Assembly: GCA_964637295.1 (NCBI GenBank)
Contig: CAZWWE010000005.1
Location: 1-63,363, forward strand
Source of the DNA: an uncultured Pseudomonadales bacterium
Lineage (GTDB): Bacteria; Patescibacteriota; Microgenomatia; UBA1400; PJMF01
DNA: 63,363 bases
Reading direction: 5' to 3'
In this document: one piece after another, positions 1 to 63,363 of the stretch
How positions within the stretch are numbered: the stretch's first letter is position 1
Layout: every line of letters starts with the position of its first letter
Translations under genes and position numbers: made by a program
Notes under the pieces: generated by a model
What the model was told of the DNA's origin: nothing
What the model saw: the letters and a program-made list of their open reading frames with translations, nothing else
Databases searched by the model: none

Positions 1-1
1 A

Positions 2-1552
2 CAAACCTTGTTGCTTTTGTTGCTCGGCTTAATTATTATCTTGCGTCTACCAAATTTTTTTGAACTTTACTGGTATGGAGATGAAGCCATTTATTTAACT
101 CTAGGCAATGCTCTAAAACAGGGTGGCCAACTTTACACCACCATCATCGACCACAAAACTCCCTTAATTTATTATTTAGCCATGGTACCAAATCAACTCT
201 ATTTTCGCGTTCTAAATTTATGCTGGATGTTGGCCACAACTACTTTTTTCTTCTATTTCGCCAAAAAATTGTTCAAAAAAGAAAGCAAAGCTTTCTTAGC
301 CAGTTTAATTTTGGTGATTTTGACCAGCTTGCCCTGGCTTGAAGGCAACATTCCCAATGGCGAATTATTTGTCATGGGTTTCGTCATGCTTGGCGCGGTC
401 TTTTTTACACACAGCTCGATCTTCACTAATTTACTGCAAAAAGAACTTGTTTTTAAGCAAACTCTCAAAGATGGCTTAATCTTATCAGCTGCCGGGGCAA
501 TGATGGGTTTAGGCATTTTAACTAAAGTTCCCGCGCTTTTAGACGCAGCAGCTTTCTTGGCTATTTTTGCTTTGCTTTTTAGCAAAGTTTTATTTAACCC
601 CAAAAATGAAGCTAAAATGATCAAACAAAGTTTTTTTTATCTAGCCAATCGAGGACTTTTTTTTGGATTAGGACTAATTACACCCATTCTTATTTCGATC
701 CTTTATTTTGTTAGTAAAGGGCAAGGGCAAGATTATCTAGATTACGGATTGCTTTATAATTTTCGTTATAGTCAATCTTGGTCTCTAGACTTGGGCAATG
801 ACTTGCTCAATTTTGCTTTTAGCATGGCTGGCAAAACCATCATTTTATTTATCCTATTTTCATTGATTATTTTAAATCATGAGCAATTAAAAAAAAGTTT
901 CCAATTCATCAGTCTATATTTTATTTTTGCTTTATATTCGGTTCTATTATCCAATCGACCTTATCCCCATTATTTCATCCAAATGGTCCCCGCGCTCGCT
1001 CTGCTTTTGGTGGAAACATTTAGCACCTTGCAAACTATCTTGCGAAAACATAAACAAAAGAAAATTCTAGGCTTGGGCAAAACTTTAGTCTTAAGTGCAG
1101 GACTACTCTCCTTAACTATTTATATTATGTTGAGCTTAAATTTCAAACCTTACTCAACGGTCAAATATTACAAGCAATTTTATAAATATGCTACTTTGCA
1201 AATTAGTAAAGAAGAATATGAAAATTCTTTTGACAGCTTGGTGGCGGAAAACCGCCAAGTGAGCCAATTAATCAAAGAAATGGGTTTGAAAAAAATCTTT
1301 ATTTGGGGGACCAATCCTCTGCTTTATGCTCAAAGTCACACTATCCCCACTTCTCGTTTCACGGTTTCTTTTCACATTAAAGATTTTGGCGACCACGATC
1401 GCACTATGGCGCAAATCAGGCAAGAAAAACCCAAATTAATTATTGTCATGAACAATGAAACAGATAATTTTCCTCAACTAACTAGCTATTTACAAGAATT
1501 TTATTTAGAAAATAATGAATTCCAACACATGCGCTTGTATTTAAGAAAATGA
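2..1552 (+). CDS. GT-C type glycosyltransferase, family 39 / ArnT-PMT-like (5' partial)
   Basis: Track ORF 8..1552. The frame stays open to the window start. More than 10 hydrophobic helices. YGDEAIY acidic first-loop motif is typical of polyprenyl-phosphate-sugar dependent GT-C enzymes. Confidence 0.7.
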   Translation, partial: QTLLLLLLGLIIILRLPNFFELYWYGDEAIYLTLGNALKQGGQLYTTIIDHKTPLIYYLAMVPNQLYFRVLNLCWMLATTTFFFYFAKKLFKKESKAFLASLILVILTSLPWLEGNIPNGELFVMGFVMLGAVFFTHSSIFTNLLQKELVFKQTLKDGLILSAAGAMMGLGILTKVPALLDAAAFLAIFALLFSKVLFNPKNEAKMIKQSFFYLANRGLFFGLGLITPILISILYFVSKGQGQDYLDYGLLYNFRYSQSWSLDLGNDLLNFAFSMAGKTIILFILFSLIILNHEQLKKSFQFISLYFIFALYSVLLSNRPYPHYFIQMVPALALLLVETFSTLQTILRKHKQKKILGLGKTLVLSAGLLSLTIYIMLSLNFKPYSTVKYYKQFYKYATLQISKEEYENSFDSLVAENRQVSQLIKEMGLKKIFIWGTNPLLYAQSHTIPTSRFTVSFHIKDFGDHDRTMAQIRQEKPKLIIVMNNETDNFPQLTSYLQEFYLENNEFQHMRLYLRK

Positions 1553-1553
1553 T

Positions 1554-1934
1554 ATGGAATTAACTTTTAGAACTGAAAGAAAAAAAACTGGTTTTCGTTA
1601 TTTAACTTTTTTACCCAAAAGTCTGCGAGCCTTGGGTTTGTTGGCTCTCATTTTTAATTTATTAAATTTTTTGTTTGCCTTATTTTTCTTCAATTCTTTG
1701 CAAAAAGTGGTTCCGCTTTTTTATTCGCTCGCTAGTGATCAACAATTAGTGAACAAAATTTATATTTTTGTTTTACCAGCTTTGGCTACTTTAATTAATT
1801 TATCGCATTTTTTGTTTACTTATTTCAAAAAAGAAATCAACAGCAATCTTTTAAAAATGTTTTTACAGGTTACTTTATTATTGCAAGTTTTGCTTTTGGC
1901 GATTTTGCTTAGAATCATTATAATAATTTCTTAA
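1554..1934 (+). CDS. small integral membrane protein, unknown function
   Basis: 126-aa hydrophobic ORF. It starts 2 nt after the upstream stop, and its stop overlaps the next start (TAATG), which suggests operon coupling. Confidence 0.55.
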   Translation: MELTFRTERKKTGFRYLTFLPKSLRALGLLALIFNLLNFLFALFFFNSLQKVVPLFYSLASDQQLVNKIYIFVLPALATLINLSHFLFTYFKKEINSNLLKMFLQVTLLLQVLLLAILLRIIIIIS

Positions 1935-2983
1935 TGTGGTCTTTTCTAAGTAGTTTTTTATTTGCTTTATTGATTACACCTTTGATTATTCGTTTTTATC
2001 GTCGACATCATTGGGTAGATGATCCACAAAAAAATTTGCATGTCAAAAAAACTCACTCTGAGGCCGTTCCTAGAGGTGGAGGTTTGGTAATTTTTACTGC
2101 TACTTTGTTTGGCGCATTGTTGATTTTGAATTTTGATAGATATTTATGGGCTATTTTTCTAGGAGCAGGCCTACTGAGCCTGATTGGTTTTATTGATGAT
2201 CTTTATGACATTAGCCCATATGCGAGATTGGCGACCGGTTTGCTCGCCAGCTTAATTGTGGTGGGGGCAGGCATTGGCATTGCTTACGTGAGCAATCCCT
2301 TGGGTTCAGGGGTAATTCACCTAGATCAACCACAATTCAATTTTATGCTCTTTGGCGAAAGGCGCTCCATATGGATCTTATCGAGCCTCTTTGCTATTTT
2401 TTTCATCATGTGGAATATGAATATCATTAATTGGGCCAAAGGCGTAGATGGCCAATTGCCAGGCTTTGTCGCCGTATCATGTCTTTTTATCGCCATTTTG
2501 GCCAATCGTTTTGCAGATAACCCGACTCAGTTTAATGTCGCCAATTTAGCTTTGATTGTTGCCGGTGCTTTTACCGGCTTATTAGTCTGGAATTTTTATC
2601 CGCAAAAAATCATGCCTGGCTATGGAGCTGGCTCGCTGGCTGGTTATTTTCTCAGCGTCTTAGCAATTTTATCTGGCGCCAAAGTCGCTACCACCCTGAT
2701 GGTGCTCGCTATTCCTACCGCCGATGGCATTTTTACTATTGTGAGACGGCTAGCGGCTGGCAAATCACCCTTTTGGGGTGACAGAGGGCATCTCCACCAT
2801 AAATTGATAGATTATTATGGCTGGGGTCGCAGAAGAATAGCAGTCTTTTACATTTTAAGTAGTGCTACCCTCGGTTTTTTGTCGCTTTATCTAAACACCT
2901 TGGGTAAAATTATTGCCATAACAACAACTTCTCTAATTGTTTTTGGCTTTTTGGTATATAGTAAAATTAAACAACATGGATAA
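1934..2983 (+). CDS. polyprenyl-phosphate HexNAc-1-phosphate transferase (GT4, MraY/WecA family)
   Basis: 349 aa and multi-TM. NMNIINWAKGVDGQLPG resembles the NxxNxxDGxDGL motif of the MraY/WecA family. Confidence 0.8.
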   Translation: MWSFLSSFLFALLITPLIIRFYRRHHWVDDPQKNLHVKKTHSEAVPRGGGLVIFTATLFGALLILNFDRYLWAIFLGAGLLSLIGFIDDLYDISPYARLATGLLASLIVVGAGIGIAYVSNPLGSGVIHLDQPQFNFMLFGERRSIWILSSLFAIFFIMWNMNIINWAKGVDGQLPGFVAVSCLFIAILANRFADNPTQFNVANLALIVAGAFTGLLVWNFYPQKIMPGYGAGSLAGYFLSVLAILSGAKVATTLMVLAIPTADGIFTIVRRLAAGKSPFWGDRGHLHHKLIDYYGWGRRRIAVFYILSSATLGFLSLYLNTLGKIIAITTTSLIVFGFLVYSKIKQHG

Positions 2984-3929
2984 ACTCATTTTTCTTTTAA
3001 TCAAATCTTTTCGACCCAAGCAGTGGTTAAAAAATTTCGCCCTCTATGCCGCTTTGGTTTTTTCTGGCTTTTTTTTCTATCAAGAAAAAGGACAATGGCC
3101 TTATTTTGTGATCGTGAGTTACGCGTTTATCATTTTTTGTATTTTAACTTCCAGTATTTATTTAATTAACGATTTATTTGACATCGAATCAGATCGCAAA
3201 CATCCTTTTAAGAAAAATCGACCACTCGCTTCTGGTAAATTACCCATTCCGATCGCTATTTTTAGCGTGGTGACGGGTTTAGCTTTAGTTTTTTTCCTAT
3301 CACTGAATTTACCTGATTTTTTCAAAATACTAGTCTTGGCTTATTTCATTTTGCAAACTCTCTATTCTAGTAAGCTTAAACATTACGCCATTTTTGACAT
3401 TATTGCCATTGCCCTAGGCTTTCTGATTAGGGTCTATGCCGGAGCAGTGGTGGTCAATCTACACATGAATGTTTGGTTTTTATTGACAGTGATTTCTGTA
3501 TCTCTGTTTATGGCTGTGGGTAAAAGACAAAGTGAAAGAACTTTGCTTAGCAATAACCATGTTGAATTCGCTAGATTAAGTTTAAAAAAATATAGTCAAA
3601 GATTACTTGATCAATACACCGCGGTTTTTGCTACTTCTACCTGGTTAACTTACGCCATTTTTACTTTTCAAAGCTATACTAGCCAAGGTGTTAACTTACT
3701 TTACGAAAAGTTTCCAGAATTATATTTTATTTTGCCAAAAACACTGCAGTCTCAAAAGCTATTAATGCTCAGTCTTCCCTTTGTTATTTTTGGAGTGATG
3801 AGATATTTACAGTTGATTTATGAAGAAAATAAAGGTGAAGCTCCAGAGGATATTTTACTCAAAGATAAGCCTTTATTAATTACTGTGTTTGTTTGGCTGC
3901 TGCTAGTTTTATTTTTGATTTACGCTTAA
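2976..3929 (+). CDS. UbiA-family prenyl-phosphate phosphoribosyltransferase-like (DPPR synthase / Rv3806c-like)
   Basis: NDLFDIESDRKHPFKKNRPLASG fits NDxxDxxxDRxHPxKxxRPxAxG of decaprenyl-phosphate phosphoribosyltransferases. Start moved to the internal ATG (MDKLIF) to avoid overlap with the upstream gene. Confidence 0.7.
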   Translation: MDKLIFLLIKSFRPKQWLKNFALYAALVFSGFFFYQEKGQWPYFVIVSYAFIIFCILTSSIYLINDLFDIESDRKHPFKKNRPLASGKLPIPIAIFSVVTGLALVFFLSLNLPDFFKILVLAYFILQTLYSSKLKHYAIFDIIAIALGFLIRVYAGAVVVNLHMNVWFLLTVISVSLFMAVGKRQSERTLLSNNHVEFARLSLKKYSQRLLDQYTAVFATSTWLTYAIFTFQSYTSQGVNLLYEKFPELYFILPKTLQSQKLLMLSLPFVIFGVMRYLQLIYEENKGEAPEDILLKDKPLLITVFVWLLLVLFLIYA

Positions 3930-4487
3930 GAATTCCATCAATAAATTAATCGGCAAACCATGACTAAAAGCAGTTAAATTGCCGTTAATGCTTTCGATTA
4001 AGGCCATGCCGCTATCATAAGCAGGAGAAAAAGCCGCTGACCAGGTTAAAACTGGCTCGCTTGTAACGTATCTTTCGATTTCATCTCTGCTCAGACGGCG
4101 CATTTTGACCATCACTTTTTCACAGCCACTCACTTGCGTGTTTGACTTGGTGTTGAGAAAAGCATAGCCAGTCAAAACCTCTATCTTTTTATCGGACTGA
4201 AAAGCCAACATTTCTCTAGCTTCATCCAAACTTTTTGGTTTCTCTAAGATTCTCCCTTGTAAGTAACAAAAAGTGTCAGCGGCGATAATGATTGCCTCTT
4301 TGTAATTTGCAGCGATTTTTTCTGCTTTAGCTAAGGCGATTTTTTCTGCTTTGTCGTATTGATCAATGAAAGGTACTGCCTGTTCGTCAAGATCAGCTGG
4401 GAAAACTTCAATGGGCAGAGATATTGCAGCTTTTAATAATTTAAGACGTTGTTTGGACTGAGAAGCTAAGATAATTTTTCTAGGCAT
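3909..4487 (-). CDS. maf: Maf-like nucleoside triphosphate pyrophosphatase
   Basis: 192 aa. N-terminal ILASQSKQR and overall Maf-family pattern. Overlaps the trxB end by 8 nt. Confidence 0.8.
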   Translation of the reverse strand: MPRKIILASQSKQRLKLLKAAISLPIEVFPADLDEQAVPFIDQYDKAEKIALAKAEKIAANYKEAIIIAADTFCYLQGRILEKPKSLDEAREMLAFQSDKKIEVLTGYAFLNTKSNTQVSGCEKVMVKMRRLSRDEIERYVTSEPVLTWSAAFSPAYDSGMALIESINGNLTAFSHGLPINLLMEFLSVNQK

Positions 4488-5493
4488 AGTTGAGCAAATA
4501 ATGTTCTACGTCCAGAGCGGCTTGCGTACCTGTACCAGCAGAAACAATGGCTTGACGATAGCGATGATCAGCCACATCGCCAGCGGCAAACACACCGTCA
4601 ACGGAAGTTAGGGTTGAGTAAACTTCATGAGCTCTTAATTTGATATAGCCGGCGTGATCCAAATCAAGCTGATCAATAAATAAATTGGTACTTGGTTTAT
4701 GACCAATCGCTAAAAAGACTCCCTCTGCTGCTAATTCTTGCAGCTTACCTTTGGTTTCAATTTTAATTTTTTGCACCGTTTTGCCATCGCCCATAATTTC
4801 TTTCAAGTTGGTATTCCACATCACTTTAATGTTGGGGTTATTTAGCACTCTTTCCTGCATGATTTTGCTGGCTCTAAAAGTTTCACCGCGATAAAGAATA
4901 GTAACTCTATCGGTAAATTTAGCTAAAGCCATAGCATCCTCCATGGCACTGTCGCCTCCACCTACCACATAAACATTTTTATCTTTGTAAAAAGCGGCGT
5001 CGCAAACTGCACAAGTACTGACTCCATGACCAAAATATTCTTGTTCACCAGGAATGCCTAGCATAATACTACTGGCTCCGGTGGCGACGATAATTACATC
5101 TGCTTGATAGTTAGCTTCGCTTTGACGAATTTGTGTCATCGCTTCTAATAACTCTTGGCGACTTAAAGACTGAAACTTTTTGTGATCCATGCCTTCTGGC
5201 AAACTTGTCCAGAGCGAAAAAGGTTTTTTGGAAAAATCAACCGCAGTGATGAACTCATATTTAAGATCAGTGCCAAAGCGGGCGGCTTGTTTTTGCAGAT
5301 CCATCATCAACATCGGACCGGACTTACCTTCTGGAAAACCAGGAAAATTTTCGATGTCGGTGGTGTACATCAACTGTCCACCAATTTCCATGCCAGCAAA
5401 AAGAGTAGTTTCTAAACGTGCTCTAGAAGTATAGATCGCCGCTGTTAATCCAGCAGGACCAGAACCGATAATGGCTAATTTTAGTTTCAGCAT
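4480..5493 (-). CDS. trxB: thioredoxin-disulfide reductase
   Basis: GSGPAG FAD motif, CAVCD redox-active disulfide, GGGDSA NADPH motif. Confidence 0.92.
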   Translation of the reverse strand: MLKLKLAIIGSGPAGLTAAIYTSRARLETTLFAGMEIGGQLMYTTDIENFPGFPEGKSGPMLMMDLQKQAARFGTDLKYEFITAVDFSKKPFSLWTSLPEGMDHKKFQSLSRQELLEAMTQIRQSEANYQADVIIVATGASSIMLGIPGEQEYFGHGVSTCAVCDAAFYKDKNVYVVGGGDSAMEDAMALAKFTDRVTILYRGETFRASKIMQERVLNNPNIKVMWNTNLKEIMGDGKTVQKIKIETKGKLQELAAEGVFLAIGHKPSTNLFIDQLDLDHAGYIKLRAHEVYSTLTSVDGVFAAGDVADHRYRQAIVSAGTGTQAALDVEHYLLNYA

Positions 5494-5516
5494 GATAGAA
5501 ATTCCTTTTCTTTATT

Positions 5517-5843
5517 TTAACCTGCCAAAGCTTTGTCTACCATAGCTTTAAGAGCAGCTTCTCCAGGAAAACCAGTTTGTCTGTCTACTTCTTGACCATC
5601 TTTGAAAACAACAAAAGTGGGAATACTCATTACAGAGTATTTCATGGCTGGTTCACGAGCTTGATCCACATCAACTTTGACGATGGAAGCTTTACCTGCA
5701 TAATTCTCTGCCATTTTATCGACGATTGGCGCCGACATTTGGCAAGGACCACACCAAGTAGCGAAAAAATCTACTAGAACAACACCCTTAACGTCTTCTA
5801 CACTGCTTTGAAAATTACTATTATCTAAATGAATTGCACTCAT
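5517..5843 (-). CDS. trxA: thioredoxin
   Basis: 108 aa with WCGPC active site. Confidence 0.92.
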   Translation of the reverse strand: MSAIHLDNSNFQSSVEDVKGVVLVDFFATWCGPCQMSAPIVDKMAENYAGKASIVKVDVDQAREPAMKYSVMSIPTFVVFKDGQEVDRQTGFPGEAALKAMVDKALAG

Positions 5844-5871
5844 TTTTACCTTTCTAATATTTAAGTATTAA

Positions 5872-6117
5872 TTAATAACGCAAAAGTTCCTTCAGGACTA
5901 AGTCTAATTGCCTGCAATTATTATCTTTGGAGCAAGTACTCGCTTCGCTGGTGAGAATGTCGCGAGCCACCCTAGAAATAGAGTTGCGAGCGGCAGCCAG
6001 TTGACGGGCGATTTCGATGCATGGTCTTTTTTCCTCATACATTTTGGCTACACCGTCAATTTGACCACTGATGCGATTTAAAGAAACAGCTATGGAATCT
6101 TTTTTAACTTGCTTCAT
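5872..6117 (-). CDS. CsoR/RcnR-family metal/thiol-sensing transcriptional repressor (non-copper fingerprint)
   Basis: 81-aa helical protein with the DUF156-like pattern (RISGQIDGV..., Cys33 and Cys62). Start set at MKQVKKD because the longer track ORF covers its own promoter and operator. Confidence 0.75.
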   Translation of the reverse strand: MKQVKKDSIAVSLNRISGQIDGVAKMYEEKRPCIEIARQLAAARNSISRVARDILTSEASTCSKDNNCRQLDLVLKELLRY

Positions 6118-6125
6118 GTCTTTAT

Positions 6126-6153
6126 GATATACCGGTAGGGGGTATGTTGACAA
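6126..6153 (-). promoter_or_regulatory. sigma70-like promoter with embedded ATACC-N7-GGTAT operator (autoregulation candidate)
   Basis: Minus strand reads TTGTCA-16 nt-TATATC, then 8 nt to the ATG. The palindrome ATACCCCCTACCGGTAT (6129-6145) fills the spacer and overlaps the -10. Confidence 0.5.
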
Positions 6154-6178
6154 GAGGCAAATTTTGGCAAATTTATCA

Positions 6179-7996
6179 TTAATCTAGTTTTTTAATGGCT
6201 GCTTGTTTTTGAATGATAAGCGCTAATAATTCATCGAGTTTTTTTTCTTCTTCTTCCGTTCTTTTCAAACTACTGTCTAGCTGACTAATTTCCTCGTTAA
6301 TTAACATAATTTCTCGACGCAACGATTCTTTTTTCACGGTCGATAAAACTGCTTGCCATTCTTTTTCTAAATCATTTTCTTGCAGGTTTTTTTCATTTTC
6401 TGGATTAAGCAAAACATCCATGAGAATCTTTTTTAAGTCTTCTGCCAAGTTAGTTGAAAAACTTTGTAAATTGAAATTATTTTTAACTAGTAAAAGTTGC
6501 TTAAGAATTTCTTTGAAGCCACTGCTTTTGAATTCAAAATCACTAAGTGAGGCGGCCTTTTCTTTGATTAATTCGGCAGGAAAACTAAATAGTAAAAACA
6601 ACATGTATTCTTCATTGCGCTCTTGGTAACTCTTTAGCGTGCTAGCAACAACTGACTCGCCTGCTGTTTTTGCTTGACTGAGCAAACTTTTCTTTTGTCC
6701 AAATTTTTTAATATCTTCTTTTAACAGGGATTCTTTGACGTTGAGAACAATGGATAATTTCTGCAAATAGAATTCTTTTTCTACGCTGTGATCAATGGTT
6801 TCCAAAATTGGCGCCAAACGATTGATAATTTTTCTTTTACCATCGGCAGTTTTGGGATCATGTGATTCTATGGCGTGATTGAATAAAAATTCATAAACAG
6901 AAACCGCGCTCTCCACCGCCTGCCTCCAGACTTTAGGCTTTTCTCTGGCTAAATCATCAGGATCTTTAATTTTATCTTCTTCTTTTAAGAAATCTAAATG
7001 CTTTAAATCAATTACTCTTAGATCAATGCCTTTGGCTTTGACTATTTCAATGGCACGCTCTGTAGCTTTGATGCCAGCTTCATCGGCGTCAAGAGAAAGA
7101 ATAATTGTTTTGGCTACTCTAGAGAGCAGGTTGACCTGATCAGTGGTTAAAGCTGAACCTTTGATCGCTACGACATTATTAACATGGGCTTGAGTAGAGG
7201 AAATCATGTCAAATTCGCCCTCAACCACAACCACTTGTTCCTTCTTTTTAATTTCTCTAAAAAGTTCACTGTAACCATAGAGCATTTTGGATTTGTGATA
7301 AAGCAAAGTTTCAGGGGAGTTGATGTATTTAGCTTCTTTGGGAGATTGGCTAAGTAAGCGACCAGAAAAACCTACTACCTGACCACGATGATTTTTGAGT
7401 GGAAAAATTAAACGTTCGCGAAAACGATCATAATAGCCGCCGTTGCGTCCTTTGATAATTAGGCCCGTTTTTTCAATTAGATCTAGGGGAAATTTCTTTT
7501 TGTGATGCAAATATTTGAGCAAAGAATCCCAGGCGTTAGTGGCAAAACCTAGTTGAAAAATTTTAATCGATTCGTTAGTAATATCGCGATTTTGCAAATA
7601 ATCCCGCCCAATTTGACCAACCTCATGCTTGGTTAAAAGAAAATGATAATATTCCTTGGCAAAACTCATAATTTCTAAGAGTTTCTCTCGCTCTTCATCA
7701 TCCTGACTTTTTTGAAATTCTTTTAATTGGATTCCGGCTCGATCGGCCAAAGTTTTTAAAGCTTCATAAAAAGTAATGCCTTCAAAATTTTGCAAAAAAT
7801 CTAACACATCACCATTAGCTCCACAACCAAAACAGCGATAGCGTTGTAAACCGGGATTCACAAAAAAAGATGGGGTTTTTTCACTGTGAAAAGGACAACA
7901 AGCTCTGTAATTGGCCCCAGAATTTTCTAGCTTAATCTTCTCTGCGACAATCTCGACTATGTTAGTCGCATCTTTCACTTCTTTAATCTGTGACAT
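6179..7996 (-). CDS. dnaG: DNA primase
   Basis: CPFHSEKTPSF zinc-finger motif and a TOPRIM region (VVVEGEFDMIS); 605 aa. Confidence 0.92.
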   Translation of the reverse strand: MSQIKEVKDATNIVEIVAEKIKLENSGANYRACCPFHSEKTPSFFVNPGLQRYRCFGCGANGDVLDFLQNFEGITFYEALKTLADRAGIQLKEFQKSQDDEEREKLLEIMSFAKEYYHFLLTKHEVGQIGRDYLQNRDITNESIKIFQLGFATNAWDSLLKYLHHKKKFPLDLIEKTGLIIKGRNGGYYDRFRERLIFPLKNHRGQVVGFSGRLLSQSPKEAKYINSPETLLYHKSKMLYGYSELFREIKKKEQVVVVEGEFDMISSTQAHVNNVVAIKGSALTTDQVNLLSRVAKTIILSLDADEAGIKATERAIEIVKAKGIDLRVIDLKHLDFLKEEDKIKDPDDLAREKPKVWRQAVESAVSVYEFLFNHAIESHDPKTADGKRKIINRLAPILETIDHSVEKEFYLQKLSIVLNVKESLLKEDIKKFGQKKSLLSQAKTAGESVVASTLKSYQERNEEYMLFLLFSFPAELIKEKAASLSDFEFKSSGFKEILKQLLLVKNNFNLQSFSTNLAEDLKKILMDVLLNPENEKNLQENDLEKEWQAVLSTVKKESLRREIMLINEEISQLDSSLKRTEEEEKKLDELLALIIQKQAAIKKLD

Positions 7997-7998
7997 AT

Positions 7999-9120
7999 TT
8001 AAAGTATAAATTCCAAATAATTTTTAGAGTTTATTTCTTTGAAACTAGCATTTTGGTAAGTCTCAAGCCACAGCTTAGGAGCAGTGACATCTTTTTTCTG
8101 CCATTTAAATTCATAGCCAAATAGCTTGCCACTATTTTCTTCAATTAAATCAATTTCTTGCTGCTCATAAGTGCGCCAAAAATAATAATTAGTGCTAAAG
8201 TTTGCGTAAGAATTTTTCTTCATTCGCTCAATCATGAGGAAATTCTCCCATAGTTGACCTACGTCATTACGATCATCCAACTTATTGAAATTTGAAATTA
8301 AAGCATTGCGCACGCCTAAGTCAAAAAAGTAATATTTATTCATTTTGTTAACTTCATTGCGTAAATTGCGAGAAAAACCAGACAAAGGAAAGATAACAAA
8401 AGCTCGCTCAAGTAGATCCAAATACTTCATTACCGTCTTGTAATCAATTCCAACGTTACGAGCAATTTCAACCGTTGAAACTTCAGAACCAACTTGAAAA
8501 GCCAAGTGTTTAAGAATATTGAGAATTACCTTAGAATTTTTGATACCATCAAGCTCCAAAATGTCTTTGAGCAAATAAGAATTAGTGATTAATTTAATGA
8601 CTCGCTCTTTGTCTTCATACAAACGTTGATTAATCACCTCAGGAAAACTACCAAAACGCAAGTAAGATTCCAATTGATCTTTGAGCTCCGACCTAGACTG
8701 GCTAGCTAGCAATTCCTGCTGAGCAATGGGAAAAAGAGTCACCACATTTTTACGACCAGTCAAAGATTCAGCGGTTTTGGAAGCCAAGTCGAAAGAAGAA
8801 GAGCCAGTAGCAATAAAATAGCAATCTGGATATGCATCAACCATAAGCTTGAGAGCCAGGCCAATGTTCTGAATGCGCTGTGCCTCATCAATTACCAGCA
8901 ACTCATAATCACCCACAAAATTATGAGTAGAAGTCATGGTGCACTCTGACAAATCTGCTCCCACCTGCAAATCATCGCCAGTGACCATTTTGTAAGATAA
9001 CTTCGTGGAAGATAAAAATTCTTGAATTAAAGTGGTTTTACCTACTTGCCTAGCACCATAAATGATTAATACTTTGCCGGGCTGTAATTCTTCAGCAATT
9101 TCTTTAGTTCTTTTAATCAT
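7999..9120 (-). CDS. AAA+ ATPase with C-terminal DUF4143-like region
   Basis: Walker A GARQVGKTT, Walker B LLVIDEAQ. Architecture typical of AAA_14/DUF4143 proteins. Start at the internal MIKRTKE. Confidence 0.7.
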   Translation of the reverse strand: MIKRTKEIAEELQPGKVLIIYGARQVGKTTLIQEFLSSTKLSYKMVTGDDLQVGADLSECTMTSTHNFVGDYELLVIDEAQRIQNIGLALKLMVDAYPDCYFIATGSSSFDLASKTAESLTGRKNVVTLFPIAQQELLASQSRSELKDQLESYLRFGSFPEVINQRLYEDKERVIKLITNSYLLKDILELDGIKNSKVILNILKHLAFQVGSEVSTVEIARNVGIDYKTVMKYLDLLERAFVIFPLSGFSRNLRNEVNKMNKYYFFDLGVRNALISNFNKLDDRNDVGQLWENFLMIERMKKNSYANFSTNYYFWRTYEQQEIDLIEENSGKLFGYEFKWQKKDVTAPKLWLETYQNASFKEINSKNYLEFIL

Positions 9121-9156
9121 AAATAGATCATAGCACAAGTCAATTCCTGAGTCAAA

Positions 9157-9178
9157 TTGAAGGATCGCAATCCTTCAA
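9157..9178 (-). terminator. hairpin terminator candidate downstream of the 1084-aa gene
   Basis: Minus strand TTGAAGGAT-TGCG-ATCCTTCAA followed by TTTG. Confidence 0.45.
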
Positions 9179-9261
9179 TTTGGATAAATTAGAGGAATTA
9201 AATCCTTCACCTTAACATCGCTACTTGGTGAGCGATAAATTAGAAAATCTGAAAATAAATT

Positions 9262-12200
9262 TTAGACTAGTAAAAATGTTTGACGCTTTTTCCATAGCCA
9301 ATGGCCACATATAAGTAAAAAGATAAAGCCAAAATATTCTAAAGACTGTGGCCAAAAGAAAAGATAAATGGAATCGTTATTCCCTTGTTCTAAAATCCAA
9401 GCATTGGCCCAATTATTAATTTTCTGGTGTTTTAGTAATTTACCACTTTGTAAAGCCAACCAACCTTCATCATAGGCCTGAGACAATTTTAAATAATTGG
9501 CATCACAATTATTTGGCAAATTAACCTGATATAACCACAAAGCTTTTTTCTGAACTTCAAAATCGCAAGTAGCAAATTCAGCGTTTTGCATTAGCTGATT
9601 TTCTTTTTGCAAATTCAGGCTCATTAAAAATTGATATGGCCAATAAAAAACTTCGGCTGACCGCAGTACATTGCGGTTAACTTCTCGCCCATAAGAATCA
9701 GTGGAAAAATAAAGGGTATAGCCTTGGTTAAAATTTTCAGTCGGTGGCAAAATCTGGTAATTAATGCCGTCGCTTAAATAAGTTTCCAAGGGGCTAAGAC
9801 CCAAACTCTCCGCCTGGGTAGCAAAGACGAAAGGAATAGAGCTCAAGTTTTGGGCATCTAATCGCAGTAGGTAAGCTGAATTATGTTGGAGTTGTTCCAA
9901 ATAAAAATAATCACAAATACTGGTGCCAGTCGCTTGATAATAGTTTTCCTCTGTTCTTTTTTCTTTGAAATAGCTACCGCCAGCAAGCGGGCGACAGTTC
10001 TTTGCTTCCTCTAGATTTAAGTCTGTTTTCAAAACATTGCTTTGCAAAACGACTTTGGGAATTTTCACCGTTAAATCAGCAACTTCTTCCACCTTATAAG
10101 TTTTAGCTGATAAGTCAAAAAACGACAAATCTAAAAAGGCATAATCGAAATATTCTATTTTCGTCTGATTGCTTAAAGCGATGGTATTGCGCAGTTTAGT
10201 ATTGAGCAAAACATCCATTTCTCCATTTGTCGCGAATTCGCTCAACAACTGATTGTTAATGTTAAGGAAACAATCAACCTCTGTCTGGCAAAACTGACTA
10301 TTGAGAGAAAGTTCTTTAGTTAAATCAAAAGTAAATTTCTGGTCGTTTAAATAAATCTCTGGTAAAAGGGCTTTAAAGGTTAATTTAATTAAATTGCCCT
10401 CTACTGTCCAAGTTAGATGAAAAGGTAAATAGTTTTCAGTCTGTAACAAGTCTGGTAGCTGCAAGGAGAAATCAGTAGTTGCCGGTTTATTGCTAGTTAA
10501 ATAGAAAAAGTCATTATCTTCACTTAAATTAAATTCCAAATCTTTTTGTAAGTGATTGGTAAACAAAGAAGCAAAGGGATATATAATTTCCGCATTCTCT
10601 GCGTTATTTTTGTCAACACTTAAATAGTCGTGAAAATCATTAAAAGCCTGTTCGCTCCAGCTATGTTTATAAGAATTATTTATTATAGGTAAATTCTTAT
10701 ATAAACTGACAAAATCTTTTTCACGGCTATTTTCTGTATCGGCAAAGCTATAAAGGGTAATGAAATCAAACTCTTTGATTAAATTTATACGGCTAGAGCT
10801 TGTTAATAGCTCTTTAAGAGATTGGTAATCAAAAGGCTTGACAGTGTTACGATTAACAATCGAAGTATCCAATAATAAATAGTCAACATCATATTGACTG
10901 AAAATATTCTCCAACATTTTCACGTCTTTTTTGTCCAGAGCCGCTTGTAGCTGCCAATAATAACGCTCATCGGCTTCACTCCAAACATCGAAGGCACGAT
11001 CTAAAATCGGTTGTTTAATGCCATACCACAAGAAACCAGAGCCACGATAGCCCCAGTCATTCCACTGCCAACCATAAAAGCTATGTTGAGGTAGATTGGC
11101 GATGCGACTACTTTCTGGAACTTCATTTTTGAAATATGCAAAAGCTTTGAAATAAACTTCTGGAATCTGTACTCGCAATTTTTCATAAAAGAAATGCCCT
11201 TGAAATGAGGGCCAAGAATAAAAAATGAGAGAAACAAAAAAGATTAGAGCAAAGATTATTTTGAAGATTTTTTTCTTGAGCAAAGAGAAAACAAAAGTTA
11301 AACTAAAAGTGACAAACAAACTATAAAACAAGCTATAAGGCACAATCCATTTGGTGAAAGATGAGCGAAAAATTTGACCAAAAAGCGGTATCTTTTCACG
11401 CAAGAAATCGTAAATAAATCCAAGTGGTGGATTAGAACCAAGAAGAATAAAACAGCAAAATAAGAACAAAGTTAAAAGCAGCCAACGAGATTGTTTTAAT
11501 TTTAAAGATAACTTTTTTGAAATAAAAAGAGAAGTGACGCCCACTAGTAATAAAGCGAAGAAAGTAAAAGAAATGAGAACAGCTAAGGGATTTTGGAAGT
11601 GAATTTTCCATTCATCTAGTAAAAAAACCATATTACCAGACTGGTCAAAATCCACAGAATCAAACCAATAACCCTTTAACTGAGCTAGATCATAGAAATT
11701 GCCAAATTTATTATTACGTAAAAATACAGACTCAGTGGTCATCAAATTTCCTTTGGCATTAACGGTTGCGTCACTATTAGTCAAAGTAAAAAAAGACACT
11801 GGTAAAAGCCAAAAAGCATTGACCAAAAATACTATTAATAAAATTTTTAAAGAATTTAAAATCTTTTCTTTTCTAGAGAAAACTTTTCTTCCAAAAAAAT
11901 AAAATAGCAAAATTATCGCTAATAAAATTAAATAAACTAAAAAGATAGTTTGTATATAACCCATAACTGTTCCAAACAATGAAATTAAAAAAAATAAAAA
12001 TAAATTTTTTCTAGAATTTTTATTTAAGTATTTAAGTAAAAAATAAAATAACCATGGGAAAAAAGCAAAAAAGGCTGTGAAAGGTTCAAAAGTCACATAA
12101 AAGTTTTGCATTGTGCCAATATTCAATAAATAAAAACTTGCTCCTAAAAAGGAAATTAGTCTGTTCTTTGTAAAATAAACAAACAAATAATAAGAACCCA

Positions 12201-12516
12201 AAACTCCAATAAATAATGAAGTAAAATTCCAAAAGTAACGCAAAAAAGATTGCTCAAAAATAAAAGAAAACGGAATAAGAAATATTTGACGAATTAAATC
12301 CGCACCATGACCCATACCGCCGAGCAAACCTAAACCCTGATACTCTTGCCAGGAAACATTTAAGGATCTTTCTAAATTTATGAATAGATCAAAATCAACT
12401 TGCAAATTATCCCAACCAGTTAAATAAGTATTTTTACTAAAATTAACTATAGAAAGCACCAAGACTAATAAAAAAAGTAATAATGGAAAAAGTAATTTTT
12501 CAATTGTTTTTTTCAT
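9262..12516 (-). CDS. large integral-membrane glycosyltransferase-like protein (GT-C / AftD-like candidate)
   Basis: 1084 aa. The N-terminal ~450 aa has many TM helices and is followed by a ~600-aa soluble domain and a C-terminal TM. 4-nt overlap with the upstream GT1 gene. Confidence 0.55.
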   Translation of the reverse strand: MKKTIEKLLFPLLLFLLVLVLSIVNFSKNTYLTGWDNLQVDFDLFINLERSLNVSWQEYQGLGLLGGMGHGADLIRQIFLIPFSFIFEQSFLRYFWNFTSLFIGVLGSYYLFVYFTKNRLISFLGASFYLLNIGTMQNFYVTFEPFTAFFAFFPWLFYFLLKYLNKNSRKNLFLFFLISLFGTVMGYIQTIFLVYLILLAIILLFYFFGRKVFSRKEKILNSLKILLIVFLVNAFWLLPVSFFTLTNSDATVNAKGNLMTTESVFLRNNKFGNFYDLAQLKGYWFDSVDFDQSGNMVFLLDEWKIHFQNPLAVLISFTFFALLLVGVTSLFISKKLSLKLKQSRWLLLTLFLFCCFILLGSNPPLGFIYDFLREKIPLFGQIFRSSFTKWIVPYSLFYSLFVTFSLTFVFSLLKKKIFKIIFALIFFVSLIFYSWPSFQGHFFYEKLRVQIPEVYFKAFAYFKNEVPESSRIANLPQHSFYGWQWNDWGYRGSGFLWYGIKQPILDRAFDVWSEADERYYWQLQAALDKKDVKMLENIFSQYDVDYLLLDTSIVNRNTVKPFDYQSLKELLTSSSRINLIKEFDFITLYSFADTENSREKDFVSLYKNLPIINNSYKHSWSEQAFNDFHDYLSVDKNNAENAEIIYPFASLFTNHLQKDLEFNLSEDNDFFYLTSNKPATTDFSLQLPDLLQTENYLPFHLTWTVEGNLIKLTFKALLPEIYLNDQKFTFDLTKELSLNSQFCQTEVDCFLNINNQLLSEFATNGEMDVLLNTKLRNTIALSNQTKIEYFDYAFLDLSFFDLSAKTYKVEEVADLTVKIPKVVLQSNVLKTDLNLEEAKNCRPLAGGSYFKEKRTEENYYQATGTSICDYFYLEQLQHNSAYLLRLDAQNLSSIPFVFATQAESLGLSPLETYLSDGINYQILPPTENFNQGYTLYFSTDSYGREVNRNVLRSAEVFYWPYQFLMSLNLQKENQLMQNAEFATCDFEVQKKALWLYQVNLPNNCDANYLKLSQAYDEGWLALQSGKLLKHQKINNWANAWILEQGNNDSIYLFFWPQSLEYFGFIFLLICGHWLWKKRQTFLLV

Positions 12517-13709
12517 GAATAAATCTTATTAATTAAAGATAAATACTGACTAGAAATCTCTTCTATTTTACGCCTAGCTTTAATTTCTTTAGCGAACAAT
12601 TTAAGACTGGTTAAGCGATCTTCATCTAGTTGTCTAATAATTCTAGAAAGATCTTCTTTGTTTAATTCAAAAATTAAATTCCCATCTTTTAGACCTGATT
12701 TTTGTAGTGCTAAATTAATGTCCTCACTATCCAAATAATATTTTAGTTTTTCAGATAAAATTGCTGGTTTTTCATAACTCCAAGCCATAGCTAATGGTCC
12801 AGAAGAAGAGAACATTGTCATATAAGGTAATATGATCAAGTCACAAGCAATAAAATAGCTAATCATTTGCTCTTCAGTTACAAAGCCAGTTACATTAATA
12901 TTTTTTTTATTGGCAAGGGAATAAATTTCGTTTACATAATCATTAATAAGCTTATTGCTCTTGTGATTAGGATTGATTCCTCCAACAACAATCAGCTCAT
13001 AGCCCAAGTCTTTAGTCCAATTTTCCAATAACCATTTAATGCCCTTATAAGGAGCAATATAACCAAATACCATGGCGTACTTTTTAATTTGATCTAAGTT
13101 TAAATTTTCTCTGGCTACTAATTTGGAGATAGGACTACCAGTAGAAGAAATTAAATGAGGAATAAAAATTGCTTTTTTACCTAGACTATTTAACAAATAC
13201 TTTTCAAAAACTACAATTTTTTTGACAACTATGTTGAGATAAAAATACCATAATTTCAAAGCTATGTTTTTAATAAAAATATAAAATTTATTTGTTTCAA
13301 CATCGCTCATGTCTTGAGGAGCCTGATGCAAAATAAAAACTACAGATTTTCCACATATGAAAAGAAAAAACAATCCTAACATTGCCAAAAGAGTGCAAAA
13401 GAGATTGCCAAACATATTAATTTCAAAAGAAAAAATTATTTGTTTTTCTCTTCTTTGCAAAAGAAAAACAAATAATCTAAAAATACTTAAAAAATTATTT
13501 CTCTTCCAAAATCTTTTAATAAATAAACCATCTTCAAAATATTTTTCTGGCACAGAAAATCTTTCAGACAAAACAATAATTTTTCCATTAAATTTAACTG
13601 CTAAACTTTGAAGAAGCAATTTGGTATAAGAAGCCACGCCCACTGTTTCAGCGGCGTGAGTCGCACCTTTTCTCGGATAGCTAGAAACAACGATTAAGCT
13701 TTGAGCCAT
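12513..13709 (-). CDS. glycosyltransferase, GT-B fold (group 1)
   Basis: 398 aa. The C-terminal half resembles the Glycos_transf_1 pattern. Overlaps the GT2 gene and the 1084-aa gene. Confidence 0.7.
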   Translation of the reverse strand: MAQSLIVVSSYPRKGATHAAETVGVASYTKLLLQSLAVKFNGKIIVLSERFSVPEKYFEDGLFIKRFWKRNNFLSIFRLFVFLLQRREKQIIFSFEINMFGNLFCTLLAMLGLFFLFICGKSVVFILHQAPQDMSDVETNKFYIFIKNIALKLWYFYLNIVVKKIVVFEKYLLNSLGKKAIFIPHLISSTGSPISKLVARENLNLDQIKKYAMVFGYIAPYKGIKWLLENWTKDLGYELIVVGGINPNHKSNKLINDYVNEIYSLANKKNINVTGFVTEEQMISYFIACDLIILPYMTMFSSSGPLAMAWSYEKPAILSEKLKYYLDSEDINLALQKSGLKDGNLIFELNKEDLSRIIRQLDEDRLTSLKLFAKEIKARRKIEEISSQYLSLINKIYS

Positions 13710-14485
13710 GAAAATAACCCTGTTTTTAGGGTATCACGGTCAGAGACGAGAGTATAGCTGCCTCGCCAGTCATAGAGGCGAATCGCCAATAGATCAAGCA
13801 GAGACTTGACCACATCTCTTAGCAGATTGACTTTGCTACGCTCATCATTGGACCAGGACACCGGAACTTCTGTCATGGTGAATTGATATTTTTTCGCCAA
13901 ATACAAAATTTCAGCATCATATCCCCAGCGGTTTATCTTCATCATCGGCGCAATGGTCTGATAGGCTTTGCGTTCAAAGAGTTTAAAACCACAAGTAAAA
14001 TCGCTAATTTTGATTCCCAAAAGCAATTGAGTTAAATAAGTAAAACCTTTGCCCATAATTTGGCGGTATAGTGGCTGTGCCAGCAAAACGGTCGACTTGC
14101 CATTCTTTCTGGTACCGACCATCACTTGACTAGCAACTACCCTGCGAGCAAAAAATTTCTGCAATTCACTGAAAGGAGTCGACATATCCACATCAGTTAG
14201 TAGCAACAAATCACCAGTGGCAGCTTGCAAGCCAACTTTGACCGCATGGCCTTTGCCGCGATTGACCTGATAACTGAGTAGTTTGACTGGCACGCGCAAT
14301 TTGCTGCGCAAAAATGGAAGTTGTTTTTTGATTAGGCGAGCTGTCTGATCGGTGCTGCCATCATCGACAAAAAGCACTTCTTGGAGCTTGAAACGCTTGG
14401 GCCACGCTTGCGCCAGAGCCTGGAAAATAATTTCCAACCGCTCTGCTTCATTGAAGACTGGTATTAGCACACTTATTTTTTGCAT
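13694..14485 (-). CDS. GT2 polyprenyl-phosphate glycosyltransferase (dolichyl-phosphate glucosyltransferase-like)
   Basis: VLIPVFNE ... VDDGSTD ... TDVD motifs of GT2 enzymes. Start set at ATG 14485 (MQKISVLIP). Confidence 0.8.
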   Translation of the reverse strand: MQKISVLIPVFNEAERLEIIFQALAQAWPKRFKLQEVLFVDDGSTDQTARLIKKQLPFLRSKLRVPVKLLSYQVNRGKGHAVKVGLQAATGDLLLLTDVDMSTPFSELQKFFARRVVASQVMVGTRKNGKSTVLLAQPLYRQIMGKGFTYLTQLLLGIKISDFTCGFKLFERKAYQTIAPMMKINRWGYDAEILYLAKKYQFTMTEVPVSWSNDERSKVNLLRDVVKSLLDLLAIRLYDWRGSYTLVSDRDTLKTGLFSWLKA

Positions 14486-14738
14486 AACGCTTACTGAAGA
14501 TACCAATTATTAATTAATATGCTCAGTAAGCGAGGCGTGAACCTATGCCAATCACCGTTTCACGGGCGACAGACAAAAGAGGGATAGAACCTCTACGCTT
14601 AGTTGTATGTGGCTTCGACCAACCTTCCAGTGAAGGAAGATGACCCAGGAGGTGTGCTCCTAGCTTGCTCGATCGGCCCGAAGGCGCGGCTCGAGGCAAA
14701 GTGGGTCTAATTGGTTTCAGCGTTTTTGACGCTAGGTA
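14486..14738 (-). ncRNA. candidate structured RNA / regulatory spacer upstream of the GT2-GT1 operon
   Basis: 253-nt GC-enriched noncoding gap on the operon strand. Minus-strand hairpins: CTCGA..GCC-UUCG-GGC..TCGAG (14668-14695), a 7-bp stem at 14645-14663, and the 10-bp stem CGCTTACTGA/TCAGTAAGCG (14488-14532) ending 2 nt before the ATG. Confidence 0.3.
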
Positions 14739-15401
14739 TTACGGGCAGGTAAAATTGCCCGCAAACACCTCGAACGCGGGGATTTCCCGCGCTCCGTTCG
14801 CCTGCTCTTTTTTAAGCAATCGGCAAACGTCCCTGACAGCGTCGGTCAAGGGATAAGCGCTGACGAGTCGCCAAGTGCCCGCCACGATGGAGTAGTCAAC
14901 TCCATCGCCCTTTGCCACAATGACCTTGTCGCCGAGGTCAAAAGTGCAGACCATATTATCCGGGCAAATCGCCTGGACACTGGCCTTCGGCACAGCCCTC
15001 CAAGTCCAGCCGCACGGTTCAGTGCTGATGCGCTGAACATCCACCCCAGTCGCCGTTTTAGCGTCGGCCGTGGTGAAATCACAAACGGACATGAGTTCGT
15101 CCGTTTGGGAGGCGGGGGTGTTAGCCTGCGCGGTTTCAGTCCCCGACATGGTCGGGGTGAAGGTTGGCACCGGGGTTTCGGTCGGCGGGACCTGCATCTC
15201 CTCCCCGTCAGGGGTGGGGGACGCAGTGGGGGACGCGGTGGGAGCCTGGGCGGTTTGCACCGCCTTTTCGACAGCCTGAGCAATGAGGGCGACTTGCTCC
15301 TCTTCGCTCAAAGTCGTGGGCGCGGGGGTGCTCATGGCGTCACAGGCGCCGAGCACCAAGCTCGCCATCATGGCGAGCGCAATCAGGGTAAAACGTTTCA
15401 T
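14739..15401 (-). CDS. lipoprotein, unknown function, high-GC (foreign-looking) gene
   Basis: Strong SD GGAAGGAGAAACC-ATG, signal peptide MKRFTLIALAMMASLVLGAC with a lipobox, P/T/A-rich linker and a Cys-rich C-terminal domain. About 60% GC against an AT-rich background. Confidence 0.75.
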   Translation of the reverse strand: MKRFTLIALAMMASLVLGACDAMSTPAPTTLSEEEQVALIAQAVEKAVQTAQAPTASPTASPTPDGEEMQVPPTETPVPTFTPTMSGTETAQANTPASQTDELMSVCDFTTADAKTATGVDVQRISTEPCGWTWRAVPKASVQAICPDNMVCTFDLGDKVIVAKGDGVDYSIVAGTWRLVSAYPLTDAVRDVCRLLKKEQANGAREIPAFEVFAGNFTCP

Positions 15402-15958
15402 GGTTTCTCCTTCCTGGGCTGAACTACCCAGGACATTGCCAACCAATGATCTCTCATTAGCAATGTCCTAGGCAATTCGCCACAAGTTGAAGAAAGATGA
15501 AATTTCACCCAACAAATACAACTATTTTGTGGAATATTTGATAAATCAAATATTGATCTCTTAGCTTGCGCTAAGTGATCTTCACGCCTTGTTAAAATGC
15601 ATCTCTTCCTGAGATTATTGTCGTCTGTTAGGCGGCTTGCGCCTAGAGATAACATCTCGATCGGAGATACCCTTCTGCTCTTTCAAGCAGAGAGGAGGTT
15701 TCTGACTCAGAGCCTACATTGCAAACTTCCTTCGTGAAAGTCTGCAGGTAAGCCCTGCTCTGGTCTGTTGCGGGATGGCGCAAACAAGCCCGAAGATCAG
15801 AAACCTTTTCTCTGCCAAAAAATTTTATTTTGGACCCTGTCTTTTTGCTTTGCAAAAAGCAGCTGGTACAAAAGATGCTGTGCATAAGACGATCTTTCAA
15901 TCATCAATTAATAGGGAATTTTGTTTTATTTTAGTCATTAGCCATTCCCTAATAACTA
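15402..15958 (-). ncRNA. candidate long structured 5' leader / large ncRNA
   Basis: About 550 nt between the predicted promoter and the lipoprotein ATG. At least 8 local hairpins. On the minus strand two have GCAA (GNRA) tetraloops (15560-15575; 15634-15643). Long-range pairing GGTTTCTGA/TCAGAAACC. Confidence 0.35.
15832..15886. repeat. 55-nt two-hairpin repeat, copy 1 (partner at 30265..30319)
   Basis: GGACCCTGTCTTTTTGC..GCAAAAAGCAGCTGGTACRAAAGATGCTGTGCATA. The two copies differ only in predicted loop positions. Confidence 0.7.
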
Positions 15959-15964
15959 GGACAA

Positions 15965-15993
15965 AGTATATCACTATAAGTCATTTTTGTCAA
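15965..15993 (-). promoter_or_regulatory. sigma70-like promoter directing leftward transcription
   Basis: Minus strand TTGACA-17 nt-TATACT. It is preceded by TATCCTATAAT, the same upstream module seen at 17115-17154. Confidence 0.5.
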
Positions 15994-16067
15994 GATTATA
16001 GGATAGTTTTTGGAACTGTTTGGAAGAATCACACTTCTTGTAACCTGAGATTGAGATAATCAATTCA

Positions 16068-16138
16068 GGGCCCGGTGTTGGTGCGCAGTTGGACTTACGA
16101 ACTCTGACTTAGGGGTTTGATTCCCCTCGGGTCCACCA
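16068..16138 (+). tRNA. tRNA-like element / degenerate tRNA (pseudo), CCA encoded
   Basis: 7-bp acceptor stem GGGCCCG/CGGGTCC with a G3:U70 pair, T arm AGGGG-TTTGATT-CCCCT, discriminator A and encoded CCA. The core is about 5 nt short, there is no canonical D arm, and the T loop has T instead of C56. Confidence 0.4.
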
Positions 16139-16150
16139 TAAAATTTGCTG

Positions 16151-16179
16151 TTGAAAATAAACACGCATTTTGTTAAAAT
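16151..16179 (+). promoter_or_regulatory. sigma70-like promoter (extended -10) for a short transcript
   Basis: TTGAAA-17 nt-TAAAAT with TGT immediately upstream of the -10. Confidence 0.45.
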
Positions 16180-16185
16180 TTAGGT

Positions 16186-16252
16186 AGTTCGTAAGTTCAC
16201 AGACACTGCACAAGTCAGGTCAGAAAATCACTCCTAACCGAGTGATTTTTTG
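16186..16252 (+). ncRNA. candidate ~67-nt small RNA
   Basis: Bounded by the promoter at 16151-16179 and an intrinsic terminator. The 5' 13 nt (AGTTCGTAAGTTC) are complementary to 16091-16103 of the adjacent tRNA-like element. Confidence 0.35.
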
Positions 16253-16256
16253 TTTT
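16224..16256 (+). terminator. rho-independent terminator
   Basis: AAAATCACTC-CTAACC-GAGTGATTTT followed by a T run. Confidence 0.7.
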
Positions 16257-16363
16257 AAATTTACATCTTTAAAGTCTCCGTCCTCCGTCTCCACTTCGAA
16301 CATTCCCTCTCGTCTTCCGCCTATGCTCCAAACATTCCTTCGTATAACTCAGTCGCAAAGCCA

Positions 16364-16390
16364 ATCAAAAAGCCCCGCCATAAGCGGGGC
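16364..16390 (-). terminator. rho-independent terminator of the surface-protein gene
   Basis: Minus strand GCCCCGC-TTATG-GCGGGGC followed by TTTTTG. Confidence 0.7.
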
Positions 16391-16410
16391 TTCAAGTTCC
16401 AATAAAAATC

Positions 16411-17106
16411 TTATTTAACAATCGCTCTAGCTTTTCTCCAAGCCAAAGAGCCAAGACCAGCGAAGGCCAAAGCTTCAATCACTAAAATGGTGCTTAAATC
16501 AAAACCAGTAGCAGGAGTGCTTTTGGTAATGATTTTGCCACTATCGGTGGCTACACAAAAACTAGCATAATCACTATCGCTGACATCGTCAGAATGAGAA
16601 TAAGCATGAGCAGCATTGGTAATACAAGTAGTACCTGCTGGTAATTCACCTGCATTTTTGAAACGAGCAACGAAATAAACAGTTACTGATTCATCTGGAT
16701 CAAGACCACCTAAACCAAATTTGATTTTGTTATCAGTGGCTTCAGCACGATAATCGCCTTTTTCACTACTGACATAGACCATATAATCGTCTAAGCGATC
16801 GAAGTCGTCATTGATGCGTACACTGTCAACTTTAATATCAGAAATATTTTTGACACGTAATTTAAATTTAACTTCTTCACCTGGAGCAAAAGTGTAATCT
16901 TTAGCATCAATATTGTCCCAATAAGCATCGGCTTTAGGATTAAAAACTTTTTTATCTAAACTGAGGTCCCCAGTTTCACAAACTTCGCCACCACCATAAA
17001 CGGTGTGGCATTCTTTGGCGCTGGCTAAATTGCTAAAAAGTAACAAAAAACCAGTGATAATTAGAAAATAAGAAATGATTTTTTTCATATTAACTTTACT
17101 TGTCAT
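16411..17106 (-). CDS. secreted surface protein with C-terminal sortase-type sorting signal
   Basis: Signal peptide. The C-terminus has TPATG, then a hydrophobic helix, then the basic tail RKARAIVK. Alternative start at 17088 (MKKII). Confidence 0.75.
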   Translation of the reverse strand: MTSKVNMKKIISYFLIITGFLLLFSNLASAKECHTVYGGGEVCETGDLSLDKKVFNPKADAYWDNIDAKDYTFAPGEEVKFKLRVKNISDIKVDSVRINDDFDRLDDYMVYVSSEKGDYRAEATDNKIKFGLGGLDPDESVTVYFVARFKNAGELPAGTTCITNAAHAYSHSDDVSDSDYASFCVATDSGKIITKSTPATGFDLSTILVIEALAFAGLGSLAWRKARAIVK

Positions 17107-17114
17107 GATCGGCT

Positions 17115-17143
17115 ATTATATACTTATAATAGTATATTGTCAA
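17115..17143 (-). promoter_or_regulatory. consensus sigma70 promoter
   Basis: Minus strand TTGACA-17 nt-TATAAT, 8 nt upstream of the ATG at 17106. Confidence 0.6.
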
Positions 17144-17145
17144 TA

Positions 17146-17967
17146 TTATAGGATAACTGGCACTGCACTGACGAACAATCTTTGCCAAGAAGTGCCCGGT
17201 GGCCAGCAGGTTTGCAAAAGTAAAATATTTTCATTTTGACGGTCATTTACAAAAGCAGCGTCATTGCCCTTGACAATATTTTGTTCACTGACTTGATAAG
17301 TAAATTGCTGATCGCCTAAGTGCAAAATAATTTGGTCGCCACTTTTCAATTCTTTAATTTGATAAAAAACCGCGTTGTAAGCCTCCACATTCCAAACTCC
17401 ATTGGTCGAATGTCCAAAAATATAAATCAACTTGTTTTCTCCAGGAAAAGCCGAGTTGAGAGCGTGAGCCACACCTTCTTCCAAAGCCACTTGATATTCT
17501 TTGACATTATTGGGATCGACATTGGCTTGGACTTTTTCATAAAGATTTAATTTGGGAATCTCAATGTAAAATGATAGTTTTGCTTTATCCTTATTAGTAG
17601 CCAGTTCAGTGACTGCGCTTTGACCAGCTTCTTTTGGAGTTAAATTCGATTCTTTGGCAAAAATAGGCCAAGAACCATCGAGCTGAGCTTTCGTCCAATC
17701 AAAAAAGGCAAAGCTATTCTTTTCTGCTTCTCTAGGCAAAACCTTAATAAATTCGGGAATACTAAGCACAATTTGTTTCAGCTCAGTAACTTGATTTGGC
17801 CAAGTTTTGAGCTGTTCATAATTGGCAAAAGGATTGCTTAAAAAAACAAAAATTAAACTCAAGACAAAAGAAAAAATCGCCAAGCTTCTAAGGCTACGTG
17901 CTTTCTTTAAAAGAAATTTTACGGGTGCTTTTTTATAAAACCTCACCCTTGTTTTTTTCTTAAACAT
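17146..17967 (-). CDS. sortase family transpeptidase
   Basis: N-terminal TM anchor and the catalytic LLLQTCWP (TLxTC-type) motif near the C-terminus. Adjacent to its candidate substrate. Confidence 0.8.
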   Translation of the reverse strand: MFKKKTRVRFYKKAPVKFLLKKARSLRSLAIFSFVLSLIFVFLSNPFANYEQLKTWPNQVTELKQIVLSIPEFIKVLPREAEKNSFAFFDWTKAQLDGSWPIFAKESNLTPKEAGQSAVTELATNKDKAKLSFYIEIPKLNLYEKVQANVDPNNVKEYQVALEEGVAHALNSAFPGENKLIYIFGHSTNGVWNVEAYNAVFYQIKELKSGDQIILHLGDQQFTYQVSEQNIVKGNDAAFVNDRQNENILLLQTCWPPGTSWQRLFVSAVPVIL

Positions 17968-17999
17968 ATTATGGTTATTTGCGTCACTACAGCAATATA

Positions 18000-18482
18000 C
18001 TATAGGACATTATAGCGTGAGGAACGTAAAAAAGCAATTTGGCGGAGTTTTTTAAGCAATAAAAAGCCATAGCCAAAAAATAAATCACCAACTAAAGTAC
18101 GAGTATAAAAAGGTAAGGCTAGTGCATAACAAGTTAAGAATCCCTGCCAACTATGTTCATACCAGGCTAAAAAGACGCCAAAATTGGAAAGTAGAAAAAA
18201 ACTAAAAGAAGCTAAGGGTAAAAACAACCACTGCCTCTTAAAAAATTTGCGGGCTAAAAAGGCAAAAAATGGATAAGCGGCAAAACCAAGATAAGTCCAC
18301 CAAAATCCTTGATAAAAGCCACCTTTGAAGAAATCGAAAGCCACGATGGAAGCAAAATAAAATAAAAGATTACCGCCAAAAAAGCCGTAGGCTCCAAGTG
18401 GAGAAATATTGGCTGGCAAAAAACTGAATCTAGAAATATAGGTTAAGATTGCCCCGCTTAGACTAATAAGTGATTGCTTCAT
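18000..18482 (-). CDS. integral membrane protein (ECF S-component-like), unknown substrate
   Basis: About 160 aa with 5 hydrophobic helices. Coupled to the DUF4430-like gene upstream. Start trimmed to MKQSLISL. Confidence 0.55.
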   Translation of the reverse strand: MKQSLISLSGAILTYISRFSFLPANISPLGAYGFFGGNLLFYFASIVAFDFFKGGFYQGFWWTYLGFAAYPFFAFLARKFFKRQWLFLPLASFSFFLLSNFGVFLAWYEHSWQGFLTCYALALPFYTRTLVGDLFFGYGFLLLKKLRQIAFLRSSRYNVL

Positions 18483-18909
18483 ATTTGAGTTCGAGTCTTT
18501 CATTTTTTTGTAATTCGATTTGGGCAATGCCAGTTTGAGCATATTCACCATTTTGATAAACTGCCCAATAATTTTTGTTGTCTGCCATTAGACCATTCAC
18601 TCCTTCAATCATCGCCCCAAAATCATATTTTTTAAGACTTAATTTTACTTGACTCTCAACCAGCTCTAAAGCGTTTTGGCCTGAGGCGGTGGCAATAAAT
18701 TGATAACTTTCTTTCTGCTCTTCGTCGCCAACTTGAAACTCTAATTGAGCTGCTGGAGAAATACCAGGCTGGCTTGCTGCCTTTTTTGAGAGCGAATCGT
18801 CTGTAAAATTGTTAAATAAATGACGAATGTTTTCTTGACTTAATACTAGAAAACCAACTATCAGAATAAAAAAAACTACGATCAATTTATTAACATTTTT
18901 TGTCATCAC
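18463..18909 (-). CDS. DUF4430-like secreted/anchored protein
   Basis: N-terminal anchor plus C-terminal GVNGLMADNKNYWAVYQNGEYAQTGI, typical of DUF4430 (transcobalamin-like) domains. Confidence 0.6.
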   Translation of the reverse strand: MMTKNVNKLIVVFFILIVGFLVLSQENIRHLFNNFTDDSLSKKAASQPGISPAAQLEFQVGDEEQKESYQFIATASGQNALELVESQVKLSLKKYDFGAMIEGVNGLMADNKNYWAVYQNGEYAQTGIAQIELQKNERLELKYEAITY

Positions 18910-18937
18910 TCGTGCTATTCTAATATATAGGTTTTAA

Positions 18938-19861
18938 ATGAGCAAACGTCTTAAATCTTATTTTTTCATGATCGTTAGCACCTTCACTTGGGGAGCTTTT
19001 CTGCCAATTGTGAAGCTTGGTTTTAATGACTCTGAGATCACTCCTTTTCGTTTTCTATTTTATCGGTTTTGCTTGGCTGGCATACTTGCCATTCCCATCA
19101 TTGTTTATTATTGGCCCAAAATTAAACACCGCTGGCAAAGCTTAAAAACCATCATTTTTCTCGAGCTAATTGAAACTTCTCTTGCTCTTAGTTGCTTGTA
19201 CATTGGCCTTAGTCAAATTAGTGCTCTTGAAGCCAACATCATCACCACCAGTGCTCCATTATTTATCATTTTTGGCGGGATTATTTTTCTCAAAGAACGC
19301 CAAGATCGCCACGAATGGCTGGGCTTGATTTTTGCTCTGTTTGGCACAATTTTAATTACTCTGGAACCACTCTGGCACGGCAACGGGAGCTTAATGAATT
19401 CATTGAGTGGCAACCTATTGATCATTGCGCATAATATCTTTAACGCCATTTATTTTTTACTAGCCAAAAAACGCTATCATAAAATTCCCAAATTATTTGT
19501 CAGCAGCATTAGTTTTTATGTAGGGATGGTGACTTTTGCCATTCTTTCTCTGGTGGAGCTAAACTTTAATTTCGCTATTTTAAGTAGCCACATCGCTCAA
19601 GAGTTGAGCTCTCCGATAATTTTAGGAGTGGTTGCCTATGGCGCCATTTTTGGTTCAATTATTGGCTTGACTGCTTATATCAAAGGTCAGGACGGCATTG
19701 AAGCTTCTGAGGCCAGCTTATTTACTTATCTACAGCCAGCAATTTATATTCCTCTGGGTTATTTTTTACTTCAAGAATCAGCGAGTTGGCTACAAATCAT
19801 TTCACTAATGATTATTATTTTTGGCGTCTACCTTGCTAGTCGTCGCAAGAAAAATCTTTAA
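18938..19861 (+). CDS. EamA/DMT family transporter
   Basis: 307 aa with 10 TM helices as two EamA-like halves. Confidence 0.75.
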   Translation: MSKRLKSYFFMIVSTFTWGAFLPIVKLGFNDSEITPFRFLFYRFCLAGILAIPIIVYYWPKIKHRWQSLKTIIFLELIETSLALSCLYIGLSQISALEANIITTSAPLFIIFGGIIFLKERQDRHEWLGLIFALFGTILITLEPLWHGNGSLMNSLSGNLLIIAHNIFNAIYFLLAKKRYHKIPKLFVSSISFYVGMVTFAILSLVELNFNFAILSSHIAQELSSPIILGVVAYGAIFGSIIGLTAYIKGQDGIEASEASLFTYLQPAIYIPLGYFLLQESASWLQIISLMIIIFGVYLASRRKKNL

Positions 19862-21135
19862 TTTAAATTGCCACGCAATAACATCGTATCGACCACTCTT
19901 TTGATAGCAGTCATGTAAGTGGCCATGCGACCATCGACTTGATGTTTTTCTTTGGTACTCCACATTTCATCAAAGGAAGTTTCCATCAAAGGCTGTAATT
20001 TGCCGATAACTTCTTGATGAGACCAATAATAACCCTGTAAATTTTGTGCCCATTCGAAATAGGAAACAGTTACACCACCGGCATTAGCTAAAACATCTGG
20101 AACAAGGATGATGCCTTTTTTAGCTAAAATCTCATCAGCTTCTGGAGTAATTGGGCCATTAGCCATTTCAATAATCGCTTTAGCCTGAATTTTGGCAGCA
20201 TTGTCTTTATGAATAACATTTTCCAAAGCAGCGGGCACTAAAATATCAACTTTTAACTCTAGTAACTCTTCATTGCTGATAACTTTGCCAGTCCCAAAAT
20301 CACCGTGAGCCTGTTTGTGAGCTAAGGTTTTAGCAATATCTAGGCCTTCTTTTGCATAAATACCACCTCTTGAGCCGGAAACAGCTACGACTTTGTAACC
20401 GCGATCAGCAGCGTGTTTAGCAAACCAATAACCAACATTACCAAAACCCTGTATCGCTATGGTTACTTCTTTTTTGCTTTTAAACTTCATCTTCTCTACT
20501 AATTTTTCCAAAACCATCACTCCGCCAAGACCAGTCGCTTCATCACGGCCAGCAGAACCACCCATAGCCAAAGGTTTACCAGTAAAAGTGGCTAATGGAT
20601 TCTCTTGAATAAGACCTTTCTTACTTAGATTTTTTTGATATTGATCCACCATCCAAGCCATAATCTCACCAGTGGTATTTACATCTGGAGCTGGTACATC
20701 TACCCAAGGACCAATTTTATCCGTTATAAAATCTACATAAGCTCGGCTCAATTTTTCTAATTCTTTCTTAGAAAGTTCTTTGGGGTTCACTACAATTCCA
20801 CCTTTAGCACCTCCATAAGGGATCCCGGTTACCGCACATTTCCAAGTCATCCAAGTAGATAGGGCTTTAACCTCCTCCAAAGAAACATTTTGATGAAAAC
20901 GGATGCCACCTTTATATGGTCCTCTTGCATCGTTATGTTGAGATCTATAGGCTTGAAATTGTTTTTTTGAACCATCATCCATAGTGATTTCTAATTTGGT
21001 TTGATGAACGATATTTGGTTCTTTAAGACGATTAATGATGGCATCAAAATTGTCTTCTTTACCAGCATATTCGCTGCGCAAAAGTTTGGCGACTTTTTCT
21101 AATTGAGCAACGGCATTGGCATGAGGATTTGACAT
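19858..21135 (-). CDS. gdhA: glutamate dehydrogenase
   Basis: KGGIRFH and GGAKGG motifs plus the GFGNVG nucleotide-binding motif; 425 aa. Confidence 0.92.
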   Translation of the reverse strand: MSNPHANAVAQLEKVAKLLRSEYAGKEDNFDAIINRLKEPNIVHQTKLEITMDDGSKKQFQAYRSQHNDARGPYKGGIRFHQNVSLEEVKALSTWMTWKCAVTGIPYGGAKGGIVVNPKELSKKELEKLSRAYVDFITDKIGPWVDVPAPDVNTTGEIMAWMVDQYQKNLSKKGLIQENPLATFTGKPLAMGGSAGRDEATGLGGVMVLEKLVEKMKFKSKKEVTIAIQGFGNVGYWFAKHAADRGYKVVAVSGSRGGIYAKEGLDIAKTLAHKQAHGDFGTGKVISNEELLELKVDILVPAALENVIHKDNAAKIQAKAIIEMANGPITPEADEILAKKGIILVPDVLANAGGVTVSYFEWAQNLQGYYWSHQEVIGKLQPLMETSFDEMWSTKEKHQVDGRMATYMTAIKRVVDTMLLRGNLN

Positions 21136-21181
21136 GAAATTTTCCTTTTCTTTTAAATAATTGTTGATCAGTAAGAAATTA

Positions 21182-21211
21182 AATATACCCCTCGTGGGTA
21201 TACAGAGTCAA
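21182..21211 (-). promoter_or_regulatory. gdhA promoter with second ATACC-N7-GGTAT operator
   Basis: Minus strand TTGACT-18 nt-TATATT. The palindrome TATACCCACGAGGGGTATA (21184-21202) lies in the spacer and overlaps the -10, the same architecture as at 6126-6153. Confidence 0.5.
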
Positions 21212-21250
21212 GCCAGAATTTTCTCATGATCATGCAGTATAATAAGCCTT

Positions 21251-21988
21251 ATGTTTGGTCTTAAAATTCTTTCTAAACTCAATCAAAAAAAATATCGCAG
21301 TGAATATGGCTGTTTTATCGTTGAGGGCAAGAAAGGCGTAAATGACGCCATCGCGTCCGGAAAAGAAATTATTCAGCTGGTGATGACTAAACAATTTGCC
21401 AAACTAGAAAAAGGTTTTGGTGAAAATCATGAAACTCTAATCGTTGATGAAAAAGATTTTGCTAGATTGGCAGAAACCGTCACTCCATCAGGCATTGCTG
21501 CGATCGTGAGAATGCCAAAACATACTTTGGAAACCATTAAAAAGACTAAATTGATTGCCATTTTGGAAGATGTTCGTGACCCTGGCAATTTAGGTACTAT
21601 GATTAGAACTGCTGATTGGTTTGGATTAGATGGCATTTTATTGATTGGTGGCACCGATCCTTACCAACCCAAAGTCGTGCGTTCGAGCATGGGCTCTATT
21701 TTTCATTTGCCCATTGTCACTAGCCAAAATGGTGAAGCTGATCTAATCGAGCTTAAAAAAAGCGGCTTTAAAATTGTTGTCACCAGACCAGAAATAGCTG
21801 ATTCCAAAAAACTCGTCAACTTTAGAGATAAAACTGCCATTGTTTTTGGTAATGAATCCAAAGGCACTTCTAAAGAAATCGACCAGCTTGCTGATCAATC
21901 CTTAAGCATTCCTAGGCACGGCCAAGCCGAGTCACTTAACGTAGCAGTGAGTTTTGGAATTTTACTACATCAGATTAAAAATACTTAA
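21251..21988 (+). CDS. TrmH/SpoU family RNA 2'-O-methyltransferase
   Basis: 245 aa. LEDVRDPGNLGTMIRTA and GNESKG motifs of the SpoU family. Confidence 0.85.
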   Translation: MFGLKILSKLNQKKYRSEYGCFIVEGKKGVNDAIASGKEIIQLVMTKQFAKLEKGFGENHETLIVDEKDFARLAETVTPSGIAAIVRMPKHTLETIKKTKLIAILEDVRDPGNLGTMIRTADWFGLDGILLIGGTDPYQPKVVRSSMGSIFHLPIVTSQNGEADLIELKKSGFKIVVTRPEIADSKKLVNFRDKTAIVFGNESKGTSKEIDQLADQSLSIPRHGQAESLNVAVSFGILLHQIKNT

Positions 21989-22003
21989 TCTGTAAACTAC
22001 AGA

Positions 22004-22729
22004 TTACTTAGCGAAAAACTTAAATAGCCAACCAAGCATACTCTTGCTTTGAGTTTCCCCAAGAACAGTTTCTTCTAGTTGTGTATTTTGTTCTGTTAAA
22101 GCTTGAATGGTAGTTTCGATCACGTCGATTTCGCCTTGATTAGTGAGTTGAGTTTTTAGCTCCGTTAGTTTTTCAATGCGTAATTGATTTGCTTCAACTT
22201 GATCTTCCATGTTTTTTAAGGCTTTAAAATCTGGTCCTATCAAAGATTTAATTAAACCTTTACGGCTTCCTATCGTGTCGAGATTAGATTTAACTTGTTC
22301 TTGAGCCATTTTTTGCTCAGAAGCAATCTGTCTGACTTGTTCGCCAATCCCGCCTTTCATGGTCTTGTTAGTCAACAATTCCTCGACTTGAGTAGCGACA
22401 TTACTCATTTTTTCTTTGGCCATTTCGCTACGTGGAGATTCATTTTTTACACCGGTGCCAGTTTTTTCTAAATTAGTAGCTTTCTTTGTTTCGATCATTA
22501 ATTGTGAATCTTCACCTTGATTTTGGGTTTTAACTTGATTTTGAACTTGCACCACTGGCTGAGAAGGAGAAGTGGCGGTTACCGCTTTTTGATTGGCAAC
22601 AGAACCCTGACTCGAAGAACCGGTCATAGCGCCGCTGCCACCACCATCATTCTTGGCTGCTTGAGCAAAAGTGCTAAATGACAATAAAACCACGGTAGCT
22701 AAAAAGATTGATAAGGATTTGTTTTTCAT
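22004..22729 (-). CDS. secreted coiled-coil protein, unknown function
   Basis: Signal peptide followed by a Q/E/K-rich helical sequence. Confidence 0.6.
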   Translation of the reverse strand: MKNKSLSIFLATVVLLSFSTFAQAAKNDGGGSGAMTGSSSQGSVANQKAVTATSPSQPVVQVQNQVKTQNQGEDSQLMIETKKATNLEKTGTGVKNESPRSEMAKEKMSNVATQVEELLTNKTMKGGIGEQVRQIASEQKMAQEQVKSNLDTIGSRKGLIKSLIGPDFKALKNMEDQVEANQLRIEKLTELKTQLTNQGEIDVIETTIQALTEQNTQLEETVLGETQSKSMLGWLFKFFAK

Positions 22730-22766
22730 AATTTTGGCTCCTTATTTTCATACTAAACTTTTTTTG

Positions 22767-23309
22767 TTAAAAAGTAAAATTTCGAAGTTTATTTTGCATT
22801 TTTCCTCTGTGTTCCGGGAATGATGTTTCTCTCATGTTATTTGGTTGGTATCTCTGATAAAACTTGCGCATCGGTTCTCGTCTAAACCAAAAATCATTAA
22901 GACCAGTCAAATCAATTAAAAAAGCAGCTAAAATAATAGCAACAACAAAAACACCCACAATTAAAGAAAAATTATTTTTATAAGAGAAGTCGTATTTTTT
23001 AAGTAAGTAAATTCCAGAAATCATTCCTCCAAGAGCCAGTAACAAAATCCACCATGGAAAACTTTCTATCATCAGTTGCAATCGCCACTCGCCCATCGGA
23101 CCATGTTGGCGCAGTAAAAAGAAAATTAAGTTCATCAGAAAAATAGCACTAATGCTGGCAGCAATTAATCCAAGCATCATCGAAACAGAACCTAAAACAA
23201 AAAACCAGCGTGGTTTCATGTTAATGGCACCGGTGGTGATTTGAGCCATGACTATTTTTTCTAAATTAGGTTTAGGTTTTGTTTTGTTTTTGATTATTTT
23301 TTTTGACAT
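22767..23309 (-). CDS. membrane protein, candidate anti-sigma partner
   Basis: 4 TM helices. Overlaps the end of the ECF sigma gene by 16 nt. Confidence 0.5.
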   Translation of the reverse strand: MSKKIIKNKTKPKPNLEKIVMAQITTGAINMKPRWFFVLGSVSMMLGLIAASISAIFLMNLIFFLLRQHGPMGEWRLQLMIESFPWWILLLALGGMISGIYLLKKYDFSYKNNFSLIVGVFVVAIILAAFLIDLTGLNDFWFRREPMRKFYQRYQPNNMRETSFPEHRGKMQNKLRNFTF

Positions 23310-23836
23310 AATTTCTTCACTAAGTTTTTGGCGCGCTTAATTCTGGTGCCAACGGTCCCTATGGGAAGGCGCAAAATATCACTAATTTCTTCATAACTTT
23401 TTTCTTCTAAAAAATATAGTGTTAATGGTTCTTTATACAGAATTGGCATTTGATTAATGCAATTGTGCAGGTGAGCTTTTAATTCTTTTTTGATCAGATC
23501 ATCTTCTAAATCAATGCCACTATCTAGTTCCGAGTTTTCCTCTATCAAAGAGTGTTGCTTGTTTTTACGAATTAAATTAATAGCTTGATTATGAACAATG
23601 CGGTAAAGCCAACTAGAGAATTTCTTTTTGACATCAAAACTATGTAAATTAACGTAAGCTTTAATCAAAGCTTCTTGAACTGCATCAGCGGCTAATTGTT
23701 CATCATTAAATAAATACAGCGCATAACGCAATAATTTTTTCTCATAGCGATGAATAATTTCAGCATAAAAATTCTTGTCTTTAGTACGGACAATTTCGAC
23801 AATTTTTTCATCGCTTAAGTTTTTTAATGCTGACAT
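23294..23836 (-). CDS. ECF-type RNA polymerase sigma-70 factor
   Basis: Region 2 (WLYRIVHNQAINLIR) and region 4 (SYEEISDILRLPIGTVGTRIKRA) signatures. Confidence 0.85.
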   Translation of the reverse strand: MSALKNLSDEKIVEIVRTKDKNFYAEIIHRYEKKLLRYALYLFNDEQLAADAVQEALIKAYVNLHSFDVKKKFSSWLYRIVHNQAINLIRKNKQHSLIEENSELDSGIDLEDDLIKKELKAHLHNCINQMPILYKEPLTLYFLEEKSYEEISDILRLPIGTVGTRIKRAKNLVKKLCQKK

Positions 23837-23908
23837 TTTTAAGTAAGGATCATTCTATCATTTTAATAAGCAGCTCTCTTGTATCAAGAGAGCTGCTTCA
23901 TTTACAAC

Positions 23909-24280
23909 TTAGTGATTCACCCTACCTTGTCCATTGCCTCGACCCATGCCTCCGCCATTTTGCTGACCAAGTCCCAATTCTGCTCTGATGGCAGCTGCTT
24001 CAGCGGTTTTACCCTCTAAAGATAATTGGTGAGCTTCTGCGAATCTGGCAAAGTTCTCTGCAGTAATTCTACGAGTCACACCTTTGCCATCCATCAAGGC
24101 TTTCCAAGCATTGTAGTCTTTATTGGCAAAAGCCTGAGTCATCGCCTCATGACGCTCCTCTTTGTAATTTGGACCCTGAACAGTGGCATCACCTTTATAA
24201 GCGAATACTGTTTGAGGAAGTAAGGCGACTGCACCTAACACCAAGGCAGTTGCACCTAAAAACATAGTTTTTTTATTCAT
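23909..24280 (-). CDS. small secreted protein, unknown function
   Basis: Signal peptide and a Gly-rich C-terminus. Confidence 0.55.
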   Translation of the reverse strand: MNKKTMFLGATALVLGAVALLPQTVFAYKGDATVQGPNYKEERHEAMTQAFANKDYNAWKALMDGKGVTRRITAENFARFAEAHQLSLEGKTAEAAAIRAELGLGQQNGGGMGRGNGQGRVNH

Positions 24281-24391
24281 GATTGTCCTCCTTTCAAAAA
24301 GGATAATTTTTACTATCTACCATTAATACAAGAAAAGAGAAATATTTCTTTCAAGCAATTTTTAATCTGGAAAAAGATGTAAAATCAAATT

Positions 24392-24697
24392 ATGAAAATT
24401 CAAGTTCTGGGCTCCGGCTGTCCAACCTGTAAAAAATTATACGAAGTGGTACTAAAAGCCGCCAAAGAACTTAATCTAGAAAAACAAGTTGAGTATTTGT
24501 CCGGCAGTGAGGGTATTACTAGAATCATGGAGTTGGGGGCGATGAGTAGTCCGGTTTTGGCGATTGATGACCAAGTGGTGATGGCTGGCTTCAGTGGAGA
24601 TATCGAAAAAATTAAAACTCTAATTGCTGGGAAAAAAAGAAAAACCAATGAAGGTTGTTGCAAAAATAAAACTTGTAGCTGTGGAGGCAGTTGCTAA
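24392..24697 (+). CDS. thioredoxin-fold redox-active disulfide protein 2-like, with Cys-rich tail
   Basis: CPTC motif near the N-terminus. C-terminal CCKNKTCSCGGSC. Confidence 0.75.
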   Translation: MKIQVLGSGCPTCKKLYEVVLKAAKELNLEKQVEYLSGSEGITRIMELGAMSSPVLAIDDQVVMAGFSGDIEKIKTLIAGKKRKTNEGCCKNKTCSCGGSC

Positions 24698-25680
24698 TCA
24701 TGAGTGTCTTTACACCCATTCAACAGTTCGCTGATTTAGTGACTTATCAATGGTTAAATATTGTCCCACAAACTTATGTGGTCGACGCCCTTAATTTTTT
24801 TATTTATGATGTGATTAAAATTGGTTTGCTGATGTTGCTCATTAATACTGTCGTCACAATCACCGAATACTATTTCCCGATGGAAAAGGTGAGGGATATT
24901 CTCACCAAAAGACGACTCTATGGATTGGATTATTTCGTGGCAACTTTGCTGGGTATAGTGACCCCCTTCTGTTCTTGCTCATCGATTCCACTTTTTATTG
25001 GCTTTATTTCTGTCAAGATTCCCTTAGGAGTTACTTTTGCTTTTTTGATTAGTTCGCCTTTGGTAAATGAAGCTTCTTTGTATTTATTTCCGAGTATTTT
25101 TGGTCTAAAAGTCACCCTACTTTATAACGCAATTGGTATTTTGATTGCCATACTAGGAGGCATACTTATTCAAAAAATGAACATGGAAAAATATATTCGT
25201 CCAGAGTTTTTGAAATTTAAATCAAGAAAACAGATTGAGGAAAAATATGAGAGTACCAAAGTACCTCTGAAAGATTTAGTTAAATTGTGGCGAGGACAAG
25301 TCTTGGAAATTACTAAAAAAATTTTTCCTTATGTTTTACTTGGAGTTGCTATTGGCGCCTTAATTCATGGCTTTGTGCCAGAATCCCTAGTAACTAATTA
25401 TTTGTCTAGCAAATCTTGGTGGACAGTACCTATAGCCGTGTTACTTGGTGTTCCTCTCTACACTAATTCTATTGGCGTAGTACCAGTGGTTGAAGCTTTA
25501 ATTAACAAAGGTGTACCTATGGGCGCAGCACTCGCTTTTATGACAGCTTCTACCACCCTCTCGATTCCTTCTGGCTTAATGTTGGCTAAATTGATGAAAA
25601 AGGAACTATTAATAGCTTTCTTTGGCATCACCATTATTGGCATCATTTTTATGGGCTATTTATTTAATTTGATTTTGTAA
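24691..25680 (+). CDS. permease (DUF318 / ArsP-like family)
   Basis: 329 aa and multi-TM with a TPFCSCSSIP motif. Overlaps the upstream thioredoxin-like gene. Confidence 0.7.
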   Translation: MLIMSVFTPIQQFADLVTYQWLNIVPQTYVVDALNFFIYDVIKIGLLMLLINTVVTITEYYFPMEKVRDILTKRRLYGLDYFVATLLGIVTPFCSCSSIPLFIGFISVKIPLGVTFAFLISSPLVNEASLYLFPSIFGLKVTLLYNAIGILIAILGGILIQKMNMEKYIRPEFLKFKSRKQIEEKYESTKVPLKDLVKLWRGQVLEITKKIFPYVLLGVAIGALIHGFVPESLVTNYLSSKSWWTVPIAVLLGVPLYTNSIGVVPVVEALINKGVPMGAALAFMTASTTLSIPSGLMLAKLMKKELLIAFFGITIIGIIFMGYLFNLIL

Positions 25681-25693
25681 AAATAAAATCATT

Positions 25694-25912
25694 CTAAAAA
25701 ACTTCAAACAATTTGAGTTTGGATTTCATTCCTGAAAGGAATTTAATCGCAGATTTTTTAACTTGGAAATATTTTGCCAATACTTCGATGGCGGCCAAAT
25801 TAGCCTGATTATCTACCGCTTTTTGGGCCACGTAAACATTAAAATTATTCGAATCATTTTTAATAATTCTTGGTTTCTTGGATTTAGGATGAACTGTGAC
25901 GGAAATTTTCAT
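25694..25912 (-). CDS. DUF167 (YggU) family protein
   Basis: 72 aa with the AVDNQANLAAIEVLAKYF pattern typical of DUF167. Confidence 0.65.
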   Translation of the reverse strand: MKISVTVHPKSKKPRIIKNDSNNFNVYVAQKAVDNQANLAAIEVLAKYFQVKKSAIKFLSGMKSKLKLFEVF

Positions 25913-26075
25913 GATTTAAAAATGCAGTTTGCTTTCGAAAAAATTCGAATTGATTTTGCCCAAAATTTGCAGGGCCGGGCAAAATTTCCCTCAGAATCTC
26001 TTTTAACCGCCCATAGAGGCGACCATTTCTAAAGCGAAACTCTGAGCCTCGTTCATTTTGGCGGCAAATTATTTA

Positions 26076-26990
26076 CTATTTAAAAATATCCTTAAAAATT
26101 ACTTCTAATTCTTTATCTATATTGTTAGGTAATTTTGTATGAGGAATTTTCAAATTTTTTAATACAGCATCAAATCTTTCAAAACCTTTATTACTTCTTA
26201 ATTCAACCCACTCAACATTTAAACTATTCAACTGTTTTTTATTAGTATCTGATAATTTATCGGCTATAAATATTTTGCTGTCTCTTGCTATAACAGCATC
26301 AGCACTCTCAGGATTGCCTCGTCCCATTAATTTTATCTCACACTTATATTGATTTTTTCCTTCAATTAAATAAAAATCTATTTCTCTTTCAAAATCATCT
26401 TCTTCAATATCTTTCCCTTTTATTTTTAAGGCATAGTTTGCCTCTGTAACACCATATAGTTTGCAAAGCGTCTGCATTAATGGTTTCTCAACTCTCTTTC
26501 CAGCTGTACTCCACAATCCACCTCTTAATTCTGCTCTCTTTACTGCTAAAGTATTTATTACAATTAGACTTTCACTAACATTTAAATCTACGCTTACACC
26601 TTTAAATTTAATGGTTAAAGTTAGTTCAAGATCGTGCTCCACATCAACCAAATTTTTTATAGATTCATATAACAAATCATAGTGTTCATTTGACGCATTA
26701 ATCACTATTTCCTTTGTCGATGAATTAAACATATTGTGGATTGTCTTTTTGTTCAATCCAGAATTTATAGCTATTTCTTTAGCTGGCAAATTTGGATTTA
26801 AAAAGGCTTTTTTATACCAATCAACAGTAATGTCTTTACTTTTAAGTTTTGCGTCTACAATATGCTTAAAAAAATCTATCGCGAATTGTAAAAATTCAGC
26901 GTTAATCAATGTTACAACTTCAATTCTATAATCTTCACCTTTAAGCAATTTCTTAATTATATTTTTAGCAACTTGTTCTGTTATTGTCAT
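26076..26990 (-). CDS. putative type II restriction endonuclease (PD-(D/E)xK)
   Basis: 304 aa. EIDFYL...CEIKLMG fits D...ExK. ATGA overlap with the methyltransferase gene upstream. Confidence 0.55.
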   Translation of the reverse strand: MTITEQVAKNIIKKLLKGEDYRIEVVTLINAEFLQFAIDFFKHIVDAKLKSKDITVDWYKKAFLNPNLPAKEIAINSGLNKKTIHNMFNSSTKEIVINASNEHYDLLYESIKNLVDVEHDLELTLTIKFKGVSVDLNVSESLIVINTLAVKRAELRGGLWSTAGKRVEKPLMQTLCKLYGVTEANYALKIKGKDIEEDDFEREIDFYLIEGKNQYKCEIKLMGRGNPESADAVIARDSKIFIADKLSDTNKKQLNSLNVEWVELRSNKGFERFDAVLKNLKIPHTKLPNNIDKELEVIFKDIFK

Positions 26991-28402
26991 ATATTTTTCT
27001 TAATTATATTGATAAAAAATTTTATTTCAGTGAAATTTGGTTGATTGTTTTTTTGATTAAATAAATCATTTTTTTTAATTAAATCTTCTTTCATTCTATT
27101 TACATACTTTGCTTCTTTTTCTGTTAAAAAGAAATTTCTGCCAAGACTAGCGGCGGCTCTACCTAGCGTGCCGCTTCCTGCAAACGGATCAAAAATTAAG
27201 TCATCAACAAAAGAATAATATTTTATAACTCTATTGCATAATTCTATTGGAAAGACGGCGCTGTGAACCTTGTCGAAAGCAGGATCAATGCGCCAAACAT
27301 TGGTGGTTTCATATTTCTCTTGAACCTTGCTTTTCTTTACTTTATCCCAACTATATTGGTGTATATTCCAGTCAATTAGCTTATCTGTCTTTTTTCTATA
27401 AACCATTAGCATTTCAGAAATTGCGTTTGGTTTATAACCCAATGGTTTCCGGTGTTGCAAAAATCCTGCATTTCTATTTTTTACACTTGCTTCAGGTTTT
27501 ACCCAAACTATGTCGTCAATAAATTCCCAACCCATCTTAATTAACAAAGGATGAACGTCGTATGGTATTGGATATCTTTTACTTGCGTGAGCTCGACTTA
27601 TTCTAGGAATAATTATCGGTGAAGTATTAAGTACAAAAAATCTGCCTTCCTTTGTAACACGATGAACTTCTTTAAAAACTTCCTCTAAGAACTTTAAGTA
27701 CTCATCATAACTCTGATAAATTGAATAATCTCTAGCATTATAATAAGGTGGGGAAGTAAAAGTTAAATGTACAGATTCATCTGGAACATATTTTAATGTT
27801 TCTAAAACATCTCCTTGAACGATGGTATTTTTTAAATAATTTGGAAATTCATCATGCTTGCCACTATTTTTTGAACCAAAGTTTACACCATTAATTTCCT
27901 TGCCTATAACTTCTTTTATTAGCTCATTTGGATGATTAAGTAATTTAGATAACTCTTTTTTAACTTGGCCATTATTTGAAAAAACAAGCAATCCACGAAT
28001 AGCCTGCATCACAACTTTAGGATCTTTGTCTGATAGCAATTTAATTAAAACGGGAATAGTTTTCTCATTTCTTAATCTACCAATAGCAGAAACAGATTCT
28101 CTTCTAACTTCGGTGCTTTCATCTTGTTTTGCAAATTTTACGAAAGTATCTAGTAAAGAAATATCACCAATTTTTGCAAGATTCTTCAAAGCAAGTGATC
28201 TTATTGTCTCATTATTTTTATCCAGTAAATTCAATAGCGGTTGTTTGCTATATCCATTTTCTAACCTTCCTAATTTTTTTAATACATAAACAATGATGCC
28301 ATCATTTTGATCTTGTAGAAACGATAAAAGAGCTTTTGTGTCATTTTTTAAACTATCAATTTGCTCTTTGTTTATTTGTTTACTTAAAACTGATCTATTC
28401 AT
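26987..28402 (-). CDS. DNA methyltransferase (beta-class, SPPY; N4-cytosine or N6-adenine) with N-terminal HEAT repeats
   Basis: The C-terminal domain has TSPPYYNARDY (motif IV) before DPFAGSGTLG (motif I). The N-terminal ~170 aa show HEAT/PBS-lyase-like repeats (ETIRSLALKNLAKIGD; TEVRRESVSAIGRL; DPKVVMQAIRGL). Confidence 0.8.
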   Translation of the reverse strand: MNRSVLSKQINKEQIDSLKNDTKALLSFLQDQNDGIIVYVLKKLGRLENGYSKQPLLNLLDKNNETIRSLALKNLAKIGDISLLDTFVKFAKQDESTEVRRESVSAIGRLRNEKTIPVLIKLLSDKDPKVVMQAIRGLLVFSNNGQVKKELSKLLNHPNELIKEVIGKEINGVNFGSKNSGKHDEFPNYLKNTIVQGDVLETLKYVPDESVHLTFTSPPYYNARDYSIYQSYDEYLKFLEEVFKEVHRVTKEGRFFVLNTSPIIIPRISRAHASKRYPIPYDVHPLLIKMGWEFIDDIVWVKPEASVKNRNAGFLQHRKPLGYKPNAISEMLMVYRKKTDKLIDWNIHQYSWDKVKKSKVQEKYETTNVWRIDPAFDKVHSAVFPIELCNRVIKYYSFVDDLIFDPFAGSGTLGRAAASLGRNFFLTEKEAKYVNRMKEDLIKKNDLFNQKNNQPNFTEIKFFINIIKKNI

Positions 28403-28406
28403 AATT

Positions 28407-28499
28407 TTATTTTATTAAACTATCAATAGTTATGTCTAATCCATTAGCTATCTTCATTACTGTTTGAATGGTTGCCTTAGTGATAACATTGCTTTCAAT
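28407..28499 (-). pseudogene. remnant of HTH (XRE/controller-like) gene, 5'-truncated
   Basis: The minus frame gives IESNVITKATIQTVMKIANGLDITIDSLIK-stop, like the C-terminal half of an HTH_3 domain. A stop lies immediately upstream and there is no start. Confidence 0.3.
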
Positions 28500-28648
28500 T
28501 TAAAGCAAGTGAGTTTGGAACCTTATGCCGTTATAACACCATCCTATGGTGAAGACGATTATACTGGGAATGAGATAAATGAGACAGTACGAAAGGCATT
28601 ATTTATCGATTTTTTTATAAAACAAACCAATCACCAATAAATACCAAC

Positions 28649-29170
28649 TTACTCTGATTCAATTTTAGCAATAGATTTTAAATCTTCTGAGTATCTCCAA
28701 TGAATGTAGTGTATAGGTTTACTATTTTTGTCTAATTCAACTTTGGTAAAGCTTAGGCTGTCGACTTCTTTTGGAGTACTCACACAAATTTTGTAATCGT
28801 CATTTGCTTCAAAAATTATTTTTTCATTTTCAAATTCAATGGCAGTCACAAATTTAATTGGGAAATTATTAACTATATTCTCCATTCTGTCAAAGTATTC
28901 TTTTTGTGTTTCATTTTTCCCGACATTTCTAGAACCGATAACCTCTTCATTTTTTTTAATATACCAATTGCCTTTAATATTAATTTGATAGATTCCTCTA
29001 ACGTAAAGTTTTTCTTTACCATTTTTTCCAGAAATATAGTCCTGATAGCTCTTTCCAATATCGATAAATAACCACCCAGCAGATGGATGGATTATTCTCC
29101 ACCACGGCAGAGAAATAATTTCTTGAAGAGCATTGGTAAACTCTTGAAGAGAAATCTTTATTTTAGACAT
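28649..29170 (-). CDS. hypothetical protein
   Basis: 173-aa ORF with no recognisable motif. Confidence 0.55.
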   Translation of the reverse strand: MSKIKISLQEFTNALQEIISLPWWRIIHPSAGWLFIDIGKSYQDYISGKNGKEKLYVRGIYQINIKGNWYIKKNEEVIGSRNVGKNETQKEYFDRMENIVNNFPIKFVTAIEFENEKIIFEANDDYKICVSTPKEVDSLSFTKVELDKNSKPIHYIHWRYSEDLKSIAKIESE

Positions 29171-29204
29171 AGCTCATTATAGCATCAAAGGTTTTAATAA
29201 GAAT

Positions 29205-29241
29205 TTAGCCAGCCCTTTGTAGGGGCTGGCTAAGTATTTTT
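29205..29241. terminator. bidirectional hairpin terminator
   Basis: TTAGCCAGCCC-loop-GGGCTGGCTAA (11 bp) with flanking T/A runs. Confidence 0.6.
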
Positions 29242-29243
29242 GG

Positions 29244-29450
29244 CTATGAATACTTGTGCCGATTATCTGCCCACCAATCTCGGGCTTTGCGGTATACACC
29301 ATCATAACCATCTCTTTCTCGTTCCCATTTATCCCAATGACTGTGATAATAGGTCGAGAAATCGTCTAGGGCATCATTGCCCCGCCAATCGCTGCCCTTG
29401 ATTCTTGCATCTCGAGCGGCTTTACGAAAAGTTTCGTTTTCGTACGACAT
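29244..29450 (-). CDS. small W/D/R-rich hypothetical protein
   Basis: GGAGG SD 8 nt upstream of the ATG at 29450 (MSYENETF). 68 aa. GC is above local background. Confidence 0.55.
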   Translation of the reverse strand: MSYENETFRKAARDARIKGSDWRGNDALDDFSTYYHSHWDKWERERDGYDGVYRKARDWWADNRHKYS

Positions 29451-29792
29451 GTGAAAAACCTCCAATATAAGATTTCGAAGTTTCGGAGCTTATTCCTAAC
29501 TTCGATTGGGAATTCACTTGCAACCGATAATATACATCTATATATATACTTTAGTCAAGTAACAAAGAGTATGGAACCCATATATTAAGTCAAAATAATT
29601 ATTTATTTGAGATCAAACAAAAGGAAAAAACACGATTTACGTCGTTATAGTTCAAATACTAAGATACGGAAGGGGCGGAGACATCTCGCTTTGCAAGCTC
29701 GAGTTATTGAGCATAATGCGCCTCGCTTTGCTCATGTGCATTATTTAGCTCAATAAACGAACTAAAGTTTCTTATCTCAAACACCTATCTTC

Positions 29793-29829
29793 ATTGAAAA
29801 AAGATTGAATATTCAATCTTTTTTCAATG
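29793..29829. terminator. near-perfect 37-nt palindrome directly downstream of tRNA-Ser
   Basis: CATTGAAAAAAGATTGAA/TTCAATCTTTTTCAATG arms with one bulge. Confidence 0.55.
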
Positions 29830-29911
29830 CGGAAGGGGCGGGACTCGAACCCGCGGTGCCCGGAGGCGTCAGTTTTCGAGGCTGATGCAATAGCCGCTAT
29901 GCGACCCTTCC
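29830..29911 (-). tRNA. tRNA-Ser (anticodon CGA)
   Basis: Manual fold: acceptor GGAAGGG/CCCTTCC, anticodon loop CTCGAAA, long variable arm, T arm GCGGG-TTCGAGT-CCCGC, discriminator G. Confidence 0.85.
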
Positions 29912-29929
29912 TTAATATTTAAGCTTAAA

Positions 29930-30127
29930 TTAATCATCTCCACCAGATTTAGTGACGCCTTTACCACCAAGAATATCTCCACCTTTGAGACACTGTGCAA
30001 TTTGTCTATTTACTTCATGGACTAGTGGTTCAGGATTAATGCCAGCCTCTTGGCAACTTTTTATTGCGTTAGCTTTCTTGGTTAACAGTTCTTCTAAAAA
30101 TGAAGAGTGATTTTCGTTGATGGGCAT
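29930..30127 (-). CDS. small hypothetical protein between two tRNA genes
   Basis: 65-aa ORF on the same strand as the flanking tRNAs. No motif recognised. Confidence 0.35.
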   Translation of the reverse strand: MPINENHSSFLEELLTKKANAIKSCQEAGINPEPLVHEVNRQIAQCLKGGDILGGKGVTKSGGDD

Positions 30128-30157
30128 ATTTAAATTAATCTTTTTAAATTATCAATG

Positions 30158-30232
30158 TGCACCCAGTGCGATTCGAACGCACGATCTTTTGTTCCGCAAA
30201 CAAACGCTCTATCCAGACTGAGCTATGGGTGC
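30158..30232 (-). tRNA. tRNA-Arg (anticodon GCG)
   Basis: Manual cloverleaf: GCACCCA acceptor, D arm GCTC/GAGC, anticodon stem TTTGT/ACAAA with loop TTGCGGA, T arm GTGCG-TTCGAAT-CGCAC. Confidence 0.85.
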
Positions 30233-30264
30233 TTATTGATTAAAGGACCAGGCTATTATATTTC

Positions 30265-30319
30265 GGACCCTGTCTTTTTGCAAAACAAAAAGCAGCTGGT
30301 ACGAAAGATGCTGTGCATA
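30265..30319. repeat. 55-nt two-hairpin repeat, copy 2 (partner at 15832..15886)
   Basis: 50 of 55 nt are identical to copy 1. Lies between the rarA stop and tRNA-Arg. Confidence 0.7.
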
Positions 30320-30330
30320 TCATAAAACCT

Positions 30331-31554
30331 TTATTTTTTAAGCTTCAGGTATTGTTTTCCTTTGAGCTGATCGGGTAATAAACTAACTCCTTTTTGCGGA
30401 TACATTTCATAACCTTTACCATAACCAATTTCTTTAAGTAGTTTGGTTTCAGGATTTTTAATACTCATTGGAATTTCCAAGTTGCCAAATTTTTGCACAT
30501 CGTCCAAGGCAGCGATGTAAGCGTCATAAGCACGGCGATCTTTCTTGCAGCTGGCTAGATAAGCTACTCCATGGGCCAAATTTTCTCGACATTCTGGATA
30601 ACCAATTGTTTGACAAGCTTGAAAAACCGCATTGGCCACCACTAAAGCAGTTGGCACTGCTAAACCAATATCTTCAGAGGCAAAAACCACCATACGGCGA
30701 GCGATAAAAAGTGGATCTTCACCCGCTTCTACCATTCTCGCTAAATAATAAATGGCGGCATTGGGATCACCAGCGCGCATACTTTTAATAAACGCACTAA
30801 TAGTTTCGTAATGTTCTGGACCTTTTTTGTCATAACTTAAATGTTTAGATTGCAAAGAGTTTTTGAGTGATTCCAATTGCAAATCTCCATAAAGCGTAAA
30901 AGTATTGTCTATTAAGGTTAATAATTTGCGAGCGTCACCAGAACTATAGTTTAAAAGAAAATCCTCACTTTTCTTTGGTACAGTAATTTTTTTAGCTTTT
31001 TTATTTATTATTTTTTGATTTTCATGAATTTTTTTTATCGCTAAAGCTAGAACCGATTTCATCTCCTCTTCGCTCAAAGCTTTAAAAATAAAAACTCTCA
31101 TTCTCGATAAAAGTGGCGAAATAATTTCGAAGGAAGGATTTTCCGTAGTAGCGCCAATGAGAATCAAGACGCCTTCTTCAACAAAAGGTAATAAATAATC
31201 CTGTTGAGCTTTATTGAAACGGTGAATTTCATCAATAAACAAAATTGGGGCACGATAATCTTCCAATAGGCCTTTTTGTTTACGACTATCTTCAACAATT
31301 TTACGAATATCGGCTTTGCCAGCCGAAACTGCGGAAATTTCAATAAATTCCCGATCACTCTCTTTGGCAATAATTCTTGCCAAAGTGGTTTTACCAACTC
31401 CAGGTGGACCCCAAAAAATCATCGAAAAAATTGCCTGCAAATCCATAGCTGCTTTAATCGGCTTACCTACTCCTACCAGATGATCCTGACCAATAAAATC
31501 TTTTAGGGATTCGGGACGAATGAGAGCAGCCAGAGGTTTAGAGAGATCAGACAT
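30331..31554 (-). CDS. rarA: replication-associated recombination protein A (AAA+ ATPase)
   Basis: GPPGVGKTT Walker A, FIDEIHRFNK Walker B/sensor region, and a MgsA-type C-terminal domain. Confidence 0.9.
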   Translation of the reverse strand: MSDLSKPLAALIRPESLKDFIGQDHLVGVGKPIKAAMDLQAIFSMIFWGPPGVGKTTLARIIAKESDREFIEISAVSAGKADIRKIVEDSRKQKGLLEDYRAPILFIDEIHRFNKAQQDYLLPFVEEGVLILIGATTENPSFEIISPLLSRMRVFIFKALSEEEMKSVLALAIKKIHENQKIINKKAKKITVPKKSEDFLLNYSSGDARKLLTLIDNTFTLYGDLQLESLKNSLQSKHLSYDKKGPEHYETISAFIKSMRAGDPNAAIYYLARMVEAGEDPLFIARRMVVFASEDIGLAVPTALVVANAVFQACQTIGYPECRENLAHGVAYLASCKKDRRAYDAYIAALDDVQKFGNLEIPMSIKNPETKLLKEIGYGKGYEMYPQKGVSLLPDQLKGKQYLKLKK

Positions 31555-31562
31555 TAATAAGG

Positions 31563-31720
31563 CTTATAGCGAAATAAAATAATTGATTAATTAAGTTAGA
31601 TTTTAGCATGTTTTGGTCTCTTCTGATGACGATAGTAGCCCGAGTCTACTTGAGAAAGAAGAAAAGACCAAAACATCTAAAAGATAAGTTAAGAAAACTT
31701 TATTTTGATTTCGCTATAAG
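31563..31720. repeat. ~158-nt extended imperfect hairpin (intergenic)
   Basis: The outer arms GCTTATAGCGAAAT / ATTTCGCTATAAGC and inner arms ATGTTTTGGTCT / AGACCAAAACAT are collinear. Confidence 0.6.
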
Positions 31721-31764
31721 CCTTGAGAATTTTACCCGAAAAGAAAAGGAGATGCAAAAGCGCT

Positions 31765-33612
31765 TTAGCGACTTTGCTTATTGCGTTGTAATTTACTTAG
31801 ATATTTTTTACGCAAGCGTAAATTTTTAGGTGTGACTTCCAGCAATTCATCGTCTTCAATAAAATCCAAACATTGCTCTAAACTCAGTTCAATGCGTGTG
31901 TCTAAAACCGTCAATACGTCAGCATTAGATCTGAAATTAGTTAGTTTTTTAGCTTTACAAACATTGACCTCTAAGTCTTCTTGTTGATTGCGCAAGCCAA
32001 TAATTTGACCTTCATAAACTGCTTCTCCAGGATTAATAAAAGTTTTGCCACGCTCTTGAATAGTTTCTAGCGCATAGGCAGTAGCCGTGCCAGATTCAGT
32101 GGCGATCAACGCACCATTGCGCAATTGAGGTAAATCGGCACTCAGCGGAGCATATTCTAGAAAACGAGAACTAAATAAACCATTCCCTCTAGTTTTTGTT
32201 AAAATTTGACTTCTAAAACCTAAAATATTGCGACTACTGACTTCATAAATCATTCTGGTTATGCCCTTACTATTAGTGATGCTATCAATTAATTTGGCTT
32301 TTCTTCTACCTAATTCTTCAGTGATAATACCCATGAAATCTTGAGCAATTTCGATGGTCATCTCTTCATAAGGCTCCATTTTGACACCATCAACTTCTTT
32401 GATGATCACTTGAGGTTTAGAAAGTTCCATTTCATAACCTTCACGACGCATGGTTTCAATCAAGATAGCTAAGTGCAATTCACCACGACCAGCTACATTG
32501 AAAGCTCCACCTTCCAGACCTTCAATGCGTAAACCTAAATTAGTTTTTTGTTCTTTGCGCAAACGTTCGGCAATTTGACGAATCGTACAAAAATCGCCTT
32601 CTTTGCCAGCAAAAGGTGAAGTATTGGCAGCAATGCGAATTTTCAAAGTCGGTTCAGTGACAGTGATACTTGGAAAACCCTGAGTCTCACCTAAAGCAGC
32701 TAAGGTTTGTCCAATCGCAATGTTTTCTGATCCAGTAATCGCCACAATATCACCAGCTTGGCTGGTTTCTACTTCTTGTCGATTTAAACCATCACTAGTC
32801 ATTAAATGTGCGACTGACATTTCACCAACTTTTTCATTCTCATTTAAAATGACCAAGCGTTGACCTTTTTTCACTACACCTTGCGTGACTTTGCCAATGG
32901 CGTAAGTGCCTTTATAAGTGTCAAAATCTAGGGTTGAAACCTGCATTTTGAAAGGCAATTCACCATTTACTTTGGGAGCAGGCACAGTGCGAATAATTTC
33001 TTCAAAAATCGGTCGTAAGTCGCCTGGATGCTGAGCAATCGCCTCTGCATTGCCAACTTCGTTTTCTGGTAAATCATTCCAAACTTTACCATCACGACCT
33101 ACAGCATAAAGAATTGGAAATAATAATTGAGATTCGTCGTTAGCAATATTCAAAAACAATTCTTCTACTTGAGTCAAAACTCTATCTGGTTCAGCATCAC
33201 GACGATCAATTTTGTTAAGTACTACAATCATTTTAAGTTTTTGCTTAAGAGCTTGTTCCAAAACGAAGCGGGTTTGAGGCAAAGGACCTTCAGCGGCATC
33301 GACTAAAAGGACGGCACCATCAGCCATACTAATCACCCGCTCTACTTCACCAGCAAAATCTGCATGGCCTGGAGTATCAATGATATTGATTTTATAATCC
33401 TCGCCAGCCTCACTCTTATAAAAAACCGCTGTATTCTTGGCCAAAATAGTAATTCCTTTTTCTCTTTCCAAATCATTACTATCCAAGATTGTACTTTGTG
33501 CCATTTCAGCCTGATTCTCACGAAAAGCGTGAGTTTGTTTCAACATCCCATCGATCAAGGTAGTTTTACCGTGATCCACGTGAGCGATGATGGCAATATT
33601 TCGAATTTGCAT
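31765..33612 (-). CDS. typA: translational GTPase TypA/BipA
   Basis: AHVDHGKTTL G1, DTPGHADF G3, NKID G4. Start set at MQIRNIAII. Confidence 0.92.
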   Translation of the reverse strand: MQIRNIAIIAHVDHGKTTLIDGMLKQTHAFRENQAEMAQSTILDSNDLEREKGITILAKNTAVFYKSEAGEDYKINIIDTPGHADFAGEVERVISMADGAVLLVDAAEGPLPQTRFVLEQALKQKLKMIVVLNKIDRRDAEPDRVLTQVEELFLNIANDESQLLFPILYAVGRDGKVWNDLPENEVGNAEAIAQHPGDLRPIFEEIIRTVPAPKVNGELPFKMQVSTLDFDTYKGTYAIGKVTQGVVKKGQRLVILNENEKVGEMSVAHLMTSDGLNRQEVETSQAGDIVAITGSENIAIGQTLAALGETQGFPSITVTEPTLKIRIAANTSPFAGKEGDFCTIRQIAERLRKEQKTNLGLRIEGLEGGAFNVAGRGELHLAILIETMRREGYEMELSKPQVIIKEVDGVKMEPYEEMTIEIAQDFMGIITEELGRRKAKLIDSITNSKGITRMIYEVSSRNILGFRSQILTKTRGNGLFSSRFLEYAPLSADLPQLRNGALIATESGTATAYALETIQERGKTFINPGEAVYEGQIIGLRNQQEDLEVNVCKAKKLTNFRSNADVLTVLDTRIELSLEQCLDFIEDDELLEVTPKNLRLRKKYLSKLQRNKQSR

Positions 33613-33669
33613 AAAGAAGGTATTATACTCGCAAAGAGATAACGTTACAAGCAAACACTAGTAATTAAA

Positions 33670-34290
33670 CTAGATCAATAAATCAGCGATTTCTTGTGGA
33701 GAAGAAAATAAATAGTTTGGTTTTTTAGAAGCAAGGAGACTTTTTTCATTAAAACCCCAAGTAACAGCCACTATTTTAACTCCTATTTTTTGACAGGCTT
33801 CAATGTCGCGTATTTCGTCGCCAAAATATAAGACTTCTTTTTTATCAAGGTGATATTTTTTTAATAGACTACTTAGCACTTTATCTTTGCCGAATAAATT
33901 TTTACTGGCATAGATAAAGTCGAAAACTCCTGCAAAATTTTGTTTCTTTAAAAAATCCTCAACATTTTCAACATGATTAGAAGTCAAAATTCCCAACTGA
34001 TATTTTTTGGCAAGTTTGCGCAGTAAAGATTTTATTTGAGGAAAAAATTTTGCTTGGACAATTTCTTGTTTCATATTCTTATTAACCACAAAGGTTAATT
34101 TAGCCAATTTCAGTGGACTAATCTTGTATTTTTTTAATAAATCCTGAATCGAAGATTCTCTCATTTCATGTAAATTATTTTTGTCAATTTTTGGTAAACC
34201 AAAATCAGCGCCAATCTCATTTAAACCACGCATATACAGTCGCATCGTATCAACCAGCGTACCATCAAAATCAAAAATTAAAGTCTTCAT
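33670..34290 (-). CDS. HAD-superfamily hydrolase (phosphatase)
   Basis: DFDGTLVDT motif I and GDEIRD motif IV. Confidence 0.75.
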   Translation of the reverse strand: MKTLIFDFDGTLVDTMRLYMRGLNEIGADFGLPKIDKNNLHEMRESSIQDLLKKYKISPLKLAKLTFVVNKNMKQEIVQAKFFPQIKSLLRKLAKKYQLGILTSNHVENVEDFLKKQNFAGVFDFIYASKNLFGKDKVLSSLLKKYHLDKKEVLYFGDEIRDIEACQKIGVKIVAVTWGFNEKSLLASKKPNYLFSSPQEIADLLI

Positions 34291-35018
34291 AAAAGATCAA
34301 CTAAGCGACGCAAATCAATAATTTCTTCTGGAGTTAATTTGCGCACATTCCCCACAATTAAATTGTGCATCGTTAAATTGCCTAGACCCATTCTAACTAA
34401 TTTAGTCACTTCCCAACCTACTTTGGCACAGGCACGACGAATTTCTCTTTTCACACCTTGGTGAATAGTGATTTCTAAAACTATGTCGCGACCTTCCTTC
34501 TCTAACACTTCAATTTGATCAAAAGCAATTTTACCTTCAGCTAAACGCACTCCTCTTAATAATCTTTCAACTTTTTCCTCTGAAAAAATACCACTCACCC
34601 AAACTTTATAAACTTTTTTGACTTGATATTTGGGATGAGTTAGGCGATGAGCTAGCTCACCATCATTAGTCATCAGTAAAAGACCCTCCGATTGATAATC
34701 CAAACGCCCCACTGGATAAACTCTGGCTTGAGTTTTGCTTTTGACGTAATCAAAAACAGTTTTACGCTTAGCTTCATCACTCACACTAGAAATGACATTA
34801 AAAGGCTTGTTGAGCAACCAATATTCTAAAGGTTCTTTATTAGCCACACCCAACTTTTTACCATTAACCATCACTTCATCTTGATCAGGATCAATCTTGT
34901 CTCCTAACTTAGCTTTTTTATGATTGAGTAAAACTTTACCTGTTTCAATCAAAACATCAGCTTTGCGACGAGAAGCTAAGCCTAAATCAGCTAAAAATTT
35001 ATTGAGACGAATTTTCAT
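34287..35018 (-). CDS. pseudouridine synthase (RsuA/RluB family)
   Basis: N-terminal S4 domain (RLNKFLADLGLASRR) and catalytic GRLDYQSEGLLL. Confidence 0.88.
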   Translation of the reverse strand: MKIRLNKFLADLGLASRRKADVLIETGKVLLNHKKAKLGDKIDPDQDEVMVNGKKLGVANKEPLEYWLLNKPFNVISSVSDEAKRKTVFDYVKSKTQARVYPVGRLDYQSEGLLLMTNDGELAHRLTHPKYQVKKVYKVWVSGIFSEEKVERLLRGVRLAEGKIAFDQIEVLEKEGRDIVLEITIHQGVKREIRRACAKVGWEVTKLVRMGLGNLTMHNLIVGNVRKLTPEEIIDLRRLVDLL

Positions 35019-35026
35019 AATAATAC

Positions 35027-35180
35027 TTTTACATTCTGCAGTCAGTCACACTCCACTAAAATATTTACTTCTTTAAACTAACAATCTTTTTTTCGTTCAG
35101 TGAAGTCACTGTTTATTGACATTAAAGACTTTTAAGTTAGTCAGTCAGCTCATCCAATGGACTGACTTCAGAATGTAAAA
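35027..35180. repeat. 154-bp element bounded by 21-bp terminal inverted repeats (MITE-like or long hairpin)
   Basis: TTTTACATTCTGCAGTCAGTC (35027-35047) against GACTGACTTCAGAATGTAAAA (35160-35180); 20 of 21 complementary. Confidence 0.55.
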
Positions 35181-35204
35181 CTTCAATAAGTATTATAACA
35201 GTTA

Positions 35205-35235
35205 ACCAAATAAGAAAATATGCTTCAGCAGAAGC
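35205..35235 (-). terminator. rho-independent terminator after the helicase gene
   Basis: Minus strand GCTTC-TGCT-GAAGC followed by ATATTTTCTTATTT. Confidence 0.5.
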
Positions 35236-36411
35236 TCAATCGCCAAGAATAATTAGTTCTTCTTCGGCTCTAGTCACAGCCGTATAAAGCCAACGACGCC
35301 AATCTAAATCAGACATTTGTTTGAAACGTTCTTCAAAAAGGATAACTCGAGTAGCTTGACTACCTTGTGCCTTATGAACCGTCAGTGCATAAGCAAAATC
35401 AAATAAGTCTGCTTGTAGGGTTAAAGCACGATTTTCTCTGGTGAAATTAAGAGCGCTACTTGAACCAAATTGCTTTTTCACGGCTAAACCCTCGAAAAAC
35501 TGTTCTTCATCATCAAATAAAATTTTTAAATCATAAAAGTTTTCATCTTTACTTATAATTCTTTGCAACGTACCTAACATGCCATTAAAAATTCCTTTTT
35601 GTTGATTATTGCGTAAACAAATAATTCGATCTCCAGCTTGAGGCAAAGGAGAATCGAAACCCAAAATATTGCGCAAATAATTATTTAATTTAATGCGGGT
35701 ATTATTGTAGCCACATAAAATCAAAGTTTCCTGATTATATTGTTGTAGATAATTCTCGATAATTTCTTGCGACTCTGGATCGTTTTTAGCTAATTTACGC
35801 ACCCCTTTACCATAATTACCTACTTTAATTTGACCATATTTTCTGGCTTCAATCGATAATTTGATAATTGGGTTGTCTGCTACCTGGCGATGAATTTCTT
35901 CTAGTTTAATTTCTGGTTTTTCCATTAAATTGAACTGACCGTTAACTGGAGGTAATTGTCCATGATCCCCCACTGCTAAAATTGGCACATCGTAGGAAAG
36001 CAAATCTTGCCAAATTTTATAATCAACCATGGAAGCTTCGTCAATAATAATTAGATCAGCCTTGATTTCTTCTTTGCGTTTCCAGCCCACAATTTCGTGG
36101 CGCTCATTTTCGATTACGCTATAAATCAAAGAGTGAATTGTCCCTACACTATCACCTTTATATAAAACCTCATGACCTTGAAGATAATTTTTTAAAACTC
36201 TGGCCGCCTTACCAGTAAAAGCGGCAAAAGCTACTTTAAGCTTAGAATCCTGTTTGAATAGAAGTTTGCGTAGAATCGCGATTAAAGTAGTTTTGCCTGT
36301 ACCAGCATAGCCACCCAAAGTAATAAATTGTTTATGATCCGTCTCCTTGGCATACCACTTTAAAATACTTTGCAGAGCTAGTTTTTTGTCGTTAGAAATA
36401 TCCATAAACAT
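35236..36411 (-). CDS. SF1B RecD/Pif1-like DNA helicase
   Basis: GYAGTGKTT Walker A, IIDEASMV Walker B, C-terminal TVHKAQGSQ and YTAVTRA motifs. Confidence 0.85.
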   Translation of the reverse strand: MFMDISNDKKLALQSILKWYAKETDHKQFITLGGYAGTGKTTLIAILRKLLFKQDSKLKVAFAAFTGKAARVLKNYLQGHEVLYKGDSVGTIHSLIYSVIENERHEIVGWKRKEEIKADLIIIDEASMVDYKIWQDLLSYDVPILAVGDHGQLPPVNGQFNLMEKPEIKLEEIHRQVADNPIIKLSIEARKYGQIKVGNYGKGVRKLAKNDPESQEIIENYLQQYNQETLILCGYNNTRIKLNNYLRNILGFDSPLPQAGDRIICLRNNQQKGIFNGMLGTLQRIISKDENFYDLKILFDDEEQFFEGLAVKKQFGSSSALNFTRENRALTLQADLFDFAYALTVHKAQGSQATRVILFEERFKQMSDLDWRRWLYTAVTRAEEELIILGD

Positions 36412-36476
36412 TTACTTTTTTATAATGCAGGCTCCAAACTTCAATCATAGCCCATAGAAGGAGCTCTGGGCAAAGA

Positions 36477-37625
36477 CTATGCGATTAACATGGCATCACC
36501 AAAACTAAAAAAGCGATAGTCATTCTCGAGAGCATGCAAATAAGCTTGTCCAATCTTGGAGTGTAAAAAATCTGTAAACTCTTGTCTAGTATTTGGAATA
36601 GAACAAAAAGCCGACACTAACATCAATAAGCTTGATTTTGGCAAATGAAAATTGGTAATAAGAGCGTCGACAAAATTGAATTGGTATGGTGGATCAATAA
36701 AAATATTGGTTTCTTGAGCCGCTGCTGAAAGTTCTCTCTGAGAAGCGGATAAAAGCACCGCTGATTCTAAACTACGAGTCGTGGTTGTGCCCACGGCGAT
36801 AATTCTTTTACCAGCTTTTTTAGCTTGATTGAGGCGATCGGCAACCTCCGCTGTAATTTCATAATATTCGCTGTGTAAAGTTTTAGAAGCTAAATTTTCA
36901 CTGGTTAATTTAGCAAAAGTTCCCAGTCCAACGTGTAAAGTAATTTTTTCAATTTGCACACCTTTTTGTTTTAATTTAGCCAAAAGTTCTTCGGTGAAAT
37001 GCAAACCCGCAGTGGGCGCTGCCGCCGAACCTTCTTCCTTAGCGTAAACTGTCTGGTATTCTGCTTTTATTTCATCTTCATTTTGAGTTGGTTTAATATA
37101 TGGCGGCAAAGGTGTAAAACCACACAGATCAATCTCTGCTAAAAGAGTGGCGTTACTTTGGTTAAATCTTACTTGCACCTTAGCACTATTTTCATCTCTA
37201 AAAATTACTTCTGCTTGCAGAAAATCACTAAAATCTAAATCGGCTGACAAGCTGCCATCACTTTCCAAGAAACTTCTTCTAGGGAAAAATAATCTCTGAC
37301 CCATTTTCAAACCTGGCTTGGAAATGGCTTCAAAAGTATCTAGATTGATTTGTTTGATCAATAATAATTCGACTTTGCCACCACTTTGTTTTTTGCCAAG
37401 CAACCTAGCAGCAAAAACCTTGGTTTCGTTGAGAACCAAAACATCCTTGTCTGACAGAAAATCAGCTAATTCATAAAAACGGCGATCTTCTAGTGCACCA
37501 GTTTGTCGATCTAAAACTAACAGTTTGGATGTATCGCGAGGAAAAACTGGTTGATTAGCAATCTTTTTTTCATCTAAAGGATAATCATATTTAGCTAAAA
37601 CATCTTGAAGATCATCATCAAACAT
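36477..37625 (-). CDS. queA: S-adenosylmethionine:tRNA ribosyltransferase-isomerase
   Basis: PLPPYI, GSAAAPTAGLHFT and AVGTTTTRSLES motifs. Confidence 0.9.
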   Translation of the reverse strand: MFDDDLQDVLAKYDYPLDEKKIANQPVFPRDTSKLLVLDRQTGALEDRRFYELADFLSDKDVLVLNETKVFAARLLGKKQSGGKVELLLIKQINLDTFEAISKPGLKMGQRLFFPRRSFLESDGSLSADLDFSDFLQAEVIFRDENSAKVQVRFNQSNATLLAEIDLCGFTPLPPYIKPTQNEDEIKAEYQTVYAKEEGSAAAPTAGLHFTEELLAKLKQKGVQIEKITLHVGLGTFAKLTSENLASKTLHSEYYEITAEVADRLNQAKKAGKRIIAVGTTTTRSLESAVLLSASQRELSAAAQETNIFIDPPYQFNFVDALITNFHLPKSSLLMLVSAFCSIPNTRQEFTDFLHSKIGQAYLHALENDYRFFSFGDAMLIA

Positions 37626-37667
37626 GGGCTTAGTTTAGCACAAAATTAAAGCCGTCATTTAAATCAT

Positions 37668-38381
37668 TTATGATTTAATCTTCGCTTGATATTCTTGCAA
37701 AAATTTTTCTCTAGCTTCACCCTTCAAATGAGGAATAAAAGGTCTAAAATCAAGAAAAGCCTGGGTGTCACGTTTTAGTAAACTTAAAATTTTATTTAAA
37801 TATTGCTGCAAATCTTCACAATATTTGATATTTTCTAAATAAAAATATTTTTTATTAACCCTTGAGTTGTCTTCGGTAGCTACTCCAGAGCTAGAGGCAC
37901 TTGATCTGGCAGTCAAAGTGCCAATTTTTAAGATCGATTGAGCAATGCCGGCAACTAAGCCTTGATTATTACAGCTGGTATCGACAATCGTTTCTAAAGG
38001 TAAACTTTGATTATAATGGTTAAAAGGCGTGGTATAAATAATTTTTAGCAATCTTTTATTAGTTAAAATCGCCAAACTTTTTTGCCATAAACTATAAACC
38101 CACCACAAACCAATTAAAGCAAAACTACTGCAAAAAACTATTATTAAAGGCAACACAAAAGCAATTGATTGGTTAACAAAAATTTTTTGAAAAGCTAAAG
38201 AAAAAACATAAAAAGCCAAAGAAATTGCTACAGCAAGCAAAACTACAAACATAATTCTAATTAATAAAAACAGGCGATGTTCTCTAGTAATATAAAGAAT
38301 TTTTTCATCAGTAGCTTGACCAGGAAAACGATGGTCATCGTAAGGAAAAACAAATTCTTTAACCTGAAAAATGCTGGACAT
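37668..38381 (-). CDS. membrane protein with bacterial PH-like domain
   Basis: Two TM helices followed by a soluble domain. YdbS/YdbT-like organisation. Confidence 0.5.
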   Translation of the reverse strand: MSSIFQVKEFVFPYDDHRFPGQATDEKILYITREHRLFLLIRIMFVVLLAVAISLAFYVFSLAFQKIFVNQSIAFVLPLIIVFCSSFALIGLWWVYSLWQKSLAILTNKRLLKIIYTTPFNHYNQSLPLETIVDTSCNNQGLVAGIAQSILKIGTLTARSSASSSGVATEDNSRVNKKYFYLENIKYCEDLQQYLNKILSLLKRDTQAFLDFRPFIPHLKGEAREKFLQEYQAKIKS

Positions 38382-38455
38382 ACTTTTGATTATAACATTT
38401 TCTTGTGATAAGTAGTTTGATTGTTTATACTCTAGCCATAGAAAAATACCGTCCT

Positions 38456-39571
38456 ATGTGGAAATATTTGCAAAGAAAAAAGACCTTAACAAAAAAACAA
38501 AAAATCATAATTTATGCCCTGTGCCCAATTATTTTGATTGGAGTAATTGGCCTTTCAGCAATCTATAGCTATCGTTATTTTGCAAAACAAGAAGCTGCGC
38601 CCGCCAAAAACACCCAAAATACCATTGATCAAAATCAAACCATTAATTTAGATCTCAAAAACGTTCAAGAAGAAGATAAAAAAACTCTCAATGTCTTATT
38701 GGCTGGTTATGGCGGAGCTGGTCATCAAGGTGGCTATCTAAGCGACATTATTCAAGTAGCTCATTTCGATTTTGAAAAAAAACAGCTTAGTTTTATTTCT
38801 ATTCCCAGAGATCTGTATTTAATTGATCAAAATCAAATAGGTCATAAAGTTAATACTTTAATGAGCACCGGCATGAGTAATGGTGGTAGCGTCAAAGCTG
38901 GTTTAGAACTAATGCAAACCAGTATTAGTCAAATGATTGGTTTACCAATTAAATATGCTATTGGTATTGATTTTGTCGGCTTCAAACGAGTCATTGGCTA
39001 TGAGCTCAAAAGCATTGAAGTTGAAGTTGGTCAAACTTTAGAAGACGCCTGGTATCCAATTGAGGGCGCGCAACTCGATCCCTGTGGTTATAGCAGCGAA
39101 GAAATTGCCAATTTAACTGCTACTTATAGTGGCTTTGAATTGGAAAGCAAGTTTGCTTGTCGCTATGAACATCTCTTATATAAACAAGGCAAAGTTATTA
39201 TGGAAGGTCATGACGCACTGGCTTATGTTCGTTCACGTCACAGCTCTAGTGATTATGATCGTAGCCGTCGCCAAGTTGAAGTATTGACTGCCATCCGCAA
39301 TAAACTATTTAAATTAGAAGCTCTTAAATATCTGCCCAAATTCTATGAAGCTTTTGCTAAACATGTCACTACAAATTTAGATTTAGAAAGCGCCCAATAT
39401 TTAGCCCCATTGTTAGTTAACGCCCATGAATTTGCAATCAAAACCATTAATCTCACTCCAGAAAATGTGCTGCAAAGTAGTAGATCAAGCGAAGGAGCTT
39501 CAATTGTTATTCCCAAAGCTGGCATGAATAATTGGACTGAAATTCAAAAATTCATCAAAGAACAAATTTAA
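38456..39571 (+). CDS. LytR-CpsA-Psr (LCP) family protein
   Basis: N-terminal anchor, SIPRDL motif and ALAYVRSRH motif. Start set at the internal ATG (MWKYLQ). Confidence 0.85.
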   Translation: MWKYLQRKKTLTKKQKIIIYALCPIILIGVIGLSAIYSYRYFAKQEAAPAKNTQNTIDQNQTINLDLKNVQEEDKKTLNVLLAGYGGAGHQGGYLSDIIQVAHFDFEKKQLSFISIPRDLYLIDQNQIGHKVNTLMSTGMSNGGSVKAGLELMQTSISQMIGLPIKYAIGIDFVGFKRVIGYELKSIEVEVGQTLEDAWYPIEGAQLDPCGYSSEEIANLTATYSGFELESKFACRYEHLLYKQGKVIMEGHDALAYVRSRHSSSDYDRSRRQVEVLTAIRNKLFKLEALKYLPKFYEAFAKHVTTNLDLESAQYLAPLLVNAHEFAIKTINLTPENVLQSSRSSEGASIVIPKAGMNNWTEIQKFIKEQI

Positions 39572-40029
39572 TTATTTAAATCTGGAGAAGCACTGGCTTC
39601 TTGATTTTCTGTCACCTCAATATTTAATTTTTGAGCAAAGTAGTTAATGATATCTGGCGAACCAATTAAACACTGACCTTCTGCATATAAAAAAGGCACG
39701 CCAATACTATTAGTATCTAAACCACAACTAGTCGCAACTTTTTTCAACTCGACAGCGTTTTTTTGATCGTCATAAACTTCTTTTTTGGAAAAAGCGATTT
39801 TACTTTCTACTTGATTGGTGGCAAACCATTTCTCGACCTCTTCGCAATGAGGACAGGTGTTGCCATAATAAAAAATTGGCTCAGCATTTTTCAATTCTTC
39901 GATTTTTTGCTCTGCCAATTGTTTTTCTTTATTGTTACTCAAAATCACTACTAGTGACAAAAGTCCGGCAATTAACACAATAATTAAAAGGGTGATGATT
40001 TTTTGTTTCATGTCAGCAAAGTCTAGCAA
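39568..40029 (-). CDS. membrane-anchored thioredoxin/glutaredoxin-fold protein
   Basis: TM anchor plus a CPHC motif. Confidence 0.65.
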   Translation of the reverse strand: MLDFADMKQKIITLLIIVLIAGLLSLVVILSNNKEKQLAEQKIEELKNAEPIFYYGNTCPHCEEVEKWFATNQVESKIAFSKKEVYDDQKNAVELKKVATSCGLDTNSIGVPFLYAEGQCLIGSPDIINYFAQKLNIEVTENQEASASPDLNN

Positions 40030-40077
40030 ATTTTTTGAAAAATTGGTACGGGAAATTTTGAATTTTATCGAAAAAAA

Positions 40078-40587
40078 TCAATAACTCCGACTATCATAAG
40101 CCCAATGCAACAAAGCCTGGCGCTGGACCCTACGACAAGCAAAGTCACCTGGCATGCAATTGCGCTCGACTTGCGCCAAGTGTCGGCGAAAAAGTCGCCA
40201 TCTTTTAATTTGCCGCTCATCTTCGCCATCTGACAAACGACGTCCCATGAAATAACGACAATACCATTGAAACCAACCGCGCGGATCATCTTTATAGATC
40301 CAACCTTTTTGTTGCCAAACTGATAAGGGCTGACTAGCATTCACTTTGAAAAAGTTTAACTCCGGATCATGGAATTGATGACAAAGTTTGGCTTTCTTAA
40401 ACCAACTTTTAGGAAACTCAGCCCGACAATCAGTCATGTACTTCCCACCAAAAACACCCATCTCCAGCATTTCCTTAGGACTTAACTGTGGTTGAAAATC
40501 AGCGTGAAAATTTTGACCCTCGCTTTCAGTCAACTGATATTGATAATCGTTTTGCATCAAATCTTGAACCAAAACTAGTTTCGCCAT
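40078..40587 (-). CDS. conserved hypothetical protein
   Basis: 169 aa. GWFQWYCRYFMGRR segment. Family not recognised. Confidence 0.6.
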   Translation of the reverse strand: MAKLVLVQDLMQNDYQYQLTESEGQNFHADFQPQLSPKEMLEMGVFGGKYMTDCRAEFPKSWFKKAKLCHQFHDPELNFFKVNASQPLSVWQQKGWIYKDDPRGWFQWYCRYFMGRRLSDGEDERQIKRWRLFRRHLAQVERNCMPGDFACRRVQRQALLHWAYDSRSY

Positions 40588-40609
40588 GCTTCAGTTATAA
40601 TATAGCCAA

Positions 40610-41377
40610 ATGCAAAGAAAGCAAAGAGACACCTCTTGGAACCAAGTCGCCTTGTGGTACAACAAAATTGTTGGCGATGAGGGACACTATTATCACGAAC
40701 ACCTCATCATTCCAGGAGTACTACGGCTTTTAGATTTAAAAAATACCGACACGCTAGTTGATTTGGCTTGTGGTCAGGGAGTTTTGGCTCGCAACATTCC
40801 TCATATCCAAAAATATCTTGGTCTTGATCTGGCCAAAAACTTAATCAAGGAAGCAAAACTGAAGAATAAAGCAGCAAACCATGAATTTTTGACTTGTGAT
40901 CTCAGTAAAATTCTTAAAGAAAGAGCAGAAAAATTTGATAAAGCAACGATTATTTTAGCCTTGCAAAACATTGAACTAGCAAGAAATGTAATTCAAAATG
41001 CAGCTAATTATCTCAAAAAAGGTGGTCAGCTAGTGATCGTGCTCAATCATCCTTGTTTTCGCATTCCTCGCCAATCAGGCTGGAGAATTGATGAAAAAAG
41101 TAAACAACAACAGCGCTTTGTTAATCGCTATTTATCTGCCTTAAAAATTCCTATCGACATGAATCCTGGTCAGCAAGCAAAAGACCAAAAAGTTACTTGG
41201 TCATTTCACCATAGTTTGCAAGATTATAGTCAAATGCTTGAAGAAGCGGGTTTTTTAATTAAAAAAATTGAAGAATGGGCTTCAGATAAAGAAAGTGTTG
41301 GTAAAGCCGCCAAAATGGAAAATAGGGCACGAGCCGAAATTCCTCTATTTATGGCAATTTTAGCTCAGTTGGCTTAA
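40610..41377 (+). CDS. class I SAM-dependent methyltransferase
   Basis: LVDLACGQG motif I. Confidence 0.8.
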   Translation: MQRKQRDTSWNQVALWYNKIVGDEGHYYHEHLIIPGVLRLLDLKNTDTLVDLACGQGVLARNIPHIQKYLGLDLAKNLIKEAKLKNKAANHEFLTCDLSKILKERAEKFDKATIILALQNIELARNVIQNAANYLKKGGQLVIVLNHPCFRIPRQSGWRIDEKSKQQQRFVNRYLSALKIPIDMNPGQQAKDQKVTWSFHHSLQDYSQMLEEAGFLIKKIEEWASDKESVGKAAKMENRARAEIPLFMAILAQLA

Positions 41378-42757
41378 AAGTTTTTGTGAGCGTTCTTCAA
41401 TTTCCAAAGCGTGCTTTTTATTTTGACCAAAAATAATATAGGCCAGTTGACCCTGTCTCAAAAGATTGGCGGAAGCAATTACTAAACCCTCCTGACTTTT
41501 TTTATCAAATAAAACTGGTTTTAAAACCGCCAATAATTTTTCAAAAGTTGGAGTAGCTCCATTGGGTAATTTCCAAGCATTATTAGACAAAACATAAGTA
41601 TCGTCCAAAAAATCTTTGCCAATTAATTTTAGGGCCGTTTTGTAAACGTGTGAGCCGCCAGTTCTTCTGGTGTTAGATTCTGAAACGTATAGATCACCAT
41701 TTTTAGCGGCCACAAGATCAACATCATAGTAACCACGATAACCATTGGCTGCATATTTTTCACCGATAAAAAAGCCCATATCAATAATACGGGTCATCAA
41801 ACGATCGTTCATCACATCTTCATTCATTTCCACACCCTGAAAAATACCACTCTTGGTTACTCGCAGACCACAATAATACAAATAATCAATGCGCCCACTT
41901 TTATTAATTTTGAATTCAACGTTGGGAAAACCACCACCCACCGCCGAATTAACATTGATCAAGCTTTCAATCACGATTGGAAATTTATCCCAGTAAGCAT
42001 CTTTTTTGAGCAAATCATAAATCGCTCTTTCACAAGCTTTATATTCAATGGGCAATTCACCGGGGCGTAAAATCAAAACTCCAGCGCCAGAATGGCCCTT
42101 ATTGGTTTTGATCACTACTCCTTCTTCCTTAATGTATTTTTTAGCCGCAATTTTGGCAGCATCAATAATGTTGACGCAAATCAAACCATCGCTCATGATG
42201 AAATCTGGTTCTTCTGCCGCACTTTGCTGAGCCAGTTGACGAATGCCTGATTTACTACCAAAAAAGTTAACTGTCCATGCATCTTCTTCCTCTGGAGCTT
42301 CTGGCGTATAAACCGCAATGCCAGCTTCTTTAAGTTTATTGGCTAAAATCAGAAACTGCTCGCTGGTCGCATAGCTTAATAAAGTCAGTTTTTTAGCATG
42401 ATTAGCAAAATCGATTAACTTAGTAAATAATTCTTGATCACGATAAACATCTCGACAAGTCTCGCCAGAATGTACTTTGGGGGTCAGAATTTCTAGCTTG
42501 CGAATACCAAATAAGTTTTTGTAATACTCAACAAAACTTTCTTGTATTGGTTTGGGACTGATAAAAACCAAATCACTTTCCTCTGAGGTAGTAAACAAAT
42601 CGCGATCAGCTAAATTAGCATTTTCTTCAATCTCTACCGCTCGGGCATGATCATCACTAATAGCCTCTATAAAGGGCCACACATCTTCGGAAAGATTGGA
42701 AATATAGACTGTTTTCTCTGCTTTTTTCAGAGGTATAGGTTCAGTTTTTTCTGACAT
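41360..42757 (-). CDS. ATP-grasp ligase (PGM1-like peptide ligase candidate)
   Basis: 465 aa. VIKTNKGHSGAGV and the C-terminal ESN Mg-binding motif (VSESNTRRTGG). Confidence 0.6.
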   Translation of the reverse strand: MSEKTEPIPLKKAEKTVYISNLSEDVWPFIEAISDDHARAVEIEENANLADRDLFTTSEESDLVFISPKPIQESFVEYYKNLFGIRKLEILTPKVHSGETCRDVYRDQELFTKLIDFANHAKKLTLLSYATSEQFLILANKLKEAGIAVYTPEAPEEEDAWTVNFFGSKSGIRQLAQQSAAEEPDFIMSDGLICVNIIDAAKIAAKKYIKEEGVVIKTNKGHSGAGVLILRPGELPIEYKACERAIYDLLKKDAYWDKFPIVIESLINVNSAVGGGFPNVEFKINKSGRIDYLYYCGLRVTKSGIFQGVEMNEDVMNDRLMTRIIDMGFFIGEKYAANGYRGYYDVDLVAAKNGDLYVSESNTRRTGGSHVYKTALKLIGKDFLDDTYVLSNNAWKLPNGATPTFEKLLAVLKPVLFDKKSQEGLVIASANLLRQGQLAYIIFGQNKKHALEIEERSQKLLSQLS

Positions 42758-42982
42758 AAATCAGGGTTAGCAAACAACCCTAGGAGCTTATTTTATCATA
42801 AATTAGCTATTGTAAAGAAGAATTTTACTTTATCACCATTTGACCTATAATTTGCAATCTGAGGATTAGCTGTTATAATAGCCCTCTCGTTATTAAAATC
42901 ATTCACTGGGTTTGAGCACGCAAAAATCTTAAATATTTGCTTCTTGTCTTTGACCGCTGAAAGACTAAAGAAAGAAGTAAGT

Positions 42983-44191
42983 ATGTATCAAAATAATCGT
43001 CGTCGTTCTAATTTCAATTTTTTCAATCATAGAAATAGTGGTAATAGAAATCGTGGAGGTGGTGGTAGAAGAAAAATCGCCAGCTTCGATCCTTCTATGT
43101 TCATTCAAAAAGCCACCATTGATGAAAAAACAAAATCAACTGTAGAACAATATCAAAATCAACATGCTTTTGCTGACTTTGCAGTTAACGAACAAATTAA
43201 AACCAACTTAGCCACTAAAGGCTATTTAAATCCAACTCCAACTCAAGATCAAATCATTCCTCATATTTTAGAAGGCAGAGATGTGGTTGGCATTGCTAAT
43301 ACTGGCACAGGTAAAACCGCTGCTTTTTTAATTCCCTTGATTGATAAAGCTTTGAAAAATTCAAACACTAAAGTGCTCGTGGTCACCCCTACTCGCGAAT
43401 TAGCGCTGCAAATTAGAGATGAATTGGTGACTTTTAGTCAACATTTGCCCATCTTTTCTACAATTTGTATTGGTGGTTCTTCCATCACTCGTCAAATCGA
43501 ACGTTTGCAAAGAAGACCAAATTTTGTCATTGGTACTCCAGGTCGTTTAAAAGATTTAAGTCAAAGAAAAAAAATCAATTTTGTGCATTTTGACACCATT
43601 GTTTTAGATGAGGTAGATCGTATGCTAGACATGGGCTTTGTCCATGATATGGAAGCCATTATTAGCCAATTACCAGAAGAAAGACAGTCTTTATTCTTCT
43701 CTGCCACTACTAATCAAAAAGTGGAAAACATCATGCAAGGTTTTTTAAAAAATCCGGTGCATGTGATCATTAAATCAGCTGAAAACAAAATCAATATTGA
43801 TCAAAATGTAGTTAGGCTTAAAGGCAGAGTTAAAGTTGAGGTCTTGCACGATCTTTTAATTCAAAAAGAATTCCAAAAAGTGCTCGTCTTTGGTCGTACC
43901 AAGTTTGGCATGGAAAGACTCAGTCGAGAATTAGATAGCAGGGGTTTCAAAGTTGCTTCGATTCATGGCAATAAAACCCAGGGTCAGAGACAAAGAGCTT
44001 TGCAACAATTCCGCGAGGATCGCGTACAAGTTCTATTGGCTACCGACGTGGTTTCACGCGGTTTAGATATTAATAATGTTACTCACGTTATCAACTATGA
44101 TTTGCCAGAAACCTATGAAGATTATGTTCATCGCATCGGTCGTACTGGTCGAGCAGAAAAGAGTGGCGTAGCTTTGACTTTCGTAGATTAA
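42983..44191 (+). CDS. DEAD-box RNA helicase
   Basis: Q motif, AxTGTGKT, DEVD (DEAD variant), SAT, HRIGRTGR. R/G/N-rich N-terminal tail. Confidence 0.9.
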   Translation: MYQNNRRRSNFNFFNHRNSGNRNRGGGGRRKIASFDPSMFIQKATIDEKTKSTVEQYQNQHAFADFAVNEQIKTNLATKGYLNPTPTQDQIIPHILEGRDVVGIANTGTGKTAAFLIPLIDKALKNSNTKVLVVTPTRELALQIRDELVTFSQHLPIFSTICIGGSSITRQIERLQRRPNFVIGTPGRLKDLSQRKKINFVHFDTIVLDEVDRMLDMGFVHDMEAIISQLPEERQSLFFSATTNQKVENIMQGFLKNPVHVIIKSAENKINIDQNVVRLKGRVKVEVLHDLLIQKEFQKVLVFGRTKFGMERLSRELDSRGFKVASIHGNKTQGQRQRALQQFREDRVQVLLATDVVSRGLDINNVTHVINYDLPETYEDYVHRIGRTGRAEKSGVALTFVD

Positions 44192-44207
44192 GTTTCATAA
44201 TGGATTT

Positions 44208-44686
44208 ATGAAAAATCCTGCCAAACTTCTCATATCCGTGATCGGTTGCGAGCTGATTGGCATCTTGGGCACGCCTTTTACCGCCGCTGCTATTCCAACT
44301 TGGTATGTCACGCTGAACAAACCTTTTTTTGCGCCACCCAACTGGCTCTTTGGCCCAGCTTGGACCTTATTGTATTTACTGATGGGTCTAGCCTTTTATT
44401 TAATTTGGAAACAAAATGCTAAAGCTCCAAAAGCCAAAAAATACAAGCGGCCAAAAAAATATTTTTTGCTCAATTATTCTTAAATTTTATTTGGTCACCA
44501 ATCTTTTTTGGCCTACGATCGCCATTTTTGGGCTTGCTCATCATCATTCTAATGTGGATATTAATTATCGCCACCATTTACAAATTTTATTCACTCTCAA
44601 AATGGGCAGCCTATCTATTAATACCCTATCTTTTGTGGGTAACTTTTGCGACAGCGCTTAATGGGGCGATCTGGATTTTAAATTAA
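44208..44686 (+). pseudogene. tspO: TspO/MBR family membrane protein, interrupted by -1 frameshift at an A7 run
   Basis: The N-terminal half is in frame 0 (WYVTLNKPFFAPPNWLFGPAWTLLY) and stops at 44481. The C-terminal half (QLFLNFIWSPIFFG...LLIPYLLWVTFATALN) is in the -1 frame and runs to 44686. The join is at CCAAAAAAAT, 44451-44460. Confidence 0.75.
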
Positions 44687-44689
44687 GAT

Positions 44690-44971
44690 TTATTTTTCAA
44701 GTAAATGAAAAAGGACTTGAACCTGCGGATACTTGGTTTTCAAGGCATTGATTCTTTGCTCAGGCATTTTTTGCAAAAATTTTAGCGAGCGACTTTCTCT
44801 TCTTTCCAAAGCTCTTAAAAACTTGACAAAATCAGTCAATTTGTCTAAATTTAAGCGGCTGGGATCTATCTCCACGAGCCTTGGCAAAGCTGGTGCCCCT
44901 GCTTCAAACCGATGTACGGCATTACTAATTGAATCGATGCGCTTTAAATCTCTTTCAAGTCTTCCGCTCAT
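44690..44971 (-). CDS. hypothetical protein
   Basis: 93-aa ORF with no motif recognised. Confidence 0.45.
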   Translation of the reverse strand: MSGRLERDLKRIDSISNAVHRFEAGAPALPRLVEIDPSRLNLDKLTDFVKFLRALERRESRSLKFLQKMPEQRINALKTKYPQVQVLFHLLEK

Positions 44972-45058
44972 GAGAGTGATTGTAGCAAATTTTTATTAAT
45001 TTATCGGCTAAAGATATTTCTCCTAGACAAAGACGCGTAAATCTGCAAGGATAAAAAT

Positions 45059-46093
45059 ATGTCTCAAAAAACTTTTCACACCCCCTTTTTTGTCGATGAT
45101 CTGGCTTTAAAAAAAATTAAATTAGTGGCTGTCGCCTATTCACATGTAGATCGAGAAGATTTTCCAACGCAAGGAGCTTACGAAGCTGAAGTCGAAGTGG
45201 AAGATCGCGCCGAAGAAGTGATTGCTGAAGTGGCTAAATTAGGTGTGGCAGTCAAAGGCTATGCTGCCAATCAATATTTTTTGACCAATATTTTGGTGGA
45301 TAAACCAGATTTGGTTTTGAACTTAGTTGACACGGTGCGTGGCAAAGAAAGATTGCAGCCAGCTGTACCTGGAGCTCTAGAGCTATCAGCGATCAAATAT
45401 ACTGGCGCCGGTCTCAAAGGTCTAGTTCTAGGCAACGATCGCCATATGTTTAAACAAATGTTAATTGCTCATGACATTCCCACTCCAGCTTATAAATTTA
45501 TTAAAGACATGCGCTCCAAAATTCCCGCTGATTTGGGCTTGCCACTTATTATCAAACTTAATGAAAGTGGTGGCAGTGTCGGCATCGACAACAAAGCTGT
45601 CAAGGAAACCATTGAAGCTGCCACTAAAAAGATTGCCAAAATGATTGAGCAACATAAAATGCATGTCATCGCTGAGCAATTTATTGATGGACCAGAAATT
45701 ACTGCCGTTATTTATGATGATGGTCACAAAAAACATGTCTTTTTAGGTCAAAAAATGTTCCGCGTTAAACCAGATGGCAAACACGATTTCACTAGCCTAG
45801 AAAGTTATGACAACATCAAGTCATATTATTATAAAATTCCTAGCCAAGAAATTATTGACCGTATTACTCCTCTTGTGGTTAGAGCCTTTGAAACACTTGA
45901 CTATCGTGATTACGCAAAATTTGACATTCGTTATAATGAAGAAACTAAAACTCCCTATTTCATCGATTGCAACCCCAATACTGCTTTGGGACCAGACAAA
46001 GGCTTGCCCATGACTGAGGTGCTTTACACCCACGGCGTAGAGTTTACGCATCTGCTGAAAAGCTTGCTTTGCAAATATGCAGAAAAAATTTAA
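45059..46093 (+). CDS. D-alanine--D-alanine ligase-like ATP-grasp enzyme
   Basis: 344 aa. ATP-grasp pattern (PLIIKLNESGGSVGI, FIDCNPN Mg-binding motif). Confidence 0.75.
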   Translation: MSQKTFHTPFFVDDLALKKIKLVAVAYSHVDREDFPTQGAYEAEVEVEDRAEEVIAEVAKLGVAVKGYAANQYFLTNILVDKPDLVLNLVDTVRGKERLQPAVPGALELSAIKYTGAGLKGLVLGNDRHMFKQMLIAHDIPTPAYKFIKDMRSKIPADLGLPLIIKLNESGGSVGIDNKAVKETIEAATKKIAKMIEQHKMHVIAEQFIDGPEITAVIYDDGHKKHVFLGQKMFRVKPDGKHDFTSLESYDNIKSYYYKIPSQEIIDRITPLVVRAFETLDYRDYAKFDIRYNEETKTPYFIDCNPNTALGPDKGLPMTEVLYTHGVEFTHLLKSLLCKYAEKI

Positions 46094-46098
46094 CACTT

Positions 46099-46707
46099 AT
46101 GCAAGTTCATCAAATTACCCAAATTTCTGAATCGCATTGTGGAGCGGCAGTTTTACAGATGTTGCTGGAAACTATGGGTGTAACCACGGATCAAAACACG
46201 ATCGTCGCAGCAGCCAGAGCTGAAGACAGTATTGAAGAGCATGGCTTGAGAGTGGATCAATTGGCTGTTGCCGCTAATCGCCTTGCTCCACACTTAATTT
46301 TTTGGTACAAATATTATTCTTCACTGGAAGATTTAAAATATTTATTAGCAAAAAATATTGCAATCGGAGTGGAGTGGCAAGGTTTGTTTTATCAGTCCAT
46401 TGAAGAAGAAGAGGCCAATGAAGAAGATGGCGATTTTGGTCACTACAGCGTAGTTGCTTTTTACGATGAAGAATTACAACAGATCGTTTTAGTTGATCCT
46501 TACAAGGATTTTGCCCAGCAAAATCGAGTCTTTGCTCTCGATTTTTTTCTAGAACGCTGGTGGGACACCAATGAAATTATCGATCGCTACACCGGCAAAA
46601 AAGAAATTGTTGAAGATAACCGACTCTTATTTTTTTTAACCAATGAGGAAGAAATGCTTGATCCTAATCTGGGCTTCAAACAATTTAACACCATTGCCAA
46701 TATTTAA
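46099..46707 (+). CDS. papain-fold cysteine peptidase-like protein (C39-like / BtrH-N-like)
   Basis: Q-x6-SHCGAAVLQMLL, then GHYSVV and VDP, giving a Q/C/H/D arrangement. The track ORF overlaps the ATP-grasp gene; start set at MQVHQ. Confidence 0.6.
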   Translation: MQVHQITQISESHCGAAVLQMLLETMGVTTDQNTIVAAARAEDSIEEHGLRVDQLAVAANRLAPHLIFWYKYYSSLEDLKYLLAKNIAIGVEWQGLFYQSIEEEEANEEDGDFGHYSVVAFYDEELQQIVLVDPYKDFAQQNRVFALDFFLERWWDTNEIIDRYTGKKEIVEDNRLLFFLTNEEEMLDPNLGFKQFNTIANI

Positions 46708-46744
46708 GCATTTTGTGAAGCAAACTAAGAGCTCTTGATAAAAA

Positions 46745-47158
46745 TTAGAGCCTAATCAAGCTCAATCTCCACAACCAGGCAAGTAAATTGCTTCCTCCAT
46801 TGGCTAAATTAATAGCTTTTTTCAATTCATACTGACTAATAGTTTCATCTAGAGGCTCTCTTGCTGGAATATTGCCCGTGTAATATTTCTGCAATACCGT
46901 CAACGCTCTGCTATCACCGAATTGACCTAAGGCCCAAATAGCATGGTTTCTGGTTCTAAAGCCTTGTTTTTCATCATCAAGGGTCAACATCAAGGCTTCT
47001 ACACATTCATTTTTTTGATATTCCCATTTGGCTTCCTGACATAGTCTTTGAGCTTCGTGGCCAATCCAAACACCGATGATCATGAGAAATAATATAAAAA
47101 GACTAGCTCCTAAAACAAACAAATATAACATTTTAGCTTTAAGGTTTTTAATTATCAT
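46745..47158 (-). CDS. membrane-anchored HEAT-repeat protein
   Basis: TM anchor plus a HAIWALGQFGDSRALTVL HEAT-like repeat. Confidence 0.55.
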   Translation of the reverse strand: MIIKNLKAKMLYLFVLGASLFILFLMIIGVWIGHEAQRLCQEAKWEYQKNECVEALMLTLDDEKQGFRTRNHAIWALGQFGDSRALTVLQKYYTGNIPAREPLDETISQYELKKAINLANGGSNLLAWLWRLSLIRL

Positions 47159-47357
47159 TTGCTTCTCCTTCCTCTAGAAAAATCTCCTCTATTTTTACTT
47201 TAAAAAATCTGGAAATTTTAAAAGCTAGACTCAATGAAGGTAAATATTTATTAGCCTCAATGGCGATTACAGTTTGGCGACTCACCCCAATGTTTTCGGC
47301 TAATTGTTCTTGAGTTAGCTCATGTATCGCTCGATAAATTTTGAGCTTATTTTTCAT
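47148..47357 (-). CDS. XRE-family HTH transcriptional regulator
   Basis: 69 aa. LTQEQLAENIGVSRQTVIAIE HTH. Confidence 0.85.
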   Translation of the reverse strand: MKNKLKIYRAIHELTQEQLAENIGVSRQTVIAIEANKYLPSLSLAFKISRFFKVKIEEIFLEEGEANDN

Positions 47358-47770
47358 TGCTGCGTGCCTCCATATTTATGATTAAAAAAATGATAAGCAA
47401 AAGCGTAAAGAGCAATTAAAAATAAAGTCAAATAAGCAAAAAGCAGCCCTAAAGATTCTAAAAAGAGCCATTCACCTTGCTGAAAAATTGACCAACCACC
47501 CTTGGAAGGCAATAGCAATAAAAAAGCCGTAATTCCCAAAGTTTGAGTAAAAATGAGATAAGTCATTCTGGCGGCTTTTTCTTGCACCGCCAATTCTCGT
47601 TCATCCGTATTGATTTTGACTCTAGCACGAACAAAAAACATAAAAAGCATGCCGGTAAAAACTCCCGCTGCGGCTAAAAGATAGCTGTCTTTGGCAACAG
47701 CGATAGAAGTAATGATACCCACAAAAAAAGCCACCAACATTCTTAACTGTTTATATGTTTTTCTATTCAT
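47354..47770 (-). CDS. DUF2178-like membrane protein
   Basis: 4 TM helices. Classic pairing with the small XRE regulator. Start set downstream of the predicted promoter. Confidence 0.6.
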   Translation of the reverse strand: MNRKTYKQLRMLVAFFVGIITSIAVAKDSYLLAAAGVFTGMLFMFFVRARVKINTDERELAVQEKAARMTYLIFTQTLGITAFLLLLPSKGGWSIFQQGEWLFLESLGLLFAYLTLFLIALYAFAYHFFNHKYGGTQQ

Positions 47771-47779
47771 AGCAATCTC

Positions 47780-47808
47780 AATGTAATATAAATTTAACAT
47801 TATGTCAA
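47780..47808 (-). promoter_or_regulatory. sigma70-like promoter
   Basis: Minus strand TTGACA-17 nt-TACATT, 9 nt before the ATG at 47770. Confidence 0.5.
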
Positions 47809-47847
47809 CTATTTATTACATCAAGCTGAATTTTTGAAAAAATTGGC

Positions 47848-48096
47848 TTAGAGCTGCAAATAAGTGAGCAATTTAAACAGTAAGAGCGCTGGCCAAAAAA
47901 TTGCCTTGCCAATGCCAATCAACGCAGCTGAAAATGAACTAGCACTCTGTAAAAAATAAAACAAAGCACCAACTACTCCCAAACCATAAATGGCACTAGA
48001 ACTAGCACCATGATCATGGCGACCTCTACTGAATACTTGATCTGTACAACATTCTGAGGAACAATTTTCTTTTTTCATACGCTTAGTATAGCCCAA
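47848..48096 (-). CDS. small Cys-rich membrane protein
   Basis: 82 aa with 2 TM helices and an N-terminal CSSECC. Confidence 0.5.
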   Translation of the reverse strand: MGYTKRMKKENCSSECCTDQVFSRGRHDHGASSSAIYGLGVVGALFYFLQSASSFSAALIGIGKAIFWPALLLFKLLTYLQL

Positions 48097-48108
48097 TTAA
48101 GAAATATT

Positions 48109-50082
48109 TCACCAACACCACCATAAAAAGCACTTCTTTTTTACCTTTTGAACATCATCCTGGGTGTTTTCTTCTGTCACCGGCGCCTGAATTTGTTCGG
48201 TGCTTGTCTCTAGTGTTGGTTGCAAATCAGTGATCGACTCAGGCTTATTGTTAACTGCTAAATTGTTTTGCTGCCAAGCAGGAATTAAAGCCACAGGAGA
48301 AAAATTTTTATAATAAATTCTGGAGTCAGTTTTCACTTCCATGATGTTGCTCCAATCGCCAGCGGCACAACCATTTTGACCACGAACTTTAACATAGTAA
48401 GTAGTGTTGGGTCTTAAAAAATAAATCTGGTGCGATTGCACACCTTCGCGAGTAAGAGTGACTTGTTCACCATGTTCTTCAGCAGAGGAATTGCTGGCAA
48501 AACTCACAAAATAAGTGTCAGTGCTTGCTAAAGGTGTAAAAAAGAGCTTAGCACCAGTCAGAGTGGTGTTAATTTGAAATAAATCAGGCGCACCGGGTTT
48601 TTGTTTATTGCAAATAGAGGCAATTTTTCGGCCCGAACGACGCTGGCTGGCAATTGGAGTCGGTGTGGGCGTTGCTTGCTGATCGTTGTTATCAATATCC
48701 TCCCCAGGCATATCTCTTAGAGTCGGATAATCATTTTCATTTTCAAACCAAATAGTGGTGAAATCCCAGCCACTCAATGGCTCATTAGAGGCATCATGGA
48801 AATAAGAAAGCCCTTGTGTTGTTGAAATTGCTATATCATTGTCATCGCAATCTTCTCCATTGTGGCAAGCCAAATCAGAATTATGATCTGATTGATACCA
48901 ATAAACATTATCGATAGTCCAATCAAATAAATAATCTCCAAAGACTCCGCCAATCCAAGCACCAGAATCTAACAAAGTGATATCTCCAGTCGAAAATGAG
49001 TCATGAATGTCATCATTGCTAATACCACCCACAAGCCCACCAATGGTATAGAGTCCTTCTACATTGCCTGTAGCATAAGAGCTATAAATACTGCCCATAA
49101 ATTCACTGCCCAATAATCCCACTAAACCTCCAACAAATTGTCCCGTTGCACTCACGTTGGATCGAGAATAAGTGTCACGAATCGTCGTGCTTTGGGCCCA
49201 ACCAATCAGTCCGCCAACATAATTGCCGCCAGATATTAAGCCATTGTCGGCATATGATTTGGAAACTTCGCTTTCATTCATGTAACCAACCAGGCCACCA
49301 ATGCGATCCCCACTTTCAGTGATGGTAACAGTGGAATAAGAATTGCTAATGACGGTGGCATAAGCAGAACCAACTAGACCACCGGCATAGCCAACCATGG
49401 CACTAACTTCGCCCTCTGTATAAGATTGAGAAATCGTAGCGCCGCTTTCGTTTTCTCCTGAATAATTGGCACAACCGACTAGTCCGCCCACATAACGAAA
49501 TCCAGTAACGCTAGCGTTGACAGACGATTCAGAAATAGTGGTTGCTTCTTCAACATTGCCTACCAAACCACCTGTACATTCACTTCCCGCACCTTCGTTA
49601 GTCACCGTTCCTGAAAGACGTACGTTTTCAATCGTGCCTCCACTAGTTCTTTTGCTCAAACCAGCGACGTAGTAGCTATTTCCAGTGATGCTGACGTCAA
49701 CTAGAGACAAATTCTTAATTGTCGAACCTTCTAAGTCGCCAAACAAAGCTACGCCTTCAGAATCATTAACCATGACTAAATTTTGAATCTCATAATTCTG
49801 TCCATCAAAAGTACTAAGAGAAAAGTCATCACCAGAACTACAAATTGTTTGAAATTCTGCCCCAGGACCAGCCACTGTGGCATAATCAGCATCATCACTG
49901 GTTAAATTTCGAGTCAAAATATAACTAGCATTTTCACAGGGATAATTAGCATCATTGCCAATCAGTGCCAATTCTGTCCAACTATCAATTGCAATTTCGC
50001 CATCGGCTTTGACCAGCGGTGGGAGAAACAAAGTTATCAATAACAGAAAAAGCAATAATTTTTTCATAGCTGTTTTCATCAT
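48109..50082 (-). CDS. secreted GLUG-repeat protein with C-terminal FN3-like domain
   Basis: Signal peptide, more than 8 GGLVG/GGLIG repeats (GLUG motif), and a P/T linker. Confidence 0.75.
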   Translation of the reverse strand: MMKTAMKKLLLFLLLITLFLPPLVKADGEIAIDSWTELALIGNDANYPCENASYILTRNLTSDDADYATVAGPGAEFQTICSSGDDFSLSTFDGQNYEIQNLVMVNDSEGVALFGDLEGSTIKNLSLVDVSITGNSYYVAGLSKRTSGGTIENVRLSGTVTNEGAGSECTGGLVGNVEEATTISESSVNASVTGFRYVGGLVGCANYSGENESGATISQSYTEGEVSAMVGYAGGLVGSAYATVISNSYSTVTITESGDRIGGLVGYMNESEVSKSYADNGLISGGNYVGGLIGWAQSTTIRDTYSRSNVSATGQFVGGLVGLLGSEFMGSIYSSYATGNVEGLYTIGGLVGGISNDDIHDSFSTGDITLLDSGAWIGGVFGDYLFDWTIDNVYWYQSDHNSDLACHNGEDCDDNDIAISTTQGLSYFHDASNEPLSGWDFTTIWFENENDYPTLRDMPGEDIDNNDQQATPTPTPIASQRRSGRKIASICNKQKPGAPDLFQINTTLTGAKLFFTPLASTDTYFVSFASNSSAEEHGEQVTLTREGVQSHQIYFLRPNTTYYVKVRGQNGCAAGDWSNIMEVKTDSRIYYKNFSPVALIPAWQQNNLAVNNKPESITDLQPTLETSTEQIQAPVTEENTQDDVQKVKKKCFLWWCW

Positions 50083-50152
50083 ATAAATTCCGCTATAAAT
50101 TCTCTATGAACTTGTTAAAATAAAAATTGTGAACCAATTCACATGATAATTT

Positions 50153-50812
50153 ATGAAAAATAAAACAATCACTACTCACACCATTTTTCCATATTTTCAA
50201 AAAAACGGTTTGAAGATTAATTACAAAAAAGGTCATCAATTTTTTCGTCCAGAAGATAGCGCTCAAGGTATCTATTATCTTGAATCTGGTCAAGCGATGA
50301 TTACTTCAAGTAAAACCAATGGTACTGAACAAATTTTAGCGATCGGCGAAGCTGGGAGTATTTTTGGTAAAGTTGGTAGCGTTATGACCCAACCAACGGT
50401 TAATATTGCAGCACAAAGCATGACTGATTGCGTGGTTTATCGTTTGGGATGTCAAGAGTTTATGCAACTTATTAGTACTGAGCCTCTCGCCTGCAGTGCC
50501 TATATGCAGCAAGTCTCTTACAATAATGTCTACTTACTCTCACAAGTTCTCATTCTCGGAGAGAAAGATATTTATACTCGCATCATTACTGAATTATTAT
50601 TTCTCGCCAAATTTCATGGCGAGCAAATCGGTAAAACTTGTACCCTGCGAATTAATTTAACTCAAGAAGATTTGGCCAATATGCTTTGTATTTCTAGAGA
50701 ATACTTAAACAAAACTCTGCAAAAAATTAAACAAAAAAAATTAATCAGCAATCAAAAAGGACAAATGATCATTCCTAGTTTAATTGCCTTAAAAAAGGAA
50801 ATAAATGGGTGA
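50153..50812 (+). CDS. Crp/Fnr family transcriptional regulator
   Basis: cNMP-binding-like N-terminal domain and a C-terminal HTH (QEDLANMLCISREYLNKTL). Confidence 0.8.
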   Translation: MKNKTITTHTIFPYFQKNGLKINYKKGHQFFRPEDSAQGIYYLESGQAMITSSKTNGTEQILAIGEAGSIFGKVGSVMTQPTVNIAAQSMTDCVVYRLGCQEFMQLISTEPLACSAYMQQVSYNNVYLLSQVLILGEKDIYTRIITELLFLAKFHGEQIGKTCTLRINLTQEDLANMLCISREYLNKTLQKIKQKKLISNQKGQMIIPSLIALKKEING

Positions 50813-52085
50813 ACAAATGCTAACAGAGCGCAAATTTCTCTATCCCACAAATAATTTTTCTTTACCAAGAATTGCCATCGATCAAGAAGAAAGAAATCGT
50901 CAGGTTTTGGAACCAATCAGAATTACTCCAGAATTGTGGCAACAAGCACGGCAAATTGGCGAGCTTGTTTCAGGTTTGATTGATCAATTGCCTAATTTGT
51001 TAGCTAATTTTAAAAATGCACAAAATTTTTTTGGCCTCAGTAAAGAAATTTATCATCAAAGAGTAGAGCCTTTTTTAGAAACACCATTTCATGTTTTATA
51101 TTTTGGCGTAGATGCAGTCCTTTCCGATGGATCAATAAAAATTGTAGAAATTAATCCGCAGGCTGCTTCACTAGGAAGCTATGATCAATTAAATCAACAA
51201 CTGATTGGCGCAAATGATCCCAATGCAGAAATTAGTCCAAGCTTATTAGCTGCAATCAATCAACTTTTGCTTGCAGACACACAAGCTTTAGTCATTTCTC
51301 ATCCAAATAATGTTTTTCATCTCTATCACCAATTATTAGCCCAACAAATGCATTGTCGTATTGCCGCCTTGCAAGATTTAACTTGCACTGATCAAAATCT
51401 AGTCAGCTATCAAGGCAAAAAAGTTGGATTATTATTTAAACAATTTAGCAATCACAATTTATTTACCGAAACAATTTGTGCGTCAAATTTACTTAAAGCA
51501 ATTCAAACTGGCAAAGTATTAATTGCCAATAGTCCTCTTTTTCCTTTTTTTGGAGATAAAGTATTTTTAGCTAAGTTAGGCGAATTAGAGCCAGCTTTAC
51601 TTCCATATCTACCTGAAATGCGAGTCATTGGTCCGACGGAAGCCGGTGAGCTTTTTCAAGATCAAAACAATTGGTTAAAAGGAGATACTCGAGGAGGAAA
51701 AGAAATCACTTTAAACCTGGCAGAATATCGAGGCGGTTGGAAACAACGCGTCATCGAAGCATTGGTAAGAGGTGATTATGACACTGCTTTGCACAATATT
51801 CCCGAAGCTAGTCCAAGTAAAACTGTAGCTAGATTGAAAAGATACATTTTAGATTTGCGCGTATTTGGTCATCAATCGTGGCTTTTACAAAAACATTATC
51901 CCGCCCAACAAATCACAACCGCCGATGGTCAAAGCTTAAACACCTTAATGCGCATGTATTTTGTAAGAAATCCTGCAAATTTGGGAACGACTGAAGCAAA
52001 AACCACTACTTTTATTGAATTTTTTGCCAGTGCTCAAAATAGAGTGAGTGCGGCCGGCTATACTATTCCAGTGAGAAGCGCTTGA
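50805..52085 (+). CDS. hypothetical enzyme, possible circularly permuted ATP-grasp-like ligase
   Basis: 426 aa. An IVEINPQ (ExN-like) motif lies unusually near the N-terminus. Overlaps the crp-like gene. Confidence 0.35.
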   Translation: MGEQMLTERKFLYPTNNFSLPRIAIDQEERNRQVLEPIRITPELWQQARQIGELVSGLIDQLPNLLANFKNAQNFFGLSKEIYHQRVEPFLETPFHVLYFGVDAVLSDGSIKIVEINPQAASLGSYDQLNQQLIGANDPNAEISPSLLAAINQLLLADTQALVISHPNNVFHLYHQLLAQQMHCRIAALQDLTCTDQNLVSYQGKKVGLLFKQFSNHNLFTETICASNLLKAIQTGKVLIANSPLFPFFGDKVFLAKLGELEPALLPYLPEMRVIGPTEAGELFQDQNNWLKGDTRGGKEITLNLAEYRGGWKQRVIEALVRGDYDTALHNIPEASPSKTVARLKRYILDLRVFGHQSWLLQKHYPAQQITTADGQSLNTLMRMYFVRNPANLGTTEAKTTTFIEFFASAQNRVSAAGYTIPVRSA

Positions 52086-52090
52086 TAGAT

Positions 52091-52516
52091 TTATTTAGAA
52101 ACTGCTTTTTTTTGCAAAATTCGGTGAGCCAATAGAGGAGAAATGAATAGCGAGAGTAAGACAAAAATCCAAGTTTCTCCTCGCCAAAAATAGTATGTTT
52201 CCAGAGTTTGCTTCAAACTTAAACCACGCAAAAAAATGTTCATAAGACTCTCAAAACAAATGGTCATTAAAATCCATAACCACCCTGCTTGGATCAAATC
52301 TTTTTTGGTATACAAAGCTTTACTTTTTTTCAGAAATAAATAAATCGCCCCAAAGAACAATAAAATGCCAGTGAGCGAGCTGATTTGGTGAGCCCAAGCT
52401 CCTATCAAAGGCGTAAGTAGTGGCTTGTAGCCAATTTCTCTTAAAGTAGCATTGAACAAGGCCACAATTAATAAAACAAACCAAAAAAGCAGTGCTTGTT
52501 TATAAAAATTTTTCAT
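52091..52516 (-). CDS. membrane protein
   Basis: 141 aa with 4 TM helices. Confidence 0.6.
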   Translation of the reverse strand: MKNFYKQALLFWFVLLIVALFNATLREIGYKPLLTPLIGAWAHQISSLTGILLFFGAIYLFLKKSKALYTKKDLIQAGWLWILMTICFESLMNIFLRGLSLKQTLETYYFWRGETWIFVLLSLFISPLLAHRILQKKAVSK

Positions 52517-52686
52517 CGTTGATAAGAATCCTGATATTTTGTTACTGATTTAGCAATGCAGAAATTATGATTGATGCTTTTTTTCCACTCAGATAAATTT
52601 TCTGGAAGCGGATTAACTGTTAACTTTCCATATTTGCTTAAAAAATACTGATATGTTTTCTCGTCTGGAAAATTTAAGTCTTCCAT
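52513..52686 (-). CDS. small hypothetical protein (57 aa, below track cutoff)
   Basis: Manual translation MEDLNFPDEKTYQYF...QDSYQR. ATGA overlap with the downstream membrane-protein gene. Confidence 0.4.
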   Translation of the reverse strand: MEDLNFPDEKTYQYFLSKYGKLTVNPLPENLSEWKKSINHNFCIAKSVTKYQDSYQR

Positions 52687-52692
52687 AAACTA

Positions 52693-53048
52693 TCATTGGT
52701 CTCTCCTCATTCTCAAATATACTTTACCATTTTTAGCAGAAACTCTTTCTATTACTTTAAAACCCTTTTTTAGATATAAATTTACAGCAACGTGATTTGA
52801 TTCTTCAACTTCCAATGAGACTGTTCCACCAGCTTGTTCAATAGCTCTATCCAAAAGCCGGGAACCAACACCTCTGCCTCTATGTTCTTCTCCAACAAAT
52901 AAATTTCTTAAAAACCCCCCACTCCTTTTTTATTTTTTTCGACAGTAATCTCACCTAGATTACCACCCTCCCCATTTTCTTCAGTTATTATTACTTTTTT
53001 TGGATTATCACTATCCATAATTGTGTTAATTGTAGCAAAATTATCCAT
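52693..53048 (-). pseudogene. GNAT acetyltransferase, frameshifted in a homopolymer tract
   Basis: The N-terminal frame MDNFATIN...KKGVGGF stops. The C-terminal frame GGFLRNLFVGEEHRGRGVGSRLLDRAIE...RMRRDQ carries motif A. The junction is at the A5/C6 run, 52910-52920. Confidence 0.7.
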
Positions 53049-53221
53049 CAAATTTCTAGGTAATTAATCTCAGCTCGTGTCATCAGACTAAGCTGTCATG
53101 TTGAGGCTATATAAATAAAAAATGATATGTTAAGTTAAAATAACTATATTAAAAAAAGCTCGTTTTAGCGCACTATGTGAAAAATTATTTTAAAGACTTT
53201 CTCTGATTTTAGACTTGTAGT

Positions 53222-53737
53222 CTAAATTAGAGAGGAAATAGAAAAATCGAAACTTTGCAACACCTTATCAAAAACTTGCATCCTTTTAGATTCATTTTCG
53301 CCCTCAATAATTCCTATTTTCGAATAACCTATTTTTTCATAAAAGCCGTAAGCAGTTTTTCTATATTTTTCAGCGCTTCTAATCAATAGTTCAGAATATT
53401 CTTGTCTAATTGCTTGTTTTTCTATATATTTTACTAGTGATCTTCCAACCCCATTGCCTTGCATCCTTCTATCAAGGTATAAGATTTTAATTTCACCAGG
53501 ATTATCTGTCTTGGCAAATGGCAATATTTTGGGCAAAGGACTACACAGTCCAACAACACCGATTACCGTATCACCTTCTTTAGCAACCCAAAACTGCATA
53601 TTAAACTCAGTTTTGCCATGAATTTCATTGGAAATTCTAGAAATATACTTTTCAACTTCCTTGGTTTCATTCCACTGACTTAATATATTTTAAATTTGTT
53701 CTAAATCCTTAATTACAGGTTTTGTAATATTTGTCAT
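53222..53737 (-). pseudogene. GNAT acetyltransferase with in-frame TAA at codon 16
   Basis: MTNITKPVIKDLEQI-TAA-NILSQWNE...MQFWVAKEG is continuous in one frame. Motif A is QGNGVGRSLV. Confidence 0.65.
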
Positions 53738-53853
53738 AACAAATTCATTTTAACAAAAGGGGGGATGCAAATAAATAAAATGGTTAAAAAATCTGAGAGA
53801 TATTAAATGCCAAATTGGCTCCCTCTGTGGGACAGTATCCGAACGATTAGTCT

Positions 53854-55263
53854 TTAATTCCAAACATCAGCAGCATTAGAAAATTCAGGATGAATGGTCA
53901 TTGGAGCCTGAACTCTTCTAGCCTCTTGGTATATTTCTTTTAATAAATTGCATAAAGTGTCAAAAGTCATGAATTCCATTGACATCATTGCAATCCAATT
54001 CTGGGGAATGCTCATGAAGAATGGTCCTCTTTCAATTTTGATAAACCCATCATCTTGACCAATATTAGAAAAAAGCTCTTCTCTGTTGTCAAAAATGTGT
54101 CTCATTTTTTCCTCATGATCGTCTGGGATATCTGGCAACGTCAAACTTACTTTCCATCTTCTCTTTCTAAGCTCATCTGCTAGCAATTCAAAATTTGTTG
54201 TTGCTTCAATCAAGAATTGTCCAGACATAAGTTTCATACATATCTCATCAGAAAACGGAAATATGGAGTAAGGTGCTTGATTACGTAAGAAATTCCCCAT
54301 TTCATCATAAAAGAAGTGGTCAAAGTTAGTATGGCTAAATTGCCATTTGGTTTTCCAGCCAGTATATCTAAATGATTTTAGGTACTTTTTCATTTTTTCT
54401 GGGCGATCATAAGCTTTTTCCAAATTCATCATCGCAACTTGGATAAAAGGTTCTGTCTTAATTCGCGAAACTACCTGACTCTCTGCAATTTTCAATTGCT
54501 TTTCGATTTCTTGGCAGTGAGTTTGTAAATCAACCCGTGTGTACCTTTGCTCTAGCACATCACCATCAGGGAGTGTAATTTTGCTCGAAAAAGCAACTTT
54601 CTGTAGCTCTAACATCTTTCTAGTTTGATCCGTAACTTTTGAGCCTTTTCTCATTTGAAGAGTTTTAAAGTTTAGAATTTTTCTTCCAGATTTTTTAAGC
54701 TCATGAATTACTGCTGTGTCACCATAGGATTCTGTTAGGTCACCAATTCTTAGAAACCTGGTTAGATCATTAATTAACACCTCACCACCATGAACTTCTT
54801 GAATTGCATGCGCCCAAGAAAATAAGCTTTTACTTGAGTCTAGGTCCAAAGTAAAAGCTCCAGCCGATGTACTTCGGGCAGCACTGGTCAAAAACAAACG
54901 ATTGTATCCAAGTGTTCTCCATGCGACACCGTCAAAGATCGTACGCAGTATCCTGATAAGTTGTTGGTGCGCTTCTAACCCCTCAAGTATTCGTGCCAAA
55001 TCTTTTTTTTCTTGTTCGGTTAGCTTAGGTTTCGCCCTTAACTCTTTGATTACATCCCTTTGTTGTTTCATAACATTCCAAAGTTCTGTTTCAAATTTGG
55101 CTGCATCAAGCTGTAATCCCAGAAGGTTCTTGGGGTCATTGACTATGGATTTATCTCTAGTTTTTTCAAGGAACTCTTTCAGATATTGGACTCTCTCAAG
55201 ATAATAAGAGTCATTCATTATCATGAAAAGTAAGCTTCTTTGCTCTTTACTGAGGAAGTACAT
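53854..55263 (-). CDS. hypothetical protein with PD-(D/E)xK-like nuclease motif
   Basis: 469 aa. RIGDLTESYGDTAVIHELKKS fits D-x12-ExK. Helical N-terminal region. Confidence 0.45.
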   Translation of the reverse strand: MYFLSKEQRSLLFMIMNDSYYLERVQYLKEFLEKTRDKSIVNDPKNLLGLQLDAAKFETELWNVMKQQRDVIKELRAKPKLTEQEKKDLARILEGLEAHQQLIRILRTIFDGVAWRTLGYNRLFLTSAARSTSAGAFTLDLDSSKSLFSWAHAIQEVHGGEVLINDLTRFLRIGDLTESYGDTAVIHELKKSGRKILNFKTLQMRKGSKVTDQTRKMLELQKVAFSSKITLPDGDVLEQRYTRVDLQTHCQEIEKQLKIAESQVVSRIKTEPFIQVAMMNLEKAYDRPEKMKKYLKSFRYTGWKTKWQFSHTNFDHFFYDEMGNFLRNQAPYSIFPFSDEICMKLMSGQFLIEATTNFELLADELRKRRWKVSLTLPDIPDDHEEKMRHIFDNREELFSNIGQDDGFIKIERGPFFMSIPQNWIAMMSMEFMTFDTLCNLLKEIYQEARRVQAPMTIHPEFSNAADVWN

Positions 55264-55268
55264 ATTAA

Positions 55269-56237
55269 CTATTCTTTGGTGAATTCAATTTCCCAAAACC
55301 CACCACTTTTATCTTTACCATGAAAGACCATGGCCTCATAGAGCTCTGGGATACTCACAGATATCCACTTGGCAGAGTTCGAGCTTGGGTCAATAAATCT
55401 CACCTTGTCCTGGTCTAAATAAATTCTGTCTAGCACACAAACATGGCCCCAGCGATCTTTTTCATCTTTATCAAATAGTGTTGGCCAGTCATAGCAAATA
55501 AGAACATCCTTATCATGCTTTGAAGTTTCAGATAGGTATGCTCGAAAATCATCAATTGTTTTGAACTTATTTATCAGTGACCAGCTCATTTTAAGCGGTA
55601 TATTTAATTTCTTGAAAACCTTGTTAGGACCATATTCAGCTTTTCCTGCTTGAGTGCCATAACCAGCAGGTGGTCTTGGTCCTGTTCTGGCATTGTAAAA
55701 GTATTGAAGAGCATCGGTAGGAACTACAAGACCCATGTGATACCCAATGAGCTCAGCTGGTTGTAATGGGATATTGTACCTGAGCATCACCATTTGGATG
55801 CAGGTAGGAACACAACACCATTTTTGCTGCGTGAGCGGTGTGTAGCGGCTATCTTTGGGAACTACATCTTTAACAAGGATATGATCATTAGGGACCCAGC
55901 CTGGCTCACTGTAACACTCAATCCATGTTTCATCACCAATGGCATAGTGAATACTGCCTGGCTTGATCGTGAGCTCATCACCTTCTTCAAGCTCATACAC
56001 CACTCCATCGACTACGACTTTAAGAGTGCCTTTTATGACCTTGTACGCTTCTGTTGTTTTTTCGTGATAATGGGGAACTGAGTTATCAATTATTGAGATG
56101 GCTCTACTATATTCAAGATGATCGCTGGTTGGCTCAATCTCGCAGAGGATTTCAGTAGGATTATCATCAGGCAATGAAAAAATTGCTTTTTTAGGATATT
56201 TTTCTCGTAACTGATTGATAACTTGCTTATGGTTCAT
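55269..56237 (-). CDS. cupin domain fused to papain-fold cysteine peptidase-like domain
   Basis: N-terminal HYHEKTTEAY...GSIHYA cupin motifs. C-terminal QQKWCCVPTCIQMVM ... WGHVCVLD ... IDP, giving a Q/C/H/D arrangement. Confidence 0.55.
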   Translation of the reverse strand: MNHKQVINQLREKYPKKAIFSLPDDNPTEILCEIEPTSDHLEYSRAISIIDNSVPHYHEKTTEAYKVIKGTLKVVVDGVVYELEEGDELTIKPGSIHYAIGDETWIECYSEPGWVPNDHILVKDVVPKDSRYTPLTQQKWCCVPTCIQMVMLRYNIPLQPAELIGYHMGLVVPTDALQYFYNARTGPRPPAGYGTQAGKAEYGPNKVFKKLNIPLKMSWSLINKFKTIDDFRAYLSETSKHDKDVLICYDWPTLFDKDEKDRWGHVCVLDRIYLDQDKVRFIDPSSNSAKWISVSIPELYEAMVFHGKDKSGGFWEIEFTKE

Positions 56238-56249
56238 AAAACGTAATCT

Positions 56250-56720
56250 TTAGGTCATTTGTTTTTTCAATTGTTCAGCAACTTCCTCATTAGACCGATA
56301 GAGGATTGTCGAGATACCCATTTGTTGAGCTGCATCTACATTCTCTTGCTTATCATCAATATAAAGAACATCCTCGCTTGAAGCGTGGATTGTCTGCAAA
56401 AGAACTTCATAGGCTTTTGGGTCATTTTTTTCTACACTCATTTTTTTTGCCGAATGGATCTCTGTAAAAACTGGCTGCCAGTACTCTTGTAATGCTGGAT
56501 CATCTTGAATGGCATCGCTGGTAAAAATGTACCGTGCGTCATTACTCGCGTATTTGGTGTATATATCTAAGAGCTCAGTGTTCACTTTGAAGTAGCCAAA
56601 AAAATTGAAATTTGCCTCTTCCTTGTGCTCTCGATATAGCCCATTAAGGCTCCCCGTGTATTCAGGATCCTTAGGAAACAATAATACAAATGAAACGTCT
56701 GATATAAGAATTTTTTTCAT
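56250..56720 (-). CDS. HAD-like hydrolase
   Basis: 156 aa with a C-terminal YIDDKQENV motif. Confidence 0.55.
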   Translation of the reverse strand: MKKILISDVSFVLLFPKDPEYTGSLNGLYREHKEEANFNFFGYFKVNTELLDIYTKYASNDARYIFTSDAIQDDPALQEYWQPVFTEIHSAKKMSVEKNDPKAYEVLLQTIHASSEDVLYIDDKQENVDAAQQMGISTILYRSNEEVAEQLKKQMT

Positions 56721-56722
56721 AA

Positions 56723-57298
56723 TTACTTTCCGTATATAGTTACAAACTCACCCTCATTGAGCACAATAATTGGCTTATCGCCATCAAGGAGGTTGAGCTT
56801 CATTTCTTTCTGTTCTTCAATATCCCAATGGCATAGTGTCTGAATTGGCAGCAGTCCAACTCCTTTGTGTTTGGTGTCAGAATCTTGACTGTCAAAAGAC
56901 AGAACATAGCTTTCTGATGCTAAAAATGCTCCCATAGAGCTGCCAGCATAGACTTTGCCATCCAGCTTCTTTTTTAGTTGACCAAGACTCTCATAATGTG
57001 GTTCAAGTAGCTCAGCATCACCGCCAGCTACATACAGCACATCATACTTATCAATTTTAGAGAACAGATCTGACTCATCCTCAACGACATGAAATGTCAC
57101 CTGTTTTTCAGTATTCTTCTGGATTTTGGCTGAATCTCTCTCAATTAGTTTTTGCCACTCATCTCTATTTCTAGACCAATAGCACAAGAGTATTTTTACC
57201 TCATCTTTCTCGACTAACTCAGTAAACTTAGCGAAGAACTTGTCATTCCCTGGTAAATCTTTAGACGTAGCTCCACCGTGGAGTAAGTAAGCTGTCAT
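56723..57298 (-). CDS. peptidase S51 / type 1 glutamine amidotransferase-like protein
   Basis: YVAGGD and YAGSSMGAF motifs, like dipeptidase E. Confidence 0.6.
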   Translation of the reverse strand: MTAYLLHGGATSKDLPGNDKFFAKFTELVEKDEVKILLCYWSRNRDEWQKLIERDSAKIQKNTEKQVTFHVVEDESDLFSKIDKYDVLYVAGGDAELLEPHYESLGQLKKKLDGKVYAGSSMGAFLASESYVLSFDSQDSDTKHKGVGLLPIQTLCHWDIEEQKEMKLNLLDGDKPIIVLNEGEFVTIYGK

Positions 57299-58281
57299 TT
57301 CAATTCCTCCAACTTCTCCATCAAATTGTCACTAACTTCAATCCGATCAGCTTGCATATTCTTCTTTCGTTTGTAGTAGGATTGCTCACCAGGGAAGAAA
57401 ATTTCATTGACCCCTTTAGCCTTTGGAGCAGATTTCAACTCATCAATCGCTTTTTGCACATCACTCTTGAACTCATCCCAATCTCTAAACATTTTTGGAT
57501 CAATAAGAATGTAAAAAGAGCCCCATCCTCCATCAACAGCTCCGCCAACTCTGGAATTACTTAGAGCACCGCCCAACAACTCAACAATGAAAGCTAAACC
57601 AGAACCTTTATGGCCAGCGATAGGAAGGATACCGCCTTCCATAGCCTTAGAAGGATCTACTGTCATGTTCCCGTCACCATCAATGGCTACACCCTCTTTG
57701 ATTTCTTTGCCTTCTGTTTGGGCAACCATCAAATCTCCCCAAGTGCATTGAGAAGAGGCCATATCTAAAATCACTGGTATAGATTGTGTAGGAATACCGA
57801 TTGTAATTGGGTCAGTTCCCCATATATCTTTAGTACTACCGAAAGGAACCAAACCACCTGGCGAGTTGTGAAAACCAATAAAGATTAAATCTTTCTCAGC
57901 GGCCCTTCTTGCATAGTCACCAATGTAACCAGATGCATATGCGAGATCTTTTATGCCTACTGCAAGAATTCCTGACTTTTTTACCTTTTTAATTGCTTTC
58001 TCAAGAGACTTGTAAATTGCATAAAACCCAGGCTTATATTTGGCGTCAAAATGGATACTCGCTGGGTGCTCAGAAATTACTTCGAGGTCTTCATCCGTTA
58101 CTTTGATTTTTCCAGCAGATACATTACGTGCGATAGCTGGTAGACGGACCAAACCATGAGTTTTCTTTTCAACAAGCTCAGCCTCAATTAAGTTTTGAGT
58201 AATAAGCGATGCTTCTTCCTGGCTAAAACCAAGCTTTATAAGAATGCTATTTGATAAATCTGTGGCTTGTTGAATGGTCAT
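57295..58281 (-). CDS. Ldh family 2 oxidoreductase (malate/L-lactate/ureidoglycolate dehydrogenase-like)
   Basis: THGLVRLP and AGHKGSGLA motifs. Confidence 0.75.
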   Translation of the reverse strand: MTIQQATDLSNSILIKLGFSQEEASLITQNLIEAELVEKKTHGLVRLPAIARNVSAGKIKVTDEDLEVISEHPASIHFDAKYKPGFYAIYKSLEKAIKKVKKSGILAVGIKDLAYASGYIGDYARRAAEKDLIFIGFHNSPGGLVPFGSTKDIWGTDPITIGIPTQSIPVILDMASSQCTWGDLMVAQTEGKEIKEGVAIDGDGNMTVDPSKAMEGGILPIAGHKGSGLAFIVELLGGALSNSRVGGAVDGGWGSFYILIDPKMFRDWDEFKSDVQKAIDELKSAPKAKGVNEIFFPGEQSYYKRKKNMQADRIEVSDNLMEKLEELK

Positions 58282-58290
58282 ATTTTCTTT

Positions 58291-59019
58291 CTAATAATGA
58301 AATCCTTCAAATGGCTCTTTGCCTTGCTTCATTACAAATACTTTTCCTGTTGTCATATTATCTTCACGGCAAAGTTCAACAATTTGTTCAGCTATTTTTT
58401 CAGGGCTAATTGCTTCATCCATGTACTGAGGAAAATATTTGGCATACGCCTCGGTAGCAGTATCAGAAGGGGAGACTGCATTAACTTGAATGCTTCTATC
58501 TTCCAGTTCTTGTGACAAGCCAACTGTAAGATCCTCCAAAGCTCGCTTTGAAGCATAATATGGCAGCCAGCCCTTCCCACCGTTTTCAAACGTTCCTGAT
58601 AGATTCACAATCTTTGACTTTGGTCCCATTTTTGGCAGCAGACCATGGATTAACAGTGAAGGAACAGTGAAACCAACGGTATAAGTGTCCAAAATTACCT
58701 GTTGGTCAAAGTCTTGGTAATCAGTTTCTGCAAAGACTTCATCTTTACCGTGCCAAATACCAGCAATGTTGATAATGGCATCAATTGATTCTGCTTGATC
58801 TTGCACTGATTTAATGAGTTCATTTACTTGATCCAAATCACTCAGATCAGTTGGCAAAACAGTTGATCTTCCGCCTTTTTCTTCTATCAAACTAGCAGTT
58901 TCTTGAAGTCTCTCTTTAGTTCGAGCCACAAGAAAAACATGATAACCAGCTTCTGCCATTTTGATGGCGGTAGCTCTGCCTATTCCTGTACTGGCTCCTG
59001 TGATAATAGCGTTTTTCAT
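58291..59019 (-). CDS. SDR family oxidoreductase
   Basis: TGASTGIG and YASKRAL (YxxxK). Confidence 0.85.
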   Translation of the reverse strand: MKNAIITGASTGIGRATAIKMAEAGYHVFLVARTKERLQETASLIEEKGGRSTVLPTDLSDLDQVNELIKSVQDQAESIDAIINIAGIWHGKDEVFAETDYQDFDQQVILDTYTVGFTVPSLLIHGLLPKMGPKSKIVNLSGTFENGGKGWLPYYASKRALEDLTVGLSQELEDRSIQVNAVSPSDTATEAYAKYFPQYMDEAISPEKIAEQIVELCREDNMTTGKVFVMKQGKEPFEGFHY

Positions 59020-59480
59020 AATTTCTTCACAAACCTTTGAGCCTTAGATTCAAAGCCATACTTTTTATAGAAGCCATGTGCCCTTGAAAGTTCATTATCT
59101 GATTCCAAATTTACTTTCGTTACACCCTGCTTCTTACACCAATCGAAGAATGCATCCATTAGTTCATTTGCTACACCCTGGCCTCTGTTTCCTGCTTTAA
59201 CAAAAAACTCTTCTATTTCCGCTCTGTAACCACCACTGCGAAGCATAGGACACAAATAACCAGTAATGATTCCAATAATTGTATTTTCTTCATCAACAGC
59301 TACAAAAATGCCATAGTCTGGTCGGTCCAGTAGTTCTTCATATATATTTATGCCATGTTTTATAGCCGAATCAGAACGGCCTTCTTCACCCGTTATTTGG
59401 AATATGCAATCAGCTCTAAATTCATCCAAAAGATGTAGTACTTCGGTTTTATCAGTTGAGGTTGCTTGTCTTATTTGCAT
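59016..59480 (-). CDS. GNAT N-acetyltransferase
   Basis: Motif A RGQGVANELM. Confidence 0.8.
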   Translation of the reverse strand: MQIRQATSTDKTEVLHLLDEFRADCIFQITGEEGRSDSAIKHGINIYEELLDRPDYGIFVAVDEENTIIGIITGYLCPMLRSGGYRAEIEEFFVKAGNRGQGVANELMDAFFDWCKKQGVTKVNLESDNELSRAHGFYKKYGFESKAQRFVKKL

Positions 59481-59482
59481 TA

Positions 59483-60340
59483 CTAACGTATCCAGTTCTT
59501 TTCTAATTTCTTAGCTGAAAACTCACTTCGGAGTTTCTCGATATCATCTTGCTCCATCTGAATATCTACAGCTTCAAGGTTTTGTTCTAAATGCTTCTGA
59601 GAATGAGTTGTTGTCACAATTACGACTCCATTTTGAGACATTAACCACGATAGGGCGATCTGTGACTGAGAGGCCTTATATTTTTCCGCCATACTATTCA
59701 ACAGTTGGTTCTCTGTAGTTACAAGCTCACCCAATTCAAGTGGTCTAAATGCCTGAATTAGTACATCATTGTTTTGACAAACCTGTAAAACGCCATCTTC
59801 CTCAACTTCTCGCACGAAAAGATTGTAGTAAACCTGATTAAACAAAATTTTATGGTTTGTAGTAGCAATTGCTTCTTTCATTGATTTGCTGTTGTAGTTA
59901 CTAACAGCAAGGCCTCTTGCTAATCCTCTGTCCACAATTTCATTGAGTGCTTTGACACTCTCTGAGATGGGGACTTCTGGAATGGGAGCATGGTGTACAA
60001 CAATGTCGAGGTAGTCTAAATTGAGTCGTTTCAAGCTTTCTTCAACTGATCTCAACATATCATCGTGAGCAGAGTGCTCTTTTCTTATTGCTGAACTTAT
60101 GAGTAATTTTTCTCTATCGTAATCAGTAATAGCTTGGCCAACAATTTTCTCAGCCCAACCATCGGCGTAATTTTGAGCAGTGAAAACTTGATTCACACCA
60201 GCATCAATATGCATACGAATCGCGTCTATATCTGCTTGGTCATCGTTATCTTCATCCCTCTCCATTTGGCCACCGAATTGCCAAGTACCGAGGGTGTATT
60301 TCTTTATGTCTGTTTTTTTTACTAAATTCATATTCATCAA
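59483..60340 (-). CDS. aldo/keto reductase
   Basis: 285 aa with the AKR pattern (LDYLDIVVHHAP). Confidence 0.75.
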   Translation of the reverse strand: MMNMNLVKKTDIKKYTLGTWQFGGQMERDEDNDDQADIDAIRMHIDAGVNQVFTAQNYADGWAEKIVGQAITDYDREKLLISSAIRKEHSAHDDMLRSVEESLKRLNLDYLDIVVHHAPIPEVPISESVKALNEIVDRGLARGLAVSNYNSKSMKEAIATTNHKILFNQVYYNLFVREVEEDGVLQVCQNNDVLIQAFRPLELGELVTTENQLLNSMAEKYKASQSQIALSWLMSQNGVVIVTTTHSQKHLEQNLEAVDIQMEQDDIEKLRSEFSAKKLEKNWIR

Positions 60341-60345
60341 GTTTC

Positions 60346-60963
60346 CTATAAATCTAAAATCTCTGTTAGTTTTTTGTTTGACTCTGTTACATTTTGGGGA
60401 TCATAAAGAAAAGTCTTCCAGCCCCTCTTTTTAGCTCCTTCAAGGTGTTCAGGGCTATTGTCTATAAAAAAGATTTCACTAGAGTCATGGTTAGCTTCCT
60501 TTTCTGCTAACTCAAAAATTGCTTGTTCAGGCTTCTGATAACCTACAACACTAGAGTCAACAACTACATCCCAATCAACATCAGGAATCAGTTTTTTTTC
60601 TTTGACAAGGTTAAACATACGAGGATACTGGTTAGTCAGTAATCCTGTTTTGTATTTTTCTTTGACTGATTGAGCAACTAACCAAATACCCTCATTTACC
60701 TCAAAACGATTAACGAAATCAGCAAGCATTGAGTAATTCTCTGGAATGACTATGCCAACCTCTTTTTCAAAATCTGAAACAATGTTGTCAACATCACAAT
60801 CGATACAAATCCTTGATCTGTGCCTTTTCCAAACTTGATCAAACTTTTCATCCAAGTCTTCAGTCACTCCAAGGTCTCGCTTCATTTCTACCCACTTATT
60901 CGTACCAGAGTAATCCAATAAAAGTACTCCTCCAACATCAAAATAAACAAACTTGGTTTTCAT
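60346..60963 (-). CDS. HAD-superfamily hydrolase
   Basis: FDVGGVLL motif I and FIDNSPEHL motif IV. Confidence 0.7.
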   Translation of the reverse strand: MKTKFVYFDVGGVLLLDYSGTNKWVEMKRDLGVTEDLDEKFDQVWKRHRSRICIDCDVDNIVSDFEKEVGIVIPENYSMLADFVNRFEVNEGIWLVAQSVKEKYKTGLLTNQYPRMFNLVKEKKLIPDVDWDVVVDSSVVGYQKPEQAIFELAEKEANHDSSEIFFIDNSPEHLEGAKKRGWKTFLYDPQNVTESNKKLTEILDL

Positions 60964-61700
60964 AGTGTTTCCTTAAACCAAGCTACTGTTATTTTGTTTG
61001 ATTTTTCTCTATCTTTTTTCTCAATCAACGGGTGCCCAACCCCGTCTATGACAATCTTTTCTTTCTTTGAAGCTAAAACAGCATGATCAAAGAAAGCATC
61101 GGTCTGTTTTGCAGGACAAATATCATCGAGCTCGTGGGGTACCAGTAACAGCGAACCTTCATATTTAGCTATTGCCTTTATAGCAATGCTGTCTGAAAAA
61201 TCATCACCATTACGATATTTCTGGTGCTCATCTTTCATAGTTTCTGGGACAAGTTCCCATTCACTATTCAAATAAAGTGCTGGGACAGAAAGAATGAGAG
61301 AGTTAACACTCCTGTATTGAGTCAGTAGTGACGCGTGGTAACCGCCGTAACTCCCACCATAGACTCCAACTCTATTTTTATCCACCTTATCTTGTTGCAA
61401 AAGAAAATCATACCCTGCTATAGCATCTTCATGACCCATCTTAATTGTTTGCTCAGCAAAATCACCATCACTCTCTCCACAACCACGAAAACTAAAAATA
61501 AGTGTCAAAAAGCCAGCTTTTGCTAAGGCTTCCGCCCTATCTGTATAACGAGCTTGACTACTTCCACGACCGTGAAGGACAACAACTGATGGTAGTTTCT
61601 TTTCCATTGAGTCTGGGATATACAAAGCCCCTCTCATTTTTTGATTTTTTACTGGTATGAAAACTGGTTTTATTGTGAACTTCATAATTTCTTTCTCCAA
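60960..61700 (-). CDS. alpha/beta hydrolase (S9/dienelactone hydrolase-like)
   Basis: GGSYGG nucleophile elbow and HG at the N-terminal oxyanion region. Confidence 0.75.
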   Translation of the reverse strand: MEKEIMKFTIKPVFIPVKNQKMRGALYIPDSMEKKLPSVVVLHGRGSSQARYTDRAEALAKAGFLTLIFSFRGCGESDGDFAEQTIKMGHEDAIAGYDFLLQQDKVDKNRVGVYGGSYGGYHASLLTQYRSVNSLILSVPALYLNSEWELVPETMKDEHQKYRNGDDFSDSIAIKAIAKYEGSLLLVPHELDDICPAKQTDAFFDHAVLASKKEKIVIDGVGHPLIEKKDREKSNKITVAWFKETL

Positions 61701-62230
61701 GCCTTTGCATGACGGCCTTTACCGTACTTATCCTGGATAAAACCAGTCTGTTCATCGGTCATTTTGTCATAAAATCCCCAACTATCCTGATATCTTGGAC
61801 CACTGTGAATCAATAACTGCCTTTTAGCTTCTTGTCTACCAGCGTCACATATCGCATCAAATAGTTTTCTTCCAACTCCACCACCACGAAATATTTCTGG
61901 TGATACAAATGCATTGAGAAGCTCTATTGAGTCAGTTGGGTCATCAAGCTGAAAGTGCTGAACCATATCAGGATCTGGAACGGAATAGGCCATACAGCCA
62001 ATAACTTTACCCGATTGATCACGGGCAACTATGTAAGTACGAGTTCTACCATATTCGTCCTGATCACCTCTCATATAGCCTTTAATTGCTTCAATTTCAT
62101 CTGTAATAACTTGACCTGTACTTCGGTCCCAGACATGGGCTTCTAAAATTGGGTCAAATTGGTCAATATCGGCTTCAACGAGTGGGCTAACTTCTACTTG
62201 AATTGGAGAGGGTTTTTCTTTTTGAGTCAT
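61682..62230 (-). CDS. GNAT N-acetyltransferase
   Basis: Motif A RGGGVGRKLFD. Confidence 0.75.
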   Translation of the reverse strand: MTQKEKPSPIQVEVSPLVEADIDQFDPILEAHVWDRSTGQVITDEIEAIKGYMRGDQDEYGRTRTYIVARDQSGKVIGCMAYSVPDPDMVQHFQLDDPTDSIELLNAFVSPEIFRGGGVGRKLFDAICDAGRQEAKRQLLIHSGPRYQDSWGFYDKMTDEQTGFIQDKYGKGRHAKAWRKKL

Positions 62231-62283
62231 AATTTACATCTTAATAGTATTAACTTTACTTATATGGCAATTTTACAATATAA

Positions 62284-63363
62284 AACTGGATATCCCAATT
62301 ACAAAATGTGCTCTGCCTACAGTGCTACCAATGCTACCAGCACCAGATAGTATCTAGTACTTCTGGACCCTGCAAACATGGCAACACTGGCAACTACTCC
62401 ATCCATACCCTTGGTGATGAACTCTATGCAGAAGGCTTTCGTACCAGAAATGGCAAGCGTGTACATTCAAGTAATATTCAAAAAATCCTAACCGATGTTC
62501 GTTATCTTGGTTGGGTAAAGTACGATGGCAAAATCTATAAAAATGGCCAGCACCCTCAACTTATCAATATCACGGAATTTAAAAAAGCGGAGGCAATTAT
62601 GAAAAAGCACAACAAAGGAGCAAATAGGTCACGCAAACACAACTGGTTTTTAGCGGGTTTAGTTTATTGCCAGCATTGTGGCTCATTGATGTCTGGTGAG
62701 AAGCATGAAAAAAGTACAGGTAAAGTCTACAAGTACTACCGTTGTATGGGACCCAAAAACCATGGCCATACCTGCAATGAACCCTATGCCAATATCGAGA
62801 AAGTCCATGACCAACTGTATAAATGGATTACTGGCTTGGAATTCACGGATACCTTTTTTGATGGCCTTCGCCAAGAGCTGATGTCACTCATGGAAAATCA
62901 AGGGGATACTGTCAAAGACAGGCTCGACACTCTCCAAAAACGTAAAGAATCAATAGAAAATAAAATGGATAAGCTGGAAGATCAAATGCTTTCAGAAGTG
63001 ATTCCGCAAGATAGAATCGAGAAAAAGTACAAGCCCCTCCGTGATGAATTAACAGCTGTTGAAGCCAAAATCGAAAAGCTGAACAGACCTTCAAATAATA
63101 TGGATGAGGAAAAGATCGAAACGATTATCAAGTTCATGAAACGCTTGCCAGAGCTTTATGATGCCTTCAACAAAAAAGAACGCAAACAATTCCTTAAATG
63201 GTTCACCACTAAGATCATGATTAAAGACAAGAAAATCGTTGATATTGCCTATACACCAGGCTTTCAAGCCATGGTTGATAGAGACATCGTTCGGATAAGC
63301 GAAACGTGGCTCCGCCTAGTAGACGCATTCTGTAACCATAAAATAGAGTTTAGCGTCAACCTA
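62284..63363 (+). pseudogene. large serine recombinase, 5'-truncated (no catalytic resolvase domain), 3' end beyond window
   Basis: Manual translation of the frame open from 62284: ...LGDELYAEGFRTRNGKRVHSSNIQKILTDVRYLGW (recombinase domain), CQHCGSLM...YYRCMGPKNHGHTC (zinc ribbon), then a coiled coil. No stop before the window end and no N-terminal Ser-catalytic domain. Confidence 0.7.

Follow-up and report, generated by a model that had tools for sequence, protein, structure and literature searches.

DNA whose composition departs from that of its genome is routinely put down to horizontal transfer or mis-assembly, above all in metagenome-assembled genomes of candidate phyla. The stretch of DNA analysed here (63,363 nt; hereafter, the window) invites such a reading: at 36.9% GC overall, it holds one G+C-rich block around a lipoprotein gene, lipoA. 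An earlier note on this DNA had described the block as a sharp high-GC insert wedged into an existing transcription unit, possibly a recent transfer from a high-GC donor and possibly a chimeric metagenomic join. Is the block foreign, artefactual or native and, if native, what holds its composition so far from that of the genome?

Composition of the block and the gene within it

Across 1,206 overlapping 300-nt intervals outside 13.3–16.1 kb, GC averages 0.364 (s.d. 0.045) and peaks at 0.483; the 15 intervals of 300 nt that reach at least 0.50 all lie inside 14501–15500, with a maximum of 0.657. The window contains neither a second G+C-rich block nor a second copy of the lipoprotein gene. The visible G+C richness reported for 14.5–15.9 kb, with a coding sequence at about 60% GC, is borne out: the lipoA coding sequence has 60.9% GC (GC1/2/3 = 0.58/0.53/0.72), with z = 8.2 for GC3 and 6.2 for GC against the 58 other open reading frames (ORFs) of at least 120 aa. 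The G+C-rich run quoted in the note (ggcgggggtgttagcctgcgcgg) is present in the sequence, as are long spurious ORFs, which overlap the gene in other frames and strands (62–145 aa). The A+T-rich flanks of a sharp insert are a different matter. Read in order, GC passes from 0.272 in the GT1 glycosyltransferase gene through a step at about 13612 to 0.447 in the GT2 gene, 0.494 in the spacer, 0.609 in the lipoprotein gene, 0.413 in the leader and 0.368 in the DUF11 gene, so that there are several steps and the flanks are not all A+T rich. The interval to which the note had drawn attention, 14486–15958, covers the predicted transcription start, the leader, the coding sequence and the spacer, stopping at the GT2 start codon (Table 1).

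Codon-position identities of 0.65/0.66/0.34 across 16 lineages show that lipoA is a real coding sequence. It is the sole ORF in the window that fits a lipoprotein signal pattern, with an N terminus (MKRFTLIALAMMASLVLGA-C) comprising a basic n-region and a hydrophobic h-region and ending in the lipobox LVLGA-C. The strong Shine–Dalgarno sequence, lipobox, P/T/A linker and six-Cys C-terminal domain listed in the earlier note are all found, the six cysteines lying within the C-terminal ~115 aa. Around half of 11 aligned family members have a Cys after the signal peptide and the others are transmembrane-anchored. The family comprises 279 clusters at 50% identity. The note could not place the domain in a family, and lipoA indeed has no match in Pfam, NCBIfam or the PDB sequences; a Foldseek search of the PDB and BFVD also returned nothing (best E-values of 0.45 and 0.51). 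An AlphaFold2 model has a pLDDT above 90 over residues 110–220.

The first two codon positions of lipoA (0.58 and 0.53) exceed those of its neighbours (0.35–0.52 and 0.28–0.39), and the largest excess is at the third (0.72 versus 0.31 on average). The A+T content of four-fold sites drops from 0.65 to 0.23, and four-fold and two-fold sites together show the shift for A, T, C and G alike. As the effective number of codons (Nc, 50.6) is also close to the 52.1 expected from GC3, the gene displays a general G/C enrichment and no special codon set; the same agreement argues against codon optimisation as a complete explanation. Over 14950–15399, the + strand has a GC skew of +0.10 to +0.17, making the coding (−) strand mildly C-rich. 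In a meta-profile of 20 lineages, excess GC is +0.03 to +0.08 upstream of the coding sequence, +0.07 in its first 50 nt, +0.15 to +0.25 over the remainder and zero more than 100 nt past the stop codon.

Table 1. Features of the lipoA locus, in window coordinates
Feature	Position	Strand	Remarks
GT-C-like polytopic protein, 1084 aa	9262–12516	−	32% GC; ~10 N-terminal transmembrane segments and a large C-terminal domain
Variable cassette (part of leader, lipoA, GT2, GT1 of 398 aa)	12430–15797		Differs from nearest relatives
GT1, 398 aa	12513–13709	−	29% GC
Recombination patch 1	13612–14611		83–97% nt identical to L017 (LaPlata_bin-3499)
GT2 glycosyltransferase, polyprenyl-phosphate-sugar-synthase type (putative)	13694–14485	−	44% GC, GC3 45%; PF00535 at 1.9e-21
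Structured spacer, lipoprotein–GT2	14486–14738	−	Folding z = −4.8
Hairpin of ~20 bp abutting GT2 start codon	14488–14532	−	In spacer
Terminator-like hairpin, then U-run	14578–14594	−	In spacer
lipoA, 220 aa	14739–15401	−	60.9% GC, GC3 72%; hyper-structured mRNA (predicted folding)
lipoA six-Cys head domain (aa ~106–220)	14742–15086	−	
lipoA P/T/A-rich linker	aa 21 to ~105	−	
lipoA signal peptide and lipobox (aa 1–20)	15342–15401	−	
Recombination patch 2 (3′ leader and signal peptide)	15352–15595		86–96% nt identical to L017
Structured 5′ leader, 557 nt	15402–15958	−	MFE −212 kcal/mol; z = −10.7 versus 100 dinucleotide shuffles
Shine–Dalgarno AGGAAGGAGA	15406–15415	−	Read from sequence; ends 4 nt before ATG at 15401
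Leader 13-bp hairpin	15427–15472	−	With upstream U/C-rich stretch; pairs with Shine–Dalgarno in minimum-energy fold
Leader perfect palindrome	15533–15554	−	
Leader second domain, conserved	15585–15712	−	
Leader long-range helix, predicted	15797–15815 with 15687–15705	−	Encloses insert specific to the window
Sigma-70 promoter TTGACA-17-TATACT, extended −10 TG	15965–15993	−	11/12 consensus positions; predicted transcription start ~15958

Gene order, cassette replacement and recombination

The block is not a chimera, as two Logan contigs from separate sequencing runs, independent assemblies that cross both junctions (L009, 14123–17960; L010, 14157–15865), match the window at 100%. A misjoin, for which the compositional contrast and nothing else speaks, also conflicts with the recurrence of one gene order—sortase, DUF11, lipoprotein, GT2, GT1 and GT-C—in all ~22 homologue loci, and we consider its probability negligible. 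The earlier note had proposed to check the synteny of the glycosyltransferase operon in related genomes; the order proves to be the same throughout, lipoprotein included. Rather than being wedged into a transcription unit, the lipoprotein gene is, in all relatives, the regular first gene behind a conserved promoter and leader.

The note had also held that relatives carrying the gene at genome-typical composition would speak against recent transfer. In the ~22 lineages, the gene is invariably G+C-rich (48–65% GC) in hosts or flanks of 23–46% GC, and the slope of domain GC on host GC is 0.09. Between lineages, four-fold identity in the family is 0.30, against 0.27 expected; third positions are therefore saturated, and the enrichment is one of composition, not of conserved positions, and old. 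No lipoA homologue in a high-GC context was found among the ~22 loci recovered, with no taxon named for any of the 279 family clusters. Four GTDB loci are titled ‘uncultured Gammaproteobacteria’ but agree with the Patescibacteria loci in gene order and GC; the titles look like defaults.

The slot that lipoA occupies has conserved flanks, one made up of sortase, DUF11, promoter and leader, the opposite one of GT-C and DnaG. In the nearest relatives (80% nucleotide identity), unrelated lipoproteins occupy this slot behind a shared promoter and structured leader. LipoA, GT2-A and GT1 are missing from L034–L039, which are otherwise collinear with the window (GT-C identity of 63–80%) and carry equivalent cassettes: lipoB with GT2-B in L034–L036, lipoC with a GT1 of 451 aa in L038 and lipoD with a GT1 of 453 aa in L039. 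The slot lipoproteins B, C and D have GC3 values of 0.47–0.58, compared with 0.18–0.30 in their own neighbours; GT2-B of L034 has a GC3 of 0.18 although it adjoins lipoB. Profiles of lipoA and lipoB align in the signal peptide only, and a single family uniting the two was rejected on this basis. Across lineages, GC3 excess varies continuously between 0.04 and 0.5. In L042, GC3 is 91% and codon usage resembles that of a high-GC organism (GGC 43/51, AGC 21/29, CAG 29/29; GGG avoided), with an Nc of 30.5 versus 38 expected.

Recombination is also directly visible. Two patches closely match L017 and, between them, the linker and head domain are only 38–61% identical to it. The GT2 protein is 93% identical to that of L017, with a four-fold identity of 81% compared with 32–42% in the flanking genes, and its composition is that of L017’s own genes. 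GT2, leader and signal peptide have thus been recently exchanged with an L017-like relative of 45% GC, in a genuine transfer. This import accounts for the rise in GC from 0.27 to 0.45 at the left edge of patch 1 (13612), and GT2, which the earlier note had treated as resident, is the newcomer. Lateral exchange does occur at this locus, as the note had suspected; recent transfer from a high-GC source does not fit the lipoprotein gene itself, which is saturated and G+C-rich in hosts of 23–46% GC. The recombination breakpoints located fall within leader, spacer and glycosyltransferase genes, and not in hairpins of the coding sequence.

GT2 scores 77 bits against PF00535, above the cut-off, whereas its best NCBIfam matches (PgfS, ArnC and PpgS; 42–76 bits) lie below cut-offs of 370–529. 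The GT-C-like protein has no match in Pfam, NCBIfam or the PDB sequences; a few of its homologues (32–40% identity) carry PF11847 (AftD-type) or PF10131. No ORF for a GtrA-type flippase was found between 9262 and 16000, and no integrase or transposase domain among the ORFs in 6179–18551.

Folding of the coding sequence, leader and spacer

Minimum free energies (MFE) were compared with those of synonymous or dinucleotide shuffles, the resulting z-scores being predictions. The lipoA coding sequence gives z = −7.0 when its codons are shuffled synonymously and −8.9 with dinucleotide shuffling, compared with a mean of −0.36 (s.d. 0.98; minimum −1.45) for 20 other genes of the window. GT2, imported and likewise elevated in GC, folds ordinarily (z = −0.87). 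The slot genes of relatives, types B, C and D included, lie beyond this background in 18 of 21 lineages (z = −2.8 to −8.6), the remaining three showing no excess (L019, −1.2; L033, −1.3; L042, ~0). Synonymous shuffles of lipoA and its homologues retain codon usage yet forfeit 30–70 kcal/mol of folding energy. In eight of nine genes, the sense strand is more stable than the antisense, by up to 67 kcal/mol, implying G–U pairs, which exist only in the transcript; the antisense strand also beats its own shuffles (z = −2.3 to −7.3). RNAalifold detected no conserved structure in the C-domain coding sequence of 11 lineages (−5.6 kcal/mol), and a specific embedded RNA or overlapping gene was dropped as a candidate. 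Given this lack of a consensus, selection on folding would have to target general ‘structuredness’. Per nucleotide, alleles of lower G+C content are more stable (−0.47 and −0.50 kcal/mol/nt) than the 91%-GC3 allele (−0.41), the opposite of what decay through amelioration would produce.

Upstream, the consensus-like promoter noted earlier is confirmed, with 11 of 12 consensus positions and an extended TG; it is identical in L034 and L039 and invariant across a six-lineage alignment. Segment 15798–16060 is 91% identical to L034, compared with 80–84% for the flanking genes. The leader is conserved in lineages with lipoprotein types A, B, C and D, with 15–17 pairs kept despite changes on both sides, and the leaders of L034 and L039 also fold strongly (z = −7.9 and −9.2). 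A covariance model, R2, which describes a 128-position core and not the whole leader, matches the window, L017 and L034–L039, and weakly L024 and L025. No Rfam 15 family was found in the leader, coding sequence or spacer at gathering and E-value thresholds, and 14300–16500 gave only sub-threshold, chance-level matches; in the window, only two tRNAs reach the Rfam threshold, both elsewhere. The window encodes tRNA-Ser(CGA) and tRNA-Arg(GCG). A tRNA-like element of alanine type lies at 16068–16138, adjacent to the leader module. In the spacer, which has a conserved length of 230–243 nt in L001 and L005, a hairpin is kept in L017 by a compensatory change from AGAGG/CCUCU to GGGG/CCCC.

Explanations and parallels

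We lean, with modest confidence, towards a native module in which selection on mRNA pairing keeps a variable surface-lipoprotein gene G+C-rich. A near-consensus promoter, 557-nt leader, strong Shine–Dalgarno sequence, surface-lipoprotein gene and structured trailer would form a native expression module at the head of a cell-envelope glycosylation operon (GT2, GT1 and GT-C) of a Patescibacteria/Microgenomates genome. Selection would push synonymous sites to G/C, arranged for extensive base-pairing in the mRNA, thereby uncoupling the composition of the gene from that of the genome. The structured message may be long-lived and nuclease-resistant, serving a very abundant surface lipoprotein, and the P/T/A stalk would be the likely acceptor of a glycan from the downstream enzymes. 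Lipoprotein and cognate glycosyltransferases are swapped as whole cassettes, through recombination in the interval from the conserved leader to the GT-C gene. The data themselves establish the pattern of composition, the synteny, the replacement of cassettes, the recombination patch, the excess of folding and its sense-strand specificity. We count the 11/12 promoter with extended TG and the 10-nt Shine–Dalgarno sequence as signals of strong expression, and infer high expression, mRNA stability and stalk glycosylation.

More tentatively, and with the balance of our judgement against it, the GC content may be of the kind seen in rRNA and tRNA genes, held at 50–65% in hosts of 23–46% GC, the ~1.5-kb transcript (leader, coding sequence and trailer) being selected for dense pairing whichever lipoprotein it encodes. 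Such pairing would amount to an mRNA-level constraint strong enough to override genome-wide mutational bias; the conserved leader, an RNA not described before, and the neighbouring alanine-type tRNA-like gene would accompany it. Ultra-small cells, with their very few ribosomes, might have gained the trait as an adaptation, or it might be the mark of a second, non-coding role of the RNA.

The rivals differ in what they leave unexplained. GC-biased gene conversion, in which repeated heteroduplex repair at a recombination hot spot drives synonymous sites to G/C, would suit a locus with L017 patches and cassette replacement, and would raise G and C together with Nc close to the GC3 expectation. 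It is nevertheless unlikely: the enrichment tracks the boundaries of the coding sequence and spares its first 50 nt, the recombined GT2 retains its donor’s ordinary GC3 of 0.45, L034 GT2-B stays at 0.18 right beside lipoB, and neither the non-random arrangement (z to −9) nor the sense-strand advantage is explained. Translational selection, whereby high expression favours G/C-ending codons read by Watson–Crick CNN/GNN tRNAs and structure is a by-product, seems to us quite unlikely. It would account for enrichment confined to the coding sequence with a low-GC start, for the near one codon per amino acid of L042 (Nc 30.5 versus 38), and it accords with the strong promoter and Shine–Dalgarno sequence and the two tRNAs, Ser(CGA) and Arg(GCG), of the window. 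However, for the window gene and most homologues GC3 by itself accounts for Nc, folding energy is lost in shuffles of the same codon usage, and moderately expressed genes such as those for thioredoxin and GDH rise only slightly in GC3. Genes for ribosomal proteins, EF-Tu and GroEL are absent from the window, and tblastn of the relatives’ sequences compared found no EF-Tu or GroEL.

That the lipoprotein gene was acquired recently from a high-GC organism, perhaps an episymbiont’s host, and has yet to ameliorate is improbable and largely refuted. A GC3 of 72% here and 91% in L042, the sharp edges and the absence of the cassette from the five nearest relatives (whose slot, however, holds other GC-rich lipoproteins) would fit it, and the continuum of GC3 excess could resemble stages of amelioration. 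Against this, all homologues were found in Patescibacteria-type gene order and none in a high-GC context, signal peptide and leader are common to relatives, GC3 is still high where synonymous sites are saturated, the first 50 nt have host-like GC and the 91%-GC3 allele is less stable per nucleotide than alleles with less G+C. A role at the DNA level, with dense G/C-rich inverted repeats at work in single-stranded DNA, perhaps as quasi-palindromes that stimulate recombination and so cassette exchange, might be expected of a hypervariable slot whose antisense strand also beats its shuffles, but greater sense-strand stability in eight of nine genes and breakpoints away from the coding-sequence hairpins make it very improbable. 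Least credible among the biological readings is amino-acid composition alone, that is, an Ala-, Pro-, Thr- and Gly-rich protein with GC-rich codons: GC1 and GC2 are well above those of the neighbours, as it predicts, but the excess is biggest at GC3 and the four-fold-site counts already refute it.

Selection on mRNA pairing has partial precedents. E. coli lpp and ompA are classic stable, abundant messages. Structure in coding sequences increases functional mRNA half-life (PMC6883848), and structured 5′ UTRs stabilise S-layer mRNAs such as Lactobacillus slpA (PMC10221546). The lipoA locus resembles slpA, lpp and ompA in its strong promoter, long structured leader ending at the ribosome-binding site and secreted or lipidated envelope product, and the same logic, from structure to a long-lived message to high yield, may operate here. 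It differs in that structure and G+C excess span the whole coding sequence, the gene lying 15–30 GC points above the genome in one lineage after another. The analogy is not quantitative, as in the synonymous-shuffle test lpp reaches only z = −1.1 and ompA −0.5 to −0.9, compared with −3 to −9 here. In Borrelia, the variable surface lipoprotein gene vls has ~49% GC in a genome of ~28.6%, and its authors conclude that selection must maintain this composition; vls shows a G-skew of 0.52, its coding strand carries G-runs, and silent cassettes used for gene conversion lie in an array beside it (PMC11499132). By contrast, lipoA has a mildly C-rich coding strand without strong G-skew, is single-copy in 63 kb without silent cassettes and varies between lineages by whole-cassette replacement.

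That mode of variation recalls other loci. Surface-polysaccharide loci (O-antigen and capsule) switch by recombination in conserved flanks, and share with this locus a variable middle with matched glycosyltransferase sets, mosaic identity and heterogeneous composition; here, however, the variable unit includes the presumed acceptor lipoprotein, and the atypical part is GC-rich, not AT-rich. Extracytoplasmic glycosylation is exemplified by GtrB/CsbB with YfhO, Ppm1 with Pmt (lipoprotein O-mannosylation) and the Pgf system. Such three-component systems may be approached by a GT2 nearest PgfS, ArnC and PpgS and a polytopic protein whose homologues carry AftD-type GT-C domains, and a Pro/Thr/Ala stalk on the adjacent lipoprotein is reminiscent of mycobacterial O-mannosylated lipoproteins; unlike them, the operon lacks a flippase gene and its family scores fall below curated cut-offs. 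Adjacency, and the co-variation of lipoprotein type with glycosyltransferase set, suggest that the lipoprotein is the glycan acceptor. Atypical composition and absence of the cassette from the nearest relatives are also traits of foreign genomic islands, but here composition follows the coding sequence, is common to the family and to unrelated slot genes, and is old and not fading. Integron cassettes differ in that no integrase domain is found in the neighbouring ORFs and the breakpoints lie in homologous flanks.

One gene can stand 25 GC points above its genome, sharply bounded, as a native and selected property, while truly transferred DNA adjoins it and looks unremarkable. If the mRNA-structure reading is true, the locus would be an unusually clean natural case of synonymous-site selection for RNA folding, repeated in no fewer than four unrelated coding sequences and ~20 lineages. 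For the organisms themselves, lipoA is probably a major, variable surface (glyco)lipoprotein of Microgenomates and, accompanied by a conserved leader RNA, a candidate for contacts with hosts or phages in cells that are not yet culturable.

Composition and recent recombination at the lipoprotein locus

The window is 36.9% GC, and 300-nt windows outside 13.3–16.1 kb average 0.364 (sd 0.045, maximum 0.483), whereas the 15 such windows at or above 0.50 GC all lie in 14501–15500 and peak at 0.657. The lipoprotein gene lipoA is 60.9% GC with a GC3 (GC at third codon positions) of 0.72, respectively 6.2 and 8.2 sd above the mean of the 58 other ORFs. The G+C-rich stretch described from sequence alone in an earlier note is thus real, and we confirmed the G/C run quoted there, the spurious overlapping ORFs, the Shine–Dalgarno sequence AGGAAGGAGA, the lipobox LVLGA|C, the P/T/A linker, the six cysteines and the promoter TTGACA-17-TATACT (11 of 12 consensus positions, extended TG). 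GC changes in steps instead of forming one sharp insert, with values of 0.27 in GT1, a step at 13612, then 0.45 in GT2, 0.49 in the spacer, 0.61 in the lipoprotein gene and 0.41 in its leader. The A+T-rich flanks proposed in the note hold for GT1 and not for GT2 (44% GC), whose GC3 of 0.45 is the second highest in the window. Because GT1 (27% GC) and the GT-C gene (32% GC) fall below the window mean, the operon passes within 3 kb from a region that is among the window's most A+T-rich to the one that is by far its most G+C-rich.

Contigs L009 and L010, each assembled independently from one sequencing run, match the window at 100% identity and jointly cover both suspected junctions, ruling out an assembly artefact and, with it, the suggested chimeric metagenomic join.

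Recombination was assessed against L017 (LaPlata_bin-3499, 45% GC). Most window proteins are 53–59% identical to their L017 counterparts, with DUF11 at 71% and GT2 at 93%; identity at four-fold synonymous sites is 81% in GT2 and 32–42% in sortase, DUF11 and GT1. The composition of GT2 (43.7% GC, GC3 0.45) is typical of L017 genes and atypical of window genes, which shows that transfer ran from an L017-like lineage into that of the window, and the left breakpoint (~13612) coincides with the GC step. Between two L017-like patches, the stalk and head domain of lipoA are only 38–61% identical to L017, and the head is closest to that of two other related loci, L001 and L005 (75% protein identity). 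lipoA itself is a mosaic, and the sole demonstrable recent import is the patches rather than the lipoprotein.

Features of the window and related loci (L009 and L010, contigs identical to the window; L034–L039, nearest relatives)
Feature	Locus	Position	Observation
AAA_14/DUF4143 ATPase gene	window	7998–9322; ORF 7999–9138(−)	between GT-C and dnaG; absent in L034, the nearest relative; 161-aa ORF in its place in L035, L037, L039; homologue (50% identical) 3′ of GT-C gene in L006
GT1 and GT-C genes	window	9262–13611	
Stretch non-homologous to L034	window	12430–15797	
L017-like patch, GT2	window	13612–14611	83–97% nt identity
L009 match	window	14123–17960	
L010 match	window	14157–15865	
Spacer	window	14486–14738	lipoA to GT2
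lipoA	window	14739–15401(−)	
L017-like patch, 3′ leader and signal peptide	window	15352–15595	86–96% nt identity
Leader	window	15402–15958(−)	
Perfect palindrome	window	15533–15554	AATATTTGAT-TT-ATCAAATATT; kept in L017
Long-range helix	window	15797–15815 with 15687–15705	19 bp
Window-private insert	window	about 15706–15796	~98 nt, inside long-range helix
No counterpart in L034	window	16061–16400	
tRNA-like gene	window	16068–16138(+)	divergent from lipoprotein promoter
tRNA-like gene	L017	~5306–5377(−)	
tRNA-like gene	L039	~4377–4447(−)	
YhcG/DUF1016 nuclease-like gene	L034	6847–7782(−)	where window has tRNA-like element
DUF11/CLIPPER gene	window	16411–17967(−)	
tRNA-Ser(CGA), tRNA-Arg(GCG)	window	29829–30232(−)	only two canonical tRNA genes; anticodons give Watson–Crick reading of G- or C-ending codons
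lipoB (185–192 aa) + 288-aa GT2	L034–L036	between DUF11 and large protein	
lipoC (316 aa) + 451-aa GT1	L038	between DUF11 and large protein	
lipoD (178 aa) + 453-aa GT1	L039	between DUF11 and large protein	
Distant 504-aa family member	L042 (Logan SRR13612670)	6001–7515	GC3 0.91, locus 45% GC
GC-rich secreted-protein/lipoprotein genes	L018; L023; L042	6453–7172; 2845–3405; 9093–9614	adjoin family gene

G+C enrichment is ancient and confined to the coding sequence

Relatives of lipoA are rare (10 in 5.8 billion proteins, at 45–75% identity), and a profile run against 1.84 billion cluster representatives gave 279 matches to the family. One family locus comes from Candidatus Gottesmanbacteria, and relatives of the large downstream protein are labelled Patescibacteria, Pacebacteria, Levybacteria and Microgenomates. 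The synteny check named in the earlier note returned the same neighbourhood at every locus retrieved: sortase and/or DUF11/CLIPPER surface protein, family gene, GT2, GT1 and a ~1000–1180-aa protein. Pairwise identity across lineages of 0.65/0.66/0.34 by codon position marks the family as genuine coding sequence. The 120-aa C-terminal domain, which the note could not place in a family, is predicted confidently (pLDDT > 90) and resembles no structure in PDB or BFVD. At the C-terminus of the DUF11/CLIPPER protein, ...TPATG is followed by a hydrophobic segment and KARAIVK, which probably form a sortase sorting signal; the sortase gene lies directly upstream.

In about 22 lineages the family gene is 48–65% GC against flanks of 23–46%, as in L030 (52% versus 23%), L025 (54% versus 27%) and L042 (65% versus 45%); regressing domain GC against that of the host gives a slope of 0.09. 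Synonymous sites carry less A and T and more of both C and G. Averaged over 20 lineages, the excess is small 5′ of the start codon (+0.03 to +0.08) and in the first 50 nt of coding sequence (+0.07), rises to +0.19 to +0.25, continues at +0.15 to +0.19 up to the stop codon and is gone less than 100 nt beyond it. Four-fold sites are saturated between lineages (identity 0.30 versus 0.27 expected), which excludes both recent spread among the sampled lineages and a positionally conserved overlapping element. The enrichment is therefore ancient, and is a property of the gene and not of the window genome's history. In L042, the most extreme case seen, the enriched block coincides with the coding sequence and usage approaches one codon per amino acid (GGC 43/51, CAG 29/29, ATC 26/27). 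More distant lineages have additional GC-rich genes adjoining that of the family, so the effect may also include other exported proteins encoded at the locus.

The enrichment is also independent of protein family. Close relatives of GT-C (63–80% identity) lie on contigs collinear with the window at ~80% nucleotide identity over >20 kb, sharing its promoter and long leader and carrying lipoB, lipoC or lipoD. These lipoproteins have a signal peptide (...LASLLAAC), a P/T/A/V-rich stalk and unrelated head domains; in profile comparison the signal peptide alone aligns. Their genes are 48–55% GC with GC3 of 0.47–0.58, against 0.18–0.30 in neighbours. The window stretch without homology to L034, together with the low identity of window GT1 to that of L038 and L039 (24–28%), indicates that the A-type cassette in its entirety is foreign to the genomes most closely related to the window. 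Replacement of cassettes is evident, as is the recombination patch of recent date; the locus is a replacement hot spot at which the slot counts for more than the protein that fills it.

Predicted folding of the transcript and its leader

Folding energies were compared with synonymous-codon shuffles, which preserve protein and codon usage, and with dinucleotide shuffles as a second control. The lipoA coding sequence gives z = −7.0 and −8.9, respectively, with both gene halves contributing; z is −10.7 for the leader and −4.8 for the spacer. Twenty other window genes average −0.36 (sd 0.98, minimum −1.45), the imported GT2 gives −0.87, and Escherichia coli lpp and ompA give −1.1 and −0.5 to −0.9. 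Slot genes fall between −2.8 and −8.6 in 18 of 21 lineages (lipoB −6.0 and −6.3, lipoC −8.1, lipoD −8.6), the exceptions being L019 (−1.2), L033 (−1.3) and L042 (about 0). The L042 enrichment is unexplained by folding arrangement; its GC3 leaves shuffles nothing to alter, and its minimum free energy per nucleotide is still −0.41. No consensus coding-sequence structure was found across lineages, so pairing density recurs rather than a particular fold. In eight of nine genes the sense strand folds more stably than its antisense, by up to 67 kcal/mol, so that the predicted excess is large and sense-specific, an asymmetry that points to RNA rather than DNA.

The promoter ahead of the lipoprotein gene is strong and conserved, and is followed by a structured leader and a strong Shine–Dalgarno sequence. 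The leader (~450–560 nt), common to lineages with unrelated lipoprotein genes, is conserved in architecture and contains a long-range helix, hairpins with GNRA caps and a second domain with covarying pairs, in which 15–17 pairs are preserved despite changes on both sides. Its z is −7.9 in L034 and −9.2 in L039, Rfam has no family for it, and it may represent a new cis-regulatory RNA. The minimum-energy structure has the Shine–Dalgarno sequence base-paired to a UCUUUCUUC stretch upstream of it. The leader palindrome looks like an operator or tight hairpin.

The adjacent tRNA-like gene has a predicted cloverleaf (7/4/7/5-bp stems, T-loop, 3′ ACCA), a G3:U70 pair (an alanine identity element) and an unconserved 'anticodon' loop of 8–10 nt. 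Compensatory changes occur in its acceptor, D and T stems over three lineages. L034 and L035 lack the gene, which goes uncalled by ARAGORN and matches tmRNA and mascRNA weakly; it may serve envelope chemistry as a non-decoding alanine acceptor, or be a recombination landmark.

Explanations for the enrichment and a proposed mechanism

Recent transfer of the lipoprotein gene from a high-GC donor, raised in the earlier note, agrees with the raw composition of the window and L042. It conflicts with the constant gene order, the saturated four-fold sites and an excess that is CDS-bound, is present in ~22 lineages and recurs in unrelated slot lipoproteins; per nucleotide, moreover, the allele with 91% GC3 folds less well than alleles that are poorer in GC. 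Neither a foreign-DNA block nor a gene-conversion tract would follow the reading frame in such a manner. Biased gene conversion accommodates the recombination at the locus and the general G/C shift, yet fails to account for the CDS-bound profile, for the unremarkable GC3 of recombined GT2 and for how the folding is arranged. The CDS-bound profile is consistent with codon optimisation, as is L042 codon usage, but in the window gene the effective number of codons is as expected from GC3 alone, and synonymous shuffling costs 30–70 kcal/mol. Amino-acid composition alone explains GC1 and GC2 only.

We propose instead that synonymous G and C are under selection for the dense base-pairing they permit in the coding sequence, which would shield the message and prolong its functional life, the product being a very abundant surface lipoprotein. 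Cells of the Patescibacteria/Microgenomates group have few ribosomes. Sparsely translated messages would be open to nucleases, making structural protection valuable. This mRNA-stability step is a hypothesis; comparison cases are the relation of functional mRNA life to coding-sequence structure (PMC6883848) and, for structure-protected messages, S-layer slpA mRNAs (PMC10221546).

The best matches of GT2 are the polyprenyl-phosphate sugar synthases PgfS, ArnC and PpgS, and the large downstream protein is polytopic, with AftD-type GT-C domains in some homologues. These enzymes resemble the set commonly used to glycosylate outside the membrane, and the glycosyltransferase set co-varies with lipoprotein type; on both grounds the P/T/A stalk may be the glycan acceptor.

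Among the nearest known cases, the stable S-layer, lpp and ompA messages, the Borrelia vls lipoprotein locus, which is also GC-rich (PMC11499132), and glycan loci that switch in a serotype-like manner each have one aspect in common with this locus. None shares the whole: a coding sequence 15–30 GC points over its genome across a phylum-level group, z to −9, and a slot taking unrelated lipoproteins. We found no description of the combined GC-excess, folding and variable-slot feature in the literature. The locus is relevant to candidate-phyla genomics, synonymous-site selection and mRNA structure, and is a cautionary example against calling horizontal transfer by GC.

What the first reader, a model, noticed from the sequence alone, without database searches (positions are those of the whole stretch)
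15402..15958. About 550-nt hairpin-dense leader that may be a large structured ncRNA
There is no credible coding sequence between the predicted minus-strand promoter and the lipoprotein ATG, but there are many local helices. In plus coordinates these are 15560-15575, 15601-15615, 15629-15645 and 15646-15658, plus TCTGC/GCAGA, GCAGG/CCTGC and TTGCG/CGCAA stems and a long-range GGTTTCTGA/TCAGAAACC pairing about 90 nt apart. Read on the minus strand, two hairpins are capped by GCAA (GNRA) tetraloops. On the plus strand the same loops are an unremarkable TTGC, which supports a minus-strand RNA. In AT-rich genomes, GC-enriched noncoding tracts are usually structured RNAs. The size is in the range of large ornate RNAs (ROOL, GOLLD, HEARO/omega-RNA-like), but I cannot assign a family.
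Basis: partly seen in the sequence, partly recalled or inferred. Interest (0 to 1): 0.65.

Follow-up and report, generated by a model that had tools for sequence, protein, structure and literature searches.

The report
BoxA-bearing structured leader of lipoprotein operon
The hairpin-rich 557 bases are real RNA structure, but they look like the long leader of a surface-lipoprotein messenger RNA, not a free-standing giant RNA: the leader carries a ribosomal-RNA-style "boxA" antitermination signal and appears to pair with sequence just beyond the lipoprotein gene, an arrangement so far known from rRNA operons and phage lambda.

Summary
All named hairpins and the 90-nt-range helix are at the stated coordinates. 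The minus strand folds far better than shuffles (z -10.7; plus strand -7.5). A strong promoter lies at 15993-15965. The "large ornate ncRNA" reading is not supported. No Rfam family matches, even at E<=10. The 5' two-thirds is mosaic: a 61-nt copy of another intergenic region, and a helix interior that is replaced in the nearest relative. The element always lies upstream of the same lipoprotein gene, in a conserved sortase-DUF11-lipoprotein-GT2-GT1 cluster of CPR (Microgenomates-type) bacteria. Three things are conserved. First, a 12-nt single-stranded motif GCAC(U/C)UUAACAA (window 15600-15589), almost identical to rrn/lambda boxA, is present in about 18 of 20 homologous loci. Second, three to four hairpins show compensatory changes. 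Third, two short leader segments (15589-15581 and 15524-15516) are complementary to the spacer after the lipoprotein ORF (14541-14533 and 14608-14600); the first helix pairs in 72 of 72 cells and five of its nine pairs covary. My best reading is a Nus-factor (NusB/S10) boxA leader with an rRNA-like leader-trailer helix enclosing a protein-coding cistron. No RNA ends, binding or processing could be tested here. The window's own boxA has U at a key C.

The parts
15965..15993 (-). Promoter P1: TTGACA, 17-nt spacer, TG-extended TATACT. The inferred transcript start is near 15958.
   Evidence: 11 of 12 consensus matches. Nearly identical in L019. A similar GTGATATACT promoter lies about 515 nt upstream of the homologous gene in L016.
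15932..15958 (-). 5'-terminal hairpin UAGUUAUUAG-GGAAUGG-CUAAUGACUA.
   Evidence: MFE. Kept in L019 with changes on both sides (GUUAUU/AAUGAC becomes GUUGUC/GAUAAC) and a conserved loop GGAAUGGCU (read by eye from two sequences).
15826..15886 (-). Variable filler: a 61-nt, 90% identical copy of window 30259-30319 (the intergenic region upstream of tRNA-Arg, which there carries TTGCAA-17-TATAAT). It is absent from L019.
15687..15815 (-). Long-range helix P2 (15815-15797 with 15705-15687). It encloses a variable multi-hairpin insert. Its 3' strand carries an anti-SD-like ACCUCCU.
   Evidence: Both strands are conserved in L019, but the enclosed 95 nt is replaced by an unrelated ~55 nt.
15675..15690 (-). 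GNRA-capped hairpin CUGCUU-GAAA-GAGCAG. Its 5' arm overlaps the outer part of P2, so the two are alternative pairings.
   Evidence: L019 has CUGCUUU-GCAA-AAAGCAG at the same place.
15601..15658 (-). Three local hairpins: 15658-15646, 15645-15629 and 15615-15601. The last abuts boxA (a boxB-like position).
   Evidence: A hairpin directly 5' of the motif is also seen in L005, L016, L019 and L036 (by eye).
15589..15600 (-). BoxA-like element GCAUUUUAACAA (family consensus GCAC(U/C)UUAACAA).
   Evidence: for the motif in relatives and its rarity in the window. E. coli rrnH boxA TGCTCTTTAACAA read. Consensus GYTCTTTAANA from PMC5725501.
15581..15589 (-). LT1 5' strand AGGCGUGAA. It pairs with 14541-14533.
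   Evidence: 9 pairs, 72 of 72 cells paired, 5 pairs changed on both sides.
15533..15580 (-). Hairpins H1 (15580-15555, GCAA loop) and H2 (15554-15533).
   Evidence: helices 1 and 2; 8 of 13 pairs with changes on both sides across 7 sequences.
15516..15524 (-). LT2 5' strand UAGUUGUAU (conserved AGUUGU(A/G)UG, boxC-like). It pairs with 14608-14600.
   Evidence: 83% of cells paired; three compensatory pairs in L039. boxC UCUGUGUGGG from PMC10250234.
15402..15473 (-). Long hairpin X:X' (15473-15426), then X2 plus the Shine-Dalgarno CCCAGGAAGGAG (15418-15407), then the AUG at 15401. X' can pair with either X or X2.
   Evidence: helix 3: 20 pairs, 96% paired, 7 with changes on both sides. The three-part repeat pattern is seen in WIN, L005, L036, L038 and L040 (by eye).
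14739..15401 (-). Lipoprotein gene: 220 aa, signal peptide with lipobox LVLGAC, Pro/Thr-rich linker, conserved Cys-rich C-terminal domain, no Pfam family.
14486..14738 (-). Conserved structured trailer between the lipoprotein stop and the GT2 AUG (14485). It holds the LT2 3' strand (14608-14600), Tc (14601-14596 with 14532-14527), T1 (14594-14578), T2 (14574-14547), the LT1 3' strand (14541-14533) and T3 (14531-14489).
   Evidence: (35 pairs, 13 with compensatory changes).

Best explanation
The region is the long, cis-acting 5' leader of the lipoprotein-glycosyltransferase operon mRNA of a CPR (Microgenomates-type) bacterium.

Its conserved core resembles the leader of an rRNA operon or a lambda nut site. 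It comprises a hairpin, a single-stranded boxA (15600-15589) and two short strands, LT1 (15589-15581) and the boxC-like LT2 (15524-15516). These strands are complementary to the spacer that follows the lipoprotein ORF about 1 kb downstream.

Proposed mechanism, which is inferred and not shown:
1. NusB/NusE(S10) bind boxA on the nascent RNA and modify RNA polymerase. Transcription then gets through about 560 nt of untranslated, Rho-exposed leader and on through the long operon.
2. As proposed for rRNA, the bound leader is kept near the RNA exit channel. When the trailer emerges, LT1 and LT2 form and loop out the lipoprotein cistron.
3. The resulting junction (LT1, H1, H2, LT2, T1, T2) could be a processing or stabilising site. 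It could set lipoprotein expression apart from that of the downstream glycosyltransferases.
4. Competing pairings at the two ribosome-binding sites (X/X'/X2 before the lipoprotein AUG; Tc/T3 before the GT2 AUG) could couple folding to translation.

The 5' ~360 nt (15958-15601) is mostly lineage-specific hairpin filler around two or three conserved helices.
For: Shown by tools:

1. Structure beyond chance, stronger on the minus strand.

2. Fixed position upstream of one gene in a conserved cluster: sortase, DUF11, gap, lipoprotein, GT2, GT1, ~1100-aa membrane protein. This is seen in L005, L009, L013, L016, L019 and L036, and L023 is from a Candidatus Gottesmanbacteria MAG.

3. The boxA-like motif lies on the sense strand upstream of the lipoprotein gene in 15 distinct loci, at -116 to -652. 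Variants occur in L013, L021 and L026/27. Only L034/35 lack it. L009, L038 and L039 match the published consensus GYTCTTTAANA exactly. On a PWM built from the family, E. coli rrnH boxA scores 16.1. In the 63-kb window, both strands, only the leader site scores >=16.

4. Helix LT1 starts at the last base of boxA. All 72 cells pair, 5 of 9 pairs changed on both sides, and none changed on one side only. With partners slid by 1-3 columns, the structure as a whole (25 pairs) pairs in only 23-49% of cells. The variants are GGCGUGAG/CUCACGCC, GACGUGAG/CUCACGUC, GGCGUGAA/UUCACGCC and, in L039, GAGGCAUACAG/CUGUAUGCCUC. The L039 helix is 12 bp, z -5.8, and 0 of 300 shuffles reach its energy.

5. LT2, the local hairpins and the trailer hairpins all show compensatory changes.

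6. The last 197 nt of the leader are 98% identical to L019, while the rest of the shared GC-rich cassette is 88% and the lipoprotein is 45% identical in protein.

From the literature:
- boxA is necessary and sufficient for assembly of the rrn antitermination complex. In E. coli, boxC lies in the leader strand of the leader-trailer helix, 18-19 nt after boxA (PMC10250234).
- NusB-NusE recognise 8 nt of single-stranded boxA and have an adjoining dsRNA site (PMC3177189).
- Functional boxA elements occur upstream of protein genes and act at 100 nt or more from the SD. Lambda nutL lies about 200 nt upstream of N across a structured leader (PMC5725501).
Against: - No transcript ends, strand, processing or protein binding could be measured. 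The metatranscriptome-labelled runs give only a few depth-2 contigs, the runs were chosen because they hold this sequence, and one contig (15845-15995) runs over the promoter.
- The window's own boxA (GCAUUUUAACAA) has U where G2/C5/U6 numbering requires C5. It also has A at the preceding position. In E. coli, changing that C (C4A alone, or C4T together with T6C) abolishes function. Most relatives keep the C.
- The boxA of this lineage's own rRNA operons could not be read, because no rRNA is present in any held sequence.
- LT1 and LT2 are only 9 bp each and are separated by junctions. In a single sequence such a match is not significant (14 of 40 shuffles reach it in the window). The support therefore rests on 8 sequences and about 3 independent lineages.
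- Part of the LT1 covariation (the G/A with C/U column) is also explained by a 4-bp local hairpin in the trailer.
- In more distant subfamilies (L016, L020, L022-24, L028) the stretch next to boxA has no clear partner in the trailer.
- LT1 crosses the trailer helix Tc, so the two are either a pseudoknot or alternatives.
Confidence: 0.55

Rival explanations
1. A cis-acting translational switch (riboswitch, thermosensor or protein-controlled leader) that does not involve Nus factors. The conserved single-stranded motif and junction would bind a ligand or an RNA-binding protein, and the X/X'/X2 triple at the ribosome-binding site would be the expression platform.
For: Mutually exclusive pairings are conserved in architecture at the RBS: X' pairs with X or with X2 next to AAGGAG in WIN, L005, L036, L038 and L040. 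There is also GCAGAGA/UCUCUGC against the GNRA hairpin. Conserved unpaired stretches sit between covarying hairpins, as is typical of aptamers. GGA-rich loops are present.
Against: The X':X2 hairpin ends just before the SD and does not cover it. The invariant motif equals boxA nearly base for base. It is kept in distant loci where all surrounding structure differs and its distance to the AUG ranges from 116 to 652 nt, which is unlike an aptamer. No Rfam riboswitch or T-box hit at E<=10.
Confidence: 0.17
2. A long 5' UTR whose many stable hairpins only protect the mRNA (against RNases, or against Rho loading) with no specific machinery. The boxA-like motif and the leader-trailer complementarity would be conserved for other reasons or by shared ancestry.
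For: Upstream 300-nt stretches of most homologous genes fold far better than shuffles (z -4 to -10 in 15 of 18 loci) even where no sequence is shared. Filler is exchanged freely. The sequences with LT covariation are few and related.
Against: A 12-nt motif kept in about 18 of 20 loci while the flanks are saturated with change needs specific selection. LT1 has no single-sided changes in 72 cells.
Confidence: 0.15
3. A free-standing large structured ncRNA (ROOL/GOLLD/HEARO/OLE-like), that merely happens to lie upstream of the lipoprotein gene.
For: Size, hairpin density and very low folding energy. In two runs labelled cDNA, the only full-length contigs within 20 kb fall in the leader.
Against: No match to any of 4227 Rfam models. 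No terminator between the leader and the AUG. Mosaic 5' part. Never found apart from the lipoprotein gene: model R1 finds it only there in 174 kb of held sequence. The read evidence suffers from run selection and vanishes when more runs are added.
Confidence: 0.05
4. The complementary segments are DNA inverted repeats of an invertible (phase-variable) cassette that flips the lipoprotein gene. The conserved motif would be a protein-binding DNA site.
For: Inverted repeats flank a surface-lipoprotein gene that is highly variable between strains. Inverted repeats would also covary.
Against: DNA contigs from four runs cross both repeat arms colinearly, with no strand-switch joints. The repeats are only 9 bp and come as two nested pairs. 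No recombinase gene is in the conserved cluster. G-U pairs occur in LT2/Tc and throughout the hairpins on the sense strand only.
Confidence: 0.03

Closest known systems
rRNA operon leader (boxB-boxA-boxC) with the 16S leader-trailer helix, assembling the rrn antitermination complex (NusA/B/E/G, SuhB, S4)
   Same: The order is the same: promoter, hairpin, single-stranded boxA, then a leader strand. That strand includes a GU-rich boxC-like motif and pairs with sequence beyond the enclosed gene. The boxA sequence is nearly identical to E. coli TGCTCTTTAACAA. The long-range helix has covariation.
   Different: The enclosed gene encodes a protein (a lipoprotein), not rRNA. The helices are two 9-bp segments interrupted by hairpin junctions, not a 25-40-bp stalk. 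LT1 starts at the end of boxA instead of 18-19 nt later. No second boxA is seen in the spacer. The consensus has A at position 4 (GCAC against GCUC).
BoxA elements upstream of protein-coding genes (E. coli and Salmonella suhB, Citrobacter koseri CKO_00699, predicted rpsJ/ribH-nusB sites; Baniulyte et al. 2017, PMC5725501)
   Same: A boxA in the 5' UTR of an mRNA, able to act at a distance from the SD. It is proposed to work through the Nus complex and an RNA loop to the polymerase.
   Different: The published cases were sought within 50 nt of the start codon in gamma-proteobacteria, and they repress translation and promote Rho termination. Here boxA lies 116-652 nt upstream in a CPR lineage, precedes an envelope operon, and is joined to a leader-trailer pairing.
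Phage lambda nutL-N leader
   Same: BoxA plus hairpin about 200 nt upstream of the regulated gene, with a highly structured intervening leader (PMC5725501). The order boxA, hairpin(s), GU-rich boxC is as in nut sites (PMC10250234).
   Different: No N-like protein or boxB consensus is known here. Processing of the lambda leader by RNase III is recalled from memory and was not tested here. No trailer pairing is known for N.
Large ornate bacterial RNAs (ROOL, GOLLD, HEARO, OLE, raiA)
   Same: Length of several hundred nucleotides, many hairpins, GNRA loops, GC-enriched relative to an AT-rich genome.
   Different: No covariance-model match. No conserved global architecture. Tied to one downstream gene.

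Membership tests
boxA / Nus-factor (NusB-NusE) recruitment element | Sequence match to the boxA consensus (E. coli UGCUCUUUAACAA; GYTCTTTAANA) | tested here: met
   Family consensus GCAC(U/C)UUAACAA. L009, L038 and L039 match GYTCTTTAANA exactly. E. coli boxA scores 16.1 on the family PWM, and only one site in the window (both strands) scores >=16.
boxA / Nus-factor (NusB-NusE) recruitment element | Key nucleotides G2, C5, U/C6 (numbering of PMC3177189) present in the window's own copy | tested here: not met
   The window has U-G-C-A-U-U-U-U-A-A-C-A. G2 and U6 are present, but position 5 is U, not C. Changing this C in E. coli suhB boxA abolishes function (C4A alone, or C4T with T6C). L019 and 13 other loci keep C5.
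boxA / Nus-factor (NusB-NusE) recruitment element | Lies on the transcribed strand downstream of a promoter, single-stranded and next to a helix | tested here: met
   Sense strand in all loci. 358 nt downstream of the inferred start of P1. Flanked by hairpin 15615-15601 and by LT1/H1. It has no complement in the trailer.
boxA / Nus-factor (NusB-NusE) recruitment element | Same motif as in the organism's own rRNA operon leaders; nusB present in the genome | not tested
   No rRNA gene in the window or in any fetched locus. The window's genes were not screened for nusB.
boxA / Nus-factor (NusB-NusE) recruitment element | Binds NusB-NusE and confers Nus-dependent antitermination or regulation | not testable with these tools
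   Needs EMSA/ITC and reporter assays.
rRNA-type leader-trailer helix | Complementary leader and trailer strands enclosing the gene, supported by covariation | tested here: met
   LT1: 9 bp, 100% of cells paired, 5 covarying pairs. LT2: 83% paired. L039 has a 12-bp helix of different sequence at the same place. The caveats are few lineages, no single-sequence significance, and no detection in distant subfamilies.
rRNA-type leader-trailer helix | Long (25-40 bp) near-continuous duplex suitable for RNase III | tested here: not met
   Two 9-11-bp segments, separated by about 56 nt (leader side) and about 58 nt (trailer side) of local hairpins.
Large ornate RNAs (ROOL, GOLLD, HEARO, OLE, raiA) | Match to the family covariance model | tested here: not met
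   No hit at gathering score or at E<=10 with relaxed filters. None in related loci.
Riboswitch / T-box leader | Known aptamer or T-box model match | tested here: not met
   No Rfam riboswitch or T-box hit at E<=10.
Riboswitch / T-box leader | Conserved ligand-binding core with an expression platform | tested here: inconclusive
   Alternative pairings at the RBS are conserved in architecture, but they do not cover the SD.

The most novel reading that the evidence does not exclude
In a lineage of CPR bacteria, the rRNA-operon strategy has been co-opted for a protein-coding cistron. In that strategy boxA-bound Nus factors hold the leader at the polymerase until the trailer emerges, and the two strands then close a long-range helix. 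Here the surface-lipoprotein mRNA would be transcribed by an antitermination-modified polymerase and looped out (and perhaps excised or stabilised) by a boxA-adjacent leader-trailer junction. That junction would also gate translation of the downstream glycosyltransferase.
Probability: 0.35. Interest if true: 0.75.

Novelty: new variant of a known kind. Interest (0 to 1): 0.58.

Why it matters
BoxA/Nus complexes are textbook machinery for rRNA and phage lambda. Only a handful of cellular mRNA targets are known, all of them in gamma-proteobacteria.

A boxA kept upstream of one envelope-lipoprotein operon across many Microgenomates-type genomes would extend Nus-factor control to CPR bacteria and to cell-surface biogenesis. 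The covarying pairing between leader and post-ORF spacer would also offer a natural test of the "RNA looping / delivered leader strand" model of the antitermination complex, on a substrate that is not rRNA.

The result also carries a practical caution. Long GC-enriched, hairpin-dense intergenic regions in AT-rich genomes are not necessarily new ornate RNAs.

Tried and rejected
1. Rfam at gathering score, and at E<=10 on 14400-16500: only noise in the leader. ROOL/GOLLD/HEARO/OLE/raiA/T-box/tmRNA membership rejected.

2. blastn of the leader against upstream regions of homologous genes found nothing except L019. Homology showed only through motif inspection and anchored alignment.

3. RNAalifold proposed pairing of CUUU/GRC in the motif with AAGG/GYC at the SD. 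I dropped it: it is weak, with A-C mismatches in L005 and L040, and the boxA and LT1 readings explain the same columns better.

4. A conserved leader peptide. The frame LTRRE across the motif is open in the window's 85-aa ORF, but it stops after about 12 codons in L005. No Pfam hit.

5. The motif as a sigma-70 -35 box (TTAACA) or a sigma-54 site. No consistent -10 or -12 element at the proper spacing across loci (read).

6. T-box idea (UGGU in the loop of X:X', tRNA-like gene next door). The UGGU is simply part of the extended helix, and there is no model hit.

7. CsrA/Hfq-type sites. ACAAGGC resembles ACARGGA, but GG is lost in L005, L038 and L040.

8. Transcript evidence from public runs. 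Only Logan contigs at depth 2-7, no strand information, and the runs were selected for holding the query. Judged inconclusive.

9. Natural strain variation for covariation inside the window's own leader. No SNPs in 15560-15960, so uninformative.

10. RNAduplex of the whole leader against the whole spacer is meaningless at this length. An ungapped-helix statistic per single sequence is not significant.

11. DNA inversion. No strand-switch joints.
Full report
1. What is there

Region 15402-15958 lies between a strong sigma-70-type promoter on the minus strand and the ATG (15401) of a 220-aa lipoprotein gene. The promoter is TTGACA, a 17-nt spacer and a TG-extended TATACT at 15993-15965. The lipoprotein has the lipobox LVLGAC and hits no Pfam family.

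As RNA, the minus strand folds to -212 kcal/mol against -142 +/- 6.6 for dinucleotide shuffles (z -10.7). The plus strand gives z -7.5. Internal ORFs have no family match and are not conserved. One detail needs correcting: only one of the two claimed GCAA tetraloops is clean. A further GAAA-capped hairpin lies at 15690-15675.

2. Not a known RNA family, and not a unit

Rfam 15 gives nothing in the leader at gathering score or at E<=10 with relaxed filters. It gives nothing in 23 related loci either.

The 5' part is mosaic. 15826-15886 is a 90% copy of window 30259-30319, the intergenic region upstream of tRNA-Arg, which carries a TTGCAA-17-TATAAT promoter there. In the nearest relative (L019, a sludge MAG) several pieces are conserved: the promoter, the 5' hairpin (15958-15932, with changes on both sides), both strands of helix P2 (15815-15797 with 15705-15687) and the GNRA hairpin (GAAA becomes GCAA). 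But the 95 nt inside P2 are replaced by unrelated hairpins, and the duplicated 61-mer is absent.

3. Context

The lipoprotein has about ten homologues. Their contigs show a conserved cluster: sortase, DUF11/CLIPPER surface protein, a 400-1300-nt gap, lipoprotein, a ~230-250-nt spacer, GT2, GT1 and a ~1100-aa membrane protein. Scans of GTDB genomes and JGI metagenomes added 17 loci, one of them from Candidatus Gottesmanbacteria (CPR/Microgenomates). The window's organism occurs in sludge and wastewater metagenomes.

The leader's 3' half, the lipoprotein gene and GT2 (13618-15595) form a GC-rich cassette. It is 88% identical to L019, whereas the flanking AT-rich genes are 67-70% identical. Within the cassette, the last 197 nt of the leader are 98% identical, while the lipoproteins are only 45% identical in protein. 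One strain variant joins the same leader to a different lipoprotein N-terminus immediately after AAGGAG.

4. The conserved core

blastn sees no similarity between leaders of different lineages. Inspection and anchored alignment of seven leaders (window, L019, L005, L040, L038, L036, L009) reveal a shared ~200-nt 3' module. In order, it holds:
- an invariant unpaired motif, (G)CAC-UUUAACAAG(R)CGUGA(G);
- two variable hairpins, H1 and H2;
- a second motif, AGUUGU(A/G)UG;
- a long hairpin X:X';
- a copy of X (X2) abutting the SD AAGGAG.

The three local helices are paired in 91.7% of cells, against 79% in column shuffles (0 of 500 shuffles as high) and 29-38% when partners are slid. Fifteen of 33 pairs changed on both sides. 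A covariance model of the module finds it only at these loci in 174 kb of held sequence, and nowhere else in the window.

5. The motif is boxA-like

A looser pattern showed the first motif on the sense strand upstream of the lipoprotein gene in 15 distinct loci, at -116 to -652. These include distant loci in which nothing else aligns. Variants occur in L013, L021 and L026/27 (GCACUUUUACAA, GCACGUUUACAA, GCACCUUAAAAU). Only L034/35 lack it.

The consensus GCAC(U/C)UUAACAA is almost the E. coli rrn boxA. I read the latter from the rrsH leader of MG1655: TGCTCTTTAACAA, followed 12 nt later by boxC TCTGTGTGGG. L009, L038 and L039 match the published consensus GYTCTTTAANA exactly (PMC5725501). On a PWM built from the 15 sites, E. 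coli boxA scores 16.1. In the whole window, both strands, a single site reaches 16, and it is the leader site at 15602-15588.

The literature says the following:
- boxA is necessary and sufficient for assembly of the rrn antitermination complex. In Enterobacteriaceae, boxC lies in the leader strand of the 16S leader-trailer helix, 18-19 nt after boxA (PMC10250234).
- NusB-NusE read 8 nt of single-stranded boxA and have an adjoining dsRNA site. G2, C5 and U/C6 are the key bases (PMC3177189).
- Functional boxA elements exist in the 5' UTRs of protein genes and act across 100 nt or more. Lambda nutL lies about 200 nt upstream of N across a structured leader (PMC5725501).

One caveat applies to the window itself. 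Its copy, GCAUUUUAACAA (15600-15589), has U at the key C and A before it. The rrn boxA of this lineage could not be read.

6. Leader-trailer pairing

The 230-250-nt spacer after the lipoprotein stop is itself highly conserved and structured. It holds hairpins T1 and T2, helix Tc, and hairpin T3, which ends 3 nt before the GT2 AUG at 14485. Of 35 predicted pairs, 13 show compensatory changes.

The spacer contains the exact complements of both leader motifs, in nested order:
- LT1: leader AGGCGUGAA (15589-15581, starting at the last base of boxA) with UUCACGCCU (14541-14533).
- LT2: leader UAGUUGUAU (15524-15516) with AUACAACUA (14608-14600).

On an anchored alignment of eight sequences, LT1 is paired in 72 of 72 cells. 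Five of its nine pairs changed on both sides and none on one side only. LT2 is 83% paired and Tc 97%. For the whole 25-pair structure, slid controls give 23-49% paired, and 0 of 500 shuffles reach the observed covariation score. L039 has a 12-bp helix of different sequence (GAGGCAUACAGA/UCUGUAUGCCUC) at the same two places (z -5.8).

There are limits to this evidence:
- A 9-bp match is not significant in any one sequence.
- The sequences represent about three independent lineages.
- One covarying column is shared with a 4-bp local trailer hairpin.
- Distant subfamilies show no clear partner for the stretch next to boxA.
- LT1 crosses Tc.
- DNA contigs cross both arms colinearly, so a DNA inversion switch is unlikely.

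7. Interpretation

The best-supported reading is a cis-acting mRNA leader built like an rRNA-operon or nut leader: hairpin, boxA, then leader strands that pair with a trailer. Here the architecture encloses a protein-coding cistron.

Two consequences are inferred and not shown. Nus-factor loading would carry RNA polymerase through about 560 nt of untranslated leader and through the long envelope operon. It would also favour closure of the leader-trailer junction. That junction may be a processing or stabilising site, and through the Tc/T3 and X/X'/X2 alternatives it may couple folding to translation of GT2 and of the lipoprotein.

Long, very stable upstream structure is a general trait of this gene family: z is -4 to -10 in 15 of 18 loci. 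This fits a need to protect an untranslated leader.

Transcript data from public runs are inconclusive. They consist of depth-2 contigs, the runs were chosen because they hold the query, and there is no strand information.

8. Verdict

The structure is real and conserved. The element is a new variant of a known kind (a boxA/Nus-type leader) with an unusual leader-trailer feature. Confidence is about 0.85 that it is a cis-acting leader and not a free ornate RNA. It is about 0.6 that the motif is a working boxA in this family, and about 0.65 that LT1/LT2 form.

Noticed in passing
window 16068-16138 (+), with 16186-16218 and 16221-16252 (+): A 71-nt tRNA-like gene sits on the opposite strand, about 75 nt upstream of the leader promoter. 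It has a 7-bp acceptor stem GGGCCCG/CGGGUCC with G3:U70, a 7-bp 'anticodon' stem with a 9-nt loop, a T-arm and a 3' ACCA. A TG-extended -10 (TGAGATAAT) lies just upstream. ARAGORN does not call it. Rfam tmRNA matches only the two ends (20.8 bits). It is conserved in L019 with compensatory changes in the T-arm and the anticodon stem. In both genomes a downstream segment carries the complement of that genome's own anticodon-arm sequence, followed by a terminator-like hairpin.
   Followed up: partly
window 15826-15886 and 30259-30319: A 61-nt segment of the leader is a 90% copy of the intergenic region between a 407-aa gene and tRNA-Arg. There it holds a TTGCAA-17-TATAAT promoter. In the leader copy the hexamers are AAGCAA and TAAAAT, so a weak internal start near 15815 cannot be excluded.
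   Followed up: partly
window 13618-15595: A GC-rich cassette (45-67% GC against ~30-37% in the flanks) comprises the 3' leader, the lipoprotein gene, the trailer and GT2. It is 88% identical to L019, while neighbouring genes are 67-70% identical. This suggests exchange of the cassette between lineages. Lipoprotein alleles differ sharply between strains that share the same leader (the run X11 variant diverges right after AAGGAG).
   Followed up: partly
L009 5240-5800 (also L010-L012): The homologous leader is interrupted at the boxA motif by a ~560-nt insertion carrying a 100-aa ORF on the opposite strand. The 5' part of the motif (GAGCAGnUCUUUAA) is present on both sides, like a target duplication.
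   Followed up: no
window 15671-15704: This 31-34-nt piece (the GNRA hairpin plus the CCUCCU-bearing strand of P2) recurs in other contigs of five metagenome runs, with two kinds of unrelated flanking sequence. It may be a reused module in other loci or organisms.
   Followed up: no
window 14488-14601: In the trailer, CGCUUA (14532-14527) can pair either with UAAGCG at 14601-14596 (helix Tc) or, as part of hairpin T3 (14531-14489), with UAAGCG at 14493-14488, next to the GT2 start codon (14485). In L005-type sequences, T3 buries the GT2 Shine-Dalgarno. This looks like a second switch.
   Followed up: partly
L013, L016, L020-L026, L034, L039 (300 nt upstream of the lipoprotein homologues): Upstream regions of distant homologues share no sequence with the window, but most fold far better than shuffles (z down to -10 in the Gottesmanbacteria locus L023). 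They contain very long perfect hairpins and repeated CCUCC(U) anti-SD-like motifs.
   Followed up: partly
window 42022-42036 (+): The second-best boxA-like site in the window (CGCTCTTTCACAA, PWM score 15.6) lies antisense inside a 465-aa ORF. It is probably chance.
   Followed up: yes
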